Below are positions 1-64,000 of a stretch of DNA of 64,000 nucleotides, in pieces. Both the position numbers and the translations under genes were made by a program. Each line of letters opens with the position of its first letter. The stretch's first letter is position 1. The notes beneath the pieces were generated by a model. It worked only from the letters and a program-made list of their open reading frames with translations. It was not told the DNA's origin and ran no database searches. The stretch is from a virus. The stretch covers positions 1,064 through 65,063 of IMG/VR virus record IMGVR_UViG_3300048911_000270, one strand, 5' to 3'.

Positions 1-3000
1 CTGATGCCGGGTGCCCGACGCGTAGCCGTGCAGGCTGCCCATCGACGCCATGCGCAGGGAGTCGCGGTTGTTGTAGACCGTCTCGCCGCCGTGGAAATTG
101 ACCAATTCGGGGCCGCGCTCGCCGACCCAGGCCAGGCCCGGGGCTGCGCCGTCGGTGCCGGTCCAGTAGCCCTTGGGGGCCTTGGAGGCGTTCGCCTGCT
201 GGACGTTGCTGATGTTACCGTAGGTAGCTACGATGTAACGGATTGCAGCCGCGACGTTCGCAACCGGGTCTGTGATTCCGCGTCCCCGCAGGCTGGAGGG
301 CACGTAGGCGTTGAAGGTCGACGGGATCGTTTGCGCCAGGCCCTGAGACGGGTGACCGGCCTTCGCGTTCGAGTCGGTCAGGTTGATCGCCTTGGGGTTC
401 CAGCCGCTCTCACGCGTGATCAGCGTGTTCAGGCCCGCCTGCCAGGCCGCGAGGGTGCCCGGCGGGGGAACCTTGGCCGCCTTCAGCGCCGCGTTGATGA
501 CCGCCAGGTGCTGCCCGGTGGGGATCGTCCCGTTGCGGGCGTGGAACGAGACCTTCTTGTCCTCGCTGTGGACGAAGTCCTTGATCTCCTTCAGCGGCTT
601 CTTCATGATCCCAGCGGCGAGGTTGCTCCAGTCGCCGCTGCCCGGAACCAGCTTGTCGATCGTGGAGTTGGCCTTGTTGATGACCGGGTCCACCACGACC
701 GCGAGAGCGCCCAGCGCGGCGTTCTCCAGGGCGTCCAAGCCCTTGCTGGCGGCGCTCTTCATGGAGGAGCCCGCGTCCTCGATCCAGCCGCCCAGACCGA
801 ACCGGCCGGAGCTGTTGGCGCCCTGGACGCTCCGGCCTCCGTGCAGGGCGGAGCGGAACGCCTTGACGCGCTCGTGGCCGCCCATCGCGGCGACGTCCTC
901 ACGGGTGAAAACGTGCTCGTCGGGCATCAGGACGGCGTTGACGGAGTCCTTGCCCGGCGTGGATCCCGGCGTGTGCGGGACGGCGCCGCCCTGGGCGAAG
1001 TGCGGGATCTTGTCGGTGTTGATCCGGCCCAGCGGGTTCTTCGTGTTGACGAAGCTCGCGATCTTGTCCATGATCGCGTAGATCGCGTCATTCCAGACAT
1101 ACTTGGCAACCCAGTAAATAGGCGTACCAATAGCCTTCTTGACGTTGTCCCAGACCTTCTGGATGCCCTTCCAGGCCGAGTCGAACGCGTCGATCAGGCC
1201 CTTCTTCATCGTCGTTCCCCAGCCGGGGATGGTCTTGGTGAAGAACGTCTTCATCGGCGCGAAGACGTTGTCCTTGATGGCCCGCCACTTCTCCCCGATC
1301 CAGTCCTGGATGCCCTGGAAGATCGGCTTGATGTACTGCGTCCACAGCGCCTTCGCCGCCCCGGCCACGGCGTCCCAGGCGGGCTTGATGATGTGGTTGT
1401 AGACCCACCGGAAGCCGTTGCCCATGGCCTTGAAGCCGTCGCCGATCCACCCGAACACCGGACCGAGGGTGTGGTTATACGTCGTCACAGCCGCAGAGGC
1501 GAACGCCTCCCAGGCAGGCTTCAGCAGGTGGTTGTACACCCACCGGAAGCCCGCGCCCAGAGCGTGCCACCCGGCCATGATCCAGCCGAAGACCGGCTTG
1601 AGGACGAAGAGCCACAGCGCCTTCACGGCGGCTTCCAGCAGGATGAAAACGACCTTGAAGATCGTGGAGTAGACGGTCCACCAGATCTTCGCCAGGAAGA
1701 CGAACGCGTCACCGATGAAGACCAGCGCGGGCTTGATGGTGTGCCACAGCCACAGAGCCCCGGCGGCGGTCGCCTCCCAGGCGGGCTTGAGCGCGTGGGT
1801 CCACAGCCACATGCCCCACTTGCCGACCTCCTGGAGGCCCGTCCAGATGCCCTGGAACATCGGCTTGAGGGCGTTGTTCCACACCCACAGGGAGGCCGTC
1901 TTGATTGCCGCCCAGGTGTAGGACCAGATCGTCTGGAACCAGGTCGTCTTGGTGGCGATCACGACCACGACTGCGATCAGCGCGACGATCGCGGTGACGA
2001 TCACACCGATCGGGCTGAGACCCCACGCGATCGTCAGGGCGATCCACGCGGTCTCCACGGCCTCGATCACGGTCACGAGGAAGCCCCAGACCGCCACGGC
2101 CGCGTTCCATCCGATGATGGCCAGCTTCCAGGCGATCATGGCGTCCGCGATCAGCCGGATCGTGCCCGGCGGCAGCGCGTTGACGATGTCCACGATCGCC
2201 TTGGAGGTGATCCCGATGACCGGGGCCAGCTCGATCGCCACGTCAGAGATCGACTGGAAGATCTCCCCCAGGGCCTTGACCGCTGCGGGCTTGAGGTTGG
2301 AGATCGCCAGGTTGATCGTGTCCAGCACGTCCGCGATGGCGTGCCCGTTGCTGGTGCCCGTCCCGTCGAGGATGTCCCAGATGTGCTTCACCGTCGTGAT
2401 CAGGCCGAGGAAGATCGGCTTGAGCTGGTGCCAGGACTGCATGAACCGCTCACGGAAACGTTCCGCCCCGCCGTTCTTGCCCCAGGCGCTCGCACGGTCG
2501 CCGAGCGTCTTGAAGTAGCCGGACATCTTCTCCGCGACCGGCCCGAAGGCCCGGACCAGCGCCCCGCCCGCCGTGGCGAAGCCCCGGAACGCCAGGATCG
2601 TGTTCCGGACGATCGGGATGCCGTACGTACGCAGGAAGGTCACGAACCGGGTCAGACCGTCGCCGGACATCCAGTTCTTGAGGCCGTCCGCGACATCCTG
2701 GATGACCGGGGCCATCTCCTTGATCAGCGGGATGAACTTCGGCAGCGCCAGCGCCGCGCCCTGGATGACCGTGGTGACCGGGGCCAGCGTGTACTTGCTG
2801 GTAGCCCCGATGAACGACTGCCAGGCACCCTTCGTCTGCTCCAGGGAGTTGTTGAACTTCTTCTCCGCCGGGGTGAGGTCATCAATGGCCTTCTTGTGGG
2901 CCTTCTCCGCCTCGGTGACGTCCTTCAGCGCCTTCTTGTACGCCTCGGTGCCCGCCGTGGTCCCGGCGAGGCGTTCCTGCGCCTTCTCCAGGGCGATCTG

Positions 3001-3852
3001 GGTCTGGTCGACGGCCTTCTTGTGGGCGACGGCCTGCTTGACCGCGCCCATCGTGGCCCCGGCGTAGATGCCCATGGCGCCACCGGCCGCGACACCGAAC
3101 GAGGCGGCGGCAGCGGTCGCCCCGCCCAGCAGGTTCGTCAGCGCGGGGAGCTGAGGCAGGACCGAGGCGATGAGCCCTGGAAGGCTCATGAGGGAACCCA
3201 GGTGCAGGTTCAGCGGGTCCTTGATCTTGCGGACCCTGCGCCGCGAGGTGTCGTCATCGTCGTCCGTGTCGCCGTCGCCGAGGTCCGGGACGCGCGGGGC
3301 ATCCGGGTCCGGGTCGGGAGTCGGGTCTCCCCCGCCGCGCCGGGCAGGACTGACACGCGGGTTGGGCCCGGTCGCGGTGCGGATCGTGATGGGGGCAGCG
3401 GCTGCGGCGCGGATGGCGGCGATGGAGGCTGCGGCGTTGCGGGTGTCCACGTCGGCGTGGATCGTGAGCGTCCGGGCGCTCATGGCGGTGATCGCTGCAT
3501 CTAAGGACGCGAGCGTCGCCAGGGCGGCCGTGTCGTCCACCTGGGCCCGGACGGTGATGGCCGTGTGGTTCAGGTGGTCGGCCTGGGCCTGTAACGAGGT
3601 GAGCTGTGCGGAGAGATCGGCGTAGCCCGATAAGGACGCGGTGACGGAGATGTCCCTAAGGCTGCGTAACTCCTCCTTCAAGGCGGTGATCTTGGCCTTG
3701 GCTTCGGTGTCGTCCAGCTCGATTTTCGGGGTGTACTTCTGCTTGGCGAACTCCTCGGCGTCCTTCTTGGCCTGCTGAAGGTCGCGGTTGAACTCGGAGC
3801 GGTCTAATCGAAGGTTGGCTTCGATGCTGCCAGCATTGTAAGAACCCGACAC
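1..3852 (-). CDS. Tape measure protein with C-terminal SLT lytic transglycosylase domain (runs off the window edge)
   Basis: Translated by hand from GTG at 3852 (RBS GAGGAG): MSGSYNAGSIEANLRLDRSEF..., long Ala/Trp-rich helical repeats, then SLT motif LITRESGWNPKAIN...GLAQTIPSTF...ANVAAAIRYI. Absent from the ORF track because there is no stop in the window. Lies downstream of the tail chaperone. Confidence 0.93.
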   Translation of the reverse strand, partial: MSGSYNAGSIEANLRLDRSEFNRDLQQAKKDAEEFAKQKYTPKIELDDTEAKAKITALKEELRSLRDISVTASLSGYADLSAQLTSLQAQADHLNHTAITVRAQVDDTAALATLASLDAAITAMSARTLTIHADVDTRNAAASIAAIRAAAAAPITIRTATGPNPRVSPARRGGGDPTPDPDPDAPRVPDLGDGDTDDDDDTSRRRVRKIKDPLNLHLGSLMSLPGLIASVLPQLPALTNLLGGATAAAASFGVAAGGAMGIYAGATMGAVKQAVAHKKAVDQTQIALEKAQERLAGTTAGTEAYKKALKDVTEAEKAHKKAIDDLTPAEKKFNNSLEQTKGAWQSFIGATSKYTLAPVTTVIQGAALALPKFIPLIKEMAPVIQDVADGLKNWMSGDGLTRFVTFLRTYGIPIVRNTILAFRGFATAGGALVRAFGPVAEKMSGYFKTLGDRASAWGKNGGAERFRERFMQSWHQLKPIFLGLITTVKHIWDILDGTGTSNGHAIADVLDTINLAISNLKPAAVKALGEIFQSISDVAIELAPVIGITSKAIVDIVNALPPGTIRLIADAMIAWKLAIIGWNAAVAVWGFLVTVIEAVETAWIALTIAWGLSPIGVIVTAIVALIAVVVVIATKTTWFQTIWSYTWAAIKTASLWVWNNALKPMFQGIWTGLQEVGKWGMWLWTHALKPAWEATAAGALWLWHTIKPALVFIGDAFVFLAKIWWTVYSTIFKVVFILLEAAVKALWLFVLKPVFGWIMAGWHALGAGFRWVYNHLLKPAWEAFASAAVTTYNHTLGPVFGWIGDGFKAMGNGFRWVYNHIIKPAWDAVAGAAKALWTQYIKPIFQGIQDWIGEKWRAIKDNVFAPMKTFFTKTIPGWGTTMKKGLIDAFDSAWKGIQKVWDNVKKAIGTPIYWVAKYVWNDAIYAIMDKIASFVNTKNPLGRINTDKIPHFAQGGAVPHTPGSTPGKDSVNAVLMPDEHVFTREDVAAMGGHERVKAFRSALHGGRSVQGANSSGRFGLGGWIEDAGSSMKSAASKGLDALENAALGALAVVVDPVINKANSTIDKLVPGSGDWSNLAAGIMKKPLKEIKDFVHSEDKKVSFHARNGTIPTGQHLAVINAALKAAKVPPPGTLAAWQAGLNTLITRESGWNPKAINLTDSNAKAGHPSQGLAQTIPSTFNAYVPSSLRGRGITDPVANVAAAIRYIVATYGNISNVQQANASKAPKGYWTGTDGAAPGLAWVGERGPELVNFHGGETVYNNRDSLRMASMGSLHGYASGTRHQ

Positions 3853-3963
3853 TGGCCCGACCTCTCCTCGCCCGAGTACGCATGTCGGATATGTAGCCGA
3901 CGCTCCAAGATTACCTTTTGGGGGTCGGGCAGTATAGAGCGATCTCCCGTTTATGAAAATGCT

Positions 3964-3998
3964 CGTGGGGTCGGAGCTATTTCAGCTCCGACCCCACG
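3964..3998. terminator. Stem-loop between the tail chaperone and tape measure genes
   Basis: CGTGGGGTCGGAGCT-atttc-AGCTCCGACCCCACG perfect inverted repeat. Confidence 0.5.
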
Positions 3999-4023
3999 AT
4001 CTCCACCCGGCACGGCGAGTCTT

Positions 4024-4269
4024 TTAGACCCCTGGAGGAAGGTCGTCCCAGCTCGTCAATTCGACGGCGCCTCCCGACGAACCACCGTCGTCGTCCTCCC
4101 CATGGAACTCAGGGTCCTGGTTTAGTTGTTCGACGTACATCCGCTGGTCGTGCCAGGGAAGTGCGTCCCACTGCTGCCGGGTGAGGCCGAGGATTTTCAG
4201 CACCGTGTAATACAACCGGCGCTGGTCCTCTCCTCCGGTCAGTCCGTCGTAGCGGCCATCAATTTTCCC
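4024..4269 (-). CDS. Tail assembly chaperone -1 frameshift extension
   Basis: The -1 frame after G GGA AAA reads PGKIDGRYDG...LGLTRQQWDALPWHDQRMY...; classic G/GT arrangement. Confidence 0.8.
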   Translation of the reverse strand, partial: GKIDGRYDGLTGGEDQRRLYYTVLKILGLTRQQWDALPWHDQRMYVEQLNQDPEFHGEDDDGGSSGGAVELTSWDDLPPGV

Positions 4270-4628
4270 GGGTTGAACTGCTCCTGGAGCCACCGGGAGA
4301 AGAGAACCTTGTGGCGCCAGGGAAGCTGGGCCAGGATCTCGACGGACGGGGTGTTCTTGCACAGACGCGCAGTGAGGGCGTCCATCTTCTTCTCCAGCTC
4401 ATCGGCGCGGTCGGAGATCTTGTCCATCTCCTCGTCCGATAACTGCTCGGGGTCGATGTCCTGGACGTCCTTGTACTCGCGGACGACGGCGAGGACGGCC
4501 TTGCGGTAGCCCGCCATGGCCTGCTGGGACGGCTCGGGAACCGTGCCCTTGGCCTCGGGGCCCTCCACGAAACCGGTGAAGTCGTAGTCCAGCGGCTCGA
4601 CGGCCGTTGCTGCGGTGAAACCTGCCAT
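4239..4628 (-). CDS. Tail assembly chaperone (short form)
   Basis: MAGFTAATAVEPLDYDF...QFNPGKLMAATTD, between major tail and tape measure; contains slippery GGGAAAA at 4269-4263. Confidence 0.85.
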   Translation of the reverse strand: MAGFTAATAVEPLDYDFTGFVEGPEAKGTVPEPSQQAMAGYRKAVLAVVREYKDVQDIDPEQLSDEEMDKISDRADELEKKMDALTARLCKNTPSVEILAQLPWRHKVLFSRWLQEQFNPGKLMAATTD

Positions 4629-4690
4629 GGTGCTGTAGTCCTTCTCGCTGTGCCGGGTGAATAGTTCGATGTGAGGGATCACGAAGGCCC

Positions 4691-5284
4691 TTAGAGAGCG
4701 GCGGCGATCATTTCCTGGATGACGACCTGGGACGGCGCGCACGTGCCTTCGAACTGGAAGCTGTACATGCGCTTCTCGTTGGACCGGCGGAACGAGGTGT
4801 CCACGTTCGATCCGACGACGCCCTGCGGGATCAGGTACCGGCGCCAGTAGCCCTGGACGTTGACCGTCTCCAGGCCGATGGCCCAGGAGTTGAGGTTGTC
4901 CTGGAGCGTGAGCGTCTGGTAGCCGGGGATGCCGGTCGCCGCAGCGGTGGTGACGAGCGTGCCGCCGCCGTAGGCCCACAGCGCGTGCTGAAGGTTGTCC
5001 TCGGCGAGGTCGCCTGACACCTGGTAGCTGTGGCTGTCGGCGAGGACGAGAGCGGGGGTGCTCTGCTCCTCGATGTTGATGGTCTTGGTCGACGTGCCGA
5101 TCTGGAGCTTCCAGCCCTGGTCGGTGGCGCCGAGGTTCTGCCAGTTACCGCCCCAGTCAGCCCCCTTGGCGACGGTAACCGCCGGTAAGAGAGCGGGGAT
5201 CGCCGGGTCGTACGGCTGGATCCAGGCACTTGCGACGCCGACGACGACGTTCTTCGGATTGATCGATCCGGGCGTAGTAACCAC
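4691..5284 (-). CDS. Major tail protein
   Basis: 197 aa with WQNLGATDQGWKLQI...INIEEQSTP motif typical of actinophage tail tube proteins; synteny. Confidence 0.8.
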   Translation of the reverse strand: MVTTPGSINPKNVVVGVASAWIQPYDPAIPALLPAVTVAKGADWGGNWQNLGATDQGWKLQIGTSTKTINIEEQSTPALVLADSHSYQVSGDLAEDNLQHALWAYGGGTLVTTAAATGIPGYQTLTLQDNLNSWAIGLETVNVQGYWRRYLIPQGVVGSNVDTSFRRSNEKRMYSFQFEGTCAPSQVVIQEMIAAAL

Positions 5285-5419
5285 TTCCCTAAATAGCTCT
5301 TCCGGTCCCCCGGATAGAGGCGTTTTCCTGGTCCGCGTTTGTTGGCCTTACGCCCGGACCTTAGAAGCCTGCCAGTGGCAAGTATAAAGTCGCGGATCAC
5401 CAATGCCAACTACGGGCTA

Positions 5420-5647
5420 TTACGCGCTTTCGCGGTAACGGATCCCGTACTTGAGGCACATCATGCGGACGATGTCCGCGTCCCGGGGCGAATAGCCGGT
5501 GCCCGCAGGAGTGAGGTCGGGAAGGCCCACGCCGCCCAACTGGAACAGCGTGTTCGGGTGCTCCAGGTAGAGGTACACCAGCGGCTCCGGAGCCTCGGGT
5601 GCCTTTTCCACCTGCGCCTTCGCCGGTGAAGCCTTTTCTACTGCCAT
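5420..5647 (-). CDS. Small hypothetical virion-module protein
   Basis: MAVEKASPAKAQVEK..., 75 aa, RBS GAGGA, in the structural operon. Confidence 0.55.
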   Translation of the reverse strand: MAVEKASPAKAQVEKAPEAPEPLVYLYLEHPNTLFQLGGVGLPDLTPAGTGYSPRDADIVRMMCLKYGIRYRESA

Positions 5648-5657
5648 GACGTTTTCC

Positions 5658-6101
5658 TCAGCTCTCGTAAATGCTGGATTCGGCTTCGACCACATACATG
5701 GCCTGAAAGGACGGCCGGTTGGCACTGTCCAGGGGCTGCCCGGCCGGGCTGCCCTGCGGGGTCGAGCCGAACCGGGAGATGTAGACGACCTGCTCACCAC
5801 CGATGACCGGGCGCCCGGCCGTGATGATGACCTTGTCGATGTCCCGGGCCAGTTGCTCCGTCTCGGCGAACACGTCGTTCCACGTCGCCGCAGACAACCC
5901 CATCCGGCCAACGACCTTCACCTGAAAGGCGCGGGCCTCGATGTGACCGTCGACCTGCATGCTCCCGCCGCCGACCGGAGTCACCACGAGGTACTTCCGG
6001 GGCTCCGACGGCGGACCCACGGGCCCTTGGTAGATGACCGGCATCTCCTGGCCGTCCAGGGGCTGCTCTCCCAGCCAGTTCATGAAGTCTCTGGTGAGCA
6101 T
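5658..6101 (-). CDS. Tail terminator-like protein
   Basis: MLTRDFMNWL...FQVKVVGR...RPSFQAMYVVE; position upstream of major tail; ATG overlaps the upstream TGA. Confidence 0.65.
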   Translation of the reverse strand: MLTRDFMNWLGEQPLDGQEMPVIYQGPVGPPSEPRKYLVVTPVGGGSMQVDGHIEARAFQVKVVGRMGLSAATWNDVFAETEQLARDIDKVIITAGRPVIGGEQVVYISRFGSTPQGSPAGQPLDSANRPSFQAMYVVEAESSIYES

Positions 6102-6561
6102 CAGAAGATCCCCAGCGCCTTCAGTTCCTGCTTGGCCCGCAGCTCGTCCTCGGTGAGGCGGTGCACGTTCGGCGGGCGGTGGTAGACCTGGTCGGTCCCG
6201 TCCAGCACTTCCGGGGAGCCCGACGCCCGCAGGTCGTGGAACTCCCGGGGGGCCAGCTCGTAGTACTCCAGGTTGAGGTCTTCCATGGACTCGGCCATCG
6301 CCCGGTGCATGGCCTCCCGGCCGTCCAGAATGGCGTCTGCGAGCTTGTGCAGGATCTCGGGGTTCTTGTTCATCAGCGCCGTGGCCAGAGCCAGCGCGAT
6401 ACCGCCCTGAGGGTGGTTGAACTCGATGCCGACTTCCTGGTAGTGAGCATAAACTGTATGCTAGGTCTGACCTGATCAACAGTGAGAGTGCCAGTTAAGT
6501 CGGTGGCACTCGCGTTGATCAGTTCGTCAATCCCTTCGGAGAAGGAATTACCCATGGACAT
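6101..6561 (-). CDS. HK97 gp10-like tail completion protein, frame-disrupted by a 17 nt insertion at about 6455-6471
   Basis: 5' part M(SM)GNSFSEGIDELIN...TLTVDQV and 3' part VYAHYQEVGIEFNHPQGG...LAPREFHDLRASG join into the family VDQVYAHYQ motif if 17 nt are skipped; strong RBS GAGGAGGTG. Confidence 0.7.
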
Positions 6562-7087
6562 CACCTCCTCGAACTCCGCCGAACCCGCAACCGGTTCCAG
6601 CACCTGCGCTGTGGACGACTGCACGAGCGCCGTGTGGGCCCGCAAGATGTGCTCCCGCCATTACCAAAACTGGCGGCTGTACGGCTCCCCACACGGCACT
6701 GGATGGCACGATCCCGACAACATCCGGGATCGTCGTATCGCGTTCTTCTGGGAGAACGTGACCAAGCAGGGACCTGACGACTGTTGGCCCTGGAATCGCA
6801 AGCCCACGGCCAACGGTTACGGACAACTCCGCTGGCTGACAGGCACCGTTTCTGCGCATCGCGCCGCCTACGAGATCGCTTACGGACAACCCCCGAAGGC
6901 GATCGACGGCAAACGCGTGAACATAGACCACACCTGCCATGACCCGGCGGTATGCAAGCTGAAGACGGATTGTCCGCACCGGCTGTGCTGCAACCCGGCC
7001 CATCTGGAAGCTGTGACCTGGAGAGAGAATTTGGACCGAGGAGACACCAGTCGTCCCGGAAACGGCGGCCTGCCCACGGCGCGATAG
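6554..7087 (+). CDS. HNH homing endonuclease, antisense to the structural operon
   Basis: CWPW...GYG...SAHRAAYE...IDHTC...CCNPAHLEAVTWRENL; RBS GAAGGA. Confidence 0.88.
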   Translation: MDITSSNSAEPATGSSTCAVDDCTSAVWARKMCSRHYQNWRLYGSPHGTGWHDPDNIRDRRIAFFWENVTKQGPDDCWPWNRKPTANGYGQLRWLTGTVSAHRAAYEIAYGQPPKAIDGKRVNIDHTCHDPAVCKLKTDCPHRLCCNPAHLEAVTWRENLDRGDTSRPGNGGLPTAR

Positions 7088-7092
7088 CAACC

Positions 7093-7545
7093 TCACCACC
7101 ACTCCCGGCTGAGGTTGAACTGCTCCAGGCTGAACATGGAGCCCTCGTAGGCGTTCTCCACGACGGGGTTGTCCGTGCGCTGGGTGGACGCGGCGCCCGG
7201 GAGGGACAGCATGATTTCCCCGGTGCGGATCTTTTCCAGCGTCGCCATGGCGGACCCGGCCTTGACCTGCACCGGGTGGTTCTGCGCGATGGGGATGCTG
7301 CCGAGGTAAGTGATCGTGGCGTAGGACGCGGCAAGGTCACGCGAGAGCATGCGCACGATGGGCGGGACGGCGGAGGCCTCGATCGGCAGGGAGTATCGGG
7401 CGGTCAGGTAGCCGTCGATGAGCGCGTCGGCTTCATCGATCTTGTCCTGGATGTCCGGGTCCGGTAACACGGCGGCGCTGGTGGGGTCCATCAGCCCGCC
7501 GGAAGCGAGGGCCGTTCTGACGCTCGCTAACGTGGAGTACGACAT
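7093..7545 (-). CDS. Head-to-tail adaptor (Mu gp36/DUF1320-like)
   Basis: MSYST...IDEADALIDGYLTARYSLP...PPIVRMLSRDLA...LEKIRTGEIML. Confidence 0.8.
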   Translation of the reverse strand: MSYSTLASVRTALASGGLMDPTSAAVLPDPDIQDKIDEADALIDGYLTARYSLPIEASAVPPIVRMLSRDLAASYATITYLGSIPIAQNHPVQVKAGSAMATLEKIRTGEIMLSLPGAASTQRTDNPVVENAYEGSMFSLEQFNLSREWW

Positions 7546-7569
7546 TACGGCCCTCCCCTCTCGTAGGTG

Positions 7570-7869
7570 TTACTCGGCAGCCTTGGGGCGGCCCGGACGG
7601 CGCGCGGGGGCCTTCGGCTCCTCGGCCTTCTCCTCGGCCTTCTCCTCGGCCTTCTCCTCGGACTCCTTCGGCCCCTCGGCCTCGGGCTCCGCGTCCGCGT
7701 CGGGCTCCACGATCTCGCCGACGCCGTTGCGCACGTGGTACTCCGCGATGGACTGGGGGAGCTTGATCGACTCGCCCGTCTGTACCGGAAGCAGGCTGAC
7801 GCCCCGGTCGGGATGGAAGATCGACGTGTTCGGCCGGGTGACCCGGAACAGAACGTTCGCTTCTGCCAT
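7570..7869 (-). CDS. Hypothetical head-associated protein with acidic EEKA repeats
   Basis: 99 aa; three 12 nt AEEK repeats; C-terminal RRPGRPK. Confidence 0.6.
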   Translation of the reverse strand: MAEANVLFRVTRPNTSIFHPDRGVSLLPVQTGESIKLPQSIAEYHVRNGVGEIVEPDADAEPEAEGPKESEEKAEEKAEEKAEEPKAPARRPGRPKAAE

Positions 7870-7974
7870 TTACCTGACTCCTTGTGTCACTATGCCGGGC
7901 TGTGAAATAGCCTCAATGGGTCTTATCAGACAGACCCAATTCTGACACAAAAGTCAAGGCCGGGCCATAGTGGG

Positions 7975-8811
7975 CTATTTCCCCGGGACGTACTTCTTAC
8001 CATTCAGAATGTCCGACAGAAGCGGGGCCGAAATAGCCTCCTGCTGCGCGAAAGCCGTCCTCGTACCCCTGTGACCAGCAAACCTAGCCCGGATCTCCTC
8101 CGCCCGCTCCACCGTCATCTTCACCCGAGGCTTCCCACCCGACGGCACATAATCCGGATCCACCCACGTCTGGTTCGCCAGCAGATACGTGATAGTCGCC
8201 TTCACCACGCCATACTCCGCCGCCAGTTCGCCGTGCCGGTAGTTGCCTGTCGCATACTTCGCCCGGATCTCCCGGACTAGGGGCCACGTCAACTCGGCGG
8301 CAGGATTGTTGTCTCCCCGGCGGTGCTCCCCGCCCAGGTTGCTGAGGGGGACATAAGCGGGGTCGTGCCACAGCTTGTTCTGGAGGACGTCCTGCACGGT
8401 AGACCGATCGACCTGGAACCGGGCCGCCAAGTCGGCCTGCGTCCACTTGCGGGTGGCGAACAGTTCGCGCAACCACGTGGCATCCGTGCGCGACAGAGCG
8501 GTGGTGCCGTTGATGACGCGGTCGTCCGACTGTTCAGCAGCGGTTCCCCAGCAGAGGTTGGAGAAGTGGTTGTTGAACGGGTTGCTGTCCCGGTGCCGTA
8601 CCTGCGCCTCCGGGAAGGGCTTCGCCCCGTGGAACGCCTCGCAGACCAACGTGTGGACGCGCCGGGAGTACTTCTTGCCGTCGAGGTGCACGATCACTTG
8701 CAGGTAGCCGTGGTTGCCTATCACCGGCTTCACCACCGAGCGCGGGCCGGTGATCTGCCCGTCTTCGCGGATCCGGTACAGGGTGAACGTGGGGTGTGTG
8801 AGTTCCAGCAT
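7975..8811 (-). CDS. HNH endonuclease with three C-terminal HTH-like repeats
   Basis: GYLQV...RVHTLVCEAFHG...VRHRDSNPFNNHFSNLCWGT, then repeated LAAxYGV/LAARFQV modules; TAGCAT -10 box 7 nt before ATG suggests a leaderless transcript. Confidence 0.85.
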   Translation of the reverse strand: MLELTHPTFTLYRIREDGQITGPRSVVKPVIGNHGYLQVIVHLDGKKYSRRVHTLVCEAFHGAKPFPEAQVRHRDSNPFNNHFSNLCWGTAAEQSDDRVINGTTALSRTDATWLRELFATRKWTQADLAARFQVDRSTVQDVLQNKLWHDPAYVPLSNLGGEHRRGDNNPAAELTWPLVREIRAKYATGNYRHGELAAEYGVVKATITYLLANQTWVDPDYVPSGGKPRVKMTVERAEEIRARFAGHRGTRTAFAQQEAISAPLLSDILNGKKYVPGK

Positions 8812-8839
8812 GCCCTACATGCTACATCATTACTAGAAC

Positions 8840-8873
8840 GCCAGAACCCCCTCCGTTTGGAGGGGGTTCTGGC
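8840..8873. terminator. Intrinsic terminator after the major capsid gene
   Basis: GCCAGAACCCCCTCC-gttt-GGAGGGGGTTCTGGC. Confidence 0.65.
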
Positions 8874-8902
8874 AGCTCGTAGGCCTGTGACCTGCGGGTA
8901 TG

Positions 8903-9817
8903 CTAGATACCCGTTATCACACGTCCTGCCTTCGGCTGGTCGAGGAAGATCGCCGACTGGCGGACGACGTTGCAGCGCCACGTCTCGTTCGTGGAGTTGT
9001 GCTCCAGCGGCGTGACGTCAAGGGCGCGCTCGTCGGCGATGCCGCCGATGGTGCCCGCCTCCAGGAGGATCGCGCTGTTGGTCGGCACGCGCCACGACTT
9101 GACGACGCGGAACTGACCGAAGAGCAGGCCCGGCAGGGACAGCTTGTCGGCGGACGCGGTGCGGTCCGAGCCGACGAAGTACTTGTTCATGTCCGAGTTG
9201 AGCGCCAGGTCCATCGCCCGCGCGTGGTGCAGGATCAGGGTGTTCGGCTCGAAGCCGAACTTGGCCACGCCGGTCTGGTTCGTGGTCTCCGCGTCGGCGA
9301 GCTGGATGGCCAGCATCGCGTTCGCCAGGGTCGAGCGGACGTCCGTGGCGGTCGCCCACGCGGTGCCGGAGGCGGTCGACGCGAGGCCCGCGATGGCCTG
9401 GGCCAGGAACGCGTCCTCCCAGGCGGCCTTCATCGAGTTCACGACCTGCGTGATCGACGTGTTGACCCTGTCCATGTCATTCCTGCGCCGCATCTCTTCG
9501 GTGAACTCGATACCGAAGGCCCGCTTGATGGTGCGCGCGGCCTTGCCGATGCCGAGGTTCGCCGTGATCAGCGGGATCTCGCCGCCTTCAGCGACCACCG
9601 AGGGGCCGCCGTTGGCGTAGAGCGGCGTGGACTCGTTGTACAGGACGACGCCGCTGGGGACGTCCTGTACCTTGCGTAACACCGTGTCGGTGATGAACTG
9701 CTGGTCGGCCAGGGAGAGGATCCTCTCCTTGATGACCGCCGGGCGCTTCAGCAGGGTGTTGACTGTGAGGCGGTAGCCGTCGTTGCTCGAAACGGTTCCG
9801 ACCGTGGTCTGAGGCAT
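8903..9817 (-). CDS. Major capsid protein (HK97 fold)
   Basis: 304 aa; VAEGGEIP...KRAFGIEFTEEMRRRN...; downstream of scaffold and decoration genes. Confidence 0.88.
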   Translation of the reverse strand: MPQTTVGTVSSNDGYRLTVNTLLKRPAVIKERILSLADQQFITDTVLRKVQDVPSGVVLYNESTPLYANGGPSVVAEGGEIPLITANLGIGKAARTIKRAFGIEFTEEMRRRNDMDRVNTSITQVVNSMKAAWEDAFLAQAIAGLASTASGTAWATATDVRSTLANAMLAIQLADAETTNQTGVAKFGFEPNTLILHHARAMDLALNSDMNKYFVGSDRTASADKLSLPGLLFGQFRVVKSWRVPTNSAILLEAGTIGGIADERALDVTPLEHNSTNETWRCNVVRQSAIFLDQPKAGRVITGI

Positions 9818-9849
9818 GTCTCAGTCGTCCTTTCTAGTTCTTCTCGGGA

Positions 9850-10311
9850 TCAGACGCCGAGACGGAGGTCGACCGGGCCGGTCGAGCCGTTGGAGATGGC
9901 GGCCTGCGCGATGCCGATGATCGCGGCCGGGGAGTCGGTGCCGGACACCCACGGAACGACGGTTCCGGCGGCCCCGGCCTTGAGGACGTCGAACGCGGCG
10001 ACGGCGCCTCCGGCGAGAAGGTTCCAGACACCGGCCTTGGAGACGGCGACGTAGTCGACCATCGTGGAGGTGTCGAAGGCCTTGCGGGTCACGCCCGTGC
10101 CGTAGGTGATGTCGTTGTCCGGGACGGAGGTACCGACCGCGTCGTCAGTCGCGACACCCGCGACCTTGAGCGAGGTGACGGCCGCTTCCTGGACCTTGGT
10201 GGTGCTGGACTCGGTGACGAACTCGACCAGGCGCCCGGCGCGGACGGCGCCGGAGCTGATGACCTGGAAGGTCTGCGGTGAACCGTGCTTGAAGACGGGG
10301 CTCACACCCAT
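9850..10311 (-). CDS. Capsid decoration/cement protein (DUF2190-like)
   Basis: 153 aa; GAVRAGRLV...AGVATDDA...GAVAAFDVLKAGAAG; between scaffold and capsid. Confidence 0.6.
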   Translation of the reverse strand: MGVSPVFKHGSPQTFQVISSGAVRAGRLVEFVTESSTTKVQEAAVTSLKVAGVATDDAVGTSVPDNDITYGTGVTRKAFDTSTMVDYVAVSKAGVWNLLAGGAVAAFDVLKAGAAGTVVPWVSGTDSPAAIIGIAQAAISNGSTGPVDLRLGV

Positions 10312-10347
10312 TGTTTTCTCCTTCGAGAGGTCTGCCGGGAGCCCCGG

Positions 10348-11946
10348 TCAGTAGTCGTACTGCTCGCCCCAGAGGGAGGCGAGCTTCTTGTCTTCCTGGG
10401 CCGCCAGGGCTTCGACGTCGTCGCGGTCCGGGGAGTAGCTGTGACCCCGTTCACGGGCGAGGTCGATGTAACCCGTGGCGGAGTCGAGGAGCTGCCGCAC
10501 AACGGCTGCTGCGTCCACGGTCTCGATGCCGCCGATCGCGTTGGAGAACTCCAACGTGGCTGCGGGTCCGGCCAGCAGGACCGGACGGGCCAGGTCGACC
10601 AGCGCGGCCGGGACGCCCTTGCGGACGTAGTCGGCCTTGAGGCTGTCGAACTGCTGCGCGGCGAGCTGGGACTGAAGGACAGCCACCTGGTTGGACAGGG
10701 CGACGACCTCGGGGCCCGCCTCGTTGGACAGGGAGACCGCTCCGGCTCCGACCAGCTCGCGGGATTCGGCCGGGGCCTCCTCCTGGACGGCTGCCGCCTG
10801 CTCTTCAGCGATGGCGGCGGCCTCTTCGGATCCGGCGGCCTGTGCGGCAGCGTCCTTGGCCTCGGCCTCGGCCCACAGCTTGGCCATCTCCTCGTCAGAG
10901 AAGCCTTCCAGGGAGTCGTCCTCCCCGAGCGTGGGGTCTTCGGTGCCCAGGCCGCTGTTGAAGTCGCCGGAGGCCAGGCGTTCGACCAGTTCGTCGTCCG
11001 TCGGCTCGGCCGTAACCTCGGCGACGGCCTCGGTCTCCTCGGAGACGGTCTCTTCGGCGGTGGCCTCGGTCTCGTCGGTGTTCTCCGCGCCGGTCTCGGT
11101 GTCGAGGCCCAGTTCGGCGGCCAGCTCGTCCAGTTCGGCGTCCGAGAGGGCTTCGACGGCGGCGGCGATGTCCTCCTCGGAGGGGATCCCGGCCTCTGCT
11201 TCGGCGTCGGCGAGGAAGTCGGCTTCACCCGGCTCTTCGATGAGTTCGTCGTCGTCCACCTCGGCGGTGGCGGTTTCGTCGGTGTCGAAGGCGGAGCCGA
11301 AGATTTCCAGCTCGTCGTCCGTCATTCCGAGGGCGTCCAGCGCTTCGGGGGTCATTCCGGCAGCCGTGGCCACCTGCTGTAAAAGGTCGGCACGTGTGGC
11401 CATGTGCTCCAACTCCTCGTAAGAGGTTGCGGACAGGTCGATCACGTTTTCCGCCGGACCTCCGTTGGACAGCGCCACCTCTTCCCAGGTGCCGAGTCCT
11501 GGAATGACCGGGTCTAACGTGCCCAGAACATGCTGAAGCGCCCGGGGGAAATGTTTCCCGTCCGAGCGCTGGTAGTTTTCGAGGATGCGGGCGGACACGC
11601 CTAACTTCGGGTTCTCGTCCAGAACCTTGGCTGCGTCCGGGGTGACCTGGAAGACGGCGTACAGGCCGTCTTCATCGACCTCTACTGACTTGACCTCGCC
11701 ACGGAACCGCTCGGGGTCGAGGGTGTGGGAGTTGTTGTCGGGGGCCATCATGAAGGCCACCTGGTCGTAGGCGCCCTGATGGAAGGAGTTCGCCAGGTCG
11801 GTGAGGTAGGCGTCATCGAAGCGGATTTTGCGGCCCTTGTAGTTGATCGTGGCCTTCGGGAGGATCCTCTTGCGATACACCTTCTGGGACAGCGCGATGG
11901 CGGCACCGTCGTCCTGAGGGGACAACAGTAATTCGCTCTCGGGCAT
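10348..11946 (-). CDS. Capsid maturation protease (Mu gpI-like) fused to an acidic scaffold
   Basis: N-terminal ~170 aa SHTLDPERFRGEV...LGVSARI...HVLGTLDPVIPGL, followed by a very Glu/Ala-rich region. Confidence 0.8.
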   Translation of the reverse strand: MPESELLLSPQDDGAAIALSQKVYRKRILPKATINYKGRKIRFDDAYLTDLANSFHQGAYDQVAFMMAPDNNSHTLDPERFRGEVKSVEVDEDGLYAVFQVTPDAAKVLDENPKLGVSARILENYQRSDGKHFPRALQHVLGTLDPVIPGLGTWEEVALSNGGPAENVIDLSATSYEELEHMATRADLLQQVATAAGMTPEALDALGMTDDELEIFGSAFDTDETATAEVDDDELIEEPGEADFLADAEAEAGIPSEEDIAAAVEALSDAELDELAAELGLDTETGAENTDETEATAEETVSEETEAVAEVTAEPTDDELVERLASGDFNSGLGTEDPTLGEDDSLEGFSDEEMAKLWAEAEAKDAAAQAAGSEEAAAIAEEQAAAVQEEAPAESRELVGAGAVSLSNEAGPEVVALSNQVAVLQSQLAAQQFDSLKADYVRKGVPAALVDLARPVLLAGPAATLEFSNAIGGIETVDAAAVVRQLLDSATGYIDLARERGHSYSPDRDDVEALAAQEDKKLASLWGEQYDY

Positions 11947-12093
11947 CCCGTTACCTCACTTCACTTTCGACTGCGCATCATCTTAACTGACTAGTCCCAG
12001 TATTGGCTATCATGCGCCCTTGAATCAAGCAATACCAGGATGAGCTGGGCATGCTTTTTACGGGCTATTTCCGCGGGCTATTTCAGTGGGCCT

Positions 12094-13902
12094 TTATCGG
12101 CGTTCCAGGGAAATCCAACTGCCTGCGCCCAGCGTCGCCGTCTGCCCTGCGGTTCCCGAGGCGAACGTGACCGTCAGGTTCCCGGCCGTTCCGGTAGTGA
12201 TCAAGGACCCCGTGAGCATCGCCGTCTTGTTGGCGCCGGACCCGGACCATGTGTCGATCGAGGAGATGAGCGGGAAGCTCGTCGCCACCGAGTCGCCCCA
12301 GATCATCGTGGCGCCGGACGGCCCCGTGAAGCCGTGGGTGAAGGACACACCCGCCGGGGACTGGATGACCAGGCAGCCGCGCAGCAGGTACGTGGTGTTC
12401 GCCTCCACGGCGATGACGAGCTGCGTGGAGGCGGTCTGCGCGGTCACGGTGACGTTCTGGGCCGTGGACGCCAGCGCGGACAGGGTGTTCTGGATCACGA
12501 TGATCGCGCCGTTGGCCTGGCGCACCTTCAGGGTGTTGTTCTCGCAGTACATGACGGCGGCATTGGGGTTGGCGTTGGGGACCGTGGTGGCGTTCGTGAA
12601 CGCGATCAGTGCGCCGTTGCCTCCGCCGAACGATCCGGACGACCCCATGCGCAGGTTCGCCAACTGGCTGGTTCCGGAGGCCGTGAACGACGTGCCGGTG
12701 AAAGTCGTGCCCGTGAGGCCGCCGGTCAGGGTGCCGCCTGAGAGCTGGAGGTAGCGGGCGTCGCCCAGCGTCTGGGTCAGATAGCGGGCGTCGTTCGGGT
12801 CACCCGTGGTGCCACCGCCGATGTTGCCCCGGACCAGGCTGCCCGCGCCTGCGAGTTCCAGCGGGCCCTGCGCCAGGGTGCCGGAGACGATCAGGGTGTT
12901 GCCCTGGATGTTGTTGCTGCCGGTTCCTCCGGTGCTCTCCTCGCGGATGAGGGAGCGCCCGGCGCCGTTGGTCGGGGCCGAGCGGATGGTGTTGCCCTGG
13001 ACGACGTTGTTGATCGCACCGGACTCCAGGCGGATGCCGGAGGCGGTTCCGGCCGTGCCGAGGGCGCCGACGCCGAAGATCGTGTTGGAGGTGGCAGTGC
13101 AGTTGGGGGCGGCGATGAAGACGGCGTCCCCTCCGAGGCTGTCGAAGGTGCAGCCCAGGAGCTGTGTGCTGCCGACGGTCTGGATGCGGATGCCCTTGGC
13201 GGCGTTGGTGCCGCCGCCTACGAAGTTGCATTCCGAGACGGTCTGGAAACCGGCCAGGTCCAGGATGTGCACGGCGGTTCCGGTGCCGGTGCCGCCGGAG
13301 CCTCCGAGGGTTTCGAAGTCGCAGCCGATGATCTGGTTCTCGGTGCTGGACGACATGGTCAGGCCGCGTCCCGGGCCGGTCGAGCCGGTGGAGTTGTCGA
13401 AGAGGCAGCCGATGACGCGGTTGTTGTGGCCGAAGCTGCCGCCGGACATGCCGCCGAGGTACAGGGCGTCGTCGCGGCAGGCGGTGAAGTGGACGTTGTC
13501 GAACCGGCAGGCGATGGCTCCCAGGGCGTTGATGCCGCCGGAGCTGCCGAGGGTTCCCTGCGAGAGGCAGTTGCCGTCGATCGTCAGGTCCCGCATGGTA
13601 ATCCGGGTGTCGGCCCCGGTCATCTGGAAGATGTAGCAGTTCTTGTTGGCCTTGAGCTGAATGCGGGTGCCCCATCCGGCGCCGAAGATGCTCAGGCCCT
13701 CCCCGGCCGGGATGCTGATCGTGGAGGAGACCGCGTACGTACCGGCGGGTAAGTAGACGGAGGTGTGCGCGGAGGACGCGTCGTTGATCGCGGCCTGGAG
13801 TGCGGCCGTGTCGTCGGCCACCCCGTCGCCGATCGCTCCGTATGCGGGGCTCTTGACGTTGATGCCAGCGGACGCCCAGGGGCCCTCGATCATGTAAGCC
13901 AT
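12094..13902 (-). CDS. Tailspike/depolymerase-like right-handed beta-helix protein (pectate lyase 3-like)
   Basis: NVKSPAYGAIGDGVADDTAALQAAIN...VYLPAGTY followed by Gly/Asn/Thr-rich beta-helix repeats; start taken as ATG 13902. Confidence 0.8.
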   Translation of the reverse strand: MAYMIEGPWASAGINVKSPAYGAIGDGVADDTAALQAAINDASSAHTSVYLPAGTYAVSSTISIPAGEGLSIFGAGWGTRIQLKANKNCYIFQMTGADTRITMRDLTIDGNCLSQGTLGSSGGINALGAIACRFDNVHFTACRDDALYLGGMSGGSFGHNNRVIGCLFDNSTGSTGPGRGLTMSSSTENQIIGCDFETLGGSGGTGTGTAVHILDLAGFQTVSECNFVGGGTNAAKGIRIQTVGSTQLLGCTFDSLGGDAVFIAAPNCTATSNTIFGVGALGTAGTASGIRLESGAINNVVQGNTIRSAPTNGAGRSLIREESTGGTGSNNIQGNTLIVSGTLAQGPLELAGAGSLVRGNIGGGTTGDPNDARYLTQTLGDARYLQLSGGTLTGGLTGTTFTGTSFTASGTSQLANLRMGSSGSFGGGNGALIAFTNATTVPNANPNAAVMYCENNTLKVRQANGAIIVIQNTLSALASTAQNVTVTAQTASTQLVIAVEANTTYLLRGCLVIQSPAGVSFTHGFTGPSGATMIWGDSVATSFPLISSIDTWSGSGANKTAMLTGSLITTGTAGNLTVTFASGTAGQTATLGAGSWISLERR

Positions 13903-14086
13903 CAGGCACCCCGCCCGGGTAAGTCGCTTGGCATCCCGTTTACCCCCACTAGATAGATCCATCTCATGTTACGGGTTCAATGCCCGATTTCCTACGCCTG
14001 GAAGGCTTCCCTCCAGCTTCTTGCAGCGTTGCTTGCAGTGCTGGCTGTAGAGGGCTCGGGCAGGGGTCGGCAGCCGTCCACGAGGC

Positions 14087-14360
14087 GGTTACCCCATTCT
14101 GAAAGATGAGGTCGCCCCCTCCCCCGGGCGTGTGCGCGCGTACACGTACATGGATCACATCTCAAAACAGGGTAACGAGGTAACTCACATGCATTTACGC
14201 AGGTCAGAGCACATATTTGGGTTACTTTTTACGAGGTAACTTAGGGGTAACTAGAGGGTAACCAGGGCTGTTCCATGATCAACTAGCCAAGACTTTGTCC
14301 TGACATTTGAGCGACCAAGATCAAGTTACTTCCCTGGTTACCCCGCCGAAGTAACCGTGG
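14087..14360. other. Origin-like iteron element, copy A
   Basis: Ten GTAAC/GTTAC repeats, AT-rich patches and CGCAGGTCAGAG; homologous to 47515-47792. Confidence 0.6.
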
Positions 14361-14456
14361 ACACCTTGTGATCACGTGTTAGGGTGTGCCCCTGAAACGT
14401 AAGAACCCCCGACCGGCGGTCACCAGTCGGGGGGCTACTGAGAGGGCAAGCTCTCT

Positions 14457-16253
14457 ATGACGGAGAATATCTCCCCTACCACCCCGGCAGCAACCACCCT
14501 CGCCGCCACCCCGGTTACGAAAGCCACCCTCGACACGGGCTGGCTGATGACCCGGGACAACGTCGTCCACGTGATCACGCGTGGACGCGACCCCCAGGAC
14601 TCCTCCCAGTACATCCTGGACGAAGAACCCTACGGTGATTTCGACATCGTGGCACTCGGCATCATCGCCGACGACAAGACCGAGCGCCGGGCCTGGGACG
14701 TCGTGATCGTCCGGCAGAGCGACGGCAAGGAGCTGCGCCGCATCCTGGACGAGAAAACCCTCGCGGACAGCAAGAGGCTGACGCTGTGGCTGACCTCGGC
14801 CGGAGTCTCCGTGATGTGCCCCGACGGCGCGCTCGGCGGCGGTGTTGCCCAGGGCGTGCGCCTGCTGCGCTACATCAACGCGCAGAAGCCGCCGGAGGCC
14901 ACGATCGTGGACCAGGTGGGCTACCACCCCGACCTGAACGTTTTCGTGGCCCACGAGGGCGTCCTGCGCCCGGGAGACACCGCGTTCGACCCCAAGGCGC
15001 CCTACCGTCCCTCTGCGCAGCTCTCCACGTCCGGGGACGCCCCCTTCGCCTACGGGTTCGCGCCGAAGGGTCTGGAGGAGGTCCGGGACGTGCTGGCGCA
15101 GGTGCTGACGTTCCATGACGAAACGCCCCTGGCGGTCGCTGCGTCGTGGATGGTGATGTCCCTGGTGCAGTCCGCGATCATCCAGCACACGTCGCATTTT
15201 CCCGTGATGGCCATCGAGGCGCCGTCGGGGTCGGGCAAGACCACGGGTGCCCTGTCGATGCTCCGGCAGTTGCTCACGGGCAACACCTCCGGGCCCTCCC
15301 AGGGAACGATCCCCGACGTCCGCCAGAAGATCGCGTCCACCCGGTCCGGATTCGTCCACATTGACGACCTGGACGACCCGAAAGCCGTGTTCGAGATGCT
15401 GCGGCTGTCGACGGCCGACGGCACCAAGATGATGCGCTCGCACGCCTCGGGGTTCATGGCCTCCCAGCACTCCCAGCTCACCGGAACGATTCTGCTGACC
15501 GGCGAGTACCTGGGCCTGCGGTCCCAGAAGGCGCTGGTGGACCGGATTCTGATGCTGGAGCTGACGGACCCCACCAACCGCAAGTCCCAGATCCCCGGCC
15601 GGGAGCACATCTCCCAGTGGGCCGACGTGACGGCCCTGTCCCGCCGCTACCCGGGCACGGTCGTTGCGGAGATCCTGCGCTGGCTGGACGACATCGAAGC
15701 GCTGCTGGACGAGGTCAAGCCGTGCCCGGGACGTCTGGGTGACAAGTACGCGACGGTGCTGGCCGGGGCCTGCTTCGTGGATCACCTGCTCGGCGACTCC
15801 AAGGCGTGGATCAAAAAGGGTGATACGTACGCGCAGGTGATGGCCTGGGTCGAAGAGGACATGCAGTTCGCGAACTCCTGGGACAACGCCCTGACGACCG
15901 AAATCCTCCCCTGGGCCCTGCACGAGTACGGCGGCTGGGCCGGGGTGGACATCAACGCCTACGAACCGGTCAAGATCTCCGGCAAGACCTTCGTCACCGC
16001 GCCCGGCTTCTACAAGGAGGACGGGGACAACGGGGAGGGCATCTTCATTCACCCGCGCACCCTCGCCGACGCCTGGCGGGCCTACGTCGGTCACAAGGCC
16101 GAGGACCGTGTCCACTCGTCCGCCGCCATCGTCGCGCAGGCCAAGATCGCCGGGTTCGTGGAGAAGGTCATCAAGGTCCCCGGCGGCAAGTCCGTCAAGG
16201 GCTGGATCCTCCACGGCGACAAGGTGGAGATCATCCGCCAGCGCGCAAGCTGA
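14457..16253 (+). CDS. Replication helicase/ATPase (primase-associated type)
   Basis: 598 aa; Walker A APSGSGKTT, Walker B FVHIDD; adjacent to the iteron element. Confidence 0.65.
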   Translation: MTENISPTTPAATTLAATPVTKATLDTGWLMTRDNVVHVITRGRDPQDSSQYILDEEPYGDFDIVALGIIADDKTERRAWDVVIVRQSDGKELRRILDEKTLADSKRLTLWLTSAGVSVMCPDGALGGGVAQGVRLLRYINAQKPPEATIVDQVGYHPDLNVFVAHEGVLRPGDTAFDPKAPYRPSAQLSTSGDAPFAYGFAPKGLEEVRDVLAQVLTFHDETPLAVAASWMVMSLVQSAIIQHTSHFPVMAIEAPSGSGKTTGALSMLRQLLTGNTSGPSQGTIPDVRQKIASTRSGFVHIDDLDDPKAVFEMLRLSTADGTKMMRSHASGFMASQHSQLTGTILLTGEYLGLRSQKALVDRILMLELTDPTNRKSQIPGREHISQWADVTALSRRYPGTVVAEILRWLDDIEALLDEVKPCPGRLGDKYATVLAGACFVDHLLGDSKAWIKKGDTYAQVMAWVEEDMQFANSWDNALTTEILPWALHEYGGWAGVDINAYEPVKISGKTFVTAPGFYKEDGDNGEGIFIHPRTLADAWRAYVGHKAEDRVHSSAAIVAQAKIAGFVEKVIKVPGGKSVKGWILHGDKVEIIRQRAS

Positions 16254-16266
16254 CCCCGAGAACGCG

Positions 16267-16298
16267 AGACCCCCGCCGGACGTATCCGGCGGGGGTCT
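16267..16298. terminator. Bidirectional terminator between convergent genes
   Basis: AGACCCCCGCCGGA-cgta-TCCGGCGGGGGTCT. Confidence 0.7.
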
Positions 16299-16310
16299 TC
16301 TGCTGCAAGG

Positions 16311-16532
16311 TCAGGAAGCGGGGTTCCGCTTCGCCAGCCGCTCGCGGACCGCCTTCTTCACCATGTCCGTGCGGCCCCGGCGCTGACGGGCCTCCTGCTC
16401 CCGGGCGAACGCCGCACGCTCCTCGGCGGTCACCGCCACCGGGATCACCTGCATCTGCATGCGCTCCTGGACCTGGGCGATGTGCTCGTCCAGCCCTGCC
16501 TGGTCGTTGTCGTTGCTCTCGGGACCGCTCAT
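16311..16532 (-). CDS. Small ribbon-helix-helix-like protein
   Basis: VIPVAVTAEERAAF...RTDMVKKAVRERL pattern resembling CopG/Arc. Confidence 0.45.
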   Translation of the reverse strand: MSGPESNDNDQAGLDEHIAQVQERMQMQVIPVAVTAEERAAFAREQEARQRRGRTDMVKKAVRERLAKRNPAS

Positions 16533-16583
16533 GAACCGTCTCCTAGTAGTTCCTGCCAGTGTAGAACCGCTTGCCTGTTCGGA

Positions 16584-19500
16584 CTAATCCCATTCGTCGG
16601 TGGGGACGATCTCCACGACGATGTAGCGCTTGCCGCTGTACGGCTTGGTTCCGTCCGGCGGGGACGCCTGGTCCGAGACCACCCGGTACTTGGTGCCGCG
16701 CGGCAGCAGGATCTCCTGCTCGTGGGAGAACTTGGATCCCGTCGCGTAGTTGGCGTCGATGACCTTGTGCCCCTTGGGGATGCGGACTTCCATCCACACG
16801 TTGCCGCTGAAGGCGTTCTTGTCCTTGGCCGTCGAACCGTACGCCAGGTCCTGGTAGACGTTGCCGGGGTCCATCGGCGGCGGGAAGTCCGGGAACTGGC
16901 CGTTGGTGCCCATCTTGCGGACCGTGACGAGGTCGTGGGCCAGCGGCGGCGCCTGCCGGAACGCGTCGTCCATGTGCTTGATGGTGTCGTCCCAGTCACC
17001 GCCCGTGGCCCCGACCGGCGGCGTGATCATGGTGCCGTCGTAGTCGAAGTGGCCGCGAAGCTGACCGTTGATCTCCGAGTGCTCGTGACCCGTGTACGTG
17101 TACACGGCGGACGACGCCTTGCCCTTGGGCTTCCAGCCGTTGCCGATGTCCACACCGTTGGTCGCGGCCGTGTACCCGGCGGCGTGTGCCCCGGCGAACT
17201 GCGTCTTGGTGTGCGCCAGGACCGCGTCTTCGTCGCCCGCCTCGGCGGCCGTCATCCCCTTGGGGACCGCCTTGGCCGGGTCGAAGGACGCCGGATCGAA
17301 CGGCGAGCTGTAGTGCGCGTCCCAGTCCTTCTTCGCCTGCTTGTACAGGGCGATCTGCGCCGGGGTCGCGTTCGGGCCGTGGGCCTGGTCGTACAGCTTC
17401 TTCAGCAGTACCGCGTTCGCCTTCTTGGTGATACCCAGGCCGGTGTACTTGACCTCCGGAGCCGTCACCACGTCGGGCGAAAGACCCTGGCTCTTGAGGT
17501 ACGTCTTCGGCGAGTTCTGGGCCTGCGCGATGTCCAGCGTGGACGCGCCCGCCTTCTCGGCGGCTTCCTTGAGGTCGATGGACTTGTCATAGTCCCAGTG
17601 GTCACTGTTCTGCGGCAGGTTGTGCTCGGCCAGGGCCTTGAGCGCCGCCTGCTTGGCGGAGAGCGAACCGGTACCGGACGGTGCCGCCGCAGCCGCAGCC
17701 GTCGCCGGGTTGTTCTGCTTGTCCAGTTCGGCCTGGGCCTCGGTGTTCCAGTGCTTGTTGATGACGCCCTGCTTGAAGTCAGCGAACGCCTGCGGGTTCT
17801 CGTTCTTCCACTTGGCGAACTCCTCCTTCGTGAAGTTCTTGCCGCCGTAGTTCTTGGCCATCCACTCGGCGGCGAGCTTGGCCTCCTTCTGCGTCTTGAA
17901 CTTGTGCGAGCCCATCTTCATGCCGTCGGCCTGCGTCACCGACCAGCCGGAGCCACCGAGGGCCTTGTGGACCACGAGGTTCTTGGGACCGGCCACGCCC
18001 TGGGACATGTGCGTGTTGCCGTCGGCGTCCTTGACCCCGTGCTCCACCTTGGACCACTTGGCCTTCGGCTTGAACGGGTCCGTCTTCGGGCCGGACGGGG
18101 CCGCCGGAGCCGACGCGTCCGCCTCAGGGGCCTTCTTCTCCGCCGGAGCAGCCGCGCTCTCCTTGGCCTTCAGCGCCTTCAGCGTCTCGTCCGACTTGTA
18201 GTACGCCGCGTGGATCTCGTCGGGGGTGGCCCCGGCGTTGATGGCGGCGTTCTCCAGCTTCTCGGACGTCTGGTGGTTCCAGTCGGCGGTGTTGTCGTCG
18301 TGCTCGTGCGCGGCGAGCGCCTTGAGCGCCTTCTCCTTCTCCGACAGGCCCTGGGGCGCCGGAGTAGGTGCAGAGGACTTGGAGACCTTGTCCAGGAACG
18401 CCTTCGGGTTCTGGATGGCGGCGATGACTTCCTTGGGGTCCGCGCCCAGGTCGATGGCCTTCTGCTTCAGGGTCGTGTATTCGCCGGGCTCCCACTCTTC
18501 CCCGGAGGCCATCTTCTCGGCCATGGTCTTGATCACGGCGTCCTTCGCCGACAGACCGGAGTCCTTCGCAGAAGGCGACGGGGCCGAGGGGCTGTTGGCG
18601 AGGAAGGCGTCCGGGTCCTTGACCACGGAGGTGATTTCCGCCTTCGTGGCGCCCGCCGCGAGAGCCTTCGACTTTGCGACCTTGTAGTCGGTCTCGTTCC
18701 AGTCGTTGTCATCGATCTTCATCATCTCGGCGATGGCCTTGAGCGCGGCGTCCTTCTCCGCCGAACCGCCGGAACCGGCCTCCGGGGCATCGGCAGCCTT
18801 GGCCGCCTTCTGCGCCGGAGCAGCGCCCTGCTTGCCCTTGTCGGGCAGGTCGTCGTAGAGCTTCTGGAAGTCCTTGCCCAGGCTGTTCTTGTGGGCAACG
18901 ATCTTGTCGAGGAACTTCTCCTCGGTGTCGACGCCGCCCGGGAACTTGTGGCCGCTCGCGAGGGCCTGCTTGGCGTACGGGGCGAAGAGCCGCTTGAACT
19001 CCTCGTCCGGCATGTCCTGGATTGCCTTGATCGTTTTGGCGAACTCGTTGTCCCCGGACGGGTCCGGGAGCTGGATCTTGCCTTCCTTGGCAGCCTGCCA
19101 CAGGGCGGGGTACACGGCCGAGTGCGCGTTCGGGCCGTACGTGGTCAGCGGGTCGCCCTTGGACTTGCCGCCGTCGCCCTTGTACGGGTCGCCGTTGGAG
19201 GCGCCCACGGTGTACTTGAACGCCTGGCCCTGGTCGATCGACATGAGGCCGGTCGACGGGGACTTGATCCACTGGCCGTTGTGGGAGTCCTGGTTGCCGG
19301 TGGCGTAGTCCAGCACCTGGTGCTGGAGCATCTTCATGATGTCCTCGGGGGGCATCTTCGCGGCCATGTCGGCGTTGAACTTGTAGCCCGGGAACGCGTC
19401 CTCGGCGCCGGGGATCATGCCCTGGAGGTGACCGTCCTTGGTCTTCACGAACACCGGGGTCGGCAGGCCGACCTTGCGGTGCAGCGCGGCGACGGCGGGG

Positions 19501-21677
19501 TCAAGGCTGCGGGAGTACTCGTCCGTCTTCGCCAGCCACAGGTTCCCGTCCTCGTCCTTCATCAGCTTGCTGCCGTGGGAACCGAGCGTCTTGCCGGTGT
19601 ACGTCAGCTTGCCGACCGGCTTGAGAACCTTGCCGTCGTCGGCCGCGTCGACCTTCTTGACCGGAGCGGACGGAGCCTCGGCGGCCTTCTTGGTCGCGGC
19701 GGCGTCGGCCGCGTCACCGTGGTGCTGGACCAGGTTCTTGAACTTGTTGACGGCCCAGTCCTTGGGCTCGTCCTTGTCCTGCTCCGCCTTGAGGGCCTTC
19801 GCAGCCGCCTGACCGGCCGCCTGGTGGTCCTTGTGGTCCCCGGTGATCTCGGCGATGGACGACAGCGCGTTCGCCTTCATGGCGGGGCTGTCCGCCTTGT
19901 CGGCGAGTTCCGCGACCTTCTTGTAGTTCTCGATCGCCTTGTCTTTGTCCCCGGCCGTCAGGGCGTCGTCAGCGGCGTTGAACGCCTGCCCGGCCTGCTG
20001 GAGCGCCTGCGACTTCTCCGACTCGGCCTTGGCGGCAGCAGTGGCCTGCTCGCCGTGCTGGGTCGCCTTGGCCATGTGGCCCTGGGCGGCCTCCTTGTGG
20101 TCCGCCGCCAGGCCCTGGAAGCCCGCGTCCAAGGCGGCCTTCTCCGCGTTGGAGTGCAGCAGGGCCGCTTCCAGGTGCTTGGCGTTCAGCGTGTCGTCGC
20201 TGGCCTTGGCGTAGGTCGCCTCGTGCACCTCGGACGTCTTGGCGTGCGCCTTCTTGCCGTGGGCGTCGTACGCCTGCATCTTCGCGAGCGCTTCGGCGTT
20301 CTTCTTGTCGACCTCGGCGGCCTTGGCCTTGTACGAGGCGGCGTTCGCCTTGTGGTCCTCGGCCTCGTCGTGCAGACCGGCGGCCTTCGCAGCCTGGTGC
20401 GCCTTCTCGTACTTGGCGGCGGCGTCCTTGAACGCGGTCGACGCCGAACCCGAGTCCCCCAGCGCGTGGCCCTTGTTGGCGGCCTCGTCGGCGGCCTTGG
20501 CGTGCTTGGCGATCTCGGCCTGGGCCGCCTTCTGCTTGGCCTCGTGCTCGTCGTGCTGCTTCTGGAGCCCGGCCGCGATCTCCGCGTGCTTGGCCTCGTG
20601 CTGCTTGTGCTCGTTGACGGACTCGTCGTTGCCGATCTGCCCGTGCGCGTTCGCAGCCTGCCCGTGCGCCTGGGCGGCCTGGTTGTGCGCGTGCGCCTGC
20701 GCGGCCAGCGGGGTGTCACCCTCCTCGCTGGCAATCGACGCGCTCTTGGACTTCTTGTAGGCGCCGTCCGACATGGTGGCGGCGGCCTTGTCCAGTGAGT
20801 CGTGCGTCTTCTGCTGGTTCTCGGCGATCTTCTCGTGCTTGGCCACCGCTCCCGCGTGGGCCTCGCCGACGAACTTGTTCCCGGCCTCCTCGTTGGCGTG
20901 CTGCGCGTTCAGGTGCGCGGCAGCAGCCTTCGTGTGCAGCTCGGCGGCCTGCTTCGGCGTGTGGTTGCCGCCCTTGATCGAGGCGGTGAGTTCGTTCGCC
21001 TCGGCCGTGAGCTTGGTCGCCTTGGCCTTGGCGTCCGCCAGCTTCTTGGCCGCCGCAGCCTTCTCGGCCTCCAGCGCCTTGGCCGCGTCCTCCTTCGCAC
21101 CCTGCTCCAGCTTCGTCGCCTTCGAGGCGTGGATCGCGGAGTGCGCGGAGTGCGTGAGGACACCCGACTTCAGGCCGTCCTTGCCCATGCCCTGGAAGTG
21201 GTGGGCGGCGTCGGCGTGCTGAGTCGCCGCGACCTTGTGGGCCGCCGCCAGAACGGCCTTGGAAGCGCCGGACTCTTCGAGCTTGTGCACCATGTTGGTG
21301 GCGCGCTCGGCCTTCTGGACGGCTGCCTTCGCCGCTTCCTGCTTGGCCGCGACACCCGCCGCGCCCTTCTTGACCTCGGCCTCCCAGTCCGCCTTGGAGG
21401 CGTACCGGTTGACGGCCTTGAAGGAGATCTTGCCGTCGGCGCCCTTGACGAAGTGGCCGGTGGTGTGACCGCCGGAGATGTGGCCGTGCTGACGGGCGAG
21501 ACCGCCGCCGGACAGACCACGGGAGGGGATCAGGGGGTTGATCAAGATCCATCCGTGGCGGTATCTAAATGCAAGGGCGCCAGCGGGATTTTTCGAGAAA
21601 TCTAAGGTGTGAGCGTCAACAACCCTCACATTCTTAGGTAACACCCCGACGAACGCTAACTCATATTCCACGTTCAC
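16584..21677 (-). CDS. Giant head-cargo protein: His/Ala-rich region, HipA/PI3-4K-like kinase, four helical repeats, C-terminal ADP-ribosyltransferase
   Basis: Kinase: LWLAK...VLDYATGNQDSHNGQW...SIDQGQAF. ART (R-S-E): YTYTG...INGQLR...VTVRKM...YGSTA...EQEILLPRGTKYRV. Confidence 0.78.
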   Translation of the reverse strand: MNVEYELAFVGVLPKNVRVVDAHTLDFSKNPAGALAFRYRHGWILINPLIPSRGLSGGGLARQHGHISGGHTTGHFVKGADGKISFKAVNRYASKADWEAEVKKGAAGVAAKQEAAKAAVQKAERATNMVHKLEESGASKAVLAAAHKVAATQHADAAHHFQGMGKDGLKSGVLTHSAHSAIHASKATKLEQGAKEDAAKALEAEKAAAAKKLADAKAKATKLTAEANELTASIKGGNHTPKQAAELHTKAAAAHLNAQHANEEAGNKFVGEAHAGAVAKHEKIAENQQKTHDSLDKAAATMSDGAYKKSKSASIASEEGDTPLAAQAHAHNQAAQAHGQAANAHGQIGNDESVNEHKQHEAKHAEIAAGLQKQHDEHEAKQKAAQAEIAKHAKAADEAANKGHALGDSGSASTAFKDAAAKYEKAHQAAKAAGLHDEAEDHKANAASYKAKAAEVDKKNAEALAKMQAYDAHGKKAHAKTSEVHEATYAKASDDTLNAKHLEAALLHSNAEKAALDAGFQGLAADHKEAAQGHMAKATQHGEQATAAAKAESEKSQALQQAGQAFNAADDALTAGDKDKAIENYKKVAELADKADSPAMKANALSSIAEITGDHKDHQAAGQAAAKALKAEQDKDEPKDWAVNKFKNLVQHHGDAADAAATKKAAEAPSAPVKKVDAADDGKVLKPVGKLTYTGKTLGSHGSKLMKDEDGNLWLAKTDEYSRSLDPAVAALHRKVGLPTPVFVKTKDGHLQGMIPGAEDAFPGYKFNADMAAKMPPEDIMKMLQHQVLDYATGNQDSHNGQWIKSPSTGLMSIDQGQAFKYTVGASNGDPYKGDGGKSKGDPLTTYGPNAHSAVYPALWQAAKEGKIQLPDPSGDNEFAKTIKAIQDMPDEEFKRLFAPYAKQALASGHKFPGGVDTEEKFLDKIVAHKNSLGKDFQKLYDDLPDKGKQGAAPAQKAAKAADAPEAGSGGSAEKDAALKAIAEMMKIDDNDWNETDYKVAKSKALAAGATKAEITSVVKDPDAFLANSPSAPSPSAKDSGLSAKDAVIKTMAEKMASGEEWEPGEYTTLKQKAIDLGADPKEVIAAIQNPKAFLDKVSKSSAPTPAPQGLSEKEKALKALAAHEHDDNTADWNHQTSEKLENAAINAGATPDEIHAAYYKSDETLKALKAKESAAAPAEKKAPEADASAPAAPSGPKTDPFKPKAKWSKVEHGVKDADGNTHMSQGVAGPKNLVVHKALGGSGWSVTQADGMKMGSHKFKTQKEAKLAAEWMAKNYGGKNFTKEEFAKWKNENPQAFADFKQGVINKHWNTEAQAELDKQNNPATAAAAAAPSGTGSLSAKQAALKALAEHNLPQNSDHWDYDKSIDLKEAAEKAGASTLDIAQAQNSPKTYLKSQGLSPDVVTAPEVKYTGLGITKKANAVLLKKLYDQAHGPNATPAQIALYKQAKKDWDAHYSSPFDPASFDPAKAVPKGMTAAEAGDEDAVLAHTKTQFAGAHAAGYTAATNGVDIGNGWKPKGKASSAVYTYTGHEHSEINGQLRGHFDYDGTMITPPVGATGGDWDDTIKHMDDAFRQAPPLAHDLVTVRKMGTNGQFPDFPPPMDPGNVYQDLAYGSTAKDKNAFSGNVWMEVRIPKGHKVIDANYATGSKFSHEQEILLPRGTKYRVVSDQASPPDGTKPYSGKRYIVVEIVPTDEWD

Positions 21678-21693
21678 AAGCGGTTCGCTCCTT

Positions 21694-22191
21694 TCAGCGT
21701 GCCGTCTTCGAGCGGTAGTAAGAGCGGTCCGCTGTCCGCTTTGCTTCCAGTTCCTCGGGCGTCCAGGACGCCCGACGTGCGGCTGCCTTGTCCCTCATGC
21801 AGGCCAGGCAGTAGCGCCGGTTCTTCTTGTCCCGACGCGTGTTCTCCGGGGTGTACTCGTGCTGTTGAGGGCAGTGAGTCTTTCGACCGTTCCCGTTCTG
21901 GGTGCCCCGTGCTGCGTGCATGCGACGCTTGTTCTCTTCTGGTGTCACCCATTCGAGGCAGTCCGGATTTACACAGTTGCGGACCCTGCACAGGTGATCC
22001 GGCTCCAGCCCTTCCGGGCAAGGACCGACCAGCAGTTCCCAGACCAGCCGGTGAACCCGCCAAATCTTCAGCTTCCACGTCACCACGGCGTAGCCCGATT
22101 TGCTGGTATCTCCTGTCCAGCGCCAGCAGATCCCATCGGGTTCTACTCGCGCCCACAGTCGTTCCTCGCGCTGAGCATCCGTCACCATCAT
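21694..22191 (-). CDS. HNH homing endonuclease
   Basis: CWRWTG...GYA...VHRLVWE...DHLCRVRNCVNPDCLEWVTPEEN; KTHCPQQHEY; TATACT 6 nt before ATG 22191 suggests a leaderless transcript. Confidence 0.88.
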   Translation of the reverse strand: MMVTDAQREERLWARVEPDGICWRWTGDTSKSGYAVVTWKLKIWRVHRLVWELLVGPCPEGLEPDHLCRVRNCVNPDCLEWVTPEENKRRMHAARGTQNGNGRKTHCPQQHEYTPENTRRDKKNRRYCLACMRDKAAARRASWTPEELEAKRTADRSYYRSKTAR

Positions 22192-22230
22192 GAGATAAGT
22201 ATACCTCATGATGATAGCGGAAAGCGCAGG

Positions 22231-24123
22231 TCAGAGGCACTTTTTGCCCTTCTGACGCCGCTTCTTCTGCGCCTTGATCGCCGCATCCGCCAGGTAGCGC
22301 TTCGGATACTTCGTGGTCAGGCTGTTGACTGTGAGCCGTGCCCCGTCCTGGGAACTCCCGGTGGGTACGGTGACCTGCTCCGATGCCATGGGCTGGGACA
22401 GGTTGACGTTGTTGCGGAGGTTGTCCTTGATCTCTTCCTGCTGGGCCTCGTAGTGGTCCAGCAGCCGGACCTGGGTCGGGGTTAGCGGCCGACCGGCCTT
22501 CTTGTCCGCGAGGGCCTGACGGGTGGCGTCGGAGATCAGCTTCTGCTTGGCCTTGGCCTTCGCCGCCTTCTCCTTCGCCGCCTGCTTCTGCGCCCGGAGC
22601 TTGGCCACCTCCGCCTTCTTCTTGGCCATCTCCTTGGCGTGCGCGGCCTTCTTGGCGGCAGCCGCCTTGGCCCGCGCCGCCCGCTTGGCCTCGGCCTCGT
22701 GGTGCTTCTTGGCGGAAGCGGCCTTCTTCGATGCCTTCTTGGCGTCGGCGGTGGCCTTGTTCTTGTACGCCTGGGCGATGGCCGCCTTGGTGGCGTCGGT
22801 GTGACCGGTCATGTCCTTGATCTCCTGCGCAGACTTGTCTTTCTGCGAGGGACCGACGGGGTTGCCGTTCTTGTCGACGGGGACCCAGTTGTGTTTCCAG
22901 CCGACGGCGCCCGGGGGGAGCTGGTGCTTGCCGTGCGGGTTGTCCTTCGGCTTCTTGTCCTTGGCCTTCGGCTTGTGCGCCTTCTCCGGCCGGGGGCCGG
23001 AGGATCCCGCGATATCCGCCGGGACGGCCAGGTCGATCGCAGAGGAGCCGTCCAGGACGGCTCGCAGGAACGTCATCGGCTGGGACAACGTCACCTCCTC
23101 CCCCGGGTCGGATGCTGCGTGGGTAACGGTGACCACGGGGAACTCTCCTTCGTGTGAGACGTGTGTGACGTGCAGGCGGGTGCCGCGCGGCAGGACGGTT
23201 TCGTCTCCCCGGACGGGGATGATCGGGGCGCCCTTGCGGCCTTGGATGCGGAAGAGAACCTTTTTGCCGGTCTCGTGTCCGCGTTCGTGCATGTAGTACT
23301 CCGCCACGTCCCGGGAGAACGCGGCGGATCCGTAGCCCTTGTCGTGCAGGACGGAGCCGGGCGTGAGCGCGGCGATCTGGTCGTCGGTGAGGGAGGCCCC
23401 GCGCCACAGGTCGGCGTCCCGGCTCAGGGACGCCTTGGCGGCCACCGAGTCGAGTCCCTTGTTACGGGCCTCCTCCTCGGCGTCCAGGGCTTCCCCGTTG
23501 CGCAGCTTGCGGTTGATCCGCAGCGTGTCCTTGTCGAAGGCCACGTAGTCGTTGACGGCCGCGTGGTCACTCTTGCCCAGAACGGCTTCCCGCAGATGGG
23601 TGTTGCCGCCCGGCAGGGAGTCTGTGTCGGCGTCCGATACGGCCTTGCCGTGCACGGCGACGTTGGCCCAACTGCCCTTGTGGTCAACGGTCGGGTAGGG
23701 GCGGTCTTCGCCCTCTTCCTCTTCGGCCATGGCCAGCAGAGCCTTCATGGCGTCCATGGCCGACCACTTGCCGTCCGGGGTGCGGGGCTCGTCGGGGTTG
23801 AAGTTCGCCAGCTTGACCGTACGGCCCTTGTTCGGTGTCGCGTGGGCCCTGGCCTTGGAGGCTTCCCAGTCGGCCAGGGCGGCGGATGCGGCAGCGCGTA
23901 CTTCGGGGCGGACGTTGCCGCGCCCGGAGGCCCAGTTTTTGATGGTGCCGAGGGCCGTGGCGATGGCCCGGGACTTGTCCATGCCCCGCTTGGTCATCAG
24001 GCTGTGCGCGATGTTTTGCACGTACGGCGGAAGGCTCAGGGAGCGGTCCCCGAAGAGACCGGGTCCTCCCGGCTTCCCGAGCGGGTGCGGTGTGACCGCT
24101 AACGCCGCTGTCTCGGCACTCAT
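22231..24123 (-). CDS. Head-cargo protein with central ADP-ribosyltransferase domain
   Basis: FNPDEPRTPDGKW motif; ART: VNDYV...INRKLR...LWRG...HDKGYGSAA...DETVLPRGTRLHV; Lys/Ala-rich C-terminus. Confidence 0.72.
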   Translation of the reverse strand: MSAETAALAVTPHPLGKPGGPGLFGDRSLSLPPYVQNIAHSLMTKRGMDKSRAIATALGTIKNWASGRGNVRPEVRAAASAALADWEASKARAHATPNKGRTVKLANFNPDEPRTPDGKWSAMDAMKALLAMAEEEEGEDRPYPTVDHKGSWANVAVHGKAVSDADTDSLPGGNTHLREAVLGKSDHAAVNDYVAFDKDTLRINRKLRNGEALDAEEEARNKGLDSVAAKASLSRDADLWRGASLTDDQIAALTPGSVLHDKGYGSAAFSRDVAEYYMHERGHETGKKVLFRIQGRKGAPIIPVRGDETVLPRGTRLHVTHVSHEGEFPVVTVTHAASDPGEEVTLSQPMTFLRAVLDGSSAIDLAVPADIAGSSGPRPEKAHKPKAKDKKPKDNPHGKHQLPPGAVGWKHNWVPVDKNGNPVGPSQKDKSAQEIKDMTGHTDATKAAIAQAYKNKATADAKKASKKAASAKKHHEAEAKRAARAKAAAAKKAAHAKEMAKKKAEVAKLRAQKQAAKEKAAKAKAKQKLISDATRQALADKKAGRPLTPTQVRLLDHYEAQQEEIKDNLRNNVNLSQPMASEQVTVPTGSSQDGARLTVNSLTTKYPKRYLADAAIKAQKKRRQKGKKCL

Positions 24124-24150
24124 TCTGTCTACCTCGCCGTGCCGGTCAGG

Positions 24151-24474
24151 TCAGTGGAATGCGGCGATCTTGATGGTCGCCACGGACGCGGTGACCTTGA
24201 CGGTGTCTCCGGTGACGGAGTACGGGAAGTCCGCCGGGGCCAGGAGGTAGAACGTGCTCGCGGAGAGCGTGTAGACCTTGTCGGGCACGACCAGGCCGGT
24301 CGGCATGGTCACGTTGGACTTGACGGTGAGCGTGCCCCCGGCGGTGCCGCCATCGACGTACAGCCAGGTCTGGCCGTCGTTCTGGAAGGTGTTGCCGGTG
24401 ATGTCGGCGACGGCGGTGGCGATGGTCGCCAGGCCGACGGCCGAAGCAGAAACGACGTTTAACGCAGTAGCCAT
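24151..24474 (-). CDS. Small beta-rich virion protein
   Basis: 107 aa; GNTFQNDGQTWLYV; RBS GAGGGAG; head module. Confidence 0.6.
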   Translation of the reverse strand: MATALNVVSASAVGLATIATAVADITGNTFQNDGQTWLYVDGGTAGGTLTVKSNVTMPTGLVVPDKVYTLSASTFYLLAPADFPYSVTGDTVKVTASVATIKIAAFH

Positions 24475-24566
24475 TAGGGGTCTCCCTCACGCGAGTTTTC
24501 AGGCAGGCATGCCGGATACCAAACTACCCGTTTATCCGTCAATAAGGGAGGCTAGTACACGTCGAG

Positions 24567-25187
24567 CTATTTCCTTCTCAGATGTTCCGGAAGGGCCGTC
24601 ACCACTGGTTTTCCTTCGTAGGCGGGAAGGGGGTAGCAGCGGCAGCGCGGGTGTCTTCCTCCGGGGTGCAGTCCTTCCGGGGGTGTGCTCGCGGAGTAGT
24701 TCTTTCCGATAAGCCACCGACAGTCGGGGGTGGTGTTGTCGTCCAGAATTCCGCCCCAGCCGAGAGTGTCGCTGGATGTGGTGGTCTGCATGTTCACGGA
24801 GCCCTTGGCGGCGGCTATCCGGCGGGCGCACGCCTGTTGGTGCTGGGCGAACAGAGCCTTCTCCCGGGCGAGGGCTTTGCCCAGGTCAGGGGCGTCTGCG
24901 AGGCGTCGGACGGCTGCGGCGAGGTAGGCGGCCCGGTAGCGCATGTTCTCCCGGCGGGCTGCGGCGACGGGGTCCGTGCCTTTTGCGAGGGCCTTCTTAC
25001 CGGGCTTGTACTTCATCGCGGCGAGGATCCCGAGGACGAGCTTTTTCGGGGTTTTCAGCACAGCGGAAATAGCCTGTATTGCGGCGATGAGAGGAGGTCC
25101 CGCCAATAACACGGCGAGAACAGCCGCGATCTCGGCATCGTGCTGAGAAGGGGCCTTTTGGGCTATTTGCTGGTCTTGCTCGTCCAT
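24567..25187 (-). CDS. MuF-like head morphogenesis protein
   Basis: WGGILDDNTTPDCRWL...HPGGRHPRCRC; directly after portal. Confidence 0.8.
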   Translation of the reverse strand: MDEQDQQIAQKAPSQHDAEIAAVLAVLLAGPPLIAAIQAISAVLKTPKKLVLGILAAMKYKPGKKALAKGTDPVAAARRENMRYRAAYLAAAVRRLADAPDLGKALAREKALFAQHQQACARRIAAAKGSVNMQTTTSSDTLGWGGILDDNTTPDCRWLIGKNYSASTPPEGLHPGGRHPRCRCYPLPAYEGKPVVTALPEHLRRK

Positions 25188-25275
25188 GCGCTCTCCCGGT
25201 AACATCCGTTTCGGGTGGTTGGGTGATCGAACCCCCGCTAGTCGAAGCACTGCTCCTAGCGGGGGTTCGGTTTTT

Positions 25276-26856
25276 TTATTTGCCCTTCCCGGCACCCTGA
25301 CTACCGGTGGAACCCTTTGCCGCAGCGGCCTTCTGCTGGACCATCTTCGCGGCCTTGTTGATGCTCGCCCCGGCCTTCGCCAGCTCCGCCTTGCGCTGCA
25401 CGTTCGCAGCCCCCACGGCCGCGCCCGACTGCGGGCCGCCCTGGGCCGCGAGCTGCTTCTGCGCGTCCAGACCCGTGCGCTTGGTCTCCAGCTCCAGGTC
25501 CATGCGCTCGTCAATGCGGTCGGCGAGCTGCTTGAACTCCTGGTTGACCTCTTCCATCGGCATGTCGAGGTAGGTCCCCATCATGCGGGTCAGCTCCGTC
25601 ATGAACGCCTGGGGGACGCGGAGTTCGGTCGGGGTCGTGCCGAACGCCGTCAGCAGCTCCTTGACGACGGTCAGGTCACCCTCGGACAGCGGCCCGAACT
25701 CGAACGTCGGGCAGACCGCGCCGGGGCCGAAGTTGTACATGACCAGGTCGGCGATCACGTAGTTCGTGATCGATTCGGCCAGCTCCCGCGCGGTGCCCGT
25801 CAGGGACTGGAGGAAGAAGTCGCTCTGGTCCTTGGACAGGGCGTACGAACCGCCGGGGCTGTCGGGCAGGTTGGTGAACCCGGCCAGCACGGACGCGGCC
25901 ATCTGGTTGTCCAGGTAGTCGATGAACTCCTTGAACAGGGCGGCGGCCCCGGTGCCCAGCTCCAGCGTGCTGATGTCCGTCTCGGTCGACGTGCCCAGCA
26001 CACCGCCGTTCTTCAGGTGCCGCAGCGCCTGCGCGTACTGCCGGGCCCGGGTCTCGTCCTCGGCCCGCACGACGTACCGGCCGGTGGCGTTGGCCTCCAG
26101 GAACGTCGCCCAGAGGAACAGCACCTTCTGCTTCTTGTCGTGGAGCCAGTAGATCAGCTCCATGTCGGAGTGACCGCGCGCGGCGTTGATGTGCTGGTTG
26201 TTCAGGTGCACCCAGGCGTACTGGGCGGGGATGTCCACCCAGATGTCCGGCCAGATCTCCCCGCCGACCGACACCGGGCGCTGCCGGAAGCCCCGGAACG
26301 CGCCGGACTTGGGGTCGCGGGCGATGGCCGTGGTGGGTGAGGGGCGGAACGCCAGCCGGTCGTAGACGACCTTGCCGTCCTTGTCGGTGAAGACCTTCTC
26401 GAAGCAGGCCTTGCGGTAGGTACGCGCGGAGAGAGCCTGCGCGATGACCAGGCGCATCGGGGTCTTCATGCCGCCCTGGTTCGCCGGGGTCGTCAGCGCC
26501 TTGGTGACGAACTCGGCCTCGCCCTTGTCCCCCGGTCCGGCGACGATCTTCCACGGCGCGGAGCGGATCGGGAGGGTGAGCACCTGCTGGATCGTGCGGG
26601 CCTTGCCGTCCTTGGCGAGCATTTCGTCAAGGGACAGCGACCCCCATTCGTCCTCGTCCAGGAGAATGCGGCCGGGGATACCGGACCACGATGCGACATA
26701 AGCGTCGGTTGTGGTGAAAAGGCTACCGGCCTCCGTGTCAAGAACGACGTCGGGAGCCCCCTTCACCGTCTTGGTCGGTGCGGCCTTTTCAGGCGCGTTA
26801 CCCGACGCGTAAAAGGGTGCCGATAACGGCACATCGCCAGCCTGCTCTGCGCCCAC
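25276..26856 (-). CDS. Portal protein (Mu gp29/DUF935-like)
   Basis: 526 aa; QQVLTLPIRSAPW...ARGHSDMELIY...DNQMAASVLAGF...GSYALS; follows terminase. Confidence 0.88.
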   Translation of the reverse strand: MGAEQAGDVPLSAPFYASGNAPEKAAPTKTVKGAPDVVLDTEAGSLFTTTDAYVASWSGIPGRILLDEDEWGSLSLDEMLAKDGKARTIQQVLTLPIRSAPWKIVAGPGDKGEAEFVTKALTTPANQGGMKTPMRLVIAQALSARTYRKACFEKVFTDKDGKVVYDRLAFRPSPTTAIARDPKSGAFRGFRQRPVSVGGEIWPDIWVDIPAQYAWVHLNNQHINAARGHSDMELIYWLHDKKQKVLFLWATFLEANATGRYVVRAEDETRARQYAQALRHLKNGGVLGTSTETDISTLELGTGAAALFKEFIDYLDNQMAASVLAGFTNLPDSPGGSYALSKDQSDFFLQSLTGTARELAESITNYVIADLVMYNFGPGAVCPTFEFGPLSEGDLTVVKELLTAFGTTPTELRVPQAFMTELTRMMGTYLDMPMEEVNQEFKQLADRIDERMDLELETKRTGLDAQKQLAAQGGPQSGAAVGAANVQRKAELAKAGASINKAAKMVQQKAAAAKGSTGSQGAGKGK

Positions 26857-26914
26857 GGCACTCCCCTACTCCTGCGTATCTATCCGGCTTATGCTAACAT
26901 TCGCGATTTTTGCG

Positions 26915-28621
26915 CTACCAGCCCGCGAGTTCCATATCCGAGGAGGAATCCCACTTCTCCACGACGGTCTCGGTATCGACGGGCGGGGCGTACCTCTCGT
27001 CCGGGTCCTTCCATCCGGAGTCCTTCATCTCCTCGGCGCTCTGCACGACCGAGGGGAGCCAGAAGGCGTGGATGATGGCGTCCGCGCGGTCGGTGGACCG
27101 GCCCAGACGCTTCTTGATGTCATCCTTCTTTTCGATCTTGTACTTCGGGGTACCGGGCTGCGTGTCGAAGCGCGGGCAGGTCAGCTCCGCCAGCAGCTTT
27201 TCGTCCCTCGGGAACGCGATCGTCGCCCCGCCCCGGCGCGCCGGATTCAACAGCTCCCGCAGGTTCCACCAGGCCGCCGCACGGTCGTTGACGAACCCCA
27301 TCTTCTTGGTGGTGTCCTTGCGCCCGGAGTTCGCCGCCGCGATGAACGCGTACGTGTCCTGAGAGTCGCGGCGCAGCTTGGCCACCACGCCGGAACCCAC
27401 ACCGATGCCGTCCACGATGTACTTCGCGTTCGTCGGGGCGCCGTGCTTGACCGCGATCTGCTGAAGGTCGTCGGCCGTGGTCAACGGGTCCTTGGAGGGG
27501 AACGCCAGCAGCTCGCGGACCACGTCGCCCTGACGGACCGCAGCCGTCGTCTCGTCCTCGCCGCCGTCGGAGATGTCCGCGCCGATGACGATGTCACCGG
27601 GCTGCTGCTGCTTCGGCTCGACCAGGCAGACCGGCTCCTCGGTGTCCGGGTCGATGATGTACGTGCCGTCCCGCCAGCGCTCCCAGCGGGCCATGGCAGC
27701 CTCGGCCCAGGCCAGCGGGATGACGCCCTCGGAGGACGTCTCGGGGAACAGGGCCCGCACCTTGGACATGAACAGGGAACTGTCGGCGCCCCAGCCGACC
27801 ATCGACTCGTAGACCCAGGTCGGGCCGACCAGCGTCTTCTGGAGCGTCGGGGAGACCTCTTCGGTGGAGAAGGGGATGCCCTCCGCCTTCATGTACTCCA
27901 CCAGCTTGGGATACCGGGAGCATGCCTCCTCGGTCATCAGCGGGCTGCGTAAGGCGTCGATGCGGATCTTGTTCCACTTCTCGCCGAGCGGAGACTCCGG
28001 GTTGCACACGGAGCGGAAGTGGGAGCCCGGGTCGGTGGGGTTCCCGATGGCCAGCACGCGGGAGGACTCGTTGGTGACCAGGGAGTCGACGGCGTCCCAG
28101 ATGGACCGGTCGACGCCGCACGCCTCATCGATCACGACCAAGATCTTTTCGGCGTGGAAACCCTGGAACGCGGAGTCTTCCTTGTCCGGGGGCTTCTGGC
28201 CGATACCGACCAGCTCGCCGTTGATCTTCCACGAGGGGATCGGGGAGGACAGGATCTGACCGGGGATGGGGAAGCCGCGTTCGGCCGCGAGGTTGTGGGC
28301 GCGCTGGATGTAGCGCCACAGGATGGAGGCCACCTGGCGGGCTGTGGGCGCCGTGGTGACGAGGAAGACCTCGTTCATGGGGATGGTGGCGATCCACCAG
28401 GCTGCGAGCCGGGATGCGAGGTGGGACTTGCCTGCGGCGTGACAGGACTGGACGGCTGTGAATCGGTGGTCCCGGACGGATTCGCAGATCTGTGTCTGCA
28501 TGGACCACATGTCCTCGCCGAGGACGTCGTTAACCCAGCGGGCGGGATTGCGGTGGTCGTCCTTTTTGGCCTGTAACTCGTAGAGAACGGCAAGCCTGTC
28601 CGCCCATGCGCTACCTGCCAC
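26915..28621 (-). CDS. terL: Terminase large subunit
   Basis: TAVQSCHAAGKS Walker A-like, LVVIDEA Walker B, LAIGNP, nuclease IGADIS...VDGIGVG...STDRADA. Confidence 0.93.
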   Translation of the reverse strand: MAGSAWADRLAVLYELQAKKDDHRNPARWVNDVLGEDMWSMQTQICESVRDHRFTAVQSCHAAGKSHLASRLAAWWIATIPMNEVFLVTTAPTARQVASILWRYIQRAHNLAAERGFPIPGQILSSPIPSWKINGELVGIGQKPPDKEDSAFQGFHAEKILVVIDEACGVDRSIWDAVDSLVTNESSRVLAIGNPTDPGSHFRSVCNPESPLGEKWNKIRIDALRSPLMTEEACSRYPKLVEYMKAEGIPFSTEEVSPTLQKTLVGPTWVYESMVGWGADSSLFMSKVRALFPETSSEGVIPLAWAEAAMARWERWRDGTYIIDPDTEEPVCLVEPKQQQPGDIVIGADISDGGEDETTAAVRQGDVVRELLAFPSKDPLTTADDLQQIAVKHGAPTNAKYIVDGIGVGSGVVAKLRRDSQDTYAFIAAANSGRKDTTKKMGFVNDRAAAWWNLRELLNPARRGGATIAFPRDEKLLAELTCPRFDTQPGTPKYKIEKKDDIKKRLGRSTDRADAIIHAFWLPSVVQSAEEMKDSGWKDPDERYAPPVDTETVVEKWDSSSDMELAGW

Positions 28622-28698
28622 ACCCGCCCCTTTTCCCCGCTAAATCCGACCCTTGTACACGCATTGTACGGAAAGATCCAGCGGGGAAAACAGGTGAG

Positions 28699-29067
28699 CT
28701 ATTTGGATCCGGTGCCGCCCCCGTATCCGTGCTCTTTCACGAATGCTTCGACGGCTTCATTGAGGGATTCTCCGGCCTTGTCGGTGAGCGTTCCGACGTA
28801 CCGGCTGAACGTCATCAGTTCGTGCCCGGTCTTCACCCGCTCCGTGGTGACGATGTAGGGCCACTCGTCGCCGTCGGGGTCATGCCGGTCCAGCCAGTGC
28901 TGGACGAACGACCGGGTGTCCGGTCCGCCCTTCTCGGCCAGCTCCGGGGCGAACGTGTTCAGCAGCCGCAGGTGAATGCTCTTGGTGTCCCCGAAGCCCT
29001 GGTCCAGGACCACGATCAGGGTGTCTCCGTCGTGCGTGGCGGTGACCCGGGCCCGCCGGTCCCACAT
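28699..29067 (-). CDS. Thermonuclease (SNase-like) protein
   Basis: HDGDT...HLRLLNTFAPE...FSRYVG. Confidence 0.7.
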   Translation of the reverse strand: MWDRRARVTATHDGDTLIVVLDQGFGDTKSIHLRLLNTFAPELAEKGGPDTRSFVQHWLDRHDPDGDEWPYIVTTERVKTGHELMTFSRYVGTLTDKAGESLNEAVEAFVKEHGYGGGTGSK

Positions 29068-29412
29068 TCAGTACTCTCCGGCCGAGGTCTCAGGCATCGC
29101 GGCCAGGTCTTCCTTCATGTGGCGCTTCATCCGCGACCGGGCGTCCTCGCGCAGCCGCGTCTTGAGCCGGTGGTCCCGCAGCTCCTCCTTGAGCGAGGCG
29201 CGGGCCGCGAACGACCGGGCCTGGGACTCGAAGAAGTCCGCGAAGGCGCCGACGACCGCGCCGATGGCGTCCAGGGCGTCGATGAGCAGGCACGTCGGCG
29301 TCCAGCGCAGGGACGGCAGATCGGTGCTCTCGATCTTCCCCGCCACGTACACGGCGGTGAGAGCGTCGTCCTCGGAGTCGAAGTGTTCGTCAGACATGGG
29401 ATCCTCCGTCAC
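29068..29412 (-). CDS. Hypothetical protein
   Basis: ORF translationally coupled to both neighbours. Confidence 0.5.
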   Translation of the reverse strand: MTEDPMSDEHFDSEDDALTAVYVAGKIESTDLPSLRWTPTCLLIDALDAIGAVVGAFADFFESQARSFAARASLKEELRDHRLKTRLREDARSRMKRHMKEDLAAMPETSAGEY

Positions 29413-30662
29413 AGAATTTCAAGGTCGGACCAGCCGTCCGAACCCACGGAAAACACCAGGAGCCCCGCACGGGAGTCGTCCCCGCTGGTGTTCGAGTACC
29501 AGGAAGACCCGTTGTCGAGGGCCGGAGCCTGGAGCCAGAGCTTCCCGGACCCCACCTCTTCCGCCCGGAAATGGTGGAAATGCCCGGTCAGGAGGATGCG
29601 GGCGGCAGCGACCGGCTGCTCCCCGAACGTCTGGCCGCGCCACCAGTCCACGATCTTGCCGGGGCTGCGGACCTGGTGGCCGTGCGAGAGACCGACGACG
29701 GTCCCGGCGACGTCCACGGACACGGTCTCCTGCCACTTCTCCGGCAGGACGAACCGCACGTGGCCGTAGGCGTCGGGGTTGCAGTTGAACGCGTCGGCGA
29801 CCTGCTGCATCGTCTCGATGCCCCAGTCATCGCTGGGCGGGCCGACCATCTTCCCGTTCACCCGGTGCTGGGCGTGGTTGGAGGCGGCGACCGCTGCGGT
29901 GACGGAGTCGAACTGCCGGGCGAGCCGGTTGAGCCCGTCGAAGGTCAGGCGCCTGTGCAGGCGGACCATCTCGGTCATCGTCAGGTCGTTCGTGCCGAGC
30001 TGCGCGGCCACGTTCTGCTGGCCCTCGATGCAGTCCCCTGCGTCCATCCAGAATGCGGAGTCGACCGGGCGGCCCACGGCCTTGAGGTCGCGGACGTGGT
30101 CCTGGAGCCGGTCGAACTTCTCGGCTACGCGGGCGATCAGCTCGGGGGTGCCGCCCCGGCGGTCGACCTTGCCGGTCTGGGGGTCGGCGTAGGCGACCAC
30201 GAGGCCCCGGGAGGCCGCTGCGAGGCGCCTGGGGGTCCTCTTGACCCTCATGGCGTCCCGGACCATCGTCGCGACGTCCTCGGCCCCGTAGCCCGCCATG
30301 GTGGCCGGTGCGACACGGAACTTCAGGCGCCAGACGGCCTGGGTGACGGCGTCCTCGCCCTCGGCCGCGCGGGTCCAGGCGGCCGGGTCGTACTTGGCCT
30401 CGGCAAGCTGGACGGTCCAGCCCTCGGGAACGGTGAGCCCCAGCTCCTCGACGGCAGCCTTCCAGGCGTTCTGGTCCTGCGGTCCGGTCGTGGTGGGGGC
30501 GGTGACGACGGTCATGGAGCCGTCGGCACCGAAAGCGACGCCGGGCTGCCACTCGCGGCCGACGGGGGCCGTGGGGTTCACTCCGGCCCTGGACGGTGCT
30601 GCCTGGCCCTGGGAGAGCCGCAGCAGGTCGTCCAGGTCGCGGGATAACCCGCTGCCGCTCAC
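29409..30662 (-). CDS. Calcineurin-like metallophosphoesterase
   Basis: AYADPQTGK...DAGDCIEG...SNHAQHR...SHGHQ...TGHFHH...APALDNGS; GTG start overlaps the upstream TGA. Confidence 0.82.
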   Translation of the reverse strand: MSGSGLSRDLDDLLRLSQGQAAPSRAGVNPTAPVGREWQPGVAFGADGSMTVVTAPTTTGPQDQNAWKAAVEELGLTVPEGWTVQLAEAKYDPAAWTRAAEGEDAVTQAVWRLKFRVAPATMAGYGAEDVATMVRDAMRVKRTPRRLAAASRGLVVAYADPQTGKVDRRGGTPELIARVAEKFDRLQDHVRDLKAVGRPVDSAFWMDAGDCIEGQQNVAAQLGTNDLTMTEMVRLHRRLTFDGLNRLARQFDSVTAAVAASNHAQHRVNGKMVGPPSDDWGIETMQQVADAFNCNPDAYGHVRFVLPEKWQETVSVDVAGTVVGLSHGHQVRSPGKIVDWWRGQTFGEQPVAAARILLTGHFHHFRAEEVGSGKLWLQAPALDNGSSWYSNTSGDDSRAGLLVFSVGSDGWSDLEIL

Positions 30663-30925
30663 GCGGCTTCCTGCGGGCAGTGGCAGCCGGAGGACTGGCC
30701 GCGCTTGCGGTGGCGCAGGACGGTCTTGTCGGCGACCGGGTAGCCGTTGCTGGTGAGGGCTCCGGCGATGACGGAGCCGGGGATCTCGGGGTTGTCGATG
30801 ACGCGGGTGAGGTTGGTGCGCTCGTCCTCGGAGAGCTGGCTCATGATCCGGGCGACGGTGCACTGCGGTCCCGGGAAGGTGCCCCGCCGGGACTCGATTT
30901 TCGACAGGTCGGCTATGAGGCTCAT
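30659..30925 (-). CDS. Small HTH/Zn-like protein preceding the phosphoesterase
   Basis: CTVARI...VLRHRKRG..GCHC; common neighbour of this phosphoesterase in actinophages (recalled). Confidence 0.6.
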   Translation of the reverse strand: MSLIADLSKIESRRGTFPGPQCTVARIMSQLSEDERTNLTRVIDNPEIPGSVIAGALTSNGYPVADKTVLRHRKRGQSSGCHCPQEAA

Positions 30926-31162
30926 GATCCCCTACAGGTGCGTACAGGTCCCGTGTAAGTGGACCGATTATTTCCGGCTACTTGCACGTTAGCTTACCGG
31001 GGACGTTTAAGGGAGCCTGCAACTAAGCCTGCAAAAGGCCGATCGAATCTTCTCGGATAAGAGGATAGATATAGCAGGTTGACGGTATCCCCTAAGATTC
31101 CTCTGAGCCTCCTGGGACGCCAGCCCCTGTAGAGGCCCCAACTCACTCCAGGGGGAGCCCAC

Positions 31163-31657
31163 ATGAGCCAGACGACGCAGCCGGTGACGCCCCAGGCCGA
31201 GCCGCCCAAGAAGAAGCGCAAGGGCCTGTACTTCCTTCTGATCGTCGCGGTCTTCGTCGTGATCGGGATCGCGGCGTCGTCCAACGGCGACAAGGACTCC
31301 TCGGAGCCCCCGGCCTTCTCCAAGGGCACCGGCAGCCACCAGAGCGCCGCGAAGCCGGAGCCGAAGGCCGTGGACGCGTTCAAGGCGTACGTGGAGAAGA
31401 ACGGCACGGCCGTCGAGAAGGCCGCCGCCAAGCACGTCACCAAGGTCCAGGGCGCGGACGGCAACAACGACATCCTGGACGCGGCGGACATCTACACCGA
31501 CTACGCGGGTGACATGGTCAGCGACGACGCCGGACGCGGCAAGCTGCTCGCCGCCGCGTTCGCCGACTGGCAGCAGAGCCGGGGCAAGGAGTCCAAGAAC
31601 GGCCTGGTCACCGTCTACAACAATACCGGCGACATTCTCAGCAACGGCAAGTACTAG
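31163..31657 (+). CDS. Membrane-anchored extracytoplasmic protein
   Basis: KKKRK followed by a hydrophobic helix (GLYFLLIVAVFVVIGIAA) and a soluble domain; isolated on the + strand. Confidence 0.7.
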   Translation: MSQTTQPVTPQAEPPKKKRKGLYFLLIVAVFVVIGIAASSNGDKDSSEPPAFSKGTGSHQSAAKPEPKAVDAFKAYVEKNGTAVEKAAAKHVTKVQGADGNNDILDAADIYTDYAGDMVSDDAGRGKLLAAAFADWQQSRGKESKNGLVTVYNNTGDILSNGKY

Positions 31658-31858
31658 ACCCGCACGCGCCGAAGGGGCAGGGAGAGTGATCTCCCTGCCC
31701 CTTCGGCATTTAGCGTCTGTTTGCGGTCCACGGGTGGGCCTTGTAGGGGTAGGGCATCTTGGGGAAGGGCGGGAGGGAGAGGGGCATGCTGAACTCCATG
31801 TACTTGACGATATATCTACCCTAGCAAGGAAGGGCGGGAGGGTGCAAATCCCCGCCCC

Positions 31859-32026
31859 TCAGTCCTGCTTGGTCTGCCGGACGACCGGCGGATCCGGGCA
31901 CAGCGGGTCCGTCACGCCGCCGCCCAGATCGTGCGCCCAGGCGAGTCCGGTCCGGAACTTCTCGTACACGATCCGCCCCCCGCACCACGGGCAATGCGTC
32001 AGCGGAACGTCCGCCGATGTGTGCAT
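31859..32026 (-). CDS. Small Cys-containing hypothetical protein
   Basis: MHTSADVPLTHCPWCGGRIVYEKF... 55 aa; downstream of the motif at 32058; not in the ORF track (<60 aa). Confidence 0.5.
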   Translation of the reverse strand: MHTSADVPLTHCPWCGGRIVYEKFRTGLAWAHDLGGGVTDPLCPDPPVVRQTKQD

Positions 32027-32107
32027 AGTGATCACTTCCTGGCATACCGACCCGGAATATCTACACTAGCGCGCGGCCGTGGCGCGGGGTGGCGGAACGG
32101 GGCGTAC

Positions 32108-32653
32108 TCAGGTGTCCAGGAACGTCAGGATGACCGGGTCCACCCCGTACACGGCCTGGAAGCCGCTGTAGAGGGCCTGGCCGGGCAGCGTGAGGGTTTC
32201 CTTGGTGACCTGGAAGTACCGGCCCAGGCGGGCGTCCCAGAGGCTCTGGTGGGTCGATCCGAGGAACACCGCCACCAGCAGGGGCACGCTGAGATCGTCC
32301 TGCCCGAGGGTTCCGAACAGCGCCCGGCGGAGCGGGCTGGTCTCCCCCTCCCCTTCCGCTGCCGTGACCAGCTTTTCGAGTGTCATCGAGTGATCGAACC
32401 AAGAGTTGCGGTGCTCGTAGGGCACAAAGACCTGGGAGCACTCGGGGCTGACGCACACGTCCGGTCGGTTGATCATGAGGCGGGGCCGGGAGAGGTAGGC
32501 GGTCACGTCAACGTGGCAGTTGTTGCCGTACACGTTGGGGCCGGGGACATCTCCGTCGGTCATCGCCTCGGGGACGATCATCCAGGCGAACAGGCCGCCC
32601 TCCCCCGAGTCGGTCAGGTCCAGCGTGCCCGGCCAGTTGACCAGTTCTTCCAT
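32108..32653 (-). CDS. Hypothetical protein
   Basis: 181 aa; RBS GAGAGGA; normal codon usage. Confidence 0.6.
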   Translation of the reverse strand: MEELVNWPGTLDLTDSGEGGLFAWMIVPEAMTDGDVPGPNVYGNNCHVDVTAYLSRPRLMINRPDVCVSPECSQVFVPYEHRNSWFDHSMTLEKLVTAAEGEGETSPLRRALFGTLGQDDLSVPLLVAVFLGSTHQSLWDARLGRYFQVTKETLTLPGQALYSGFQAVYGVDPVILTFLDT

Positions 32654-32706
32654 GGGAATTCCTCTCTAAACGGGTGAAGGGGCCCCGAAGGGCCCCTTGT
32701 TGGGTG

Positions 32707-33207
32707 TTACCAGCCCATCTTGTCTGCACAGATGGGGCCGATGCCCTTCGCGACGGACTCTGCGTTCGTCAGGAGCTTGGAGCAGATGCAGCAGTGTCCC
32801 GTCTTTTTGCCGAACTTCGCCGCCTGCGCCTCCGTCAGCTTGTCGGCCAGCGTCAGGGTCTTGACGATGCCCGGGGCGTAGGCCCACTTGGAGTGCCCGC
32901 CGGTCCAAACCTTCGCGTACTTCGCGCCCGACGTCTTCGAGGTCTGGACCTTGTAGACGTTGTCGCCTACGCAGTAGAAGCCCTCAGGGACGATCTCCGT
33001 GGCAACCGCCTTGACCTGCGTGCTCTGCGTGCCCGAGATGAAGGGGCACTTCTTGAGCTTGGTGATCATGCTCGACGCCTGGGTCTTCGTCAGGTCCGAG
33101 GAGAATCCGGCGGCCAGGCCCTTGGGGGCGAGACGCGAGGCCAGCAGGGACTTGATGTAACCCTCCTGCGCGGAGGTCATCTTGTCGGAAGCGAAGGTGA
33201 GTGCCAT
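32707..33207 (-). CDS. DUF6011-like Zn-binding protein
   Basis: C-terminal CCICSKLLTNAESVAKGIGPIC; downstream of the motif. Confidence 0.65.
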   Translation of the reverse strand: MALTFASDKMTSAQEGYIKSLLASRLAPKGLAAGFSSDLTKTQASSMITKLKKCPFISGTQSTQVKAVATEIVPEGFYCVGDNVYKVQTSKTSGAKYAKVWTGGHSKWAYAPGIVKTLTLADKLTEAQAAKFGKKTGHCCICSKLLTNAESVAKGIGPICADKMGW

Positions 33208-33356
33208 GGGGAGTCTCCTCGGTGTTGGTGTCTCCGTGTTGATGTATCTACCCTAGCATGTGATTTGGAACGTGTGCAACCCCCAACCGGAAAACCCGCG
33301 AAATCTCTACCCTGATATTCTGGCGAACACAGTCCCTCACACCCTGACGAGGAGAA

Positions 33357-34202
33357 ATGGCCCAGAACACCACCCCCGCCAACATCCGCGCACGCATCGA
33401 GAGCCTGCTGCGTCTCGCCGAGGACAAGGACGCCTCCGAAGGCGAGCGGAACAACGCCCTCGACCGCATCGCCACCCTCACCGAGAAGTACAAGATCGAC
33501 GCCTCCCGCCTCGACCCCCACAGCGGCCAGTGGGTCCGCGAGGAGATCGAGGTCGACACGTTCCACCTGCCCTCTACCTACGGCATCGGGGCCGACCGGC
33601 ACCACGGCGTTTACCAGGTGGTCGAAGCCATGGGAGCCAGCGCCTACGTGATCAAGCAGGGCCACCGCCGCAGGAACGGAGGACAGCGGTACGTGCCGGA
33701 AGGCGTCACCGTCCACGCGACCGCGTCCACAATGCAGGTGCTCAGGGTGCTCATACCTTCCCTGGTCCTCCAGGAGACCTCCGCGAGCACGGCGTTCATC
33801 GCCAGGCTGAAGAAGACCGATGATGCTCTGGTGGCGCTCCAGGACTTGATCAAGCTGCTCCGCAGCAACAACGCCGACCCCAAGAAGTACGTGAACGACC
33901 TGAACCGGCGGATCAAGCTGCACCGCAAGAGCTTCTGCTTCGCGTTCTTCGTGGAAGCTGCCAAGCGGATTCGCGACAAGCGGGCGGATGCCGTCCAGCA
34001 GGCTGACGACAGGTACGCGCTCGTCGTCACGGACATCAAAAAGCGCCTCGCGGAATCCATGGCCGCCGAGGAGCTGACCGTCAGCTCCCGCCAGGGGCGA
34101 TACAGCGCGATCGGCTGGGACGGCGGGACCGAGGCGGGCCAGCAGGCGATGGTCGGGCAGACCGAACTCCACGGCGGACGTCTGGCGATCGAGGGGTGTT
34201 AG
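33357..34202 (+). CDS. DUF2786-domain protein
   Basis: IRARIESLLRLAED...EGERNNALDRIATLTEKYKID. Confidence 0.7.
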   Translation: MAQNTTPANIRARIESLLRLAEDKDASEGERNNALDRIATLTEKYKIDASRLDPHSGQWVREEIEVDTFHLPSTYGIGADRHHGVYQVVEAMGASAYVIKQGHRRRNGGQRYVPEGVTVHATASTMQVLRVLIPSLVLQETSASTAFIARLKKTDDALVALQDLIKLLRSNNADPKKYVNDLNRRIKLHRKSFCFAFFVEAAKRIRDKRADAVQQADDRYALVVTDIKKRLAESMAAEELTVSSRQGRYSAIGWDGGTEAGQQAMVGQTELHGGRLAIEGC

Positions 34203-34307
34203 GATCACTGCGGGTCCAGGTGTTAGAGGGGAGTCGTTGACGGCGGCTCCCCTCAGACGTAATCTGACCAGCACAACCCCGCTTGCAGCGTTCGTTGCAG
34301 CACACCA

Positions 34308-34389
34308 GCCCCCGTGGTGGAAATGGCATACACCGCAGCCTCAAAAGCTGCCGCCGAAAGGCTTGTGGGTTCGAATCCCACCGAGGGCA
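34308..34389 (+). tRNA. tRNA-Leu(CAA)
   Basis: Acceptor GCCCCCG/CGAGGGC (one C-A mismatch), D loop with GG, anticodon stem GCAGC/GCTGC with loop CTCAAAA, long variable arm closed by GAAA, T arm GTGGG-TTCGAAT-CCCAC; CCA not encoded. Confidence 0.9.
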
Positions 34390-34390
34390 C

Positions 34391-34588
34391 GTGAACAACA
34401 CCCGGACGGCACTCCGGGACGCCATCCTCACTGCCCAGCAGTGGTATCTGGGACCTGAGAGAGACGACGCCTGGTTCGCCGCATACGCAGCCACCTACCC
34501 GTCGGACATTGAGAAGGGCCTGCACGCACTCCGCACCGGAGGCGAACAGGCCCTTGACGCATATCTGGAGGCACCCCGTGGATCTTGA
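34391..34588 (+). CDS. Hypothetical protein
   Basis: GTG start immediately after the tRNA; 65 aa; overlaps the next gene. Confidence 0.45.
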   Translation: MNNTRTALRDAILTAQQWYLGPERDDAWFAAYAATYPSDIEKGLHALRTGGEQALDAYLEAPRGS

Positions 34589-35120
34589 CCTGGCCTGCGA
34601 GTTCTACGAGAACGGGCGCACCATCGACCTGATCTCCCTGGCGATCGTGGCGCCGGACGGCGAGTTCTTCTACGCGATCAACCAGGGGATGCCGTTCGGG
34701 CCGATCTTCCGGCACCGCTACCTCCCCGAGCACGTGATGCCGTACCTGCCGGTGCGGGAGGGGCACTTCAACCCGTGGGACACCGAGCACCCGGACTATC
34801 AGTTCGTGATGCCGCTCGCGTCGATCGCGCAGGGCGCCCGGAAGTTCATCACCCGCTACTCGGATCCGTGCCTGTGGGCGGACTACGGGGCGTACAACCA
34901 CGTGGTGTTCGCGCAGTTGTGGGGCCGGATGCAGGACTACCCGGTGGGGCTGCCCATGTGGACGGCGAACACCCAGCAGGAGATCCGGCGCCTGGGCTCT
35001 CCTGCGGTTCCTCCGATGGTGGGCGGGGATCCGACGGCGTTGCGCAAGGCGATGCATAACCAGACCGTCCGCAAGTTCCTGCGGGAGTACGAGAAGGAGA
35101 TTCACGATGGATGCCGCTGA
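34578..35120 (+). CDS. RNase AS/Rv2179c-like 3'-5' exonuclease homologue with degenerate active site
   Basis: CEFYENGRTIDLISLAIVAPDG...LWADYGAYNHVVFAQLWGRM...LPMWT; DEDDh positions substituted. Confidence 0.7.
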   Translation: MDLDLACEFYENGRTIDLISLAIVAPDGEFFYAINQGMPFGPIFRHRYLPEHVMPYLPVREGHFNPWDTEHPDYQFVMPLASIAQGARKFITRYSDPCLWADYGAYNHVVFAQLWGRMQDYPVGLPMWTANTQQEIRRLGSPAVPPMVGGDPTALRKAMHNQTVRKFLREYEKEIHDGCR

Positions 35121-35319
35121 GTTACGGAATCGGTTCGAGTACCACCCGCCGAAGGGGCCGGAGACCGCGTCTGCGCATGAGGTGACGCGGGAGGCGTGCG
35201 CGACGATGGCGGAGTTCTTGAACGTCGTGGTGCCGGAGGGCCGGGAGAAGGCGCTGGCGATGACGCATCTGGAGACGGTGATGTTCTGGGCGAATGCAGC
35301 GATTGCCCGGCAGTCATAG
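35107..35319 (+). CDS. Small Tad1/Acb2-like helical hairpin protein
   Basis: RNRFEYHPP...VPEGREKALAMTHLETVMFWANAAIAR. Confidence 0.6.
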   Translation: MDAAELRNRFEYHPPKGPETASAHEVTREACATMAEFLNVVVPEGREKALAMTHLETVMFWANAAIARQS

Positions 35320-35406
35320 TCTTGTCTGATTTGTCTACCCTTGCACGTTCAATTCAGAATGTGCTAGGGTAGATACATCACCCCAACACCCCAGGAGTAC
35401 ACCACC

Positions 35407-36486
35407 ATGACCTTCACCACCCAGCAGAAGAAGCTGTCCTCCCTCATCGGCGGCGCCCTCGGAGACGCCCTCGGCTACAGCCGCGAGTTCTCCCCCGTCG
35501 GCCAGCACCTCAAGAACATCCCCGGCCGCGACTGGCGCAACGCCGACTTCGACAACGCACCCAACGCCGCGCACTACCAGGACGAGACCGGGCACGCGCT
35601 CGTCTCCGACGACACACAGATGACCATCGCCACGGGCCGGGCGCTCCTCGCCGCCGAGAACGGTTTTCGCATCCAGTACACCAACAACCTCGCGGCCGAA
35701 CTGGCACGAAAGTATGTCGCCTGGTCCAAGCACCCCGACAACACACGGGCCCCGGGCGGGGCGTGCATGAGCGCCTGCCGGAAGCTGGACGACGACCGGT
35801 CCTGGGAGACCGAGCTGGGTACCTGGATCCGGGCCACGGACATCGACACGATGGGCTGCGGCGCCAACATGCGCGTTGCGCCGATCGGCCTGTACATGAA
35901 CCCGGGCGCCGGATCCCTGATCGATATCGCCTACCTGTCCTCGGCCATGACGCACGCCCACCCTGCCGCGCTCGCCTCGGCCGCGCTCACCACGGCCGCC
36001 GTCACGGGCGCCTTCGACGGGATGAACGGCCGGGAGATCCTGGACATGCTGCTGGACATGTGCGAGATGTCCCAGTTCATTCACTACCCGGAGACCGTCC
36101 TCGGCCCCCTGTGGGAGCTGTCCCAGTTCGACTCGGCCCTGTCCTACCTCCAGGCCGGATACCAGCGCTGCGGCTTCTACCTGCGCCAGGCGGACAGGGC
36201 GCTGCGGAACGGCTGGAAGGGCCAGAACGACCCGTGCATCATCACGGGTGAGGGCTGGACCGCGCCGGAAGCCCTCGCGGGCGCGATGCTGTGCACCGTG
36301 GGCCTGTGGGACGAGCCCGTGCAGGTTCTCCAGCGCGCGGCCGTCTCCAAGGGCGACAGCGACTCCCTGGCGTCCATCGCGGGCAACATCCGTGGGGCGG
36401 CCGGAGTCGAGTGGCCGGAGCACCTGGTGAGCCGTCTGGAGCAGGGCCCCGTACGGGAGCTGCACGCCCTCGCCAAGGCCCTGTAA
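35407..36486 (+). CDS. ADP-ribosylglycohydrolase (DraG/ARH family)
   Basis: GGALGDALG, SDDTQMT, GCGANMRVAP, MTHAHP, GDSDSLASIAG. Confidence 0.92.
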   Translation: MTFTTQQKKLSSLIGGALGDALGYSREFSPVGQHLKNIPGRDWRNADFDNAPNAAHYQDETGHALVSDDTQMTIATGRALLAAENGFRIQYTNNLAAELARKYVAWSKHPDNTRAPGGACMSACRKLDDDRSWETELGTWIRATDIDTMGCGANMRVAPIGLYMNPGAGSLIDIAYLSSAMTHAHPAALASAALTTAAVTGAFDGMNGREILDMLLDMCEMSQFIHYPETVLGPLWELSQFDSALSYLQAGYQRCGFYLRQADRALRNGWKGQNDPCIITGEGWTAPEALAGAMLCTVGLWDEPVQVLQRAAVSKGDSDSLASIAGNIRGAAGVEWPEHLVSRLEQGPVRELHALAKAL

Positions 36487-36551
36487 GAAACCCTCCGGGG
36501 GTTGTACGGGATAATCCCGTACAACCCCCTTTTGCTGATTGGAGAACCGCT

Positions 36552-37058
36552 GTGCCTGACCGCCCCGACTGGGACGCCTATTTTCTCGGAATCGCGCGAG
36601 CTGTAGCGGCCCGTGCCGACTGCACCCGCCGTCAGGTGGGCGCCGTGATCGTGGACGAAGATCACCGCATCATCGTCACCGGGTACAACGGAAGCCCGCC
36701 CGGCGGCCTGTCCTGCCTCAAGGGGGAATGCCCTCGCGGACGGCACTACAAGCAGGCCGACAAGTGGTGCCATGTGCACAACGAAACCGACTGCTCTTGC
36801 GCGGATTGGCGTTGCGCCTGCGGTGAGTACTGGCCATGTACGCAAGCCGCACAACCCGGCAGTTCCTATGACACCGGGGCCGGGGCATGCGTTTCGGTAC
36901 ATGCCGAGGCGAATGCACTGCTTTTCGCCCGCGCTTCCGTGAAAGGGGCCACGCTGTATTGCACGGATGCCCCGTGCGGAGGATGTTCTCGTCTCATCCG
37001 GGGCGCCGGGATAGCCCGGGTGATCATCCCAGGAGCCTCACCGGTTCCAGCCAACTGA
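36552..37058 (+). CDS. dCMP deaminase family protein
   Basis: RPDWDAYFL...CTRRQVGAVIV...TGYNG...HAEANA...PCGGC, with a Cys-rich insert. Confidence 0.9.
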   Translation: MPDRPDWDAYFLGIARAVAARADCTRRQVGAVIVDEDHRIIVTGYNGSPPGGLSCLKGECPRGRHYKQADKWCHVHNETDCSCADWRCACGEYWPCTQAAQPGSSYDTGAGACVSVHAEANALLFARASVKGATLYCTDAPCGGCSRLIRGAGIARVIIPGASPVPAN

Positions 37059-37070
37059 ATACCGAGCAGT

Positions 37071-37116
37071 AACGCCGATAGCCGTCCACCTCGTGTGTGC
37101 GGCTATCGGCGTTTTT
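37071..37116 (+). terminator. Intrinsic terminator
   Basis: AACGCCGATAGCCG...CGGCTATCGGCGTT followed by TTT. Confidence 0.7.
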
Positions 37117-37225
37117 GTCGGAATTGACGATTCCTCAGGACACGCCTAACCAGCGCATTTTAACGGCATGTCAGACAGGGAGTGCTAGACTAGCACCACT
37201 TTAGCCACCTGAAAGGACCGCCGAA

Positions 37226-38773
37226 ATGAAGATCGACTCGCCCCCGCCGGAACGCGAAGTCCCCTCTCTGGGGCGCTTCGAAAAGGTGCTCCTCGGGGTG
37301 GTGACCGTGGGGGCGATCACGGGTGGCGGAATCGGTCTGTACTCGTCTGTTGACTCCGTGTCCGCTGCTGCGGCGCGGTGGGGATTCGACCCGCCGATCA
37401 TTCTCCCGGTGGCCCTGGATATTTCCATTCCGGTGTTCTCGCTCGTCAACCTGCTGCTGATCCGGCTCGATATGCCGCTCGCCTGGGTGCGCATGGTTCC
37501 GTGGGCGTTGACGGCTGTGACGGTCTACATGAACGTCACGGCAGCGGGTGACGCTGTGGCCGCCCAGATCGGTCACGGCGCGCTGCCGATGCTGTGGGTT
37601 CTGCTCTCCGAGGTTGCCGCGCACGTGTACCGGACCCGCATCGGAGCGGTGACCGGGAAGCGGATGGATAAGGTCCGGAAGTCGAGGTGGCTTCTGGCGC
37701 CGATCTCCACCTGGACCCTGTGGCGGCGGATGGTCCTGTGGGAGGTCATCTCTTACCGGGTGGGCCTGCTGCTGGAGCGGAACCGGAAGCTGATGCGAGC
37801 CGATCTTCAGGACCAGTTCGGCAAGGGCTGGCGGAGGAAGATCACGGAGCGCCAGAAGGTGCTGCTCCGTCTTGGCGAACTGGCGCCCGCAGAGCTGTCG
37901 GCGGAGTTGGCGGCAGACGAACTGGCGGCAGTTCCTGGCGGCGAACTGGCGACAGGAGCGGAGACCCCTTCCGTTGTTGGCGGCGAGCTGGCGGCGCGAA
38001 CTGGCGGCAAGGACACCCACGAACTGGCGGCTGGAACTGGCGCCAACTTGGCGACAGGAAGCGAACTGGCGGCAGCAGCTTCTACCGCCAAGAGCGCCCC
38101 CGCCAACTGGGAGAAGCGCCAGGAAGACCTGGCGACAACTCGCGGAACTGGCGACAAGAAGCCTCTGACCAGCACTTTCGCTGTTGGCGGCGACAAGAAG
38201 CGGGCCGTGACCGTCTCTATTGGCGATCTCCCGGAGGAGGCGGCGGACCCCGGCTTCATCGACTTCCTGGCGGTTGGCGACGAACTGGCGGCAGCCGCTC
38301 TTGGCGCCAACAACGGAGCTGGCGACAGCTCGGACGGAGCTGGCGACAGCTCGGACGGAGCTGGCGACAACTGGGCCGGAGCTGTCGATGAGCCCGTCGG
38401 AGCTGGCGCCAACAGCGGACGAACTGGCGACAGGAGCGACAGCGGAACTGGCGACAGCTCGGCCGCCAACAGCGGAACTGGCGACAGCTCGGGAACTGGC
38501 GACAGCTCTTCTGGCGGCGCTTCTGGCGACAGCTCGGAGGTGTCGCCAACTGGCGGCAAGAGGGGCAAGCGGCGCCCGATGGCGGAGTGGATCGAACTGG
38601 CGAGCCCGATCTTCGACGCCGAGATGCGGCGCCGGAAGAGGCAGCCGAGCGGACCCGAGTTCGCCACCGCGATCGAGGAGGCGGGGTACGGGGCAGTGTC
38701 CGACTCGACCGCCAAGAACATCAGGACGGCGATCCTGGACCAGCGGGCCAAGGCCCTCACCGCGTCCCGCTGA
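37226..38773 (+). CDS. DUF2637-like membrane protein (plasmid Spd-like) with repetitive middle and C-terminal HTH-like region
   Basis: Four hydrophobic helices...HGALPMLWVLLSE...RWLLAPISTWTLWRRMVLW; ELAA/TGDS repeats; C-terminal RQPSGPEFATAIEEAGYG.VSDSTAKNIR. Confidence 0.75.
   Translation: MKIDSPPPEREVPSLGRFEKVLLGVVTVGAITGGGIGLYSSVDSVSAAAARWGFDPPIILPVALDISIPVFSLVNLLLIRLDMPLAWVRMVPWALTAVTVYMNVTAAGDAVAAQIGHGALPMLWVLLSEVAAHVYRTRIGAVTGKRMDKVRKSRWLLAPISTWTLWRRMVLWEVISYRVGLLLERNRKLMRADLQDQFGKGWRRKITERQKVLLRLGELAPAELSAELAADELAAVPGGELATGAETPSVVGGELAARTGGKDTHELAAGTGANLATGSELAAAASTAKSAPANWEKRQEDLATTRGTGDKKPLTSTFAVGGDKKRAVTVSIGDLPEEAADPGFIDFLAVGDELAAAALGANNGAGDSSDGAGDSSDGAGDNWAGAVDEPVGAGANSGRTGDRSDSGTGDSSAANSGTGDSSGTGDSSSGGASGDSSEVSPTGGKRGKRRPMAEWIELASPIFDAEMRRRKRQPSGPEFATAIEEAGYGAVSDSTAKNIRTAILDQRAKALTASR
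37872..38602. repeat. Intragenic array of YTGGCG / GAACTGGCG repeats
   Basis: Roughly 40 copies, one orientation, read in more than one frame (GAA CTG GCG = ELA; ACT GGC GAC = TGD). Confidence 0.8.
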
Positions 38774-38847
38774 CCGCCCGCAGCACGCACGAAGAGCCCG
38801 TCCCCAAGGCAAGTGGGGACGGGCTCTTCTGTGTCAGCTTACCGCCG

Positions 38848-39414
38848 TCAGCGGAGCCGCTGGTACAACGACCCCGGGGTGCAGTAACCCTCCCAACGGG
38901 AATCCGAGAACAGCTTGATTCCCGCCCGCCGGTACGCGTTGTCACAAAGCTGGGAACAGATCTGGTGGCCCGTCGCGGAAACGAATTCCCGCAATCCCGG
39001 AATGGGCAGACGTAACCGGTGTGCCGCAATTGCGGCGTAATCCACGAAGGAGTACTCGACGCCCTCGAAAGAGCGGGCCACGTCACAGATTCGCTTCCGG
39101 TCCAAATCTGTGAGACCGGCCGGGGAAACGTACAGGACGTCGTAGTCGTCGTAGTCGGACAGCGGCACGATCTGCGCGCCGCCCGGCATTGCCTCGATCA
39201 GCATCCCGTCCTCCAGGACGATGAACGCGTGCTCGAAGTGGGAGAAGCCGTCTCCGTTCAGCCACTGCCCTATGCGTATGAGGGCGCCCACGAAGCCGCT
39301 GATGCTGGTTAAGCCGATATCCCCCGGCTGGGGTGAGTTGTGAATCAAAGCGACCTCCCGGGCGCGTAGCAGGATTTTCTGTTCGGCGGCCGGAGCCGTC
39401 TCTGTGGAAGGCAT
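38848..39414 (-). CDS. Permuted papain-like amidase (YiiX/YebB-like)
   Basis: QPGDI...SHFEHAFI...IEA...YSF...ICSQLC; catalytic His precedes Cys. Confidence 0.78.
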   Translation of the reverse strand: MPSTETAPAAEQKILLRAREVALIHNSPQPGDIGLTSISGFVGALIRIGQWLNGDGFSHFEHAFIVLEDGMLIEAMPGGAQIVPLSDYDDYDVLYVSPAGLTDLDRKRICDVARSFEGVEYSFVDYAAIAAHRLRLPIPGLREFVSATGHQICSQLCDNAYRRAGIKLFSDSRWEGYCTPGSLYQRLR

Positions 39415-39648
39415 TTACTCCGGCTCTGGGAAGGCCACTGACAGCGTTGCAGGGGCGGGACGGGTGACGTGTAGGCCGCAGCGCTCTAAGGCCCGTACGA
39501 AGCCGTCCAGGTGGCCCCTCGGCCCGCTCACGATAACTGTGCGGTTCGGGCCCGGGGTGATACGGCAGTCGGGGCGCATTTGCGAGAAGACGGGGTGCAT
39601 CAGGATCCCGGTGACCCGGCGCATCGCTTCTTCCATGGTGACCGGCAA
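39415..39648 (-). CDS. Hypothetical protein
   Basis: 77 aa; coupled to the next gene; RBS GGAGAA. Confidence 0.5.
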   Translation of the reverse strand: MPVTMEEAMRRVTGILMHPVFSQMRPDCRITPGPNRTVIVSGPRGHLDGFVRALERCGLHVTRPAPATLSVAFPEPE

Positions 39649-39775
39649 CGGGTTCTCCTTCGGGCAAAAGAAAACCCCGCATCCTGGTGAGGATGCGGGG
39701 TGTGGGTGCCGCCAGTGTAACCCGTGTGAAAGGGGCGGCCTGCCCGGGAAAAGGCGCGGTTTTGGTTGCGCTATT

Positions 39776-40579
39776 TCAGCTCTCGACGGTCCCGGGGCAT
39801 TGCACTGCCTTTCGGCCCTTCAGCCACTTGTGCGGCTCGTGGGTCTTCGTGCGGTAGCACGGCTGAGGGGTTTCCCCGGCCGGGGTGTTCTGGACCGCCT
39901 GCATCTCCGCAGGGACCGGGGCCAGCGGCTGGATCTCCTGGTTCGGGTCCATGACGTTCACGGTGCCGGAGACGTCTTGCAGCTTGGACATGAGGACGGG
40001 GAGGCTGTTGGCGGCTGCCACGGTCCGTTTCGGGTCGTCGTCCTGAAGAGCGACGAACCCGCCCGGGATCGATCGGATGCGTACGTCGATCGGGAGCTTG
40101 GGGGACGGCAGGCGGGTGTTGGTGGGGTGGTAGGTGCTGTCCTCGGGGTGCAGGCGCAGCAGTGCCTCGCGCATCTTCTGACGGGCGTCCTTGGGGACCG
40201 GGTGCGCCTCCTCCAGCTCCCGGGCTCCCGGCGGGCTGGAGGCTTCCAGGAGGGCATCGAAGGTCTCCGGGACCGCGCGGTTCTCCCGGGGCTTGTTGAA
40301 CGGCCGGTCGTAGGTCTTCAGCGCGGGGAGCTTCGCCGGGTAGTACCGGAAGTCCCAGATCGCCTCCATGACGTCGGCCATGCCCGCCAGGTAGACGTGT
40401 TTGGCGTTGCGGGACTCCATCACGCCCCGGTGCTCTCGGCCGTGGGAGAGGGCTTCGTCCAGGATCTCGTCCCCGACGGCTCGGTAGTAATTCAGGAGGG
40501 CGTCCTCCGCGAAGTGCTCGCGGAGGAACGCGTCGATCTGGGCGGGGGAGGCATGGAAGCGGCTGGGCTGCTCGGTCAC
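39776..40579 (-). CDS. Hypothetical protein
   Basis: 267 aa; C-terminal C..TKTHEPH.W...CPG motif. Confidence 0.6.
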   Translation of the reverse strand: MTEQPSRFHASPAQIDAFLREHFAEDALLNYYRAVGDEILDEALSHGREHRGVMESRNAKHVYLAGMADVMEAIWDFRYYPAKLPALKTYDRPFNKPRENRAVPETFDALLEASSPPGARELEEAHPVPKDARQKMREALLRLHPEDSTYHPTNTRLPSPKLPIDVRIRSIPGGFVALQDDDPKRTVAAANSLPVLMSKLQDVSGTVNVMDPNQEIQPLAPVPAEMQAVQNTPAGETPQPCYRTKTHEPHKWLKGRKAVQCPGTVES

Positions 40580-40824
40580 TGGGTGTCCTCGGGGCGGGTA
40601 AGGGAGTAACTGATGGGGTCTCCGGGCAGGCGCCGGACGTGGACGAGACGGGGAGGGTTCTGGGCCAGGATGGTGATGATGACGGTTTCGTACCGGTCGC
40701 CGTGCAGGGCCAGCTCGGTCACCTTCCCTTCGACCCAGTCCCCGTGATTGGCGCGGACCTTGATGTAGTCGCGAAGGCGGGTCTCGTCGGCGCGCTGGGT
40801 GTCTCGGAACTCAGGAGTAGGCAT
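40576..40824 (-). CDS. Hypothetical protein
   Basis: MPTPEFRDTQ...; overlapping operon arrangement. Confidence 0.5.
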   Translation of the reverse strand: MPTPEFRDTQRADETRLRDYIKVRANHGDWVEGKVTELALHGDRYETVIITILAQNPPRLVHVRRLPGDPISYSLTRPEDTQ

Positions 40825-41059
40825 TCGGGGGCTCGATTCCGTGCTCGCGGAGGGTCTGCTCCAGGAAGGCGATGCGGTTCCAGGCGCGCTCCATACGGCG
40901 GGAGGCGTTGGTGGCGGCGTAGTTGTCCAGCACCAGATCGATGATCTCGCGCTGCTCCGGGTCGTCGTAGTCGTCCTCGTCGGTGAAGACGTAGACCTCG
41001 TCGGGGAGGATGCCGTTCTCCTCGCGGTACTGCATGGCGTACATCTCGGTGCGGTCCAC
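40811..41059 (-). CDS. Hypothetical protein
   Basis: 82 aa; acidic; C-terminal coiled coil. Confidence 0.55.
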   Translation of the reverse strand: MDRTEMYAMQYREENGILPDEVYVFTDEDDYDDPEQREIIDLVLDNYAATNASRRMERAWNRIAFLEQTLREHGIEPPNAYS

Positions 41060-41060
41060 G

Positions 41061-41228
41061 TCAGTTTCCCTTCAGCTCGGCGGGGGTGATGCCGCACTCG
41101 GTGCAGCCGATGCCCTCTTCGCCCTCGTGCTCGAAGGGCTGCATGTCGTGGTCGCCGACGGAGCAGGGGTCGACGTCTTCGTCACCGCCGTCCCATTCCT
41201 GGCACATCGGGTCGAATTCGGGGTACAT
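41061..41228 (-). CDS. Small acidic Cys-containing protein
   Basis: MYPEFDPMCQEW...CTECG; first gene after the motif at 41261. Confidence 0.55.
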   Translation of the reverse strand: MYPEFDPMCQEWDGGDEDVDPCSVGDHDMQPFEHEGEEGIGCTECGITPAELKGN

Positions 41229-41340
41229 CGCGGTCTCCTCGGTTCGGTGTCCAACTGATGTATCTACCCTAGCATGTTGGGGTGGCCGGGACAACAAGAA
41301 ACCCCCGGCGAGTCCGCCAGGGGTTCCAAGGCCGAACAGA

Positions 41341-41751
41341 TCAGGCGTTGCGGCGCCGCGTCTGCTCCGCGACCAGCTCCGCGTGCAGGTCCAGGAGCGG
41401 AGGAGTCGGGGTCTGATCAATCCGCCGGGTCACCCGGTCTATCGTCTTCTGGAGGAAGGCGTCATCCCAGTCCTCGTACAGCTCCTGCGGGGTAAGCCCG
41501 GCGGAGGCCAGCAGGCTCAGGACCGCCCGGCCCACGGCCCCGACCGGCTTGGGCCCCTCGTACTTGCCGCCGCGCCGGTTGTACTCGTCGTTGGCAACGT
41601 TCATGAAGGCCGAGGTGGGGCCGCCGTCCGGGGAGGTGATCTCCTCGCGCGGGACACCGTGCAGGCCCCGGGCCATGGCGATGACGACGGGGTCCTTGCG
41701 CAGGGCCTGGACGGCGTCTTCGAGGTGGTTGGTGTGGAGGGCGGTCATCAA
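41341..41751 (-). CDS. Hypothetical protein
   Basis: 136 aa; downstream of the motif at 41782. Confidence 0.6.
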   Translation of the reverse strand: MMTALHTNHLEDAVQALRKDPVVIAMARGLHGVPREEITSPDGGPTSAFMNVANDEYNRRGGKYEGPKPVGAVGRAVLSLLASAGLTPQELYEDWDDAFLQKTIDRVTRRIDQTPTPPLLDLHAELVAEQTRRRNA

Positions 41752-41811
41752 GGGCTCCTCGGTGTGGTGTCCGGCGGGAAGTATCTACCCTAGCTCAGGG
41801 GTGTGCGGGGC

Positions 41812-42327
41812 TCAAGCGGTCCGGCGGTATGCCTGCCACCAGGCGCGGTAAGCCTCAGGACACGCGCAGGTCAGCTCCCCGATCTTCTTGCCCTCGCGGA
41901 TGTGCCGGTTGGCCGCCTGGATCGTCCCGCACTCCACGGGTGAGCCCTTGCGGCTGTTCAGGGACAGGGCGGGAGGGGTCAGGCGCCGGTAGGGGCTGCG
42001 GACCGGGGCGGACAGCTCGGCGGGGACCTCGGCGTACTCCTCGCACGGGCCGCACAGGGGGATCCCGTGGTCTTCGTGCCACGTCAGGGCCTTCTCTGTG
42101 CCGTGCTGAGCGGTCGTTCCGGCCAGCAGGGCGGGGTTGGCCCGGGTGGCGATGAGGACCGCGTGCATGTTGGTGAGGGCGCCCAGCTTCCGGCGGGCCC
42201 GGTCCATGTACTTGTTCACGGTGGCCGGGGTCACGAACATCTCGTCGGCGATCTGGGACGGGGACAGGCCCTCTGCGGACATGCGGAGGGCTTCCCGCTC
42301 GCGGCGGGAGAGGGAAGTGTCGATCAT
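41812..42327 (-). CDS. LuxR-type HTH regulator with Cys/His-rich C-terminal modules (leaderless)
   Basis: LSRREREAL...GLSPSQIADEMFVTPATVNKYMDRARRKLG; HGT...CGPC and CGT...CACPEA modules. Confidence 0.8.
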   Translation of the reverse strand: MIDTSLSRREREALRMSAEGLSPSQIADEMFVTPATVNKYMDRARRKLGALTNMHAVLIATRANPALLAGTTAQHGTEKALTWHEDHGIPLCGPCEEYAEVPAELSAPVRSPYRRLTPPALSLNSRKGSPVECGTIQAANRHIREGKKIGELTCACPEAYRAWWQAYRRTA

Positions 42328-42476
42328 GTATCTACCCTAACGCTTAGCTGCTCCCGAGCCTAGCAAAAGGGCAGGGCACTTTGGAGTGCCCTGCCCTGTG
42401 GTGTGCTCTTCAGACGCCGTGTGAGGGGACCGCTGCGGGCGCTCGGCGCCTGGGGTCTACCGCTTCACGAGGGGCG

Positions 42477-42941
42477 CTACGGCCTGCCGTAATACGACCA
42501 GCGGGACGGTCCGTCGGTGTACCAGCGGATCTGGTGGTAGCCGACCGTGCTGCCGGTGCGCGGGGCGTCCAGCATCCAGCCGTGACCGTTCCAGAAGCCT
42601 GCGTAGAACCCGGTGTGGTAAACGCCGTTGCGGTCTGCGATGAAGATGCTGTCGCCGACCTGCCGGTTCGCCTGACTTACGTGGTGCATGGAGTTGTACT
42701 GCGAAGCGGCCGTGCGGGGGATGCTCTTTCCCACCTTGCCGTAGCTGTACTTGGTGAGGCCGGAGCAGTCGAACCGGTAGGGACCGGCGGCGCCGTAGGA
42801 GTACGGCGCACCTATATGGCGTTTCGCTTCGTTCAGGGCTCTGATCTTGAGCGCGGTCGCGGCCTGTGAGTCGGTTGCGGTGCCGAGGACCGCCCCACCT
42901 GCGAGGGCGAGGCACACGGAGGCGCTGGCGAACTTGTTCAC
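42477..42941 (-). CDS. Secreted NlpC/P60 peptidase
   Basis: Signal peptide ending SQA-A; GAPYSYGAAGPYRFDCSGL...HTGFY. Confidence 0.88.
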   Translation of the reverse strand: MNKFASASVCLALAGGAVLGTATDSQAATALKIRALNEAKRHIGAPYSYGAAGPYRFDCSGLTKYSYGKVGKSIPRTAASQYNSMHHVSQANRQVGDSIFIADRNGVYHTGFYAGFWNGHGWMLDAPRTGSTVGYHQIRWYTDGPSRWSYYGRP

Positions 42942-43111
42942 GACGATCTATCTCCCTGTTCGGGGCATGACTTGACCCCGGCATTACACCGGGGCCAGGC
43001 ACACGTTTTGGTAAATTTGATCGAATCTGTGAGCTATACCTCGTTTGTTCGATAGGGTCTTGCGCTTCAAGCGGGCACATGTCCCCGCGAAGTTGTTTCT
43101 ACCCTAGCACA

Positions 43112-43342
43112 TCATTCGCTGGAGTCCTGCCATGCTGCCGGAGGGAACCCCTTTCGGGACATCCAGTCATCGAGCTGCAAGAACGCCTCCGCAAGGGCTG
43201 CCTCGTTCGCGGCCACCTCTTCGCAGGTCTCCGGGTTGTCCAGATCGGCCATCGTCTGCGCGGCAAGTTCCCGCAGGTTACGGAGCAGGACGTTCGGATC
43301 TACGGATGTCACCGGGTCGGTTTCGAGGCTGGTCAGGTCCAT
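43112..43342 (-). CDS. Hypothetical protein
   Basis: 76 aa; DPNVLL...LAEAFLQLDDWMSRKGFPPAAW. Confidence 0.6.
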   Translation of the reverse strand: MDLTSLETDPVTSVDPNVLLRNLRELAAQTMADLDNPETCEEVAANEAALAEAFLQLDDWMSRKGFPPAAWQDSSE

Positions 43343-43458
43343 GGGTCTCCCCCCAGGGTAAGTAAGGTTTATCTACCCTAAATAGAAGTGGCCCCACATG
43401 CAAGAAAACCCGCCGTCAGGGGTTCGGCGGGCTTCCTGCTGTACACCGTGCACGGGCG

Positions 43459-43968
43459 TCATGACTTGATGAAATCGAGCCACTGCCAGATGTTCGCCAT
43501 GTCGTCCACGGTGAGCCCCCATCGGGGATCCACGCGGTACAACAGCGCCGGGGCGGGGTACTCCCGGGCGGCTCGGACGGTGTCGGCGCCGGTGATGGCG
43601 TCATCTATCCATACGAACGGACGGCCCTCCGCGTTCATCATTACCTCGTTGAGTTTCCAGTGGGAGCCGTCGGGGTGGTTGACGTACTTGTGGGGGAACG
43701 TCACGTGCGGCATCTCCGGGAGGCCGATCCGCGTACCGATCTCCCGGTTCGCGTCGCCCTCCCAGGACGTCGCCCAGTTCAGGTCGCACTTGAGGGCGCG
43801 CAGCCACGGGCCGTGCTTGGGGTTCAGCCAGATGGCCTTTCCCGTGCCCACGGACGTCCCTGCCCCGCCACGGGTCACGCGGTAGGTCTGGTAGCCCTTG
43901 GGCCTGCGGGTCGCGTAGGTCGGGATAAGCACACCGTCAACGTCGACCTGAATGAGGGGAGTTGTCAC
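43459..43968 (-). CDS. HAD-family phosphatase (Swiss-Army-Knife RNA-repair-like)
   Basis: DVDGVL, WATSWE, FVWIDD, VDPRWGLT. Confidence 0.8.
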   Translation of the reverse strand: MTTPLIQVDVDGVLIPTYATRRPKGYQTYRVTRGGAGTSVGTGKAIWLNPKHGPWLRALKCDLNWATSWEGDANREIGTRIGLPEMPHVTFPHKYVNHPDGSHWKLNEVMMNAEGRPFVWIDDAITGADTVRAAREYPAPALLYRVDPRWGLTVDDMANIWQWLDFIKS

Positions 43969-44051
43969 ATTTACCTCCTGTAGATACAACTGCTTGCGAT
44001 GTATCTACCCTAGCACATTCAAGGTGGGAGCTGCAACGACCTCCGTCCGGC

Positions 44052-44360
44052 CTACCTCTCGCGGTACAGACCATCCAGCTCATGGAGATTCAGCGGCTCG
44101 TACCCCAGGTCCGCTTCCAGCTCCGCCGTCCGGTGCCGGATCGCCTCCAGTTCCCGGACCCGCCGCTCCTCCAGCCGCACCGCCTTCGACTTACCGTCCG
44201 TAAAGAGGTCCCACATCATCCAGCCCACCCAGGCGAAACCTACGGGCAGAGACACATAGGCGACCTCCGGATGCGTCGGAGTCAGCGCAATGGGCAGCCC
44301 CACGACCAGGGGAAACAAGAAGAAAACGTCCTTGGGACGGATCTTCTTACGCTTTGTCAC
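44052..44360 (-). CDS. Small two-helix membrane protein
   Basis: Two hydrophobic segments followed by a coiled coil. Confidence 0.55.
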   Translation of the reverse strand: MTKRKKIRPKDVFFLFPLVVGLPIALTPTHPEVAYVSLPVGFAWVGWMMWDLFTDGKSKAVRLEERRVRELEAIRHRTAELEADLGYEPLNLHELDGLYRER

Positions 44361-44378
44361 AGTTTCTTCTCCTAGGTA

Positions 44379-45350
44379 TCAAGGCGCCGGACGACCGCGA
44401 CCGGCCGTCCGCCGCCGGGCCTGTTCCACCACGTCCCACGGGTTGAACCCGCTGCCGTCCGTCACCCTCGGCAGCACCTCCCGGATCAACCGGTCACCCT
44501 CCTTGACGGAGATCGTGTTCCACGGCGAGTTCACGATCTCAAAAATCGTGCAGCAGGCCCGGAAGATGCCCATCGTCCAGCCGGTAGGAGCGTCCTGGAG
44601 CGCCCGCAGTTCGTTACGGGCCCCCGTGACGACCCAGTCCGCATAGAAGTCCCACCGCTGGGCCGTCGCACCGTCCGGAGGGGCCGTGTACGCCGTGCTG
44701 CCGGTCTGAACGGTGCCTTCCTGCCCCTCGGCGTCGGACTGCTTCTCGCAGAGCGCCAGGAGCCACCTGGGGGCCTTCTGGATCGGGTCGTCGGACAAGA
44801 CCTCGTAGACGCCCTTGCCCGACACCGACGGCGGCAGGACGATGAACGCCCCGCCGTCGCCCGCCTTGAAGTCGAGATCCGGGTAAGGGTCCGGGTCCCC
44901 GAGCTTCCAGCCGCTCGGCCTGCCAAGGGAAGACAGGGCCGTCTTCAGTGCCGGACCCCGGTAGGTGAACAGGTACTGCGCACCGCCGCCGCCCGTCTTG
45001 TGCTGCCGGGTGCCTTCCAGGTCGTCCCAGCCGTACACGGCGGCCAGCTTCTCCAGGGACTCCCGGCCCTTCTTGCCCTCGTCGGTGTCGACGTCCAGCA
45101 CGACCACGCCCGTGGGCGTTCCGGTGATCAATCCGATGTTGTAGAGCCCGCTGCCGAACGCGGCCTCGGCCTGCTCCAGCGTGCGGATGCTGTGCTCGCC
45201 GTGTGGGTCCTTGTAGACGGGGTGCTTGCCCGCGCGTTTGCCGCACCGCCCGCCACAGGTGCAACTGCCCTTGCGGGTGATCCCGTGCAGCTTGGTCAGT
45301 ACGTAGCCGTCGGTGATCCACTCCGACGCGGCTTCCAGCTTCTCGTGCAT
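44379..45350 (-). CDS. Bifunctional primase/polymerase (Prim-Pol) N-terminal domain protein (leaderless)
   Basis: CTCGGRCGKRAGKHP...YNIGLITG...VVLDVD...HKTGGGGAQYLF...LDFKAGDGGAFIVLPPS. Confidence 0.88.
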   Translation of the reverse strand: MHEKLEAASEWITDGYVLTKLHGITRKGSCTCGGRCGKRAGKHPVYKDPHGEHSIRTLEQAEAAFGSGLYNIGLITGTPTGVVVLDVDTDEGKKGRESLEKLAAVYGWDDLEGTRQHKTGGGGAQYLFTYRGPALKTALSSLGRPSGWKLGDPDPYPDLDFKAGDGGAFIVLPPSVSGKGVYEVLSDDPIQKAPRWLLALCEKQSDAEGQEGTVQTGSTAYTAPPDGATAQRWDFYADWVVTGARNELRALQDAPTGWTMGIFRACCTIFEIVNSPWNTISVKEGDRLIREVLPRVTDGSGFNPWDVVEQARRRTAGRGRPAP

Positions 45351-45401
45351 ATATCTACCCTAACGCAAAGGCCCCGGGGCGAGAACCCCGGGGCGTCGTG
45401 C

Positions 45402-45587
45402 CTACTTCTCGACAGGCTTCGCATGGATGAAGCCCCAGTGACCGCAGTCGTTGACGAAGGTCCAGGTGCGCCCGGGAGCGCACTCCATGAGCCATAGACC
45501 TTCGGTGGCCACGCAGTTCTCTGCCGGGCACCTCTCCATGACGGGGTTGCCTTCTTCTGACGGCTCGAAGTCGTGGTCGAAGGTCAC
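45402..45587 (-). CDS. Small Zn-ribbon-like protein
   Basis: CPAENC...C...CGH. Confidence 0.5.
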   Translation of the reverse strand: MTFDHDFEPSEEGNPVMERCPAENCVATEGLWLMECAPGRTWTFVNDCGHWGFIHAKPVEK

Positions 45588-45591
45588 TTGT

Positions 45592-46101
45592 TTACCTGCC
45601 CTGCTTGTGAGCGCTGTAGCGGCCGGTTCCCTTGCGGAAACGGTCCTGCGGGTGACGGCCGACGGCCACGTCCCACACGTCCAGGCTGTTCAGCTCCTCG
45701 AAGTGCCCCATCCAGACCCGGGTGTACTCCTTGCCGTTGTGCTCGAACCGGTAGCGGTCCTGGAAGCGGGAAGATACCGGGTCCGCCTTCGCGGCCTTCA
45801 GCAGGCCCTCGGCCTCCTCGGGGGTGGCGAAGACGTCCAGTACCTTGGCGTGACCTCCGGAACGTCCGGACGTGTCGCCGCTGCTGTAGTCCGCGACGAC
45901 CGCGTACACGATGTCCCCGAGCTTGACGGGGAGGTCGGCACTGGCGGAGTCGCCATAGCTGTAGTACTCCTTGCCCGACATGTCCTGCCAGGCGGTGACG
46001 TTGGAGACACGGCCGTCGGTGTCTCCGTTGTCCATCTCGTCGTCGGGGTCGCGGAGCCGGGAATGCCAGGTCTCGGTCTCGGCGCTCACGATGATCTTCA
46101 C
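45592..46101 (-). CDS. Hypothetical protein
   Basis: 169 aa; downstream of the motif at 46135. Confidence 0.6.
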   Translation of the reverse strand: MKIIVSAETETWHSRLRDPDDEMDNGDTDGRVSNVTAWQDMSGKEYYSYGDSASADLPVKLGDIVYAVVADYSSGDTSGRSGGHAKVLDVFATPEEAEGLLKAAKADPVSSRFQDRYRFEHNGKEYTRVWMGHFEELNSLDVWDVAVGRHPQDRFRKGTGRYSAHKQGR

Positions 46102-46204
46102 AGGGGTCTCCTCGTTCTGGTGTTCCCTACGATGTATCTACCCTATCATAACCAGTGGCGAGGCAGACACGGGTTGAAGCCGCCCAGTAAGCCTTCCAGG
46201 GAGG

Positions 46205-46429
46205 TCACCGCACTATCACCGTGTTCGGGTCAGGCTTCGGGCAGGCCAGCACGTAATGCGCCGTCTTGTTCGGCAGCGGACCGCCGTGATCCGGACACCG
46301 GGCGTCGTAACGCCCCTCGTACTGCGCCCCGCACGGCGACCAACTGTCCTTCGGACACGTGCACTTGGGCGTACGGCTCACGTGCACGTGCATCAGGTAG
46401 GGCAGGACCGCCCGCTCCAGATCCGTCAC
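46205..46429 (-). CDS. Small Cys-rich hypothetical protein
   Basis: CTC...CG...CPDHG...CP. Confidence 0.5.
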   Translation of the reverse strand: MTDLERAVLPYLMHVHVSRTPKCTCPKDSWSPCGAQYEGRYDARCPDHGGPLPNKTAHYVLACPKPDPNTVIVR

Positions 46430-46725
46430 TGGGACCTCCGGCTGTCCAGGAACTCCACCGCTGCCTCCACGGCCAGATCACGCGTTGCGTGCGGACCGCC
46501 GGGAACGGTCTTCCCGTCGATGCGCGGGATGAACTCACCGTTCACCTGCTTCGGCGTCAGGTTCGCAACCCGGCCGCGTTCGGCCAGGGGAGCCCCCTTC
46601 GGCCGCTCGGGGTCCGCCATGTACTGGGCGATGGAGCGCTGCTCGACCTGGCGATGATCATTGGCCTTGACGACGTACCTGCGGACCGCGTCGGGTTCCA
46701 CGAAGTACACGGCGTAGTACTGCAT
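46426..46725 (-). CDS. Hypothetical protein
   Basis: 99 aa; downstream of the motif at 46756. Confidence 0.55.
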   Translation of the reverse strand: MQYYAVYFVEPDAVRRYVVKANDHRQVEQRSIAQYMADPERPKGAPLAERGRVANLTPKQVNGEFIPRIDGKTVPGGPHATRDLAVEAAVEFLDSRRSQ

Positions 46726-46821
46726 GACGTGTCTCCCTCGGGTGTCTGGGCGAGCTATCTACACTAGCAAAAACAAGGGGGTGGAAAGCCGTAACTTTCC
46801 ACCCCCGGTCAACTGTTGTGC

Positions 46822-47175
46822 TTAGTCCTCGATCGGCAGGTCGTAGAAGTCCATGGCGTCCTGCTTGATCTTCTCCGTGAGCTGCGCCATCAGGAAGGTC
46901 CCGAGACCGTCCGTGGGCTCCACGCTGAAGACCTCGGAGTGGATCATGACGGGGTCGCTGCCCTTGACCTTGTTGGTGAACAGGGAGCCCGTCTTGGCGT
47001 GCAGGAGGGTGATCTCCAGCTTGTTGTTGCTCACGCGGCGGACCGAGAAGACCTCTCCTCGGCTGACGACCTGCTTGCCGTCAACGGCCACCTGGAACGA
47101 GATCTTGTAGCCCGGCCGCACGGCGGCGAAGGGAACCTTGACGGCGGGGACGGTGGCAAGGGAGGAAGAAGGCAT
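46822..47175 (-). CDS. Hypothetical protein
   Basis: 117 aa; downstream of the motif at 47211. Confidence 0.6.
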   Translation of the reverse strand: MPSSSLATVPAVKVPFAAVRPGYKISFQVAVDGKQVVSRGEVFSVRRVSNNKLEITLLHAKTGSLFTNKVKGSDPVMIHSEVFSVEPTDGLGTFLMAQLTEKIKQDAMDFYDLPIED

Positions 47176-47262
47176 TTCCGGTCTCCTAGATGTGGTGTCC
47201 GTGTGTTGATGTATCTACCCTAGCATGTTCCCTCGGGGCTGTCTACACCCGAGGGAAGGCAG

Positions 47263-47445
47263 TCAGCTCGCGGCGGGTTCCGACTCTTCTATGACCTCGA
47301 AGATCGCCCAGCCACTGCCGTACCGCTGGCGGGCGTACATCGTCTTCTGCCCTGTCTTCTTGCGGTAGGCGGCGAGGTCGAGCCAGAGTCGGTCGGCGTC
47401 CTTGAGGGGCAGTTGGCGGCTGACTCGCTCGTAGCGCTTGGCCAT
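47263..47445 (-). CDS. Hypothetical protein
   Basis: 60 aa; first leftward gene; motif at 47482. Confidence 0.55.
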   Translation of the reverse strand: MAKRYERVSRQLPLKDADRLWLDLAAYRKKTGQKTMYARQRYGSGWAIFEVIEESEPAAS

Positions 47446-47514
47446 CGTGAGGTCTCCTTGGTGATGTCCTCGGGGTGTTGATATCTACCCTAGCACATGA
47501 ACGTTTCTTCAGAT

Positions 47515-47792
47515 GGTTACCCCATTCCGAAAGATGAACCCCCCTCGCCTCCTGCGCACACACGCGCACGTATAGGGGCGTACATACAGAGGTAACCAGG
47601 TAACCCACATGCATAAGCGCAGGTCAGAGTACGTATTGAAGAAGTAACTTTTCGGGTAACCACTGGAGTAACCATGAGGTAACCAGAGGGATTTGGCATC
47701 TCAGGGGCTTAGATGATCTTCGTTTGTCCGGACAAAGTCGGGGCGGCTCATGCCGGTTACTTCCCCAGTTACCCCTGCGAGGTAACCCGTGG
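47515..47792. other. Origin-like iteron element, copy B
   Basis: Ten GTAAC/GTTAC repeats; GGTTACCCCATTCCGAAAGATGA and CACATGCAT..CGCAGGTCAGAG shared with 14087-14360; sits at the transcription divergence point. Confidence 0.6.
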
Positions 47793-47868
47793 AGGGCACA
47801 CTTCCCGGTCTCTTCCGGCTCCTTTCGCGGTAGGGTAGAGAAAACCCGAGCACCCGAGGAGACGACGC

Positions 47869-48396
47869 GTGAGCATGGACGAGAAGGACGTACCGCAGGC
47901 GTGGATTGACGCCGCGATGGTCGGAGCGAGCCCCGGCTGCCGGGACGACGCACGGGCATATTTGGCCAAGGCCCGCGACACGATGTTCCAGGACTTCCTG
48001 TGGGGAATCCTGGACGAGGACCCGTGGGTGCGCTGCGCGTGCGGGCAGATGTGGGAAGTGCTGGTGTCCCAGGGCCCCGATGCCGGACACGGACGTACGA
48101 AGTGCCCGGCCGCCGCCGACGCCTCCGTCACGGTTGGCGGAGTCACCCTGTGGCTCTATGAGTGGCGGCTCATGCGCTACGCCGACCAGGCCGGACAGTC
48201 CGGGTGGCACGGGATCACCGGACGGGTGCGGAACTACGAGCGGGGGCTGCACGTCCCGGAAGGCCCGCTGGAGGACACCTATCTGCCGTCGTACTTCTAC
48301 AGCCCCGCGCAGGGGCAGCGGGTCCAGGTGGAGATCTCGTACGACGGTATCCGTAAGGACCCGTTCCTCAGCATGAAGTGGCACAGCCGGAGTTGA
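47869..48396 (+). CDS. Hypothetical protein
   Basis: 175 aa; RBS GAGGAG; followed by a hairpin. Confidence 0.55.
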   Translation: MSMDEKDVPQAWIDAAMVGASPGCRDDARAYLAKARDTMFQDFLWGILDEDPWVRCACGQMWEVLVSQGPDAGHGRTKCPAAADASVTVGGVTLWLYEWRLMRYADQAGQSGWHGITGRVRNYERGLHVPEGPLEDTYLPSYFYSPAQGQRVQVEISYDGIRKDPFLSMKWHSRS

Positions 48397-48522
48397 CGGT
48401 TCGGCGGGGGGTGAAGGGCTCGGTTTCGGCCGGGCCCTTTTTCCGTGCTCGGTTGTATCTACCCTGACAGGGTGCTAGTGTAGATACATCAAGCAGGGAC
48501 ACCAACTCAAGGAGACCCCGTC

Positions 48523-48876
48523 ATGAACGCTCGCACCCGCCAGGCCCGTCGCACCCTCCGCCAGCGCTCGGCCGCCACGCGCTTCACCTCCTCCCTCAAG
48601 CGCGGCCGGTCCATCGCCACGCACGCCATCGCCGCCGGAGTCGCCGAGAGCGACGTCAAGGGCCTCTCGGCAGCCCTCAGCAAGGTCGCCAAGCGCCTGG
48701 AGATCAAGCCCGTCAAGGTCTCGCGCACCCGTAACACGGTCGACGGCAAGGGCGGCCGGAAGGCCAAGCTGCGCAAGGTCAACCACTACACGGCCGCGCA
48801 GGTCCAGCGCCTGAACGCCGCCTACAAGCCGCGTAAGGCGGAGCTGAAGACCGCGAAGCTGACGCTGGCCGCGTAA
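48523..48876 (+). CDS. Highly basic small protein
   Basis: 117 aa; Arg/Lys/Ala-rich; downstream of an inverted motif pair. Confidence 0.7.
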   Translation: MNARTRQARRTLRQRSAATRFTSSLKRGRSIATHAIAAGVAESDVKGLSAALSKVAKRLEIKPVKVSRTRNTVDGKGGRKAKLRKVNHYTAAQVQRLNAAYKPRKAELKTAKLTLAA

Positions 48877-48994
48877 GACCTCCTGAAACCCCGGCCCGAC
48901 GGATCTAAGGTAGATACATCGGGCCGGGGCTCCCCGGGCTGTCAGACCCGCCCGATAGCGTCGGAAGCCACCCACCCCTGAGGAGAGTTACCTC

Positions 48995-49453
48995 ATGAGC
49001 ACCCAGAACGAAGCCGAACGCCCCGCCTCCTGGCCCTACCTGACCATGCCCGAACAGCACCACTTCGTCGGTGACTGGAAGATGGGCATGTCCGCCGGAG
49101 GCTCCATGGTCATCTGGCCCTCCAACAAGCCGTTCCCCGCCTCCCTGCACCTGATCGAGGCGTTCCGGGGCACGAAGGAAGAACTGGAGCGCTTCCAGGT
49201 GACCTTCTGCCGCCACGGCTGGGAGAAGGACCCGCTGCACAAGTACCAGGACAACGACACCTGGCTCTTCAACTGGGCCCCCGGCACCCTTGCGCAGGTC
49301 TACATCGCCGGGCAGTGCGCCAAGCTGCTCTTCGCCGGGCAGTACAACGAGGCGTGGGAGGTCGGGCACCGGTTCCGGGACGCGATCCAGGACGCGGAGA
49401 ATGGCGCCGTGGTGGACGGTCAGGCCCGAGCGACCGGGGTGAAGGCCGAGTGA
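48995..49453 (+). CDS. Hypothetical protein
   Basis: 152 aa; RBS GAGGAG. Confidence 0.6.
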   Translation: MSTQNEAERPASWPYLTMPEQHHFVGDWKMGMSAGGSMVIWPSNKPFPASLHLIEAFRGTKEELERFQVTFCRHGWEKDPLHKYQDNDTWLFNWAPGTLAQVYIAGQCAKLLFAGQYNEAWEVGHRFRDAIQDAENGAVVDGQARATGVKAE

Positions 49454-49620
49454 CCCCCGAGGAGGAGCCCGAGGGCTGCACGTGGCAGGTGGGCGGGAAC
49501 TACCTGGACACCCCGCCGGAGTACTGCGAGCTGGAGTCTGACGGCGAGTACTGCCCCAAGCACACGGCAATGGCCGCCGCCATGGCGGAACTTGACACAC
49601 CGTGCGAAGCATCCGGGTAG
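49450..49620 (+). CDS. Small Cys-containing hypothetical protein
   Basis: GTG overlaps upstream TGA; C.W...YC...YCPKH. Confidence 0.5.
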   Translation: MTPEEEPEGCTWQVGGNYLDTPPEYCELESDGEYCPKHTAMAAAMAELDTPCEASG

Positions 49621-49727
49621 CCCGTGTGAAGTTGTAGGCGCTCAGGGGGAGTGATCTTGCGATCACTCCCCCTGATTGCGTAGGATAGATATAAAGTACC
49701 CACGCGTCTGACCAGGGAGATTACGCC

Positions 49728-49964
49728 ATGCCTACCACCATCGGCCGGAACCGCCGCCAGTACGTCATCAACGTCAAGGAAGCGTTCACCGCCTGCCTCC
49801 ACTACAACCCGGAGACCGGCGAGATGGACCCGGTCCCTGCCTCCGAAGCCTGGGACCTGCTGGAACGCGCCAAGAACGCCCGGCTGCTGGAGTCGGACGA
49901 CCAGAAGTCCTACACCATCCGTCTCGGCAACGACTTTTACGAGCTGCGGCAGCCCAGCGCGTGA
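49728..49964 (+). CDS. Hypothetical protein
   Basis: 78 aa; downstream of a motif variant at 49679. Confidence 0.6.
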   Translation: MPTTIGRNRRQYVINVKEAFTACLHYNPETGEMDPVPASEAWDLLERAKNARLLESDDQKSYTIRLGNDFYELRQPSA

Positions 49965-50241
49965 GGGGCTACTACAACGTCACCTGCGCCGAGTGCGGGG
50001 ACTCCTGGGCGGGCTGGCTCGAAGGTTTCTACCGGCTCTGTCATCGTCACGCGAAGACCGGGGCCCGCTGGGTCTCCGAGGGCTGGTGGCTGGGTGATTA
50101 GCATTTTGTAGGTGACGAATCTCCGGGCCGCGCTCCGGTTCATCTCTCCTGGTAGATGAGCTGGGGCGCGGTTTTTTGTGCCCGTTACTACCTTTGTCTG
50201 ATAGGGTAGATATAACTTTCCGAAATGATCTTGGAGCCGAC

Positions 50242-50667
50242 ATGCCCGAACACATCGACACCAACGACCCCGACACCCCCGAAGGCACCGCCCACAGCGA
50301 AGAACTCGACATCGCCGTCTACTACCCCGACGACAACCGGTGGGCCCTCACCAGCACCGCGATCACCGACCTCGCCGACGGCCGGGAAAAGCTCGCCGCC
50401 CGGCGCAACAGCAACAGGAAACGCCCTCTCCGCTTCAAGCTGGTCGTCGTCAACCGCACCGTCCGCATCACCGAGGTCCCCGACGAAGGGCCGGTCACCT
50501 GGCGCGTCACCGCCATCGGTGTCGCCGGAACCGAGTTCACCTACGTCGTGGAAGCCCCCACCCCGGAAACCGCCATGGCCCTCGCCTACGCCCGGCACGG
50601 CAACCGTCTGCGCAAAGAGCACGCCCTCGAAGCCCTCGGCCCCGGCTGCTACGCCACCCGCCTCTAA
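50242..50667 (+). CDS. Hypothetical protein
   Basis: 141 aa; downstream of the motif at 50200. Confidence 0.6.
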   Translation: MPEHIDTNDPDTPEGTAHSEELDIAVYYPDDNRWALTSTAITDLADGREKLAARRNSNRKRPLRFKLVVVNRTVRITEVPDEGPVTWRVTAIGVAGTEFTYVVEAPTPETAMALAYARHGNRLRKEHALEALGPGCYATRL

Positions 50668-50688
50668 CCCGGAAGGAACCCCGACACC

Positions 50689-50895
50689 ATGGCCAAGCAA
50701 TCCGAAGTCATCGGCGAGCGCACCCACAACAGCAAAGCCGTCTACACCAGTTGGATCCGCAAGATCGGCAAATCCACCTACCGTTTCAAGATCACCGACC
50801 GCTCCGACGGCTACTGGAACATCCGCGTAGACCGCTCCCTCGGACGCGGCTGGGAGACCGTCCACCACTGGCCCACCGGGAACGAGGACACCTGA
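50689..50895 (+). CDS. Hypothetical protein
   Basis: 68 aa; RBS GGAAGGA. Confidence 0.55.
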   Translation: MAKQSEVIGERTHNSKAVYTSWIRKIGKSTYRFKITDRSDGYWNIRVDRSLGRGWETVHHWPTGNEDT

Positions 50896-51287
50896 TGGGG
50901 GGCCGTTGGAAGGGCCGGAAGTGGTGCCCCACCCTCGGAAAGATCAAGTACGCCGACGAAGACGCCGCCACCACGGCCGCAGCCGATCAGACCGAGAAGT
51001 ACGGCACCCGGTTCAAGCCGTACCTGTGCTCCTGCGAGTGGTGGCACACCTACAGCGTCGCCAAGGGCCGGGCCATCGACAACGCCCGGGAACCCCGCAA
51101 CGCCCGCAGGCGCCGCAGCAAGCGCGGAGAACCGCCCGTCGGACCGCGCCCACCGGACCCCGAAAAAGTTCAGAGAGTCGTGGACAACGCCCTCGCCCGG
51201 CGCCGTCGAAGGCGCGTACAGAAGTCCATGCCCTTCTTCGTCTGGGCAGACGACGGAGGGGCCTTTCACCCCGAGGAGGGGGTCTGA
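50895..51287 (+). CDS. Hypothetical basic Zn-finger-like protein
   Basis: CPTLGKIKYADE..A...PYLCSCEWWH. Confidence 0.55.
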   Translation: MGGRWKGRKWCPTLGKIKYADEDAATTAAADQTEKYGTRFKPYLCSCEWWHTYSVAKGRAIDNAREPRNARRRRSKRGEPPVGPRPPDPEKVQRVVDNALARRRRRRVQKSMPFFVWADDGGAFHPEEGV

Positions 51288-51775
51288 TGCTCCAGCTCCG
51301 AGACGCAGAGATCTTCGATATGGACGGGACGCTGTGTGACGTCCGGTCCATCCGCCACCTGATACACGGCCCCGGTGGCTTCGACGCGTTCCACCGGGCG
51401 TCCGTCAACTGCCCGCCGCACGACTGGGTTGTTGAGGCCGCCAGACAGGCCCGGAGGGACGGGAAAGCCGTCCTGATCGTGACCGGCCGGTCCACGAAGT
51501 ACCGCAACGTCACAGCGATGTGGCTTGCCCTGCACGGCGTGCCCTCCGACGTCCTGTGGATGCGGCGTGCCGGGGACATGCGCAAGGACGTGATGGTCAA
51601 GCGGGACATCCTGCGGCGCATCCGGAATCTGTACAACCCGGTGCACGCCTGGGACGACAACCCGGCGATCCTCGACCTGTGGGAGGCGGAGAACATCCCC
51701 TTCACCGTGGTCCCGGGCTGGGTGGACTTGATACCACCGTCGGACGCCGTCCAGTTGGGGTTTGAGGAGGAATGA
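51287..51775 (+). CDS. Polynucleotide 3'-phosphatase (T4 Pnk C-terminal HAD-like)
   Basis: IFDMDGTL, IVTGR, LWMRRAGDMRKD..VK, AWDDNP. Confidence 0.85.
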   Translation: MLQLRDAEIFDMDGTLCDVRSIRHLIHGPGGFDAFHRASVNCPPHDWVVEAARQARRDGKAVLIVTGRSTKYRNVTAMWLALHGVPSDVLWMRRAGDMRKDVMVKRDILRRIRNLYNPVHAWDDNPAILDLWEAENIPFTVVPGWVDLIPPSDAVQLGFEEE

Positions 51776-51954
51776 GCATGCAGGACGCCGAGCACATACC
51801 GGTGATGGTGTACGCCCGCGACGACGAATTCCAGGTCGGGGTGCCTGCCGAGATCTGTTACGCGTGCAGCGACACGGATGCCGGGCGGCTGGTCCCCGCG
51901 TCGTTCTGCGAGCGGGCCAAGGCCCGTCTGGACCCCGCTCCGTGGGAGTCCTGA
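51772..51954 (+). CDS. Small CxxC protein
   Basis: EICYACSD...VPASFC. Confidence 0.5.
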   Translation: MSMQDAEHIPVMVYARDDEFQVGVPAEICYACSDTDAGRLVPASFCERAKARLDPAPWES

Positions 51955-52089
51955 CGGGATTCGGCATTTGCCAGGGAAACGTGACTGCGCCAACCTAGAG
52001 TGACTGCGAGTGAGTTGACGCTCACTCAGCATGAGTGCTAGGGTAGATATAAGGCAGTCGCCTTACCCACCCACAGAAGGGACCACCCC

Positions 52090-52221
52090 ATGTTCGTGTA
52101 CGACGAACGCCTTCAGATGAACGTCCTCGCCGACGGCACCGCACTGATCGACACCGGGCACGCCCTCGGCTACAGCATCTGCCAGGGCGGCGACGACGAC
52201 GTCCCCCGGGAAGATGACTAG
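52090..52221 (+). CDS. Putative ATP-grasp RiPP (graspetide) precursor peptide
   Basis: 43 aa, MFVYDERLQMNVLADGTALIDTGHALGYSICQGGDDDVPREDD; YD..xQ leader and acidic tail; RBS AGAAGG; stop overlaps the ligase ATG. Confidence 0.8.
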   Translation: MFVYDERLQMNVLADGTALIDTGHALGYSICQGGDDDVPREDD

Positions 52222-53119
52222 CCGTACCCCGGTCGTCGTGATCGTCACCTCCCGGAAAGACGTACCCGCCGACATGGTGGTACGCCTCCTGGGAGGTGAC
52301 GGTTTTCCGGTCGACGTCCACCGCGTCGACCCGGCCGACATAGAGACCGGCTACCTCAAGCTCCGCGCCGTTCTGCGTCAGGGGCGCTGCACCTTCACCC
52401 TTTCCGACCCCCACCGCACCACCGAGTCGGACCGGATCGCCGCCATCTGGTGGCGCAAGCCGATGACCACCACCAGCAACGAGGGCCACGCCCAGCTAGA
52501 GGGCCTGCTGAGGACGCTGGACGGGGTCAGGTGGCTCAACCACCCCGACATCAACACCAAGGCCGCCCACAAGCCCGTGCAGCTCCTGCGGGCCCACCAG
52601 GCGGGCCTGAGGGTCCCGGAGACCGTACTTCCCGCCGGGTCCCAATCCCTCGCCTCCGTGTTCTCCGCGTCGCACGCGGCCGGGGCCGTGGCCAAGACCC
52701 TCGCCATCAAGGGCGGCGTCACCTGGGTCACCGGGGACTGGGAATCCAGCCTCGCCGCCGGTCCCATCGCACTCCAGGAGCGCGTGGCCAAGGACTACGA
52801 CGTCAGGGTCACAGCAGTGGACGGCAAACTCTTCGCCGCGACCGTTACCCCGCCCAACGGGGAAGTCGACTGGCGCCGCGTCCAGGAGGACTGCGTCTAC
52901 TGGCCCATCGCCGTCCCCGAGGACGTCGCCCGGGGCATCTCCATCTACCTGGAGATGCAGAACCTGACCTACGGCGCGTTCGACTTCGCGGTCGACGGGG
53001 AGGGGCAGTGGTGGTTCCTGGAGTGCAACCCGAACGGGCAGTCCGCGTTCATCGAGATCCGCACGGGCCTGCCCATCGCCCAGGCGCTCGCCGAAACCCT
53101 GGCGGTCGCTCCGAGTTAA
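52214..53119 (+). CDS. ATP-grasp ribosomal peptide maturase (MvdC/SAV_5884-like)
   Basis: IWWRKP, WLNHP..K..QL..A...GLRVPET, LQERVAKDYDVRVT, DWR, YGAFDFAV...WWFLECNPNGQ. Confidence 0.92.
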   Translation: MTSRTPVVVIVTSRKDVPADMVVRLLGGDGFPVDVHRVDPADIETGYLKLRAVLRQGRCTFTLSDPHRTTESDRIAAIWWRKPMTTTSNEGHAQLEGLLRTLDGVRWLNHPDINTKAAHKPVQLLRAHQAGLRVPETVLPAGSQSLASVFSASHAAGAVAKTLAIKGGVTWVTGDWESSLAAGPIALQERVAKDYDVRVTAVDGKLFAATVTPPNGEVDWRRVQEDCVYWPIAVPEDVARGISIYLEMQNLTYGAFDFAVDGEGQWWFLECNPNGQSAFIEIRTGLPIAQALAETLAVAPS

Positions 53120-53155
53120 TCCATGCACGACCTTCCCAATCCAGGAGGTACGACC

Positions 53156-53296
53156 ATGGCACACCGCGTGATCTGGTATCAGAGTGAGGATGAGGACGTC
53201 CCGAGAGTCCGTCACAAGGGGGTGCCCGTCCGTACCGTCGAGATAGTCGCGCTTTGGGCTGTAATCACCCTGGTTATGTGGAAGGGCTGCTTTTAG
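53156..53296 (+). CDS. Small C-terminally membrane-anchored peptide
   Basis: MAHRVIWYQSEDEDVPRVRHKGVPVRTVEIVALWAVITLVMWKGCF; RBS GGAGG. Confidence 0.6.
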   Translation: MAHRVIWYQSEDEDVPRVRHKGVPVRTVEIVALWAVITLVMWKGCF

Positions 53297-53351
53297 CGGC
53301 GTTGTCAGTGGTACGTCCTAGGGTGTGGGCACCGAGCAACTGGAGGTGTCC

Positions 53352-53552
53352 ATGTCCCAGGACCAGGCAGTAGGAACGCTGGGAGAGGCCCCGCTGGGGC
53401 TTCTGCTGGCGGCGGCTGAAGAAGAGGTCCGGCAGCTAGGTCAACGGCTGTCGGACCGTGGCGTTTTGGCGTCCGATCCGGTGGCCGCCGAGCTGCTGGT
53501 CCGGGTCCGTGCGTGCCTTCTGGTGGCGGGTGAGCGGGTGGATTCTGCCTGA
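53352..53552 (+). CDS. Hypothetical protein
   Basis: 66 aa; RBS GGAGG. Confidence 0.5.
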   Translation: MSQDQAVGTLGEAPLGLLLAAAEEEVRQLGQRLSDRGVLASDPVAAELLVRVRACLLVAGERVDSA

Positions 53553-53630
53553 TGACCGAGGGGGCGGGGGTGTACTCTCCGCCCCCTTAGTGCTAGGGTA
53601 GATACATCGTCACAACGTTTGGAGAAAGCC

Positions 53631-54398
53631 ATGTCCCAGGTCTTCAACCTCACCGGCCGCGAGCGCCACAAGCTGAACAGCGGCTACAAGTTCGGCAGCA
53701 AGATCAACGTCTGGGGCAACGACACCGCCCTGATCGCGAGCCTCACCGAACGCGGCCTCGTGGAGAAGGACCCCGACGGCCCCTACGTCCTGCTCACCGA
53801 CCTCGGCCGCATCGCGATGGACTTCATCGCCTCCAAGCGGGAAGAGGAACGGGAGGTCTGGGCCGTCGCGCTGGCCACCGTGAAGGAGATCGAGAGCACC
53901 CACGAGGCGTACGCCGGAACCTCCCGCGACGGCGCCACGTACACCCACCACGAGGACGGCACCATCGACGTCCGCACCGTCTACAAGGCCGGGAACCAGG
54001 ACGGCTCCGACTCCGTGTTCACCGTCACCGCGACGCGGCACCCGAAAGCCGTCCACAAGGGTGAGCCGGTCATCACGGTCACCATCGATGAGACCGTGAC
54101 CCACGCCGACGACTTCTGGGGACCCGGCGGCCCGCGCGACGAGGACGACCCCGCCTGCCGCGTCGTCGTCAACAACGTCCACTACATCATCGTCCCGGAC
54201 ACGAACAGCCGCTTCCAGGGCCACGGCGGCGCGGTGTTCGAGATCGCGTTCCACGACGGCCGCCGCGTCACCTCCCGCAACCTCTGGACCCAGGGCAAGA
54301 TCCCCCCGAAGTGGCGCGACCGCTTCCCCAACAACGCCGAGTTCATCCAGCGTGACCGCCCGTCCCTCGCCGACCAGTTGGGCCTCAAGGCCATCTGA
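53631..54398 (+). CDS. Hypothetical protein with wHTH-like N-terminus
   Basis: ASLTERGLVE...VLLTDLGR; downstream of the motif at 53590. Confidence 0.6.
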   Translation: MSQVFNLTGRERHKLNSGYKFGSKINVWGNDTALIASLTERGLVEKDPDGPYVLLTDLGRIAMDFIASKREEEREVWAVALATVKEIESTHEAYAGTSRDGATYTHHEDGTIDVRTVYKAGNQDGSDSVFTVTATRHPKAVHKGEPVITVTIDETVTHADDFWGPGGPRDEDDPACRVVVNNVHYIIVPDTNSRFQGHGGAVFEIAFHDGRRVTSRNLWTQGKIPPKWRDRFPNNAEFIQRDRPSLADQLGLKAI

Positions 54399-54530
54399 CG
54401 CTACGATGCATGCTGTCTTTGACGAGACGGTGAAAGGCCCGCACGGCTGCTGTTCCTGTTCGCGCAGGAAGCCGGTGCGGGTCTTTCTCGTTTCTCCCGG
54501 ATCCGGGAAACCTCGTGGTGGACTACGGGC

Positions 54531-54689
54531 ATGGACAAGACGCACGCTGTGACGATCATCTACAACGGCAACAACCCCGACGTCCTGGAATGGCTCCAGA
54601 AGATCAACTCCCAGGCCAGCCACCCGCGTTTCCAGGGGGGCATCGTGATCGGGGAGCCGTACCTGCTAAACGACCCGACGGCGGACTGA
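54531..54689 (+). CDS. Small hypothetical protein
   Basis: 52 aa, MDKTHAVTIIYNG... Confidence 0.4.
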   Translation: MDKTHAVTIIYNGNNPDVLEWLQKINSQASHPRFQGGIVIGEPYLLNDPTAD

Positions 54690-54971
54690 AAGGATGCTAG
54701 TCTCTTACCTGTCGGGCCAAGAGGTCCGGAAGTAGGGTCGGATCCCTCGCGGGATAGCGAGCATCCGGCCCCGCGCCCGAGGGCGACGGTCTTCGGGTGG
54801 GATTCGGGTGGCCGCGCTTCGTGTTGGAGGTCTCCCTGACGTACGGGTGGCGGGGCCGCGTACGCACCCTGGAACAACCGCCTCATCCGGTGCTCACCCA
54901 CCGGGCGGGGCGGTTTTCCTTTGCCCCCAAATATGCTAGGGTAGATACATCACCTAGCGAGGAGAACACCC

Positions 54972-55235
54972 ATGCTGCGACGCATCACCACCCGAGCCGA
55001 ACTCCAGGAACTCACCAAGGAGTTGGGCGTCGCCGGAGACTGGCACGAGAACGACCAGATGGACGTCACCGCCACCCTCCACGGAACCAGCTTCGACACC
55101 GCCGGATTCTGGCCGGAGGACCCCAAGCGGAACACGGCCACCGAGCAGCACGTCATCCTCTACAAGGAGGGTGAGCCGGTCGCGGCCGTCAACATCGCGA
55201 TGCTGTTCGCCTGGGCCAACGGCTACGGGGACTGA
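54972..55235 (+). CDS. Hypothetical protein
   Basis: 87 aa; downstream of the motif at 54933. Confidence 0.6.
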   Translation: MLRRITTRAELQELTKELGVAGDWHENDQMDVTATLHGTSFDTAGFWPEDPKRNTATEQHVILYKEGEPVAAVNIAMLFAWANGYGD

Positions 55236-55394
55236 CCCTGCTAGGCTGTCACCGCTAACTCGGTTGCGCTAGGCCGGGGTAGACATCCGGAGAGCCCCGC
55301 CGTAGGAGCCCCGCCGAGAGGCTATGGGGTGACCGCAAGGCGGGGTTTTCTGTTGCCCGCAGGCCCTGCCGAAAGCATGTGCTAGGGTAGATCC

Positions 55395-55548
55395 AATGGT
55401 TGGATTGGTGAGCGTAGACCGCGTTCGATTCCGGTCGTCCCCCTGGCGGGGGTGTGGGGTTCAATTCCCCTTCACCATCGGTGGCAAAAAGCGAGGGCCG
55501 CGCGCCTGATGACCGCGCAGAGGGGTTCGAATCCCCTCCCAACCATTA
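55395..55548 (+). ncRNA. tRNA-mimic structured RNA with three T-loops
   Basis: Own promoter motif and terminator; acceptor-like GGTTGG/CCAACC plus T-arm GAGGGG-TTCGAAT-CCCCTC; two extra GTTCRATTC hairpins. Confidence 0.72.
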
Positions 55549-55583
55549 CAGCCCCTCCCGAGTCGGCTCGGGAGGGGCTGTTT
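55549..55583 (+). terminator. Intrinsic terminator of the ncRNA
   Basis: CAGCCCCTCCCGAG-tcgg-CTCGGGAGGGGCTG-TTT. Confidence 0.8.
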
Positions 55584-55776
55584 GCGTGCTAGCCTCTTAC
55601 TTGCTACTGACAGTGAGGTCGCGATTCGGTTTTCGAGGACTTGGGCGTGACCTCACATAGCAGCAAACTGCCCCCTCCCGCGCTGTAGTCGGGAGGGGGC
55701 AGTTCTGCGATGCGACAACCCTCCCGGAGTCAGGAGGGAAGGCGCAACACTCACACCGGAGTCAGTAACACCGGGG

Positions 55777-55917
55777 TTAGCTCTTGCTGATCAGTCCCCG
55801 GGCCCGCTCGGCGGCAGCCCGCAGATCCTCGTCCGGCGCGGGGTCGGAGTCATCCGCCATCATCTCGTCGTACAGATCCGGCGGGACGACCGTCACATGT
55901 TCACTGCTCTGAGTCAT
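55777..55917 (-). CDS. Small peptide resembling the C-terminal half of DUF1778 antitoxins
   Basis: MTQSSEHVTVVPPDLYDEMMADDSDPAPDEDLRAAAERARGLISKS; RBS GATGGGG; hairpin downstream at about 55665-55702. Confidence 0.4.
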   Translation of the reverse strand: MTQSSEHVTVVPPDLYDEMMADDSDPAPDEDLRAAAERARGLISKS

Positions 55918-56072
55918 GCCCCCATCATGCACCCGCTGACGAGACGTCAACTACTAAATTGGTAGCTACTAGTAGGTAACTAGTAGTCCGGGATTCAAGT
56001 AGTGGGCCGTTCTGACGGGTCCTCCGGTACCTCCCGGAGACCTCTCCCCCGCTGAACCCCAATTCTCAACGC

Positions 56073-56185
56073 TGTGCCAGTGAATAGAGTATTCTGTGGC
56101 ACAAAATTAGCGCACAGTAACCGAATCGGTCACTGTGCGTATCAGTTTGCGGCCCCCGGCTACCCGGAACACATTCACTGGCACA
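56073..56185. other. Nested inverted repeats; candidate recombinase site
   Basis: Core GCGCACAGTAA-CCGAATCGG-TCACTGTGCGT (56110-56140) flanked by TGTGCCAGTGAAT / ATTCACTGGCACA. Confidence 0.55.
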
Positions 56186-56209
56186 ACCACCAGGACCGAG
56201 GACACCCAC

Positions 56210-57112
56210 ATGAGCCTTCCGCTGGAACGGGCCATCTCCCAATGGCTCGACACCACTCCGCCGCCCTTCACGGAAAGGACCACCGTCCGGGACTACCGGC
56301 TCACTCTCACCCGCTGCGCTGCATCCATCGGCTGCAACCAAGACGTTCGCAGCGTTCCCGGGGAGCAGTGGTACGCAACGTTGCTTGCACTGTGGGGCAC
56401 CAAGAGCCCCAGCACGTGGAACCGGAACCGGGCGGCCGTCCGGGCGTTCCTCCAGTACCTCCGGGACGCTGGAGAAGCCGACACGGAACTGCCCGCTCTG
56501 TGCAAGGCCCGCAAGGTCACCATCGACCGCACCAAGGCCGTGGACGAAGACGAGATCGAGCGCCTGTGGGCGGCCGAACTGCGCCTCCGGGAGCGGACGT
56601 TGTGGCGGCTGCTGTACGACACGTCCTCCCGCGCAGAGGCCATTTTGTCCCTGGACGTCCCGGACGTCGACCTCAAGAGGAACCGGGCCCGTACGGTTAT
56701 CAAGGGCGGCGACACCAACTGGATCTACTTCGACAACCCCAGCGCCAAGCTGCTGCGGGAGTACATCGGTCTCCGCACGGCTGGGCCTTTGTTCCTGACC
56801 GACGGCATGCCCCGGAACTGGCGCACCCGGGCGCCCGAGGACCGGGAACCCGGAGGTCGTCGCTACCGGCTGTCATACAACCGGGCGGAGCGCATCCTCA
56901 AGGAGACCACTGGAGGTTGGACGCTGCACCGGATCCGGCACTCCCGGCTGTCCCACCTTGCCGGTGATGGGATCCCGACACCGATGCTGATGGCCATCTC
57001 CGGGCACACCAGCCCGACCACCCTGCAACGCCGCTACGCCATCCCCTCCGGCGCCGCAGTGGCCCGCCTGTTCGAACAGATGCGCAAGAAGAACGGAAGC
57101 TCCGATGACTGA
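56210..57112 (+). CDS. Tyrosine recombinase (XerC/D-like, no arm-binding domain)
   Basis: R (SSR), K (IKGG), HRIRH, SGH, Y (RRY). Confidence 0.92.
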   Translation: MSLPLERAISQWLDTTPPPFTERTTVRDYRLTLTRCAASIGCNQDVRSVPGEQWYATLLALWGTKSPSTWNRNRAAVRAFLQYLRDAGEADTELPALCKARKVTIDRTKAVDEDEIERLWAAELRLRERTLWRLLYDTSSRAEAILSLDVPDVDLKRNRARTVIKGGDTNWIYFDNPSAKLLREYIGLRTAGPLFLTDGMPRNWRTRAPEDREPGGRRYRLSYNRAERILKETTGGWTLHRIRHSRLSHLAGDGIPTPMLMAISGHTSPTTLQRRYAIPSGAAVARLFEQMRKKNGSSDD

Positions 57113-57590
57113 TCAGCCTTTGCCGAACCTGGCGTTCATCCGCTCCCGGAAACGCGCCTATGAAGACGGCGTACCGGCGTGTTGGGACTGGGACCCAACA
57201 CGACCTGCCCTGTCGGAGGCTTACGCAGGGTTCTCCCCCGACACACTGGCGCTCCTGGGAGACGGGTTGATCCTCTCGTCCTGGCAGAGGGGCCGCTGTG
57301 CCGTCTGCGGGGGCAGAGAGCAGGTGGAGGACCACGACCACGAAACCGGGTACGTACGCGGCCTGCTATGTCGTTCCTGCAACTCAATGGAGGGGGCGGC
57401 CTACCGGGATTATCCGGTGTTCGAGAACTACCGGCAGCGGTACCCAACACTGATCCTTGGCCTGAAGATCCGCTATATCAACCCGCTAGGTCACCCCACA
57501 ACGCGTCAGGAACAACGGGATTGGGAGCAGCAGGTATTCGGGGACAAGCCGTCGGATTCGGGGGACAACGCCATGCGAGGAGTGCTGTGA
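57105..57590 (+). CDS. Endonuclease VII-domain protein
   Basis: QRGRCAVCG...DHDHETGYVRGLLCRSCN. Confidence 0.85.
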   Translation: MTDQPLPNLAFIRSRKRAYEDGVPACWDWDPTRPALSEAYAGFSPDTLALLGDGLILSSWQRGRCAVCGGREQVEDHDHETGYVRGLLCRSCNSMEGAAYRDYPVFENYRQRYPTLILGLKIRYINPLGHPTTRQEQRDWEQQVFGDKPSDSGDNAMRGVL

Positions 57591-57609
57591 GATGTGCTAG
57601 GGTAGATAC

Positions 57610-58011
57610 ATGACCGAAGACGAGTACACCGAACTGCTCAAGGACCGTTTCGCCGAACCCCGCGTCTACACCAGCGACTTCGACGGAGCCGACCGAACCC
57701 TCTTGTACGGCATGACCACCAAGGGCCTGACCTGGCACGTCTACCTCAAGGACAGCCACATCTGCCGCCTGACCTACACCGGCAACGAGGCGCGGGCCTG
57801 TGAGCACGCCACCGACTTCCGGGCCGACCTCCTGATCCCGTCCAAGGTGGTCTTCCCGGAGGCCACCGATCATCAGATGGCGCAGCGGCTCCAGGAGTTG
57901 GGCGTCTCGGTTCCGTACGCGCCGTTCAACGTGACCCGGCGGGACTATTACGCGGAGCTGGAGCGGGACAGGGGCGCCGAGTTCCTGGGGCTGCTCCCGA
58001 CGGACTTCTAG
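57610..58011 (+). CDS. Hypothetical protein, paralogue of 59229-59633 (leaderless)
   Basis: DRTLLYG...TWHVYLKD...FPEATD. Confidence 0.7.
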   Translation: MTEDEYTELLKDRFAEPRVYTSDFDGADRTLLYGMTTKGLTWHVYLKDSHICRLTYTGNEARACEHATDFRADLLIPSKVVFPEATDHQMAQRLQELGVSVPYAPFNVTRRDYYAELERDRGAEFLGLLPTDF

Positions 58012-58340
58012 TAGACCCCGAACACCACGAAAGGCCCGTCGCACCTAAGGGATGCGGCGGGCCTTTCGCGCAGCGTGCCCGATCCGATTCAGGTCACGGC
58101 CTCCTACGGTAGGGAGATCCGGGGGCGCAGGCAAGGGCGCACGGGTGCACGGAAGGCCCGTCCGGTCCTGCGCCAACAGGGTTGCTACCGGGCGGGCCTT
58201 GCGCTCTGTACGGGTTGGAGCCAGCAGCAGGCAGTGCACCCGTGGCTGACCAGAACTCCACCGTAGGGGGAGGCTGTTGACCTGGGCAAGCGGTACCGGT
58301 GATGTGGGACAGAACTGAATCAACCCGATAGGATAGATAC

Positions 58341-58580
58341 ATGACAACTGACGCTGACTTTTCCTGGCTTAACCGCACTTCCCCCACCGAGCCTGTTGTC
58401 CGCATACAACTGTCCCGGACCGAGATGGCCGCCCTGTTGCTCCTCGTTCGTCCCCGGGACCACGAGCGCGCACAGCGGCTTGTCCACGAGGTGTTCGGGA
58501 GCGACGCGGAGTGGGCCGGGCGGGAGATGAACGCCGTCGCGGAGCAGCTCGGATTTATCTACGACCGGGAGATGCAGTGA
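58341..58580 (+). CDS. Hypothetical protein (leaderless)
   Basis: ATG is part of a motif variant. Confidence 0.55.
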   Translation: MTTDADFSWLNRTSPTEPVVRIQLSRTEMAALLLLVRPRDHERAQRLVHEVFGSDAEWAGREMNAVAEQLGFIYDREMQ

Positions 58581-58858
58581 GCCACGAGAGCGAACATTCG
58601 TCCTACGCGGAGTGGGACAAGCTGACCGGCCCTCAGCGGCGGCTGGTCCGGCAATTCCTGGCTGATCTGGAGCGGGCCGTCGAGGCGCCGGAGTGGCGGC
58701 GGCCGGTCATGGTGCCGGGGGCGGCGTATCTGGTGCAGACGTACGGGGCGGCGATGGAGGATGCCGAGGCGGTGGCCCAGTGGTGCAGGAGGGCCCGGCA
58801 TGAAGATGCGGTGCGTGACCAGGTGCGGGGTACCCTGAAAGGTCATGTGCTAGGGTAG
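58577..58858 (+). CDS. Hypothetical protein
   Basis: GTG overlaps upstream TGA. Confidence 0.5.
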   Translation: MSHESEHSSYAEWDKLTGPQRRLVRQFLADLERAVEAPEWRRPVMVPGAAYLVQTYGAAMEDAEAVAQWCRRARHEDAVRDQVRGTLKGHVLG

Positions 58859-58862
58859 ATAC

Positions 58863-59165
58863 ATGGCTTACAACAACCGGACCGCCCGAGGGGCCGCCGC
58901 CCACAAAGAGGCGATGGCCCACATCGCCAAACTCACCCAGACCACCGAGATGCTGCGCAGCGCGCCCGCTCTGTGGCTGCCGGAGACGTGGCAGCGGGCG
59001 GCGTTTGGGGTGATGATGCTGGTGAACGTCTCGATGTCGTTCGTGACCCGTTTCCATTCGGCGTATCAGCCGTGGTGCCCGTACTGCCGTCGTGGCGGCG
59101 GGGGCGGGAAGCGGGCGCCGGAAGCCGCGCCGGATCCGTCGTCCAACCAGCCTGTTCCTGCCTGA
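58863..59165 (+). CDS. Hypothetical protein (leaderless)
   Basis: ATG is part of the motif; WCPYC. Confidence 0.55.
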   Translation: MAYNNRTARGAAAHKEAMAHIAKLTQTTEMLRSAPALWLPETWQRAAFGVMMLVNVSMSFVTRFHSAYQPWCPYCRRGGGGGKRAPEAAPDPSSNQPVPA

Positions 59166-59228
59166 CCCGCTGGGCCTGTGGGCCCCGGTTGCCTCGCGCA
59201 GCCGGGGCCCTCGTGTTAGGGTAGATAC

Positions 59229-59633
59229 ATGCTGATTGAAGAGTACGAATACCTGCAACGCAATCCCGAGTCCGCCCCGCTGATCCGGGCCACCGACCTT
59301 CCCAACAACCGGGAGGATCGCACCCTCCTCTACGGCTACACCGTGGAGCGCACCACCTGGCACGTCTACCTCAAGGACGGCCTGATCCACCGGATCGAGT
59401 ACCGGTCCGACGCCAAGGGGCCGTACATGGTGGGGGTCTGCCACGGCGTACAGAAGGCGTGGGCGCCGCGTCGTCTCCTGCCGGACAAGCGGGCCTACCC
59501 GGAGCGCACCGACTACCAGTTCGCCCGGCTGTGCCGGGACGCGGGATGCCGGATCGAGTTCACGACCTACGATGCAGACCGCGTTGTGCAGGATGCCGCC
59601 TTCCAGGGGCTCATCCTGGAGGAGATGGTCTGA
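59229..59633 (+). CDS. Hypothetical protein, paralogue of 57610-58011 (leaderless)
   Basis: DRTLLYG...TWHVYLKD...YPERTD. Confidence 0.7.
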   Translation: MLIEEYEYLQRNPESAPLIRATDLPNNREDRTLLYGYTVERTTWHVYLKDGLIHRIEYRSDAKGPYMVGVCHGVQKAWAPRRLLPDKRAYPERTDYQFARLCRDAGCRIEFTTYDADRVVQDAAFQGLILEEMV

Positions 59634-59792
59634 GAAACCGAGAAGCCCGTATGCGTGCCCCTGACCAGGGGGAGAGATCACGCGTACGGGCTTCTGCGAC
59701 GACACAGACCGGGTTATCTGAACCCAGGTACAGCGTACAGGACGTTCGCGGGGGTGTTAGCCACCCCCACCCCAATATGCTAGGGTAGATAC

Positions 59793-60086
59793 ATGGAACG
59801 ACACGAGATCGAAGAATTGCAGACCGAGGTCGGGGACCACCTGAAGAAGAACGGCTACCGGCCGTTCATCGAGTTCCGGGAGGACGAGACCGCCGACGAC
59901 GACCGGGGGCGCATCGAGATCTACTTCCTCGGTGTCCACGTCCAGACCATCCGGGACGTCAACAACCGCCCCGGCGGCTGGAACTACACCGACAAGGAGC
60001 AGACCACCCGGCGCGCCGAGAAGGCCGTCAAACACCTGTGGAACCTCGTGGGCGAGGCCACCCCCGAAACCCGGACGGAGTGGTGA
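59793..60086 (+). CDS. Hypothetical protein (leaderless)
   Basis: ATG is part of the motif; 97 aa. Confidence 0.6.
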   Translation: MERHEIEELQTEVGDHLKKNGYRPFIEFREDETADDDRGRIEIYFLGVHVQTIRDVNNRPGGWNYTDKEQTTRRAEKAVKHLWNLVGEATPETRTEW

Positions 60087-60388
60087 CCGTGGCGGTGAGC
60101 ATCCCCGAGGCGCTGCGCAGCATCGCAGACCTGGATGCGACGATCGATGATCTCCAGGAGCAGCGCGACCGGTTCACGGATCCGCTGGAGAAGGCCGCCA
60201 TGGCGTACCACGAGGGGAACCCGGCCAGCCATCCCCCGAACCGGCTGTCCTGCTCCCGCTGCCACTTCGTCTTCTGGCGGCAGGAGCAGGAGGTCATTCA
60301 CTTCGGGACCGACTGCTCCTGGTGCGGCAAGGACTCCGGCAGCGGTCTGACGGTGCACATCCAGCGGCTGGAACCGTTCATGAAGTAA
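60083..60388 (+). CDS. Hypothetical Zn-ribbon protein
   Basis: CSRC...CSWC; GTG overlaps upstream TGA. Confidence 0.55.
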   Translation: MTVAVSIPEALRSIADLDATIDDLQEQRDRFTDPLEKAAMAYHEGNPASHPPNRLSCSRCHFVFWRQEQEVIHFGTDCSWCGKDSGSGLTVHIQRLEPFMK

Positions 60389-60452
60389 GTGCTAGGGTAG
60401 ATACCTCGCCTTCACCGGCAGGTATCTACCCTCTCATCTTGAGGAAACCCGC

Positions 60453-61097
60453 ATGCCCAGATACGACCCCGAGCGCTACACCGCCACCCCCGACGACGTC
60501 CTCGAAGCCCTCGGCCCCCGCAGCCCCGACCCCTTCGGCCACGGCAGCACCCCGCAGACCGAGTTCACGATCGCTTCCCTGATCGCCTCCGACCGCCGTC
60601 TCGGCCGTCCCGGGGCCCCGCTCAGCAAGTTGATCAATCGCAGCAAACTGGCGTTGCTCCTGGAAGAAATGGCCTCCGACGGCCGTCTCGTGGGAATGAC
60701 GAGCAAGGAGTGGGCGGCTCTCAACCGGATTCCTCCGTCCCGTAGCAAGACCCCGCTTTATGTCACCCCGGAAAAGGCCCGCGAATGGGGAATGATGGAA
60801 AAGGCCCGACCTGAGACAGACCGCTGGACCCTCACCATTGAATTCGATGACCTGAAGACACAGAGCACCGTCGACCCGGAACTGACCTTCCCCCACGACG
60901 AGTGCAGCAGCCTTATCGCCTACATCGGAGACCTCTGGGGCATGCTGCCCGAACAGCTCACCGAGATCGCGGAGTGGACCTCCACCCGCATCACGCTCCA
61001 ACTGGACAACCTGGAGTTCGTCGGCGCCCTCGTGGATTGGGTCAGCCACAACACCGTCCCCCAGAACATCACCGTCACCCGCAACGAACCCCGCTAA
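60453..61097 (+). CDS. Hypothetical protein
   Basis: 214 aa; RBS GAGGA. Confidence 0.55.
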   Translation: MPRYDPERYTATPDDVLEALGPRSPDPFGHGSTPQTEFTIASLIASDRRLGRPGAPLSKLINRSKLALLLEEMASDGRLVGMTSKEWAALNRIPPSRSKTPLYVTPEKAREWGMMEKARPETDRWTLTIEFDDLKTQSTVDPELTFPHDECSSLIAYIGDLWGMLPEQLTEIAEWTSTRITLQLDNLEFVGALVDWVSHNTVPQNITVTRNEPR

Positions 61098-61218
61098 CTG
61101 CCGGGGAAATAGCTCGAAAAGGGGTCGTCCAATGGGCGGCCCCTTTTTCTGTGGGTTTTGTAATACTCGGATCGCTTCCATCGTGGAATACTTGAGAGGT
61201 CTACCTCTGGAGGCTGAA

Positions 61219-62127
61219 ATGACAGGCACTGTATGGGTTCCCGGCGTCGAGCGATTAGGTGACGGCTCGATCGGTGGGGGAATGGACACCCCCGGCAAGG
61301 CTCCCCGCGTCACGTGGCACACCACGGAAAGCGGCGCCGGTAATGCGGCGTTCGACGCGGTGGCCCGGTACCTCATCCAGGAGGGTTACGAGCCGCACTT
61401 CCTCTACGACCCGACCACGGACCGGCTAGGCCAGTTCGGGCCGCTGAACGAGTCCGCCAAGGCCCTCCAGAACGACGGCTCCGTCCGCACCAACCGGACC
61501 GGTCGGGTCAACATCCAGATCGAGGTCATGGCGCGTGCCGCGACCGCGTTCACCGGGTACTGGAAGCCCGGCCCGAATTTCCGGGCGATGATGGCCGCGA
61601 TCCGGAGCTGGGGCGTCCCGGACGTCTTCCCGCTGCCGCTGGCCTCCACGTCCTCCAACTGCGTGCGTACCCGCAGCGTGTGGGACGACACGCCGGGCCA
61701 CTACGGGCACTGCAACACCCCGGGCAACTCCCACTGGGATCCGGGCAACCTCAACACGAAGGCGCTGTTCGCGGCGGCCCCGGTCGCTGTCCCGAAGCCG
61801 ACCCCTAAGCCGACGCCGAAGCCCGCTCCGAAGCCGGTCGTCTACCTGTCGCGGATCGTCGCCGCCCGCGACAAGGATCTGCCCGCTGCCACCGGGCACA
61901 AGACGTACCCGGCGGACGTGAAGATCGTGGAGGCAGCCCTCCACGCCGAGGGCCTGCTCGGCTCCAAGTGGGTTGACGGCTCGTGGGGGTCCATGACGGA
62001 CGCGGCCTACCACAACTTCCGGATCAAGATGGGGTACACCGGGGCTGCGGCCGACGGTGACCCGGGCATGGAGTCCCTGTCGCTCCTGGGCAAGCGGCAT
62101 GGCTTCACCGTGAAGGCGAAGCCCTAG
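61219..62127 (+). CDS. Endolysin (N-acetylmuramoyl-L-alanine amidase plus cell-wall-binding domain)
   Basis: WHTTE, PHFLYD, NIQIE, GHYGHC..PGNSHWDPG; PKPT linker; VDGSWG...DGDPG. Confidence 0.9.
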   Translation: MTGTVWVPGVERLGDGSIGGGMDTPGKAPRVTWHTTESGAGNAAFDAVARYLIQEGYEPHFLYDPTTDRLGQFGPLNESAKALQNDGSVRTNRTGRVNIQIEVMARAATAFTGYWKPGPNFRAMMAAIRSWGVPDVFPLPLASTSSNCVRTRSVWDDTPGHYGHCNTPGNSHWDPGNLNTKALFAAAPVAVPKPTPKPTPKPAPKPVVYLSRIVAARDKDLPAATGHKTYPADVKIVEAALHAEGLLGSKWVDGSWGSMTDAAYHNFRIKMGYTGAAADGDPGMESLSLLGKRHGFTVKAKP

Positions 62128-62249
62128 CCAGCGGGTACGGCGAACCGCTCCGGATGCGTCCGGGGCGGTTTTTCGTTCCCCTGTTGTATCTACCCTAGTA
62201 CGTGTGCTAGTGTAGATACATCAGCAGGAACACCTACCGAGGAGATCCC

Positions 62250-63203
62250 GTGGCCGCCAAGTACGCCAAGAAGAGCCCCGCCTACGCCAAGAAGCTGGCC
62301 AACGAGCTGCACGCCCAGCTCACCGAGACCGTGGAAGCCCTCGTCACCTCCGACGCCTGGCCCAAGCTCCTCAAGACCATGGCGCAGCGCAACGGCACGG
62401 AGATCGGCCGCTACAGCTTCCAGAACATGCTGCTGGTCCTCTCGCAGTGCCCCGAGGCCACGGCCGTATGCAGCTTCAAGGCCTGGGTCGAGCGCGGCCG
62501 GGCGTCCGTCAAGGGCTCCAAGTCCCTGCGCATCTACGCGCCGATGACGCTCCGCGAGAAGGACCGCGACGGAAACGTCAGGAAGACCGAGGACGGCAAG
62601 GACCGTACGCGCGTCGGGTTCCGCATGATCCCCGTCTTCGACGTCTCGCAGACCGCGCCCCTGTGGCAGGACCCGTGCCAGGGGCCGATGTTCATCACGC
62701 CCTCGGTCGGCAAGCCCTCGATCGTCAAGCAGCTCCAGGGCAAGGCCCCCGAGGACATGTGGGACGCGGTCGCGGAGCAGATCGAGAACCTTGGGTACAC
62801 GATCGAGCGCGGCGCCACGGGCTCCGCGATGGGCTACACGAACCCCAAGAACAAGACCGTGCGCGTCTCTGACGGCGTCTCCGAGGCGCAGGCGGCCAAG
62901 ACCCTCGCGCACGAGCTGGCGCACATCCTCGCGGACCACGTCTCGGACCTGGCGGCCTACCGCGAGCACCGAGGAGAGGCGGAGACGGTGGCGGAATCCG
63001 TGGCATATATGATCAGCGCGTACTACGGGATGGACTCCGTAGCCTATTCTGCTCCTTACATCGGCACCTGGGCCGACAAGGACCCCGAGAAGGTCATGGC
63101 CACGGTCCAGGCCACGGGCAAGCAGGTGCTGCTGATGTTCCGGAAGTTCGTGACGGCGGTGGAGTCCCCCGAGCTGGAAGCGGCAAGGCTTATGCCGGTG
63201 TAG
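62250..63203 (+). CDS. ArdC-like antirestriction/ssDNA-binding protein with metallopeptidase-like domain
   Basis: RYSFQNMLL...F.AW...GR...KG...VFDVSQT; HELAH; EAETVAESVAY. Confidence 0.85.
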   Translation: MAAKYAKKSPAYAKKLANELHAQLTETVEALVTSDAWPKLLKTMAQRNGTEIGRYSFQNMLLVLSQCPEATAVCSFKAWVERGRASVKGSKSLRIYAPMTLREKDRDGNVRKTEDGKDRTRVGFRMIPVFDVSQTAPLWQDPCQGPMFITPSVGKPSIVKQLQGKAPEDMWDAVAEQIENLGYTIERGATGSAMGYTNPKNKTVRVSDGVSEAQAAKTLAHELAHILADHVSDLAAYREHRGEAETVAESVAYMISAYYGMDSVAYSAPYIGTWADKDPEKVMATVQATGKQVLLMFRKFVTAVESPELEAARLMPV

Positions 63204-63295
63204 CTCAGCCCTCACACCCCTAGCACGTAGAATGGCCAGTACAAGGCTCGCAACCTCTGTACTGGCCATTCTCTTTGCCCTAGGAGGGCTCTCAC

Positions 63296-63760
63296 ATGAT
63301 ACCGCCTCGCTACATCGTCCTTGCCAACGGAACCGTTATAGGTCCGCGCGGGAAACCCTTGAAGGCCAGCCCCAATAACCACGGCTACCCTGCGTTCACC
63401 GCATGGTGTTTCGGGAAGAAACGTACTTTCCTACTGCACCAGGTGATCTGTGAAGCCTTCCACGGGGTTAAGCCGTTCCCTGGTGCGCAGGCCCGCCACC
63501 TGGACGGCAACCCGCTCAACAACCGGGCCGACAACATCAAGTGGGGTTCGGCCAAGGAGAACATCGCAGATAAACGGGTCCACGGTCGTGTGTCCGAGGG
63601 GGAACGGAATGGTCAAGCCAAGCTGACTGCACCGCAGGTGTTGGCCATTCGGGAGCGCCGGGCAGCGGGGGTCTCGCAGGTCGGGCTAGCGCGGGAATAC
63701 GGCGTCACCGAGCGCGTTATCTGGCTCATTGTGACTCGCCGGGCGTGGCAGCACATTTAG
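63296..63760 (+). CDS. HNH endonuclease with C-terminal HTH
   Basis: HQVICEAFHG...RHLDGNPLNNRADNIKWGS.KEN; GERNGQAKLT; paralogue of 7975-8811. Confidence 0.88.
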   Translation: MIPPRYIVLANGTVIGPRGKPLKASPNNHGYPAFTAWCFGKKRTFLLHQVICEAFHGVKPFPGAQARHLDGNPLNNRADNIKWGSAKENIADKRVHGRVSEGERNGQAKLTAPQVLAIRERRAAGVSQVGLAREYGVTERVIWLIVTRRAWQHI

Positions 63761-63886
63761 GGCCCGACGGTAGATAAAAGGGGCGGGGAGTCTTCGGATT
63801 CCCCGCCCCTTTGTGCTAGGGTAGATACATCGAGTGAAGGCGGCATTTGCCCCTCCTCCCCCGAACGTCGACAAGGAGAGAAAGCC

Positions 63887-64000
63887 ATGACGGAGACCGA
63901 GACCGTAGACCAGAAGTTCGACCGCTGGACCGCTCGCCTCAAGGACATCATCGCGATGCGGTCGGGGCCGGAGCAGGACGAAGCGTGGAAGACCGCGCTG
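63887..64000 (+). CDS. Hypothetical protein (partial, runs off the window)
   Basis: RBS AAGGAG; downstream of the motif at 63813. Confidence 0.5.
   Translation, partial: MTETETVDQKFDRWTARLKDIIAMRSGPEQDEAWKTAL

Follow-up and report, generated by a model that had tools for sequence, protein, structure and literature searches.

A phage gene for an SpdB2-like membrane protein carries, inside its own coding sequence, an array of 33 copies of the short word YTGGCG. The array is under selection at the level of DNA, it changes from gene to gene together with the C-terminal tail of the encoded protein, and array and tail have been exchanged as a module. The reading that we prefer, to which we assign a probability of roughly 60%, is that the tail binds the word array in its own gene and ties the phage genome to the membrane. 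The gene appears to represent a self-contained device, so far undescribed, that keeps mobile DNA at the membrane, and a literature search returned no description of such a self-encoded array in the gene for a membrane anchor.

The window analyzed is a whole stretch of 64 kb taken from a viral record of 89.5 kb that is about 70% complete. Its source is a soil phage with Streptomyces-type bacterial hosts. A Megablast search with the region against phage records gave no match and a single-protein scan of viral contigs gave no relative; an alignment-based scan of viral contigs recovered three relatives only. The gene and its immediate surroundings have the following features.

37226..38773, plus strand: gene for an SpdB2-like membrane protein of 515 aa with a putative DNA-binding-type tail
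37226..37870, plus strand: N-terminal module, aa 1-215, from Pfam and the AF2 model
37872..38607, plus strand: YTGGCG array of 33 same-strand sites, consensus GARCTGGCGRCA, encoding aa 216-461
38313..38462, plus strand: sub-array of about seven 21-bp tandem units, one site per unit
38037..38046, 38301..38310 and 38403..38412: three copies of the palindromic full site CTGGCGCCAA
38531..38770, plus strand: C-terminal "type-1" domain, aa 436-515, a basic patch (GGKRGKRR) and then three helices
37182..37196, 30 bp 5' of the start codon: 15-bp palindrome GTGCTAGACTAGCAC, a candidate promoter or operator
38791..38829, between convergent genes: perfect 15-bp stem with a 9-nt loop (dG -43.6 kcal/mol, z -6.3), likely a bidirectional terminator

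The upstream palindrome is similar to CGTGCTAAG repeats located upstream of parA in relatives, and the sequence GTGCTARNCT has three matches in the 64-kb window compared to 0.3 expected.

Exact counting places 35 YTGGCG sites on the plus strand of the whole gene, 33 of which fall in positions 37872-38602, and their density is 45 per kb in the array versus 1.1 per kb elsewhere on the same strand. The first-pass annotation had estimated about 40 same-orientation repeats in this interval; the shared orientation holds, but the number was too high. Fourteen of the sites read GAACTGGCG, and the 12-mer consensus fits 13 sites and is absent elsewhere from both strands of the window. Of the 16 copies of RARCTGGCGRC in the whole 89.5-kb record, 15 lie inside the array. 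The repeats had also been described as falling in different reading frames, which is true for two of the three: 12 sites are in frame 0, mostly encoding E-L-A (with D-L-A, N-L-A, and F-L-A once each), 21 are in frame 1 and encode x-G-D, x-G-G, or x-G-A, and none is in frame 2, which would encode Trp-Arg.

The proposal that selection acts on the DNA rather than on the protein is borne out by comparison with shuffled sequences. Recoding the same protein with phage codon usage yields 4.8 +/- 1.9 sites (maximum 12, n = 2000), and permuting the gene's own synonymous codons yields 8.5 +/- 2.4 sites (maximum 18), compared to 35 observed. All 12 Leu-Ala pairs in the linker are spelled YTG GCG, versus 28% genome-wide, and each of the 21 frame-1 sites requires an NNT codon in a genome where T accounts for 5.2% of third positions. 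Indeed, rare NNT and GAA codons appear wherever the word demands them. Spacing between sites is irregular, there is no conservation past about 12 bp, and an examination of helical phasing revealed the 3-bp coding period alone, with no 10.5-bp signal. The 21-bp tandem sub-array shows that the array grows by slippage or duplication. Sites for the regulator AdpA have the consensus TGGCSNGWWY, and this identity for the word was rejected, given that the array word TGGCGRCAGC mismatches the consensus at two specified positions.

The array maps exactly onto the DNA encoding a disordered linker, which separates the membrane module of the protein from its tail. The membrane module matches Pfam DUF2637 (PF10935) over aa 32-175 (44.4 bits versus a cut-off of 22.8, E 2e-11), and homologues are annotated DUF2637 throughout. 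Four long helices in the AF2 model (aa 17-51, 56-80, 85-107, and 111-143) are predicted to be the transmembrane helices of this domain; a simple hydropathy scan gives a clear score for the first two or three only. Two basic juxtamembrane helices follow helix four, and the 22 Lys and Arg residues in aa 135-215 suggest that the remainder of the protein resides in the cytoplasm. The acidic linker has pLDDT values below 50 for the 225 residues of aa 222-446, and the last 65 residues form a three-helix fold with pLDDT of 92-94. A model of the domain has helices H24-42, H48-57, and H65-85, with pLDDT of 88-95 over the helical part, and an invariant STAKNIR stretch starts the last helix of the type-1 tail. 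Based on these models, the tail is HTH-like, with the turn preceding the last, putative recognition helix, an assignment that reaches the level of fold class only. The tail had no match in a profile search of PDB sequences and no significant hit in PDB or Swiss-Prot with Foldseek (E >= 0.4), and VIA-align gave generic HTH neighbors only (Z <= 5.7). The weak structural neighbors of the tail are mostly DNA-binding HTH or winged-helix domains. Thus, both the DUF2637-like transmembrane helices and the C-terminal HTH-like segment noted by the first-pass annotation agree with the Pfam match and the confident structure model.

Among phage relatives, the word follows the tail. Five further phage homologues with type-1 tails have linkers that cannot be aligned, and each carries 10-27 copies of the word in two frames (10 only in L010), more than any of 1000 synonymous permutations of the same gene. 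An unbiased hexamer scan ranks CTGGCG, TGGCGA, or GCGACA at the top in five of the six type-1 phage genes. YTGGCG is absent or nearly so (0-1 copies) in three syntenic homologues whose HTH tail differs. Two of these carry 29-30 copies of GGAAC (word YGGAAC) in three frames, with GAA used for 22 of 26 and 32 of 37 Glu codons versus a background of 17-24%; in the third, CGAACT forms a weaker array confined to one frame. The median word density is 18.4 per kb in nine type-1 genes versus 2.7 per kb in 20 other DUF2637 genes, although the compared sequences are related to each other and P values overstate their independence. Homologues therefore carry different words that co-vary with the HTH, a pattern raised in advance as informative, and because the word changes with the tail, the C-terminal domain is favored as the reader of the array. 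No comparable array is present in Gilgamesh gp79, VWB gp24, an AICE gene (L008), or several metagenomic DUF2637 genes, and so the feature is not universal in the family.

The tree of membrane domains and a breakpoint inside the gene reveal that array and tail have been exchanged together. The membrane domain of one type-1 gene (L001) has 86% identity to that of a type-2 gene (L011), versus 61-69% to most other type-1 genes. The DNA of these two loci is 77-92% identical across parA and its partner gene and into the DUF2637 gene for ~450-550 nt, and beyond this point identity falls to about 50-65%.

The type-1 tail is also attached to other membrane modules in five genes at conjugative-element-like loci, where the modules include canonical DUF2637, SpdB_N, a Scy-like coiled coil, and one that is unknown. 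An SpdB_N domain carrying the type-1 tail (P0097) has weak similarity to pIJ101 SpdB (E 2e-4). Although these genes share the tail only, the same core is clearly enriched in four of the five, on either strand. There are 24 sites on the minus strand and nine on the plus strand in L040, 15 and five, respectively, in L042, and 13 on each strand in L047. In L046, the palindrome YTGGCGCCAR occurs 21 times versus 1.5 +/- 1.2, with no copies in 11 kb of flanks, and enrichment is weak in the remaining locus (L041). The arrays of L046 and L047 were predicted from the linker peptides before the DNA was inspected. Reading of the repeat as RNA or as peptide was considered and rejected because in the plasmid-type genes the word is found on the other strand or in palindromic form. 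Such proteins had been expected on Streptomyces conjugative plasmids and AICEs, and relatives do adjoin TraB/FtsK genes on AICE and conjugative-element-like contigs, including L040, L046, and L047, where the TraB/FtsK gene is beside the gene with the type-1 tail.

These patterns are consistent with a mechanism in which the cytoplasmic C-terminal HTH domain would recognize AACTGGC(G), either as a half-site or as the palindrome YTGGCGCCAR. The palindromic full sites are compatible with a dimer. The 33 word copies lie in linker-coding DNA in the two frames that yield harmless peptides, and many membrane-anchored copies of the protein on the array would hold the phage genome at the cytoplasmic membrane. 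A partner protein may be encoded in the ~30% of the genome that the record lacks. Since protein and site are within one gene, recombination cannot part them, and the two would travel between phages and plasmids as a single cassette. Candidate purposes for such an anchor include, by analogy with plasmid spreading, positioning naked DNA at the cross-walls of hyphae or handing it over there, the segregation of an extrachromosomal prophage, or the self-limitation of a pore-forming protein. Phage DNA may also be moved along hyphae in this manner.

Several known systems resemble parts of this proposal. Protein p16.7 of the Bacillus phage phi29 has one transmembrane helix and a cytoplasmic C-terminal domain that binds DNA nonspecifically and holds the genome at the membrane. 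By description, this is the same arrangement of a phage membrane protein with a cytoplasmic, in our case putative, DNA-binding C-terminal domain, but p16.7 has no cognate site array. Plasmid pSVH1 encodes SpdB2, an oligomeric membrane protein with four TM helices. It binds dsDNA, reportedly in a nonspecific manner, and is required for intramycelial spreading (PMC4447253). The phage protein, compared by description only, shares the four-helix membrane type. However, no cis site has been described for SpdB2 (Tiffert et al. 2007; Thoma et al. 2015, PMC4447253), whereas the phage gene has a tail-linked word array, and SpdB2 spread operons encode TraB. Putative SpdB2 homologues on actinophages have already been mentioned (Thoma et al. 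2015, PMC4447253), and gp24 of VWB, a phage cited in that work, is a strong DUF2637 protein that matches the protein of the window. The SpdB protein of pIJ101 is not a DUF2637 protein, and Pfam searches with pIJ101 SpdB, SpdA, and KilB, together with BLASTP for SpdB, yielded no Pfam match and no similarity to the window's protein.

The alternative that survives best, albeit an unlikely one, is that the array serves as a clt/TRS- or KOPS-like loading site for the TraB/FtsK protein of a resident element or of the host, such that the tail docks on the translocase and the phage hitch-hikes. Known clt loci (pSVH1, pJV1, pIJ101, and pWTY27) are clusters of 3-9 short direct repeats of 5-9 bp in 50-175 bp, located beside tra genes and read by the translocase TraB (PMC4447253, PMC3583192). 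The clt word of pWTY27, TGACACC, is bound by TraA, and this clt extends 16 bp into traA (PMC3583192). Both kinds of cluster would mark mobile DNA with short repeats for a membrane-bound DNA machine, and overlap with coding sequence is possible in both. Furthermore, a TraB/FtsK gene is located 0.05-3 kb downstream at several type-1 loci, SpdB2 and TraB interact in two-hybrid assays (PMC4447253), and the phage sites are all in one orientation, like polar translocase signals. In contrast to a clt, the 33 sites of the phage array span 736 bp that fall entirely within another gene, and the array tracks the tail of the encoded protein; arrays of 20-35 sites are far above the 4-9 repeats of known clt loci. 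No FtsK_SpoIIIE/TraB gene, and no cognate TraB with a winged-helix (FtsK-gamma-like) reader, was found in the ~70%-complete record, nor was one found in a 97%-complete relative, and the plasmid "TraA-like" neighbor gene has no homologue in the phage. At plasmid-type loci, the word is present on either or both strands or is palindromic, which misfits a polar signal, and in L042 four copies of TGACACC form a separate, clt-like cluster at a distance of ~700 bp from the array. The HTH-like fold predicted for the tail likewise argues against a mere docking function. Where the first-pass annotation left the choice between the C-terminal domain and a TraB/FtsK-like translocase, co-variation favors the tail.

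It is also quite unlikely that the tail binds the array purely for self-control, with a block to transcription capping the level of a toxic pore-former. SpdB2 forms pores, and the spread or kil genes found on Streptomyces plasmids are under tight repression (PMC4447253). In another known system, SpdA2 of pIJ101 binds sps, a 12-bp palindrome in two or three copies upstream of spdA2 (Thoma et al. 2014, PMC4170104). This spread-region protein also has a specific short palindromic word at its own gene, but SpdA2 is small, soluble, and unanchored, and sps is not an intragenic array. Intragenic sites would suit a roadblock, and the co-variation evidence fits this explanation equally well. However, one or two operators would suffice for such a purpose, whereas several lineages have kept arrays of 20-35 sites, which points to the loading of many proteins, and the membrane anchoring of a pure repressor would be left unexplained.

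We consider it very unlikely that the array is a replication origin composed of iterons within the gene for their binding protein. There are precedents for initiator-gene origins, as the ori-lambda sites are within the inter-domain linker of the lambda O gene. Similarly, oriL of P1 is inside the gene for its initiator RepL (PMC9948254). In these examples, as in the phage gene, binding sites in the protein's own coding sequence make protein and site genetically inseparable, and the array resides in an early DNA-metabolism region with a Prim-Pol gene ~6 kb away. But lambda O and RepL initiate replication and have an AT-rich unwinding region next to their sites, whereas DUF2637 is a polytopic membrane domain and no initiator. 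No 50-bp window below 50% GC exists in positions 37000-39000, so that an unwinding element is absent, and the GC skew does not turn at the array. Moreover, the AICE and plasmid versions group with transfer genes, away from rep genes.

The earlier description of the array as a centromere fares poorly, and a role in a ParA-type partition system seems highly improbable. In three relatives (L001, L005, and L011), genes for ParA and a 229-240-aa partner are directly upstream of the DUF2637 gene. However, searches for ParA (CbiA), ParB_N, and the partner gave no match in the window's record, which is ~70% complete, and here a deaminase gene directly adjoins the DUF2637 gene. Three other relatives (L009, L010, and L012) also have no ParA cassette. 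Where it is present, the cassette bears conserved CGTGCTAAG repeats of its own, spaced by 12 bp and located upstream of parA, and it is found equally beside other-tail genes with another array; phages with completely different arrays still share a partner conserved at 63-67%. Finally, the notion that the repeats are a neutral slippage by-product of a low-complexity linker is strongly disfavored. In its favor, part of the array is a 21-bp tandem repeat and disordered linkers tolerate expansion. Against it, six phage genes keep the same core, in two frames, in linkers that cannot be aligned, the core is present on either strand in unrelated membrane-protein genes that share the tail only, and the sites are irregularly spaced and of limited conservation.

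There are a number of implications for the biology of these elements. The spreading of Streptomyces plasmids within a septated mycelium has long been an open question. Spd proteins are known to be required, but the literature searched describes neither a cis-acting spreading site nor a sequence-specific DNA contact by the membrane components. A putative binding word that can be read from the gene itself offers a direct experimental handle, through defined oligonucleotides, arrays open to synonymous recoding, and natural swaps of tail plus array that can act as specificity controls. The array is also a clear case of putative protein-binding sites hidden in coding DNA, in the frames that are least costly to the protein, and gene annotation alone is blind to such arrays. 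Tailed phages carry the cassette without a translocase, which raises the question of whether phage DNA is positioned, partitioned, or spread in hyphae. One tentative generalization is that DUF2637/SpdB-type proteins are portable "self-addressed anchors," in which each lineage has a private word in its linker DNA that is read by an exchangeable HTH tail, and by which phages that lack a translocase might hold, segregate, or pass on naked DNA in the mycelium. If true, such self-addressed anchors would represent a capsid-independent step in the life of tailed phages.

The window comes from an 89.5-kb viral record estimated to be about 70% complete. It has a GC content of 65.5% and a set of early genes of the kind seen in large Streptomyces-type phages, including those for RNase H, an ADP-ribosylglycohydrolase, a dCMP deaminase, a GerE-type regulator and a tyrosine recombinase. 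The deaminase gene immediately precedes the DUF2637 (SpdB2-like) gene studied here, which lies among the following features.

37182-37196: palindrome GTGCTAGACTAGCAC preceding the DUF2637 gene, related to the CGTGCTAAG repeats of the parA cassette in relatives
37226-38773, + strand: DUF2637 gene, encoding 515 amino acids
37872-38602, + strand: array of YTGGCG words within this gene
38791-38829: hairpin with a perfect 15-bp stem and a 9-nt loop (dG -43.6 kcal/mol), between convergent genes and common to both ends

The hairpin was missed by a simple terminator scan because no T-run follows it.

The first-pass annotation had described about 40 same-orientation YTGGCG copies in different reading frames and had attributed them to selection on DNA rather than protein. 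The same-orientation array is indeed present, although 33 sites were counted (35 over the whole gene), and two frames are used: 12 array sites encode x-Leu-Ala and 21 encode x-Gly-(Asp/Gly/Ala), with none in the third frame, which would give Trp-Arg. Site density is 45 per kb in the array versus 1.1 per kb on the same strand in the rest of the window, and the 13 exact copies of the extended consensus GARCTGGCGRCA present on either strand of the window all lie in the array. Recoding the same protein with phage codon usage would yield only 4.8 +/- 1.9 sites, and permuting its own synonymous codons yields 8.5 +/- 2.4 (maximum 18 in 2000 trials). Furthermore, Leu-Ala pairs in the linker are encoded by YTG GCG every time, versus 28% in other genes, and frame-1 sites all require a T-ending codon, a type that makes up 5.2% of codons in the phage. 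Thus, the array is under nucleotide-level rather than amino-acid-level constraint, as had been proposed. Slippage contributes to array growth, since a 21-bp tandem repeat makes up some of it.

A check proposed at the outset was whether homologues carry other words that co-vary with the C-terminal HTH-like tail, and they do. Full-length homologues from metagenomic contigs, all from uncultured or unstudied relatives, share 46-56% identity and the same gene neighborhood. Five have the tail of the window protein (type 1) and linkers that cannot be aligned to its own; even so, 10-27 YTGGCG sites are spread over two frames in their genes, in every case more than in any of 1000 synonymous permutations. 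In an unbiased hexamer scan of type-1 phage genes, CTGGCG, TGGCGA or GCGACA ranks first except in the shortest gene. Three other homologues, with a different, classical HTH (type 2), have 0-1 YTGGCG. Two of these carry 29-30 copies of GGAAC in three frames, and use the rare codon GAA for 22 of 26 and 32 of 37 Glu residues, versus 17-24% in neighboring genes. The third has a weaker, single-frame CGAACT array. Arrays of other words, each paired with a different C-terminal HTH, are as follows.

L012 (phage relative), 10667-11185, and L013 (phage relative), 4630-5206: YGGAAC arrays, 29-30 copies, three frames
L027 group, gene 3224-4324: CGCACC(CG) array, 11 copies, two frames
L034, gene 7-1044: array of palindrome CCGTACGG, 8 copies, two frames

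The phage type-1 word mostly starts with GAAC (GAACTGGCG, window 37877-38602), and this element is common to YGGAAC of L012 and L013 and absent from plasmid-type arrays. The shared GAAC may reflect a common origin of the phage arrays or mark a second contact. No comparable word array was found in several DUF2637 genes, including those of Gilgamesh gp79, VWB gp24 and an AICE. VWB gp24 is a strong DUF2637 protein that matches the window protein. VWB shows strong avoidance of the word: around the gp24 gene (L045, VWB 13476-19949), YTGGCG is absent from both strands over 6.5 kb (expected 12.4 +/- 3.6), and the whole VWB record has 21 CTGGCG versus 96 copies of the reversed control word; restriction avoidance is one possibility.

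Linker, array and tail were swapped as a single unit. The membrane domain of the type-1 relative L001 is 86% and 84% identical to those of the type-2 relatives L011 and L013, but only 61-69% identical to most other type-1 domains, and a clade mixing both tail types has 94/98 support. At the DNA level, L001 and L011 are 77-92% identical from parA through its partner gene to a point 450-550 nt into the DUF2637 gene, beyond which identity falls to 50-65% with many gaps. Tree and breakpoint together show the exchange.

The type-1 tail also occurs in conjugative-element-like loci, on a canonical DUF2637 protein adjoining a TraB with an FtsK-gamma domain (L040), an SpdB_N-domain protein (L042) and a Scy-like coiled-coil membrane protein (L041), and in two loci with FtsK-family (TraB-like) genes nearby (L046, L047). 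The hexamer of L040 and L042 lies mostly on the opposite strand (CGCCAR), with 24 and 15 copies spread over two frames; these counts exceed those of all permutations, and the density is 5-15 times that of the flanks. L046 and L047 were fetched as a test, arrays on either strand having been predicted beforehand from their linker peptides (TGAN/TGAK, RQ, TGD and LAT runs). L046 holds 21 copies of the 10-bp palindrome YTGGCGCCAR (expected 1.5 +/- 1.2; none in 11 kb of flanks), and L047 carries TTCTGGCGGC 13 times in each orientation. The word is weakly enriched in L041. Median density across all loci is 18.4/kb in type-1 genes versus 2.7/kb in 20 other DUF2637 genes, although the test statistic overstates independence because the compared genes are related. 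Despite this kinship, the exchange of modules and the presence of the tail on five different membrane modules mean that tail and word have become associated independently several times. Because the word is found on either strand and as a palindrome, it is a signal in double-stranded DNA rather than in RNA or peptide. Its palindromic form points to a dimeric reader whose half-site would be AACTGGC.

The tail is the sole component common to all array-bearing type-1 loci. The expected architecture, a DUF2637-like N-terminus and an HTH-like C-terminus, was borne out by a Pfam match at residues 32-175 and by modeling. The full-length model has four long helices (17-143), then two juxtamembrane helices within a highly basic stretch, disorder at 222-446 and a three-helix domain at 452-513 (pLDDT 92-94); the disordered linker is the region encoded by the array (residues 216-461). 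In a model of its own, the tail forms a tri-helical HTH-like bundle. Almost all of its structural neighbors are DNA-binding domains of the HTH or winged-helix type, but scores are generic. A tail profile matched 55 clusters in a set of 1.84 billion representative proteins, and almost all of the listed matches fall at the C-terminus or close to it. Among 48 tail-bearing proteins, Pfam finds DUF2637 in 14 and T5orf172/MUG113 in 10. The latter, a GIY-YIG-related domain, looks like a mobile domain landing in the disordered linker.

L001:10001-11584, L005:10001-11464 and L009:10001-11569 (phage relatives): in-frame T5orf172/MUG113 insertions in the DUF2637 linker
L011:11232-11924: T5orf172/MUG113 as a separate gene just downstream of the DUF2637 gene

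Other readers and roles can be weighed against the tail. Three relatives carry genes for ParA and a 229-240-aa partner immediately upstream of the DUF2637 gene, with the deaminase gene on the other side. The partner combines a conserved peptide at its N-terminus with a basic patch and two ribbon-helix-helix-like units, the last read from the alignment. This pair looks like a candidate type-Ib partition cassette because parA is preceded by a hairpin, a conserved promoter-like stretch and 3-5 conserved CGTGCTAAG repeats at 12-bp spacing.

L001:7930-7995, L005:8075-8115, L011:8020-8065: CGTGCTAAG repeats before the parA cassette
L042:2085-2162: four TGACACC, intergenic, after a TraA-like gene and separate from the L042 array

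However, the cassette is a separate system, since it occurs beside both tail types, has its own repeats and is missing from the window and three relatives; the proposed identity of the array as a centromere is not upheld. TraB recognizes clt loci, which are clusters of short repeats (PMC4447253, PMC3583192), and TGACACC is the experimentally defined 7-bp clt repeat word of pWTY27, protected by TraA (PMC3583192). The presence of both an array and a TGACACC cluster in L042 speaks against equating array and clt. The TraB/FtsK-like translocase put forward as an alternative binder is not supported, since no FtsK/TraB gene was found in the roughly 70%-complete record or in a 97%-complete relative; ParB_N was not found in the record, nor a homologue of the plasmid TraA-like neighbor gene in the phage. 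A replication origin is unlikely, with no AT-rich stretch in or near the array and no skew turn at it.

Precedents exist for parts of a system in which the tail reads the array. Thoma et al. 2015 (PMC4447253) characterize SpdB2 of pSVH1 as an oligomeric four-TM membrane protein required for intramycelial spreading, which forms pores, interacts with TraB and shows non-specific dsDNA binding; they also mention putative SpdB2 homologues in actinophages, VWB being one of the phages cited. SpdA2 binds a palindrome beside its own gene (PMC4170104). The searchable literature yielded nothing on word arrays inside DUF2637/SpdB2 genes or on such arrays varying together with the tail. On the favored reading, the tail would bind the array, and many membrane-anchored molecules on it would tie the genome to the membrane. 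Action in cis might be favored, we infer, by membrane insertion while the gene is expressed nearby. Such a tether might place DNA at cross-walls or pass it on there, as in plasmid spreading. It might instead help an extrachromosomal prophage to segregate, given the tyrosine recombinase gene in the window and the ParA of relatives, or let a pore-forming protein limit itself. Sites in the linker-coding DNA would keep protein and site inseparable in mosaic genomes.

Follow-up and report, generated by a model that had tools for sequence, protein, structure and literature searches.

Does a large soil phage carry its own pathway for a cross-linked, ribosomally made peptide, and, if so, of what use would the peptide be? 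Graspetides are known as bacterial products, several of which are protease inhibitors, and the RiPPs known from phages are mainly bacteriocins of Firmicutes prophages. An earlier note on the 64,000-nt stretch of DNA analyzed here (the window), which comes from an 89.5-kb IMG/VR virus record, had proposed that a 43-aa ORF overlapping the start of an intact ATP-grasp gene forms a graspetide precursor/maturase pair. Both ORFs are present, and their overlap is conserved in most relatives. We consider it likely that the locus is an intact, phage-borne graspetide cassette of three genes whose peptide would carry leader-guided, Asp-linked rings, and we favor, more tentatively, an accessory role in conflict as its function. 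The features used throughout are as follows.

52015–52049, + strand: putative promoter (TTGACG at 52015–52020, 18-nt spacer, extended −10 TGCTAGGGT at 52036–52044)
52077–52083, + strand: Shine-Dalgarno-like GAAGGGA, 6 nt before the precursor ATG
52090–52221, + strand: predicted graspetide precursor, 43 aa, ATG start; leader at residues ~1–26 (YDERLQMNV..DG), core at ~27–43
52214–53119, + strand: predicted ATP-grasp graspetide macrocyclase, PruB-like, 301 aa, ATG start; coupled to the precursor by an 8-nt overlap
53143–53148, + strand: AGGAGG ribosome-binding site of the third gene, 7 nt before its ATG
53156–53296, + strand: predicted tail-anchored membrane micro-protein, 46 aa; hydrophobic helix at ~27–43 in its C-terminal part (computed hydropathy)

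The Ligase Groups with Graspetide Macrocyclases

Profile searches returned TIGR04187 (GRASP_SAV_5884 ATP-grasp ribosomal peptide maturase) as the top family for the ligase (E = 9.3e-74, 248.4 bits, residues 8–296 of 301), with lower scores for MvdC (127 bits, E = 6.6e-37), MvdD (84 bits, E = 9.4e-24), and RimK (20.6 bits, E = 2.4e-4). The TIGR04187 score lies under the NCBIfam cut-off (248 vs. 350 bits), and we classify the protein as a divergent relative of that family, not a member by NCBI's rule. All six PDB sequence matches are graspetide ligases, headed by PruB (9bou; E = 1.5e-43, 37% identity). An AF2 model of the ligase (pLDDT 92.1) likewise retrieved 9bou as its top Foldseek match (E = 9.5e-29, TM 0.82); ranks 1–32 were all graspetide macrocyclases (PruB, AMdnB, MdnC, CdnC, MdnB, and PsnB), and RimK appeared from rank 33 down. 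Across 67 homologues, the window included, K161, Q188, R198, D257, E270, and N272 (FLECNPNG motif) are invariant; from general ATP-grasp knowledge, we take these to be ATP/Mg-binding residues.

Clustering with RimK, which the earlier note had named as the outcome that would speak against its proposal, is not what these comparisons gave. The corresponding reading makes the enzyme a modifier of the RimK type, appending amino acids to the C-terminus of a protein, with the small ORF incidental. A weak PHROGs match to "ribosomal protein S6 glutaminyl transferase" (E = 3e-4) and the fold that RimK has in common with the ligase are what it can draw on, whereas the RimK profile trails TIGR04187 by a wide gap in bits, no RimK occurs among the PDB sequence matches, and the small ORF is conserved, coupled, and equipped with a leader homologous to Strep_pep. 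We give this reading next to no credence and assign the ligase, as a predicted graspetide macrocyclase, to the RiPP branch of the ATP-grasp fold (MvdC/MvdD/PruB/PsnB) as opposed to RimK, LysX, and glutathione synthetase.

Within that branch, the ligases of the phage clade described below are ~20 residues shorter than prunipeptin-type enzymes and have no precomputed PF21068 match. Most proteins annotated by their sources as "ATP-grasp ribosomal peptide maturase" lie in one main branch of the ligase tree and the window ligase in the other; on the former branch, the peptides read upstream of the ligase (loci L002 and L014) are long and Thr/Ser-rich.

The Precursor Combines a Shortened Leader with a Lysine-Free Core

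The precursor ORF shares 8 nt (ATGACTAG) with the ligase ORF, has a coding-type composition (GC1/2/3 = 0.70/0.34/0.89), and is predicted by gene callers on independent contigs. Every relative examined has an ORF of 42–58 aa that ends 8 nt inside the ligase gene or at most ~20 nt before it; the 8-nt overlap itself recurs in most of them, and purine-rich sites also precede their start codons. Pairwise dN/dS for the precursor is ~0.2–0.7, i.e., below 1. A profile built from ten peptides and run against the 89.5-kb record matched this ORF alone (E = 5e-27; next 0.58) and found no further precursors there.

Leader residues 2–21 align with positions 21–41 of the 63 in PF14404 (Strep_pep; E = 0.0026, 18.3 bits), and the precursor matches TIGR04186 at E = 0.055 and 13.6 bits; only the leader part matches, and both scores fail the 25-bit cut-off. 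The search against TIGR04186 and TIGR04187 suggested at the outset thus returns a strong match for the ligase and a weak one for the precursor leader, each below its cut-off. The PF14404 score is nil for five of the six closest precursors. Two loci in the same 99%-supported ligase clade, L010 and L183, reach 50.7 and 54.6 bits, above the cut-off; both are syntenic with this phage and have the same short leader in front of a canonical TTTSTAGSK.HFDD core. Across ten diverged peptides the leader is conserved, and its N-terminal motif PFALNYARP, present in the chromosomal loci L022–L100, is missing from the window peptide and from each of the ten phage-clade members. We interpret the window leader as a shortened Strep_pep leader and the phage clade as having lost the first leader motif.

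The core, GYSICQGGDDDVPREDD, offers Y28, S29, and C31 as candidate nucleophiles and D35, D36, D37, E41, D42, and D43 as candidate acceptors. The lack of Lys reported before is borne out, and the count of five acidic core residues becomes six from D35 on. Six precursors with SICQG-type cores have 19 invariant residues in common, and, at 50% clustering, 1.84 billion representatives contain a single cluster with the core pattern YSICQGG..P[K/R].DD. All ten relatives retain D42 and D43, and the subclade retains D36 throughout; each diverged relative has Cys, Ser, or Thr in the column of C31. Position 40 is basic, Lys or Arg among relatives. Lys40 was considered as a lactam nucleophile and dropped, as the window and locus L186 have Arg there.

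A Membrane Micro-Protein Completes the Cassette

Of the two-gene layout first described, the pair itself stands, but the unit does not end with the ligase: a conserved third gene follows at 53156–53296. Orthologues of its micro-protein lie directly after the ligase stop or overlap it in loci L008/9, L012, L181, L184, L101/L102, and L186/7. The micro-protein is kept in every relative with the same SICQG-type core and is absent where the core differs (L010, L013, and L183), and a search of 5.8 billion proteins placed just 8 clusters in its family. The three reading frames are uninterrupted in the window, as they are in relatives to the extent that the contigs span them. We accordingly describe the cassette as three genes, with the micro-protein as a predicted conserved part of the unit.

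The acidic N-terminal part of the micro-protein, YQSEDEDVPR, resembles CQGGDDDVPR in the precursor core, with a profile–profile likeness over 10 columns (P = 5e-4, probability 31%). Co-variation between core and micro-protein at the residue before Pro was also considered and dropped, the pattern being broken by L181, L184, and L101. The likeness bears on a reading in which the true or an additional substrate is the micro-protein or some other protein of host or phage: the leader would activate the ligase in trans or in cis, and the acidic motif would be cross-linked, or the precursor ligated, to give a membrane-tethered product. The spacing is equal in QGG.D..P[K/R] of the core and Q[GS]..D..PR of the micro-protein, and the restriction of the micro-protein to SICQG-type cores is in keeping with such a partnership. 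Leader peptides can activate graspetide ligases in trans, although to our knowledge no intermolecular graspetide ligation is on record. Whole proteins are cyclized by ThfB when given tags (PMC12291112), whereas the micro-protein has neither a leader nor the invariant C-terminal DD acceptor pair, and its similarity to the core is short and weak. We regard this reading as very unlikely and retain the precursor as the predicted substrate.

The Cassette Lies in a Large Streptomyces-Type Phage

The locus had been called phage-encoded, and its surroundings agree. Portal, terminase, capsid, and tail genes lie upstream on the same contig, with PHROG matches to major head protein, portal, large terminase, tail fibre, and polymerase/primase; downstream are an integrase, an Endonuclease VII gene, ArdC-N, and small phage-type ORFs to the end of the record. 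The terminase is 40–43% identical to Streptomyces phage terminases, and an identical ligase occurs on up to 14 contigs, the longest of 126 kb, with the same neighbors. This gene content places the cassette inside a genuine large soil phage of Streptomyces-type bacteria rather than in a host flank or a plasmid. The phage has been seen in metagenomes only, and the locus is present in root, rhizosphere, and soil runs from 24 studies. The locus had no megablast match in 50,697 phage records, and tblastn of the ligase against known phage records gave only two distant phage matches (25–29% identity). No PADLOC model matches any of the five proteins searched, a negative result that lends a defence role no direct support. 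No protease or exporter is adjacent to the cassette, and no methyltransferase occurs among the called neighbors in this phage or in any close relative, in line with the first description.

The promoter proposed upstream of the precursor also holds as a motif: a perfect copy of a repeated element lies at 52036–52049, with TTGACG 18 nt upstream of TAGGGT. The 14-nt motif, TGCTAGGGTAGATA, has 37 copies in the window (≤3 mismatches) against 1.08 expected, all but one of them in the non-structural half (31.8–63.8 kb). This promoter type is sigma-70-like and suggests transcription by the host RNA polymerase. A generic promoter/terminator scan of 51.7–54.7 kb detected neither the motif promoter nor a terminator; because no terminator was found there, the extent of the transcription unit is uncertain. 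Rfam returned nothing credible in 51.5–56.3 kb, and the run search found no RNA runs containing the locus.

The Phage Clade Keeps Enzyme and Leader While Cores Vary

Close relatives were drawn from the protein database and its contigs. A metagenome scan contributed three further close loci only (L101, L102, and L160), and on viral contigs, a single-protein scan found one distant locus and an alignment-based scan seven, 28–36% identical and with other cores. The ligase belongs to a 10-member clade (55–63% identity) whose members, where their neighborhood can be read, all occur in phages, prophages, or phage-like contexts; the clade has thus been maintained in phages while diverging considerably. 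Temperate relatives have the cassette in the lysogeny module, between lysis genes and integrase. In L186, the order is a GH25 lysin, the cassette, an HTH gene, and a 493-aa serine integrase, then YqaJ/RecT/RusA; in L012, a Streptomyces nodosus prophage, the cassette sits at the prophage edge beside a holin. Such a position is no less suited to an accessory gene expressed from the prophage than to a gene of the infection program.

The wider ligase family is chromosomal in Streptomyces and Kitasatospora, and the nearest outgroup, L185, has metabolic neighbors. Recombinases and cores vary between syntenic phages, evidence of frequent exchange at the cassette site. These observations are the ones that would suit passenger DNA with no phage role, i.e., a graspetide pair taken up from bacteria not long ago and now drifting or moving as a selfish element. 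Against a mere passenger stand the intact ORFs, the identical ligase on many contigs, the presence of the locus across studies, the persistence of the diverging clade in phages, dN/dS below 1, and the invariant catalytic residues, and we judge it highly improbable; a maintained phage cassette accounts better for the same locus.

Relation to Known Graspetides and Phage RiPPs

The closest known system is the prunipeptin system PruA/PruB of Streptomyces (Unno & Kodani 2021, as cited in PMC13097080). PruB gives both the best sequence match and the best fold match to the window ligase; both systems have the second leader motif (Y.YD..LQLNVL.DG) and a C-terminal DD; and syntenic phage relatives retain the TTTSTAGSK.HFDD core. 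Chromosomal prunipeptin-type clusters are minimal, as is the phage cassette, with no protease or exporter. Unlike the prunipeptin system, the phage clade lacks PFALNYARP, has the shorter ligases, adds the micro-protein gene, and is carried by phages. The window core is also unrelated to the prunipeptin-type core TTTSTAGSKTHFDD, which offers a Lys for an isopeptide ring; the window core contains Cys and no Lys. Prunipeptin rings are reported to comprise one ester and one Lys–Asp isopeptide, and the latter cannot form in the window peptide because its core has no Lys.

Graspimiditides (fuscimiditide, ThfA/ThfB/ThfM) resemble the cassette in that TIGR04187 is the best family of the window ligase and in the expected chemistry of Ser/Thr-to-Asp ester rings (PMC12291112). 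They differ in that a PIMT-type O-methyltransferase co-occurs with them (group 13; PMC13097080), whereas the window has no nearby methyltransferase, its ligase lies in the other main tree branch, and its score is under the family cut-off. Microviridin biosynthesis (MdnB/MdnC with MdnA) shares the enzyme fold and leader-guided side-chain macrocyclization; it differs in ligase identity (22–25%), in the leader (PFFARFL), in its gene content (two ligases and a GNAT), and in being cyanobacterial with described protease-inhibitor activity.

The note's remark that it knew of no described RiPP pathway run by a phage in its infection program was too broad, as sublancin on SPbeta and other prophage bacteriocins are known (bioRxiv 10.1101/2020.10.01.322628). 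Sublancin on this Bacillus phage is likewise a ribosomal peptide with its modifying enzyme in a phage accessory unit, but it belongs to another RiPP class and has its own transporter and immunity genes. The prophage RiPP/bacteriocin survey includes no graspetide or ATP-grasp cluster among those it gives (bioRxiv 10.1101/2020.10.01.322628), and our literature search on graspetides and phages found no description of a phage-encoded graspetide.

These precedents frame a further reading, in which the cassette is a secreted weapon of the lysogen: the peptide would leave through host exporters and proteases and harm competitors, and the micro-protein would confer immunity on the producer, an arrangement known from prophage bacteriocin clusters like that of sublancin on SPbeta. 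Phage biosynthetic gene clusters described so far are nearly all bacteriocins in temperate phages (bioRxiv 10.1101/2020.10.01.322628), and the cassette does sit in the L186 lysogeny module and at the S. nodosus prophage edge. Immunity genes commonly encode a small membrane protein beside the RiPP gene, and chromosomal prunipeptin-type clusters are likewise minimal in make-up. None of the ~10 contexts, however, contains a transporter, a leader protease, or a signal; the peptide is strongly acidic; and the promoter motif that the cassette shares with ~30 non-structural genes points to expression during infection. We consider secretion unlikely, and the mechanism below is framed for a peptide that stays with the cell.

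A Proposed Mechanism and Its Implications

By analogy with established graspetide enzymology (microviridin, plesiocin, fuscimiditide, and prunipeptin), the ligase would bind the leader YDERLQMNV..DG and phosphorylate side-chain carboxylates of C-terminal Asp residues. The invariant YSIC block would supply the side-chain nucleophiles that close one or two rings, with S29 forming an omega-ester and C31 a thioester. Ring number, ring partners, and any thioester are read from alignments. We propose C31 because all diverged relatives have Cys, Ser, or Thr at the aligned position, and we assign no nucleophile to position 40 because Lys or Arg occurs there among relatives. No lactam would be possible in the window core.

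With neither a protease nor an exporter among its genes, the cassette probably yields a modified peptide that acts intracellularly or at the membrane, perhaps together with the tail-anchored micro-protein, which might serve as a docking, immunity, or second-substrate partner. We favor an accessory role in phage–host or phage–phage conflict over one in virion production because the cassette lies between lysis genes and integrase in temperate relatives; protection of the lysogen or infected cell and inhibition of a host protease would be examples.

A more specific version holds that the product is a reactive thioester graspetide (C31 to a C-terminal Asp) that stays attached to its leader and works with, or attached to, the micro-protein at the inner membrane face, serving the phage during infection or lysogeny, for instance by superinfection exclusion or by covalently trapping a host protease or defence protein. 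Ester-forming graspetide ligases yield thioesters once the nucleophile is substituted (PMC12291112). We hold this version to be quite unlikely as a whole; if true, it would add a new graspetide linkage and the first RiPP acting on the phage side of phage–host conflict.

The chemistry is of a known kind; neither the peptide core nor its membrane partner nor the phage setting has been described before. The cassette represents a distinct PruB-like ligase branch in Streptomyces-type phages and prophages, in which ligase and short leader are kept and cores are swapped at the same position. Such natural core swapping on a fixed leader–enzyme pair could be useful for peptide engineering, the leader being only ~25 residues long, and the core is a candidate source of a natural Cys-derived (thioester) ring. 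With three genes, the unit is also a simple one in which to ask how a phage benefits from a cross-linked peptide. Lanthipeptides of Streptomyces hosts were recently reported to counter phages intracellularly (bioRxiv 10.1101/2024.06.26.600839, as summarized in PMC12360287), and a phage-side RiPP would mirror them.

A precursor–maturase pair of the graspetide type

The window phage carries a real, intact graspetide cassette, an identity that is well supported. Its elements lie close together on one strand:

52015–52020, + strand: TTGACG, followed after 18 nt by TGCTAGGGT inside a 14-nt motif
52090–52221, + strand: precursor ORF, 43 codons; stop TAG at 52219–52221; GAAGGGA 6 nt before the ATG
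52214–53119, + strand: ATP-grasp ligase, 301 aa; the precursor stop lies 8 nt inside its start
53156–53296, + strand: micro-protein gene, 46 codons, directly after the ligase; AGGAGG 7 nt upstream

The best NCBIfam family for the ligase was TIGR04187 (E 9.3e-74, residues 8–296; 248 bits), and by the curated cut-off of 350 bits it falls just outside that family; MvdC, MvdD, and RimK scored 127, 84, and 20.6 bits. Sequence matches in the PDB were graspetide ligases only: 9bou (the prunipeptin ligase PruB; E 1.5e-43), MdnB, AMdnB, MdnC, CdnC, and PsnB. With an AlphaFold2 model built from 67 homologues (pLDDT 92.1), Foldseek ranked PruB first (9bou; E 9.5e-29, TM 0.82, 37% identity) and returned graspetide macrocyclases only to rank 32, the first RimK standing at rank 33. 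Because family scores, PDB matches, and fold ranks all point to graspetide ligases, the earlier note's check for grouping with RimK came out in favor of a RiPP maturase. Residues K161, Q188, R198, D257, E270, and N272 are invariant in 67/67 ligase sequences. Close relatives (55–63% identity) are set well apart from the bulk of the family (35–40%) and group as a clade of ten (SH-aLRT 99%) in a ligase tree that was built without the 315-aa ligase of loci L186/L187.

The precursor ORF has the codon-position GC of real genes in the window (0.70/0.34/0.89), and its overlap with the ligase start stands as the earlier note described it. The peptide matches PF14404 (Strep_pep) at 18.3 bits (cut-off 25) and TIGR04186 at E 0.055, over residues 2–21 only; judged by curated cut-offs, it falls just outside both families. 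The case for a Strep_pep-type identity is made by its relatives rather than by this weak match. In the seven clade members with fetched contigs, the stop of a 42–58 aa ORF lies 8 nt into the ligase gene, with locus L012 as the exception (about 10 nt before it), and L186/L187 have the identical 8-nt overlap. Clade precursors have in common the leader Y-D-x-x-x-Q-x-N-V-x-x-x-G and a terminal DD followed by the stop. Two members, L010 and L183, lie on phages syntenic with the window phage—sharing the 66-aa and 255-aa genes and then a recombinase downstream—and their precursors have the canonical core TTTSTAGSK.HFDD (PF14404, 51–55 bits). At chromosomal Streptomyces loci the precursor is complete: MQPFALNYARPA...YAYDSGLQLNVLGDG...TTTSTAGSKTHFDD. 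By this comparison, the window peptide is a precursor of the Strep_pep type in which the first leader motif has been lost and the core is another one. Together with the PruB-like ligase, the leader shared with relatives bears out the proposed graspetide-type pair; the acidic residues of the core number six, not the five counted in the earlier note.

The window core is of the SICQG type (YSICQGG..P[K/R].DD). Across six such precursors, 19 residues are invariant (D5, E6, L8, Q9, M10, V12, G16, T22, A25, Y28, S29, I30, C31, Q32, G33, D36, P39, D42, and D43), and pairwise dN/dS is ~0.2–0.7. Among 1.84 billion proteins, a ten-precursor profile matched only 20 cluster representatives, and the SICQG type is one 50% cluster. 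Searching the phage record with the precursor profile found no second precursor. Further short-leader precursors in this family (P0134, P0137, P0140, P0143, P0144, and P0132) have other core types ending in DD or DDD, such as GPTMTHSSGDKTGPRKDDD, GPSYTHNSSGHKKDDD, GYTSTQVGDYLRTDD, and EGTSCRDESGVHHDD; many different cores are therefore combined with the short YD..Q.NV leader.

The pair is internal to a phage genome

The source is an 89.5-kb IMG/VR virus record (70% complete by CheckV), with the window at bases 1064–65063 and 65.5% GC. Its landmarks are:

8903–9817: major head protein (PHROG match)
12094–13962: tail fibre (PHROG match)
14457–16253: polymerase/primase (PHROG match)
25276–26856: portal (PHROG match)
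26915–28621: large terminase (PHROG match)
56135–57112: tyrosine recombinase, 325 aa (PF00589, E 2e-16), downstream of the cassette
Also: exonuclease (PHROG match)

The terminase is 40–43% identical to those of Streptomyces phages. Downstream, the recombinase (3 kb from the cassette) is accompanied by Endonuclease VII and ArdC-N genes, beyond which only small phage-type ORFs reach the record end. Up to 14 contigs of other samples (longest 126 kb) carry the identical ligase with the same neighbors, and window DNA occurs in root, rhizosphere, and soil metagenomes from 24 studies. Since virion and packaging genes lie upstream, phage-type ORFs lie downstream, and the contigs recur, the pair is internal to the phage rather than part of a host flank, as the earlier note had held.

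Downstream of the cassette are a 66-aa helical protein (53352–53552) and a protein without family match (53619–54398). The same order of 66-aa and 255–259 aa genes recurs at L010 6071–7068 and L183 2033–3011, relatives with another core; these genes are phage backbone, not mobile cassette. The recombinase at the same site differs by phage: a 325-aa tyrosine recombinase in the window (site 56135–57590), a 220-aa serine resolvase in L010 (8640–9730), and a 346-aa tyrosine recombinase in L183 (4542–5582). An Endonuclease VII gene follows in the window and L010; in L183, the next ORF matched no family. This position has the look of a hot spot for exchange.

A third gene encoding a membrane micro-protein

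The micro-protein is acidic toward its N terminus and has a hydrophobic helix at its C-terminal end; Pfam and PADLOC gave no match. In all relatives with a SICQG-type core (L008/9, L012, L181, L184, L101/L102, and L186/7), an orthologue of 44–50 aa overlaps the ligase stop or comes after it, and the loci without one (L010, L183, and L013) all have a differing core. The 46-codon ORF is regarded as part of the cassette: the precursor–ligase pairing stands, and the two-gene extent first proposed does not. In a search of 5.8 billion proteins, the micro-protein family amounted to just 8 clusters.

The micro-protein's N-terminal motif Y-Q-[GS]-x-x-D-x-x-P-R is spaced like the core's C-Q-G-G-x-D-x-x-P-[K/R]. 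Profile–profile alignment covered 10 columns (P 5e-4) at a probability of only 31%, so the resemblance is suggestive, not established. In one database protein, P0128 (60 aa, 639-bp contig), an HTH_17/excisionase-like N-terminal segment precedes the last two thirds of the micro-protein (GPRFIRVGVPRRTSQLVLTWLLITL...); this is a fusion, or else the start was miscalled on so short a contig.

A putative promoter motif

The 14-nt motif TGCTAGGGTAGATA corresponds to an extended −10 plus discriminator. The motif that the earlier note read as a promoter upstream of the pair was confirmed: the window holds 37 copies (≤3 mismatches) vs 1.08 expected by chance. All but one lie within 31.8–63.8 kb (31813–63827), and orientation tracks gene orientation, with a strand flip near 47.8 kb; the next + strand copy after that of the cassette is at 53591. 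This host-type motif precedes about 30 nonstructural genes, whereas the virion block has none save a weak copy at 14468. The distribution suggests that host RNA polymerase expresses the cassette, either early during infection or in a prophage.

Proposed ring chemistry

Mechanistic steps were drawn from established graspetide enzymology, by which the ring chemistry is plausible. The ligase would bind the short leader and phosphorylate Asp side chains of the precursor; only D42 and D43 are invariant acidic positions in all ten diverged peptides, D36 being invariant inside the subclade. Nearby nucleophiles would then close the rings, with S29 and C31 of the invariant YSIC block as candidates. The C31 column over the ten peptides reads Cys, Cys, Thr or Ser, as expected for a ring-forming position, and a link here would be a thioester. 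Ester-forming graspetide ligases are reported to yield thioesters once the nucleophile is replaced (PMC12291112); no natural case was found. The basic residue 40 was rejected as a lactam nucleophile because five relatives have Lys there, and the window and L186 have Arg.

Relation to known systems and candidate role

Prunipeptin (PruA/PruB) is the closest characterized system, with the same enzyme branch and second leader motif; the window cassette differs in first leader motif, core, Lys, and gene count. It is a distinct lineage with a single Cys-containing core, a short leader, and a membrane partner. Phage-borne BGCs are described as rare and nearly all bacteriocins, graspetides not being listed (bioRxiv 10.1101/2020.10.01.322628), and literature searches turned up no publication about a graspetide encoded by a phage.

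In the temperate phage L186, lysis genes flank the cassette on one side, and a divergent HTH gene with a large serine integrase flanks it on the other; in Streptomyces nodosus, it lies at a prophage edge near a holin, and in the window a tyrosine recombinase is 3 kb away. Accessory ("moron") genes acting in lysogens usually sit in such positions, and we therefore favor an accessory role in conflict, exerted at the membrane or close to it. The main rival is a secreted, bacteriocin-like product for which the micro-protein would serve as immunity factor. None of the cassette contexts looked at (window phage and relatives) encodes a protease, exporter, or methyltransferase.

In one relative (L008 3423–5336 / L009 3474–5387), the cassette adjoins a small HATPase_c_2 protein and a DUF397 + XRE/DUF5753 regulator pair; the same pair is reported to accompany graspetide clusters of groups 11 and 13 (PMC13097080). 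Elsewhere in the window, a 1697-aa virion-block protein (16584–21677, − strand) has a C-terminal ADP-ribosyltransferase-like domain (PHROG 3895, E 4e-7), and an ADP-ribosylglycohydrolase-like protein is encoded separately at 35407–36486 (+ strand; PHROG 6572, E 1e-21). The stretch 55377–55590, which lies between the cassette region and the recombinase, has T-loop-like sequences of the TTCGAAT and GGTTCGAATCC type after a motif promoter (55380–55393); ARAGORN and Rfam made no call there, and the segment may derive from a tRNA, as an attachment-site remnant, say, or as a tRNA-like RNA.
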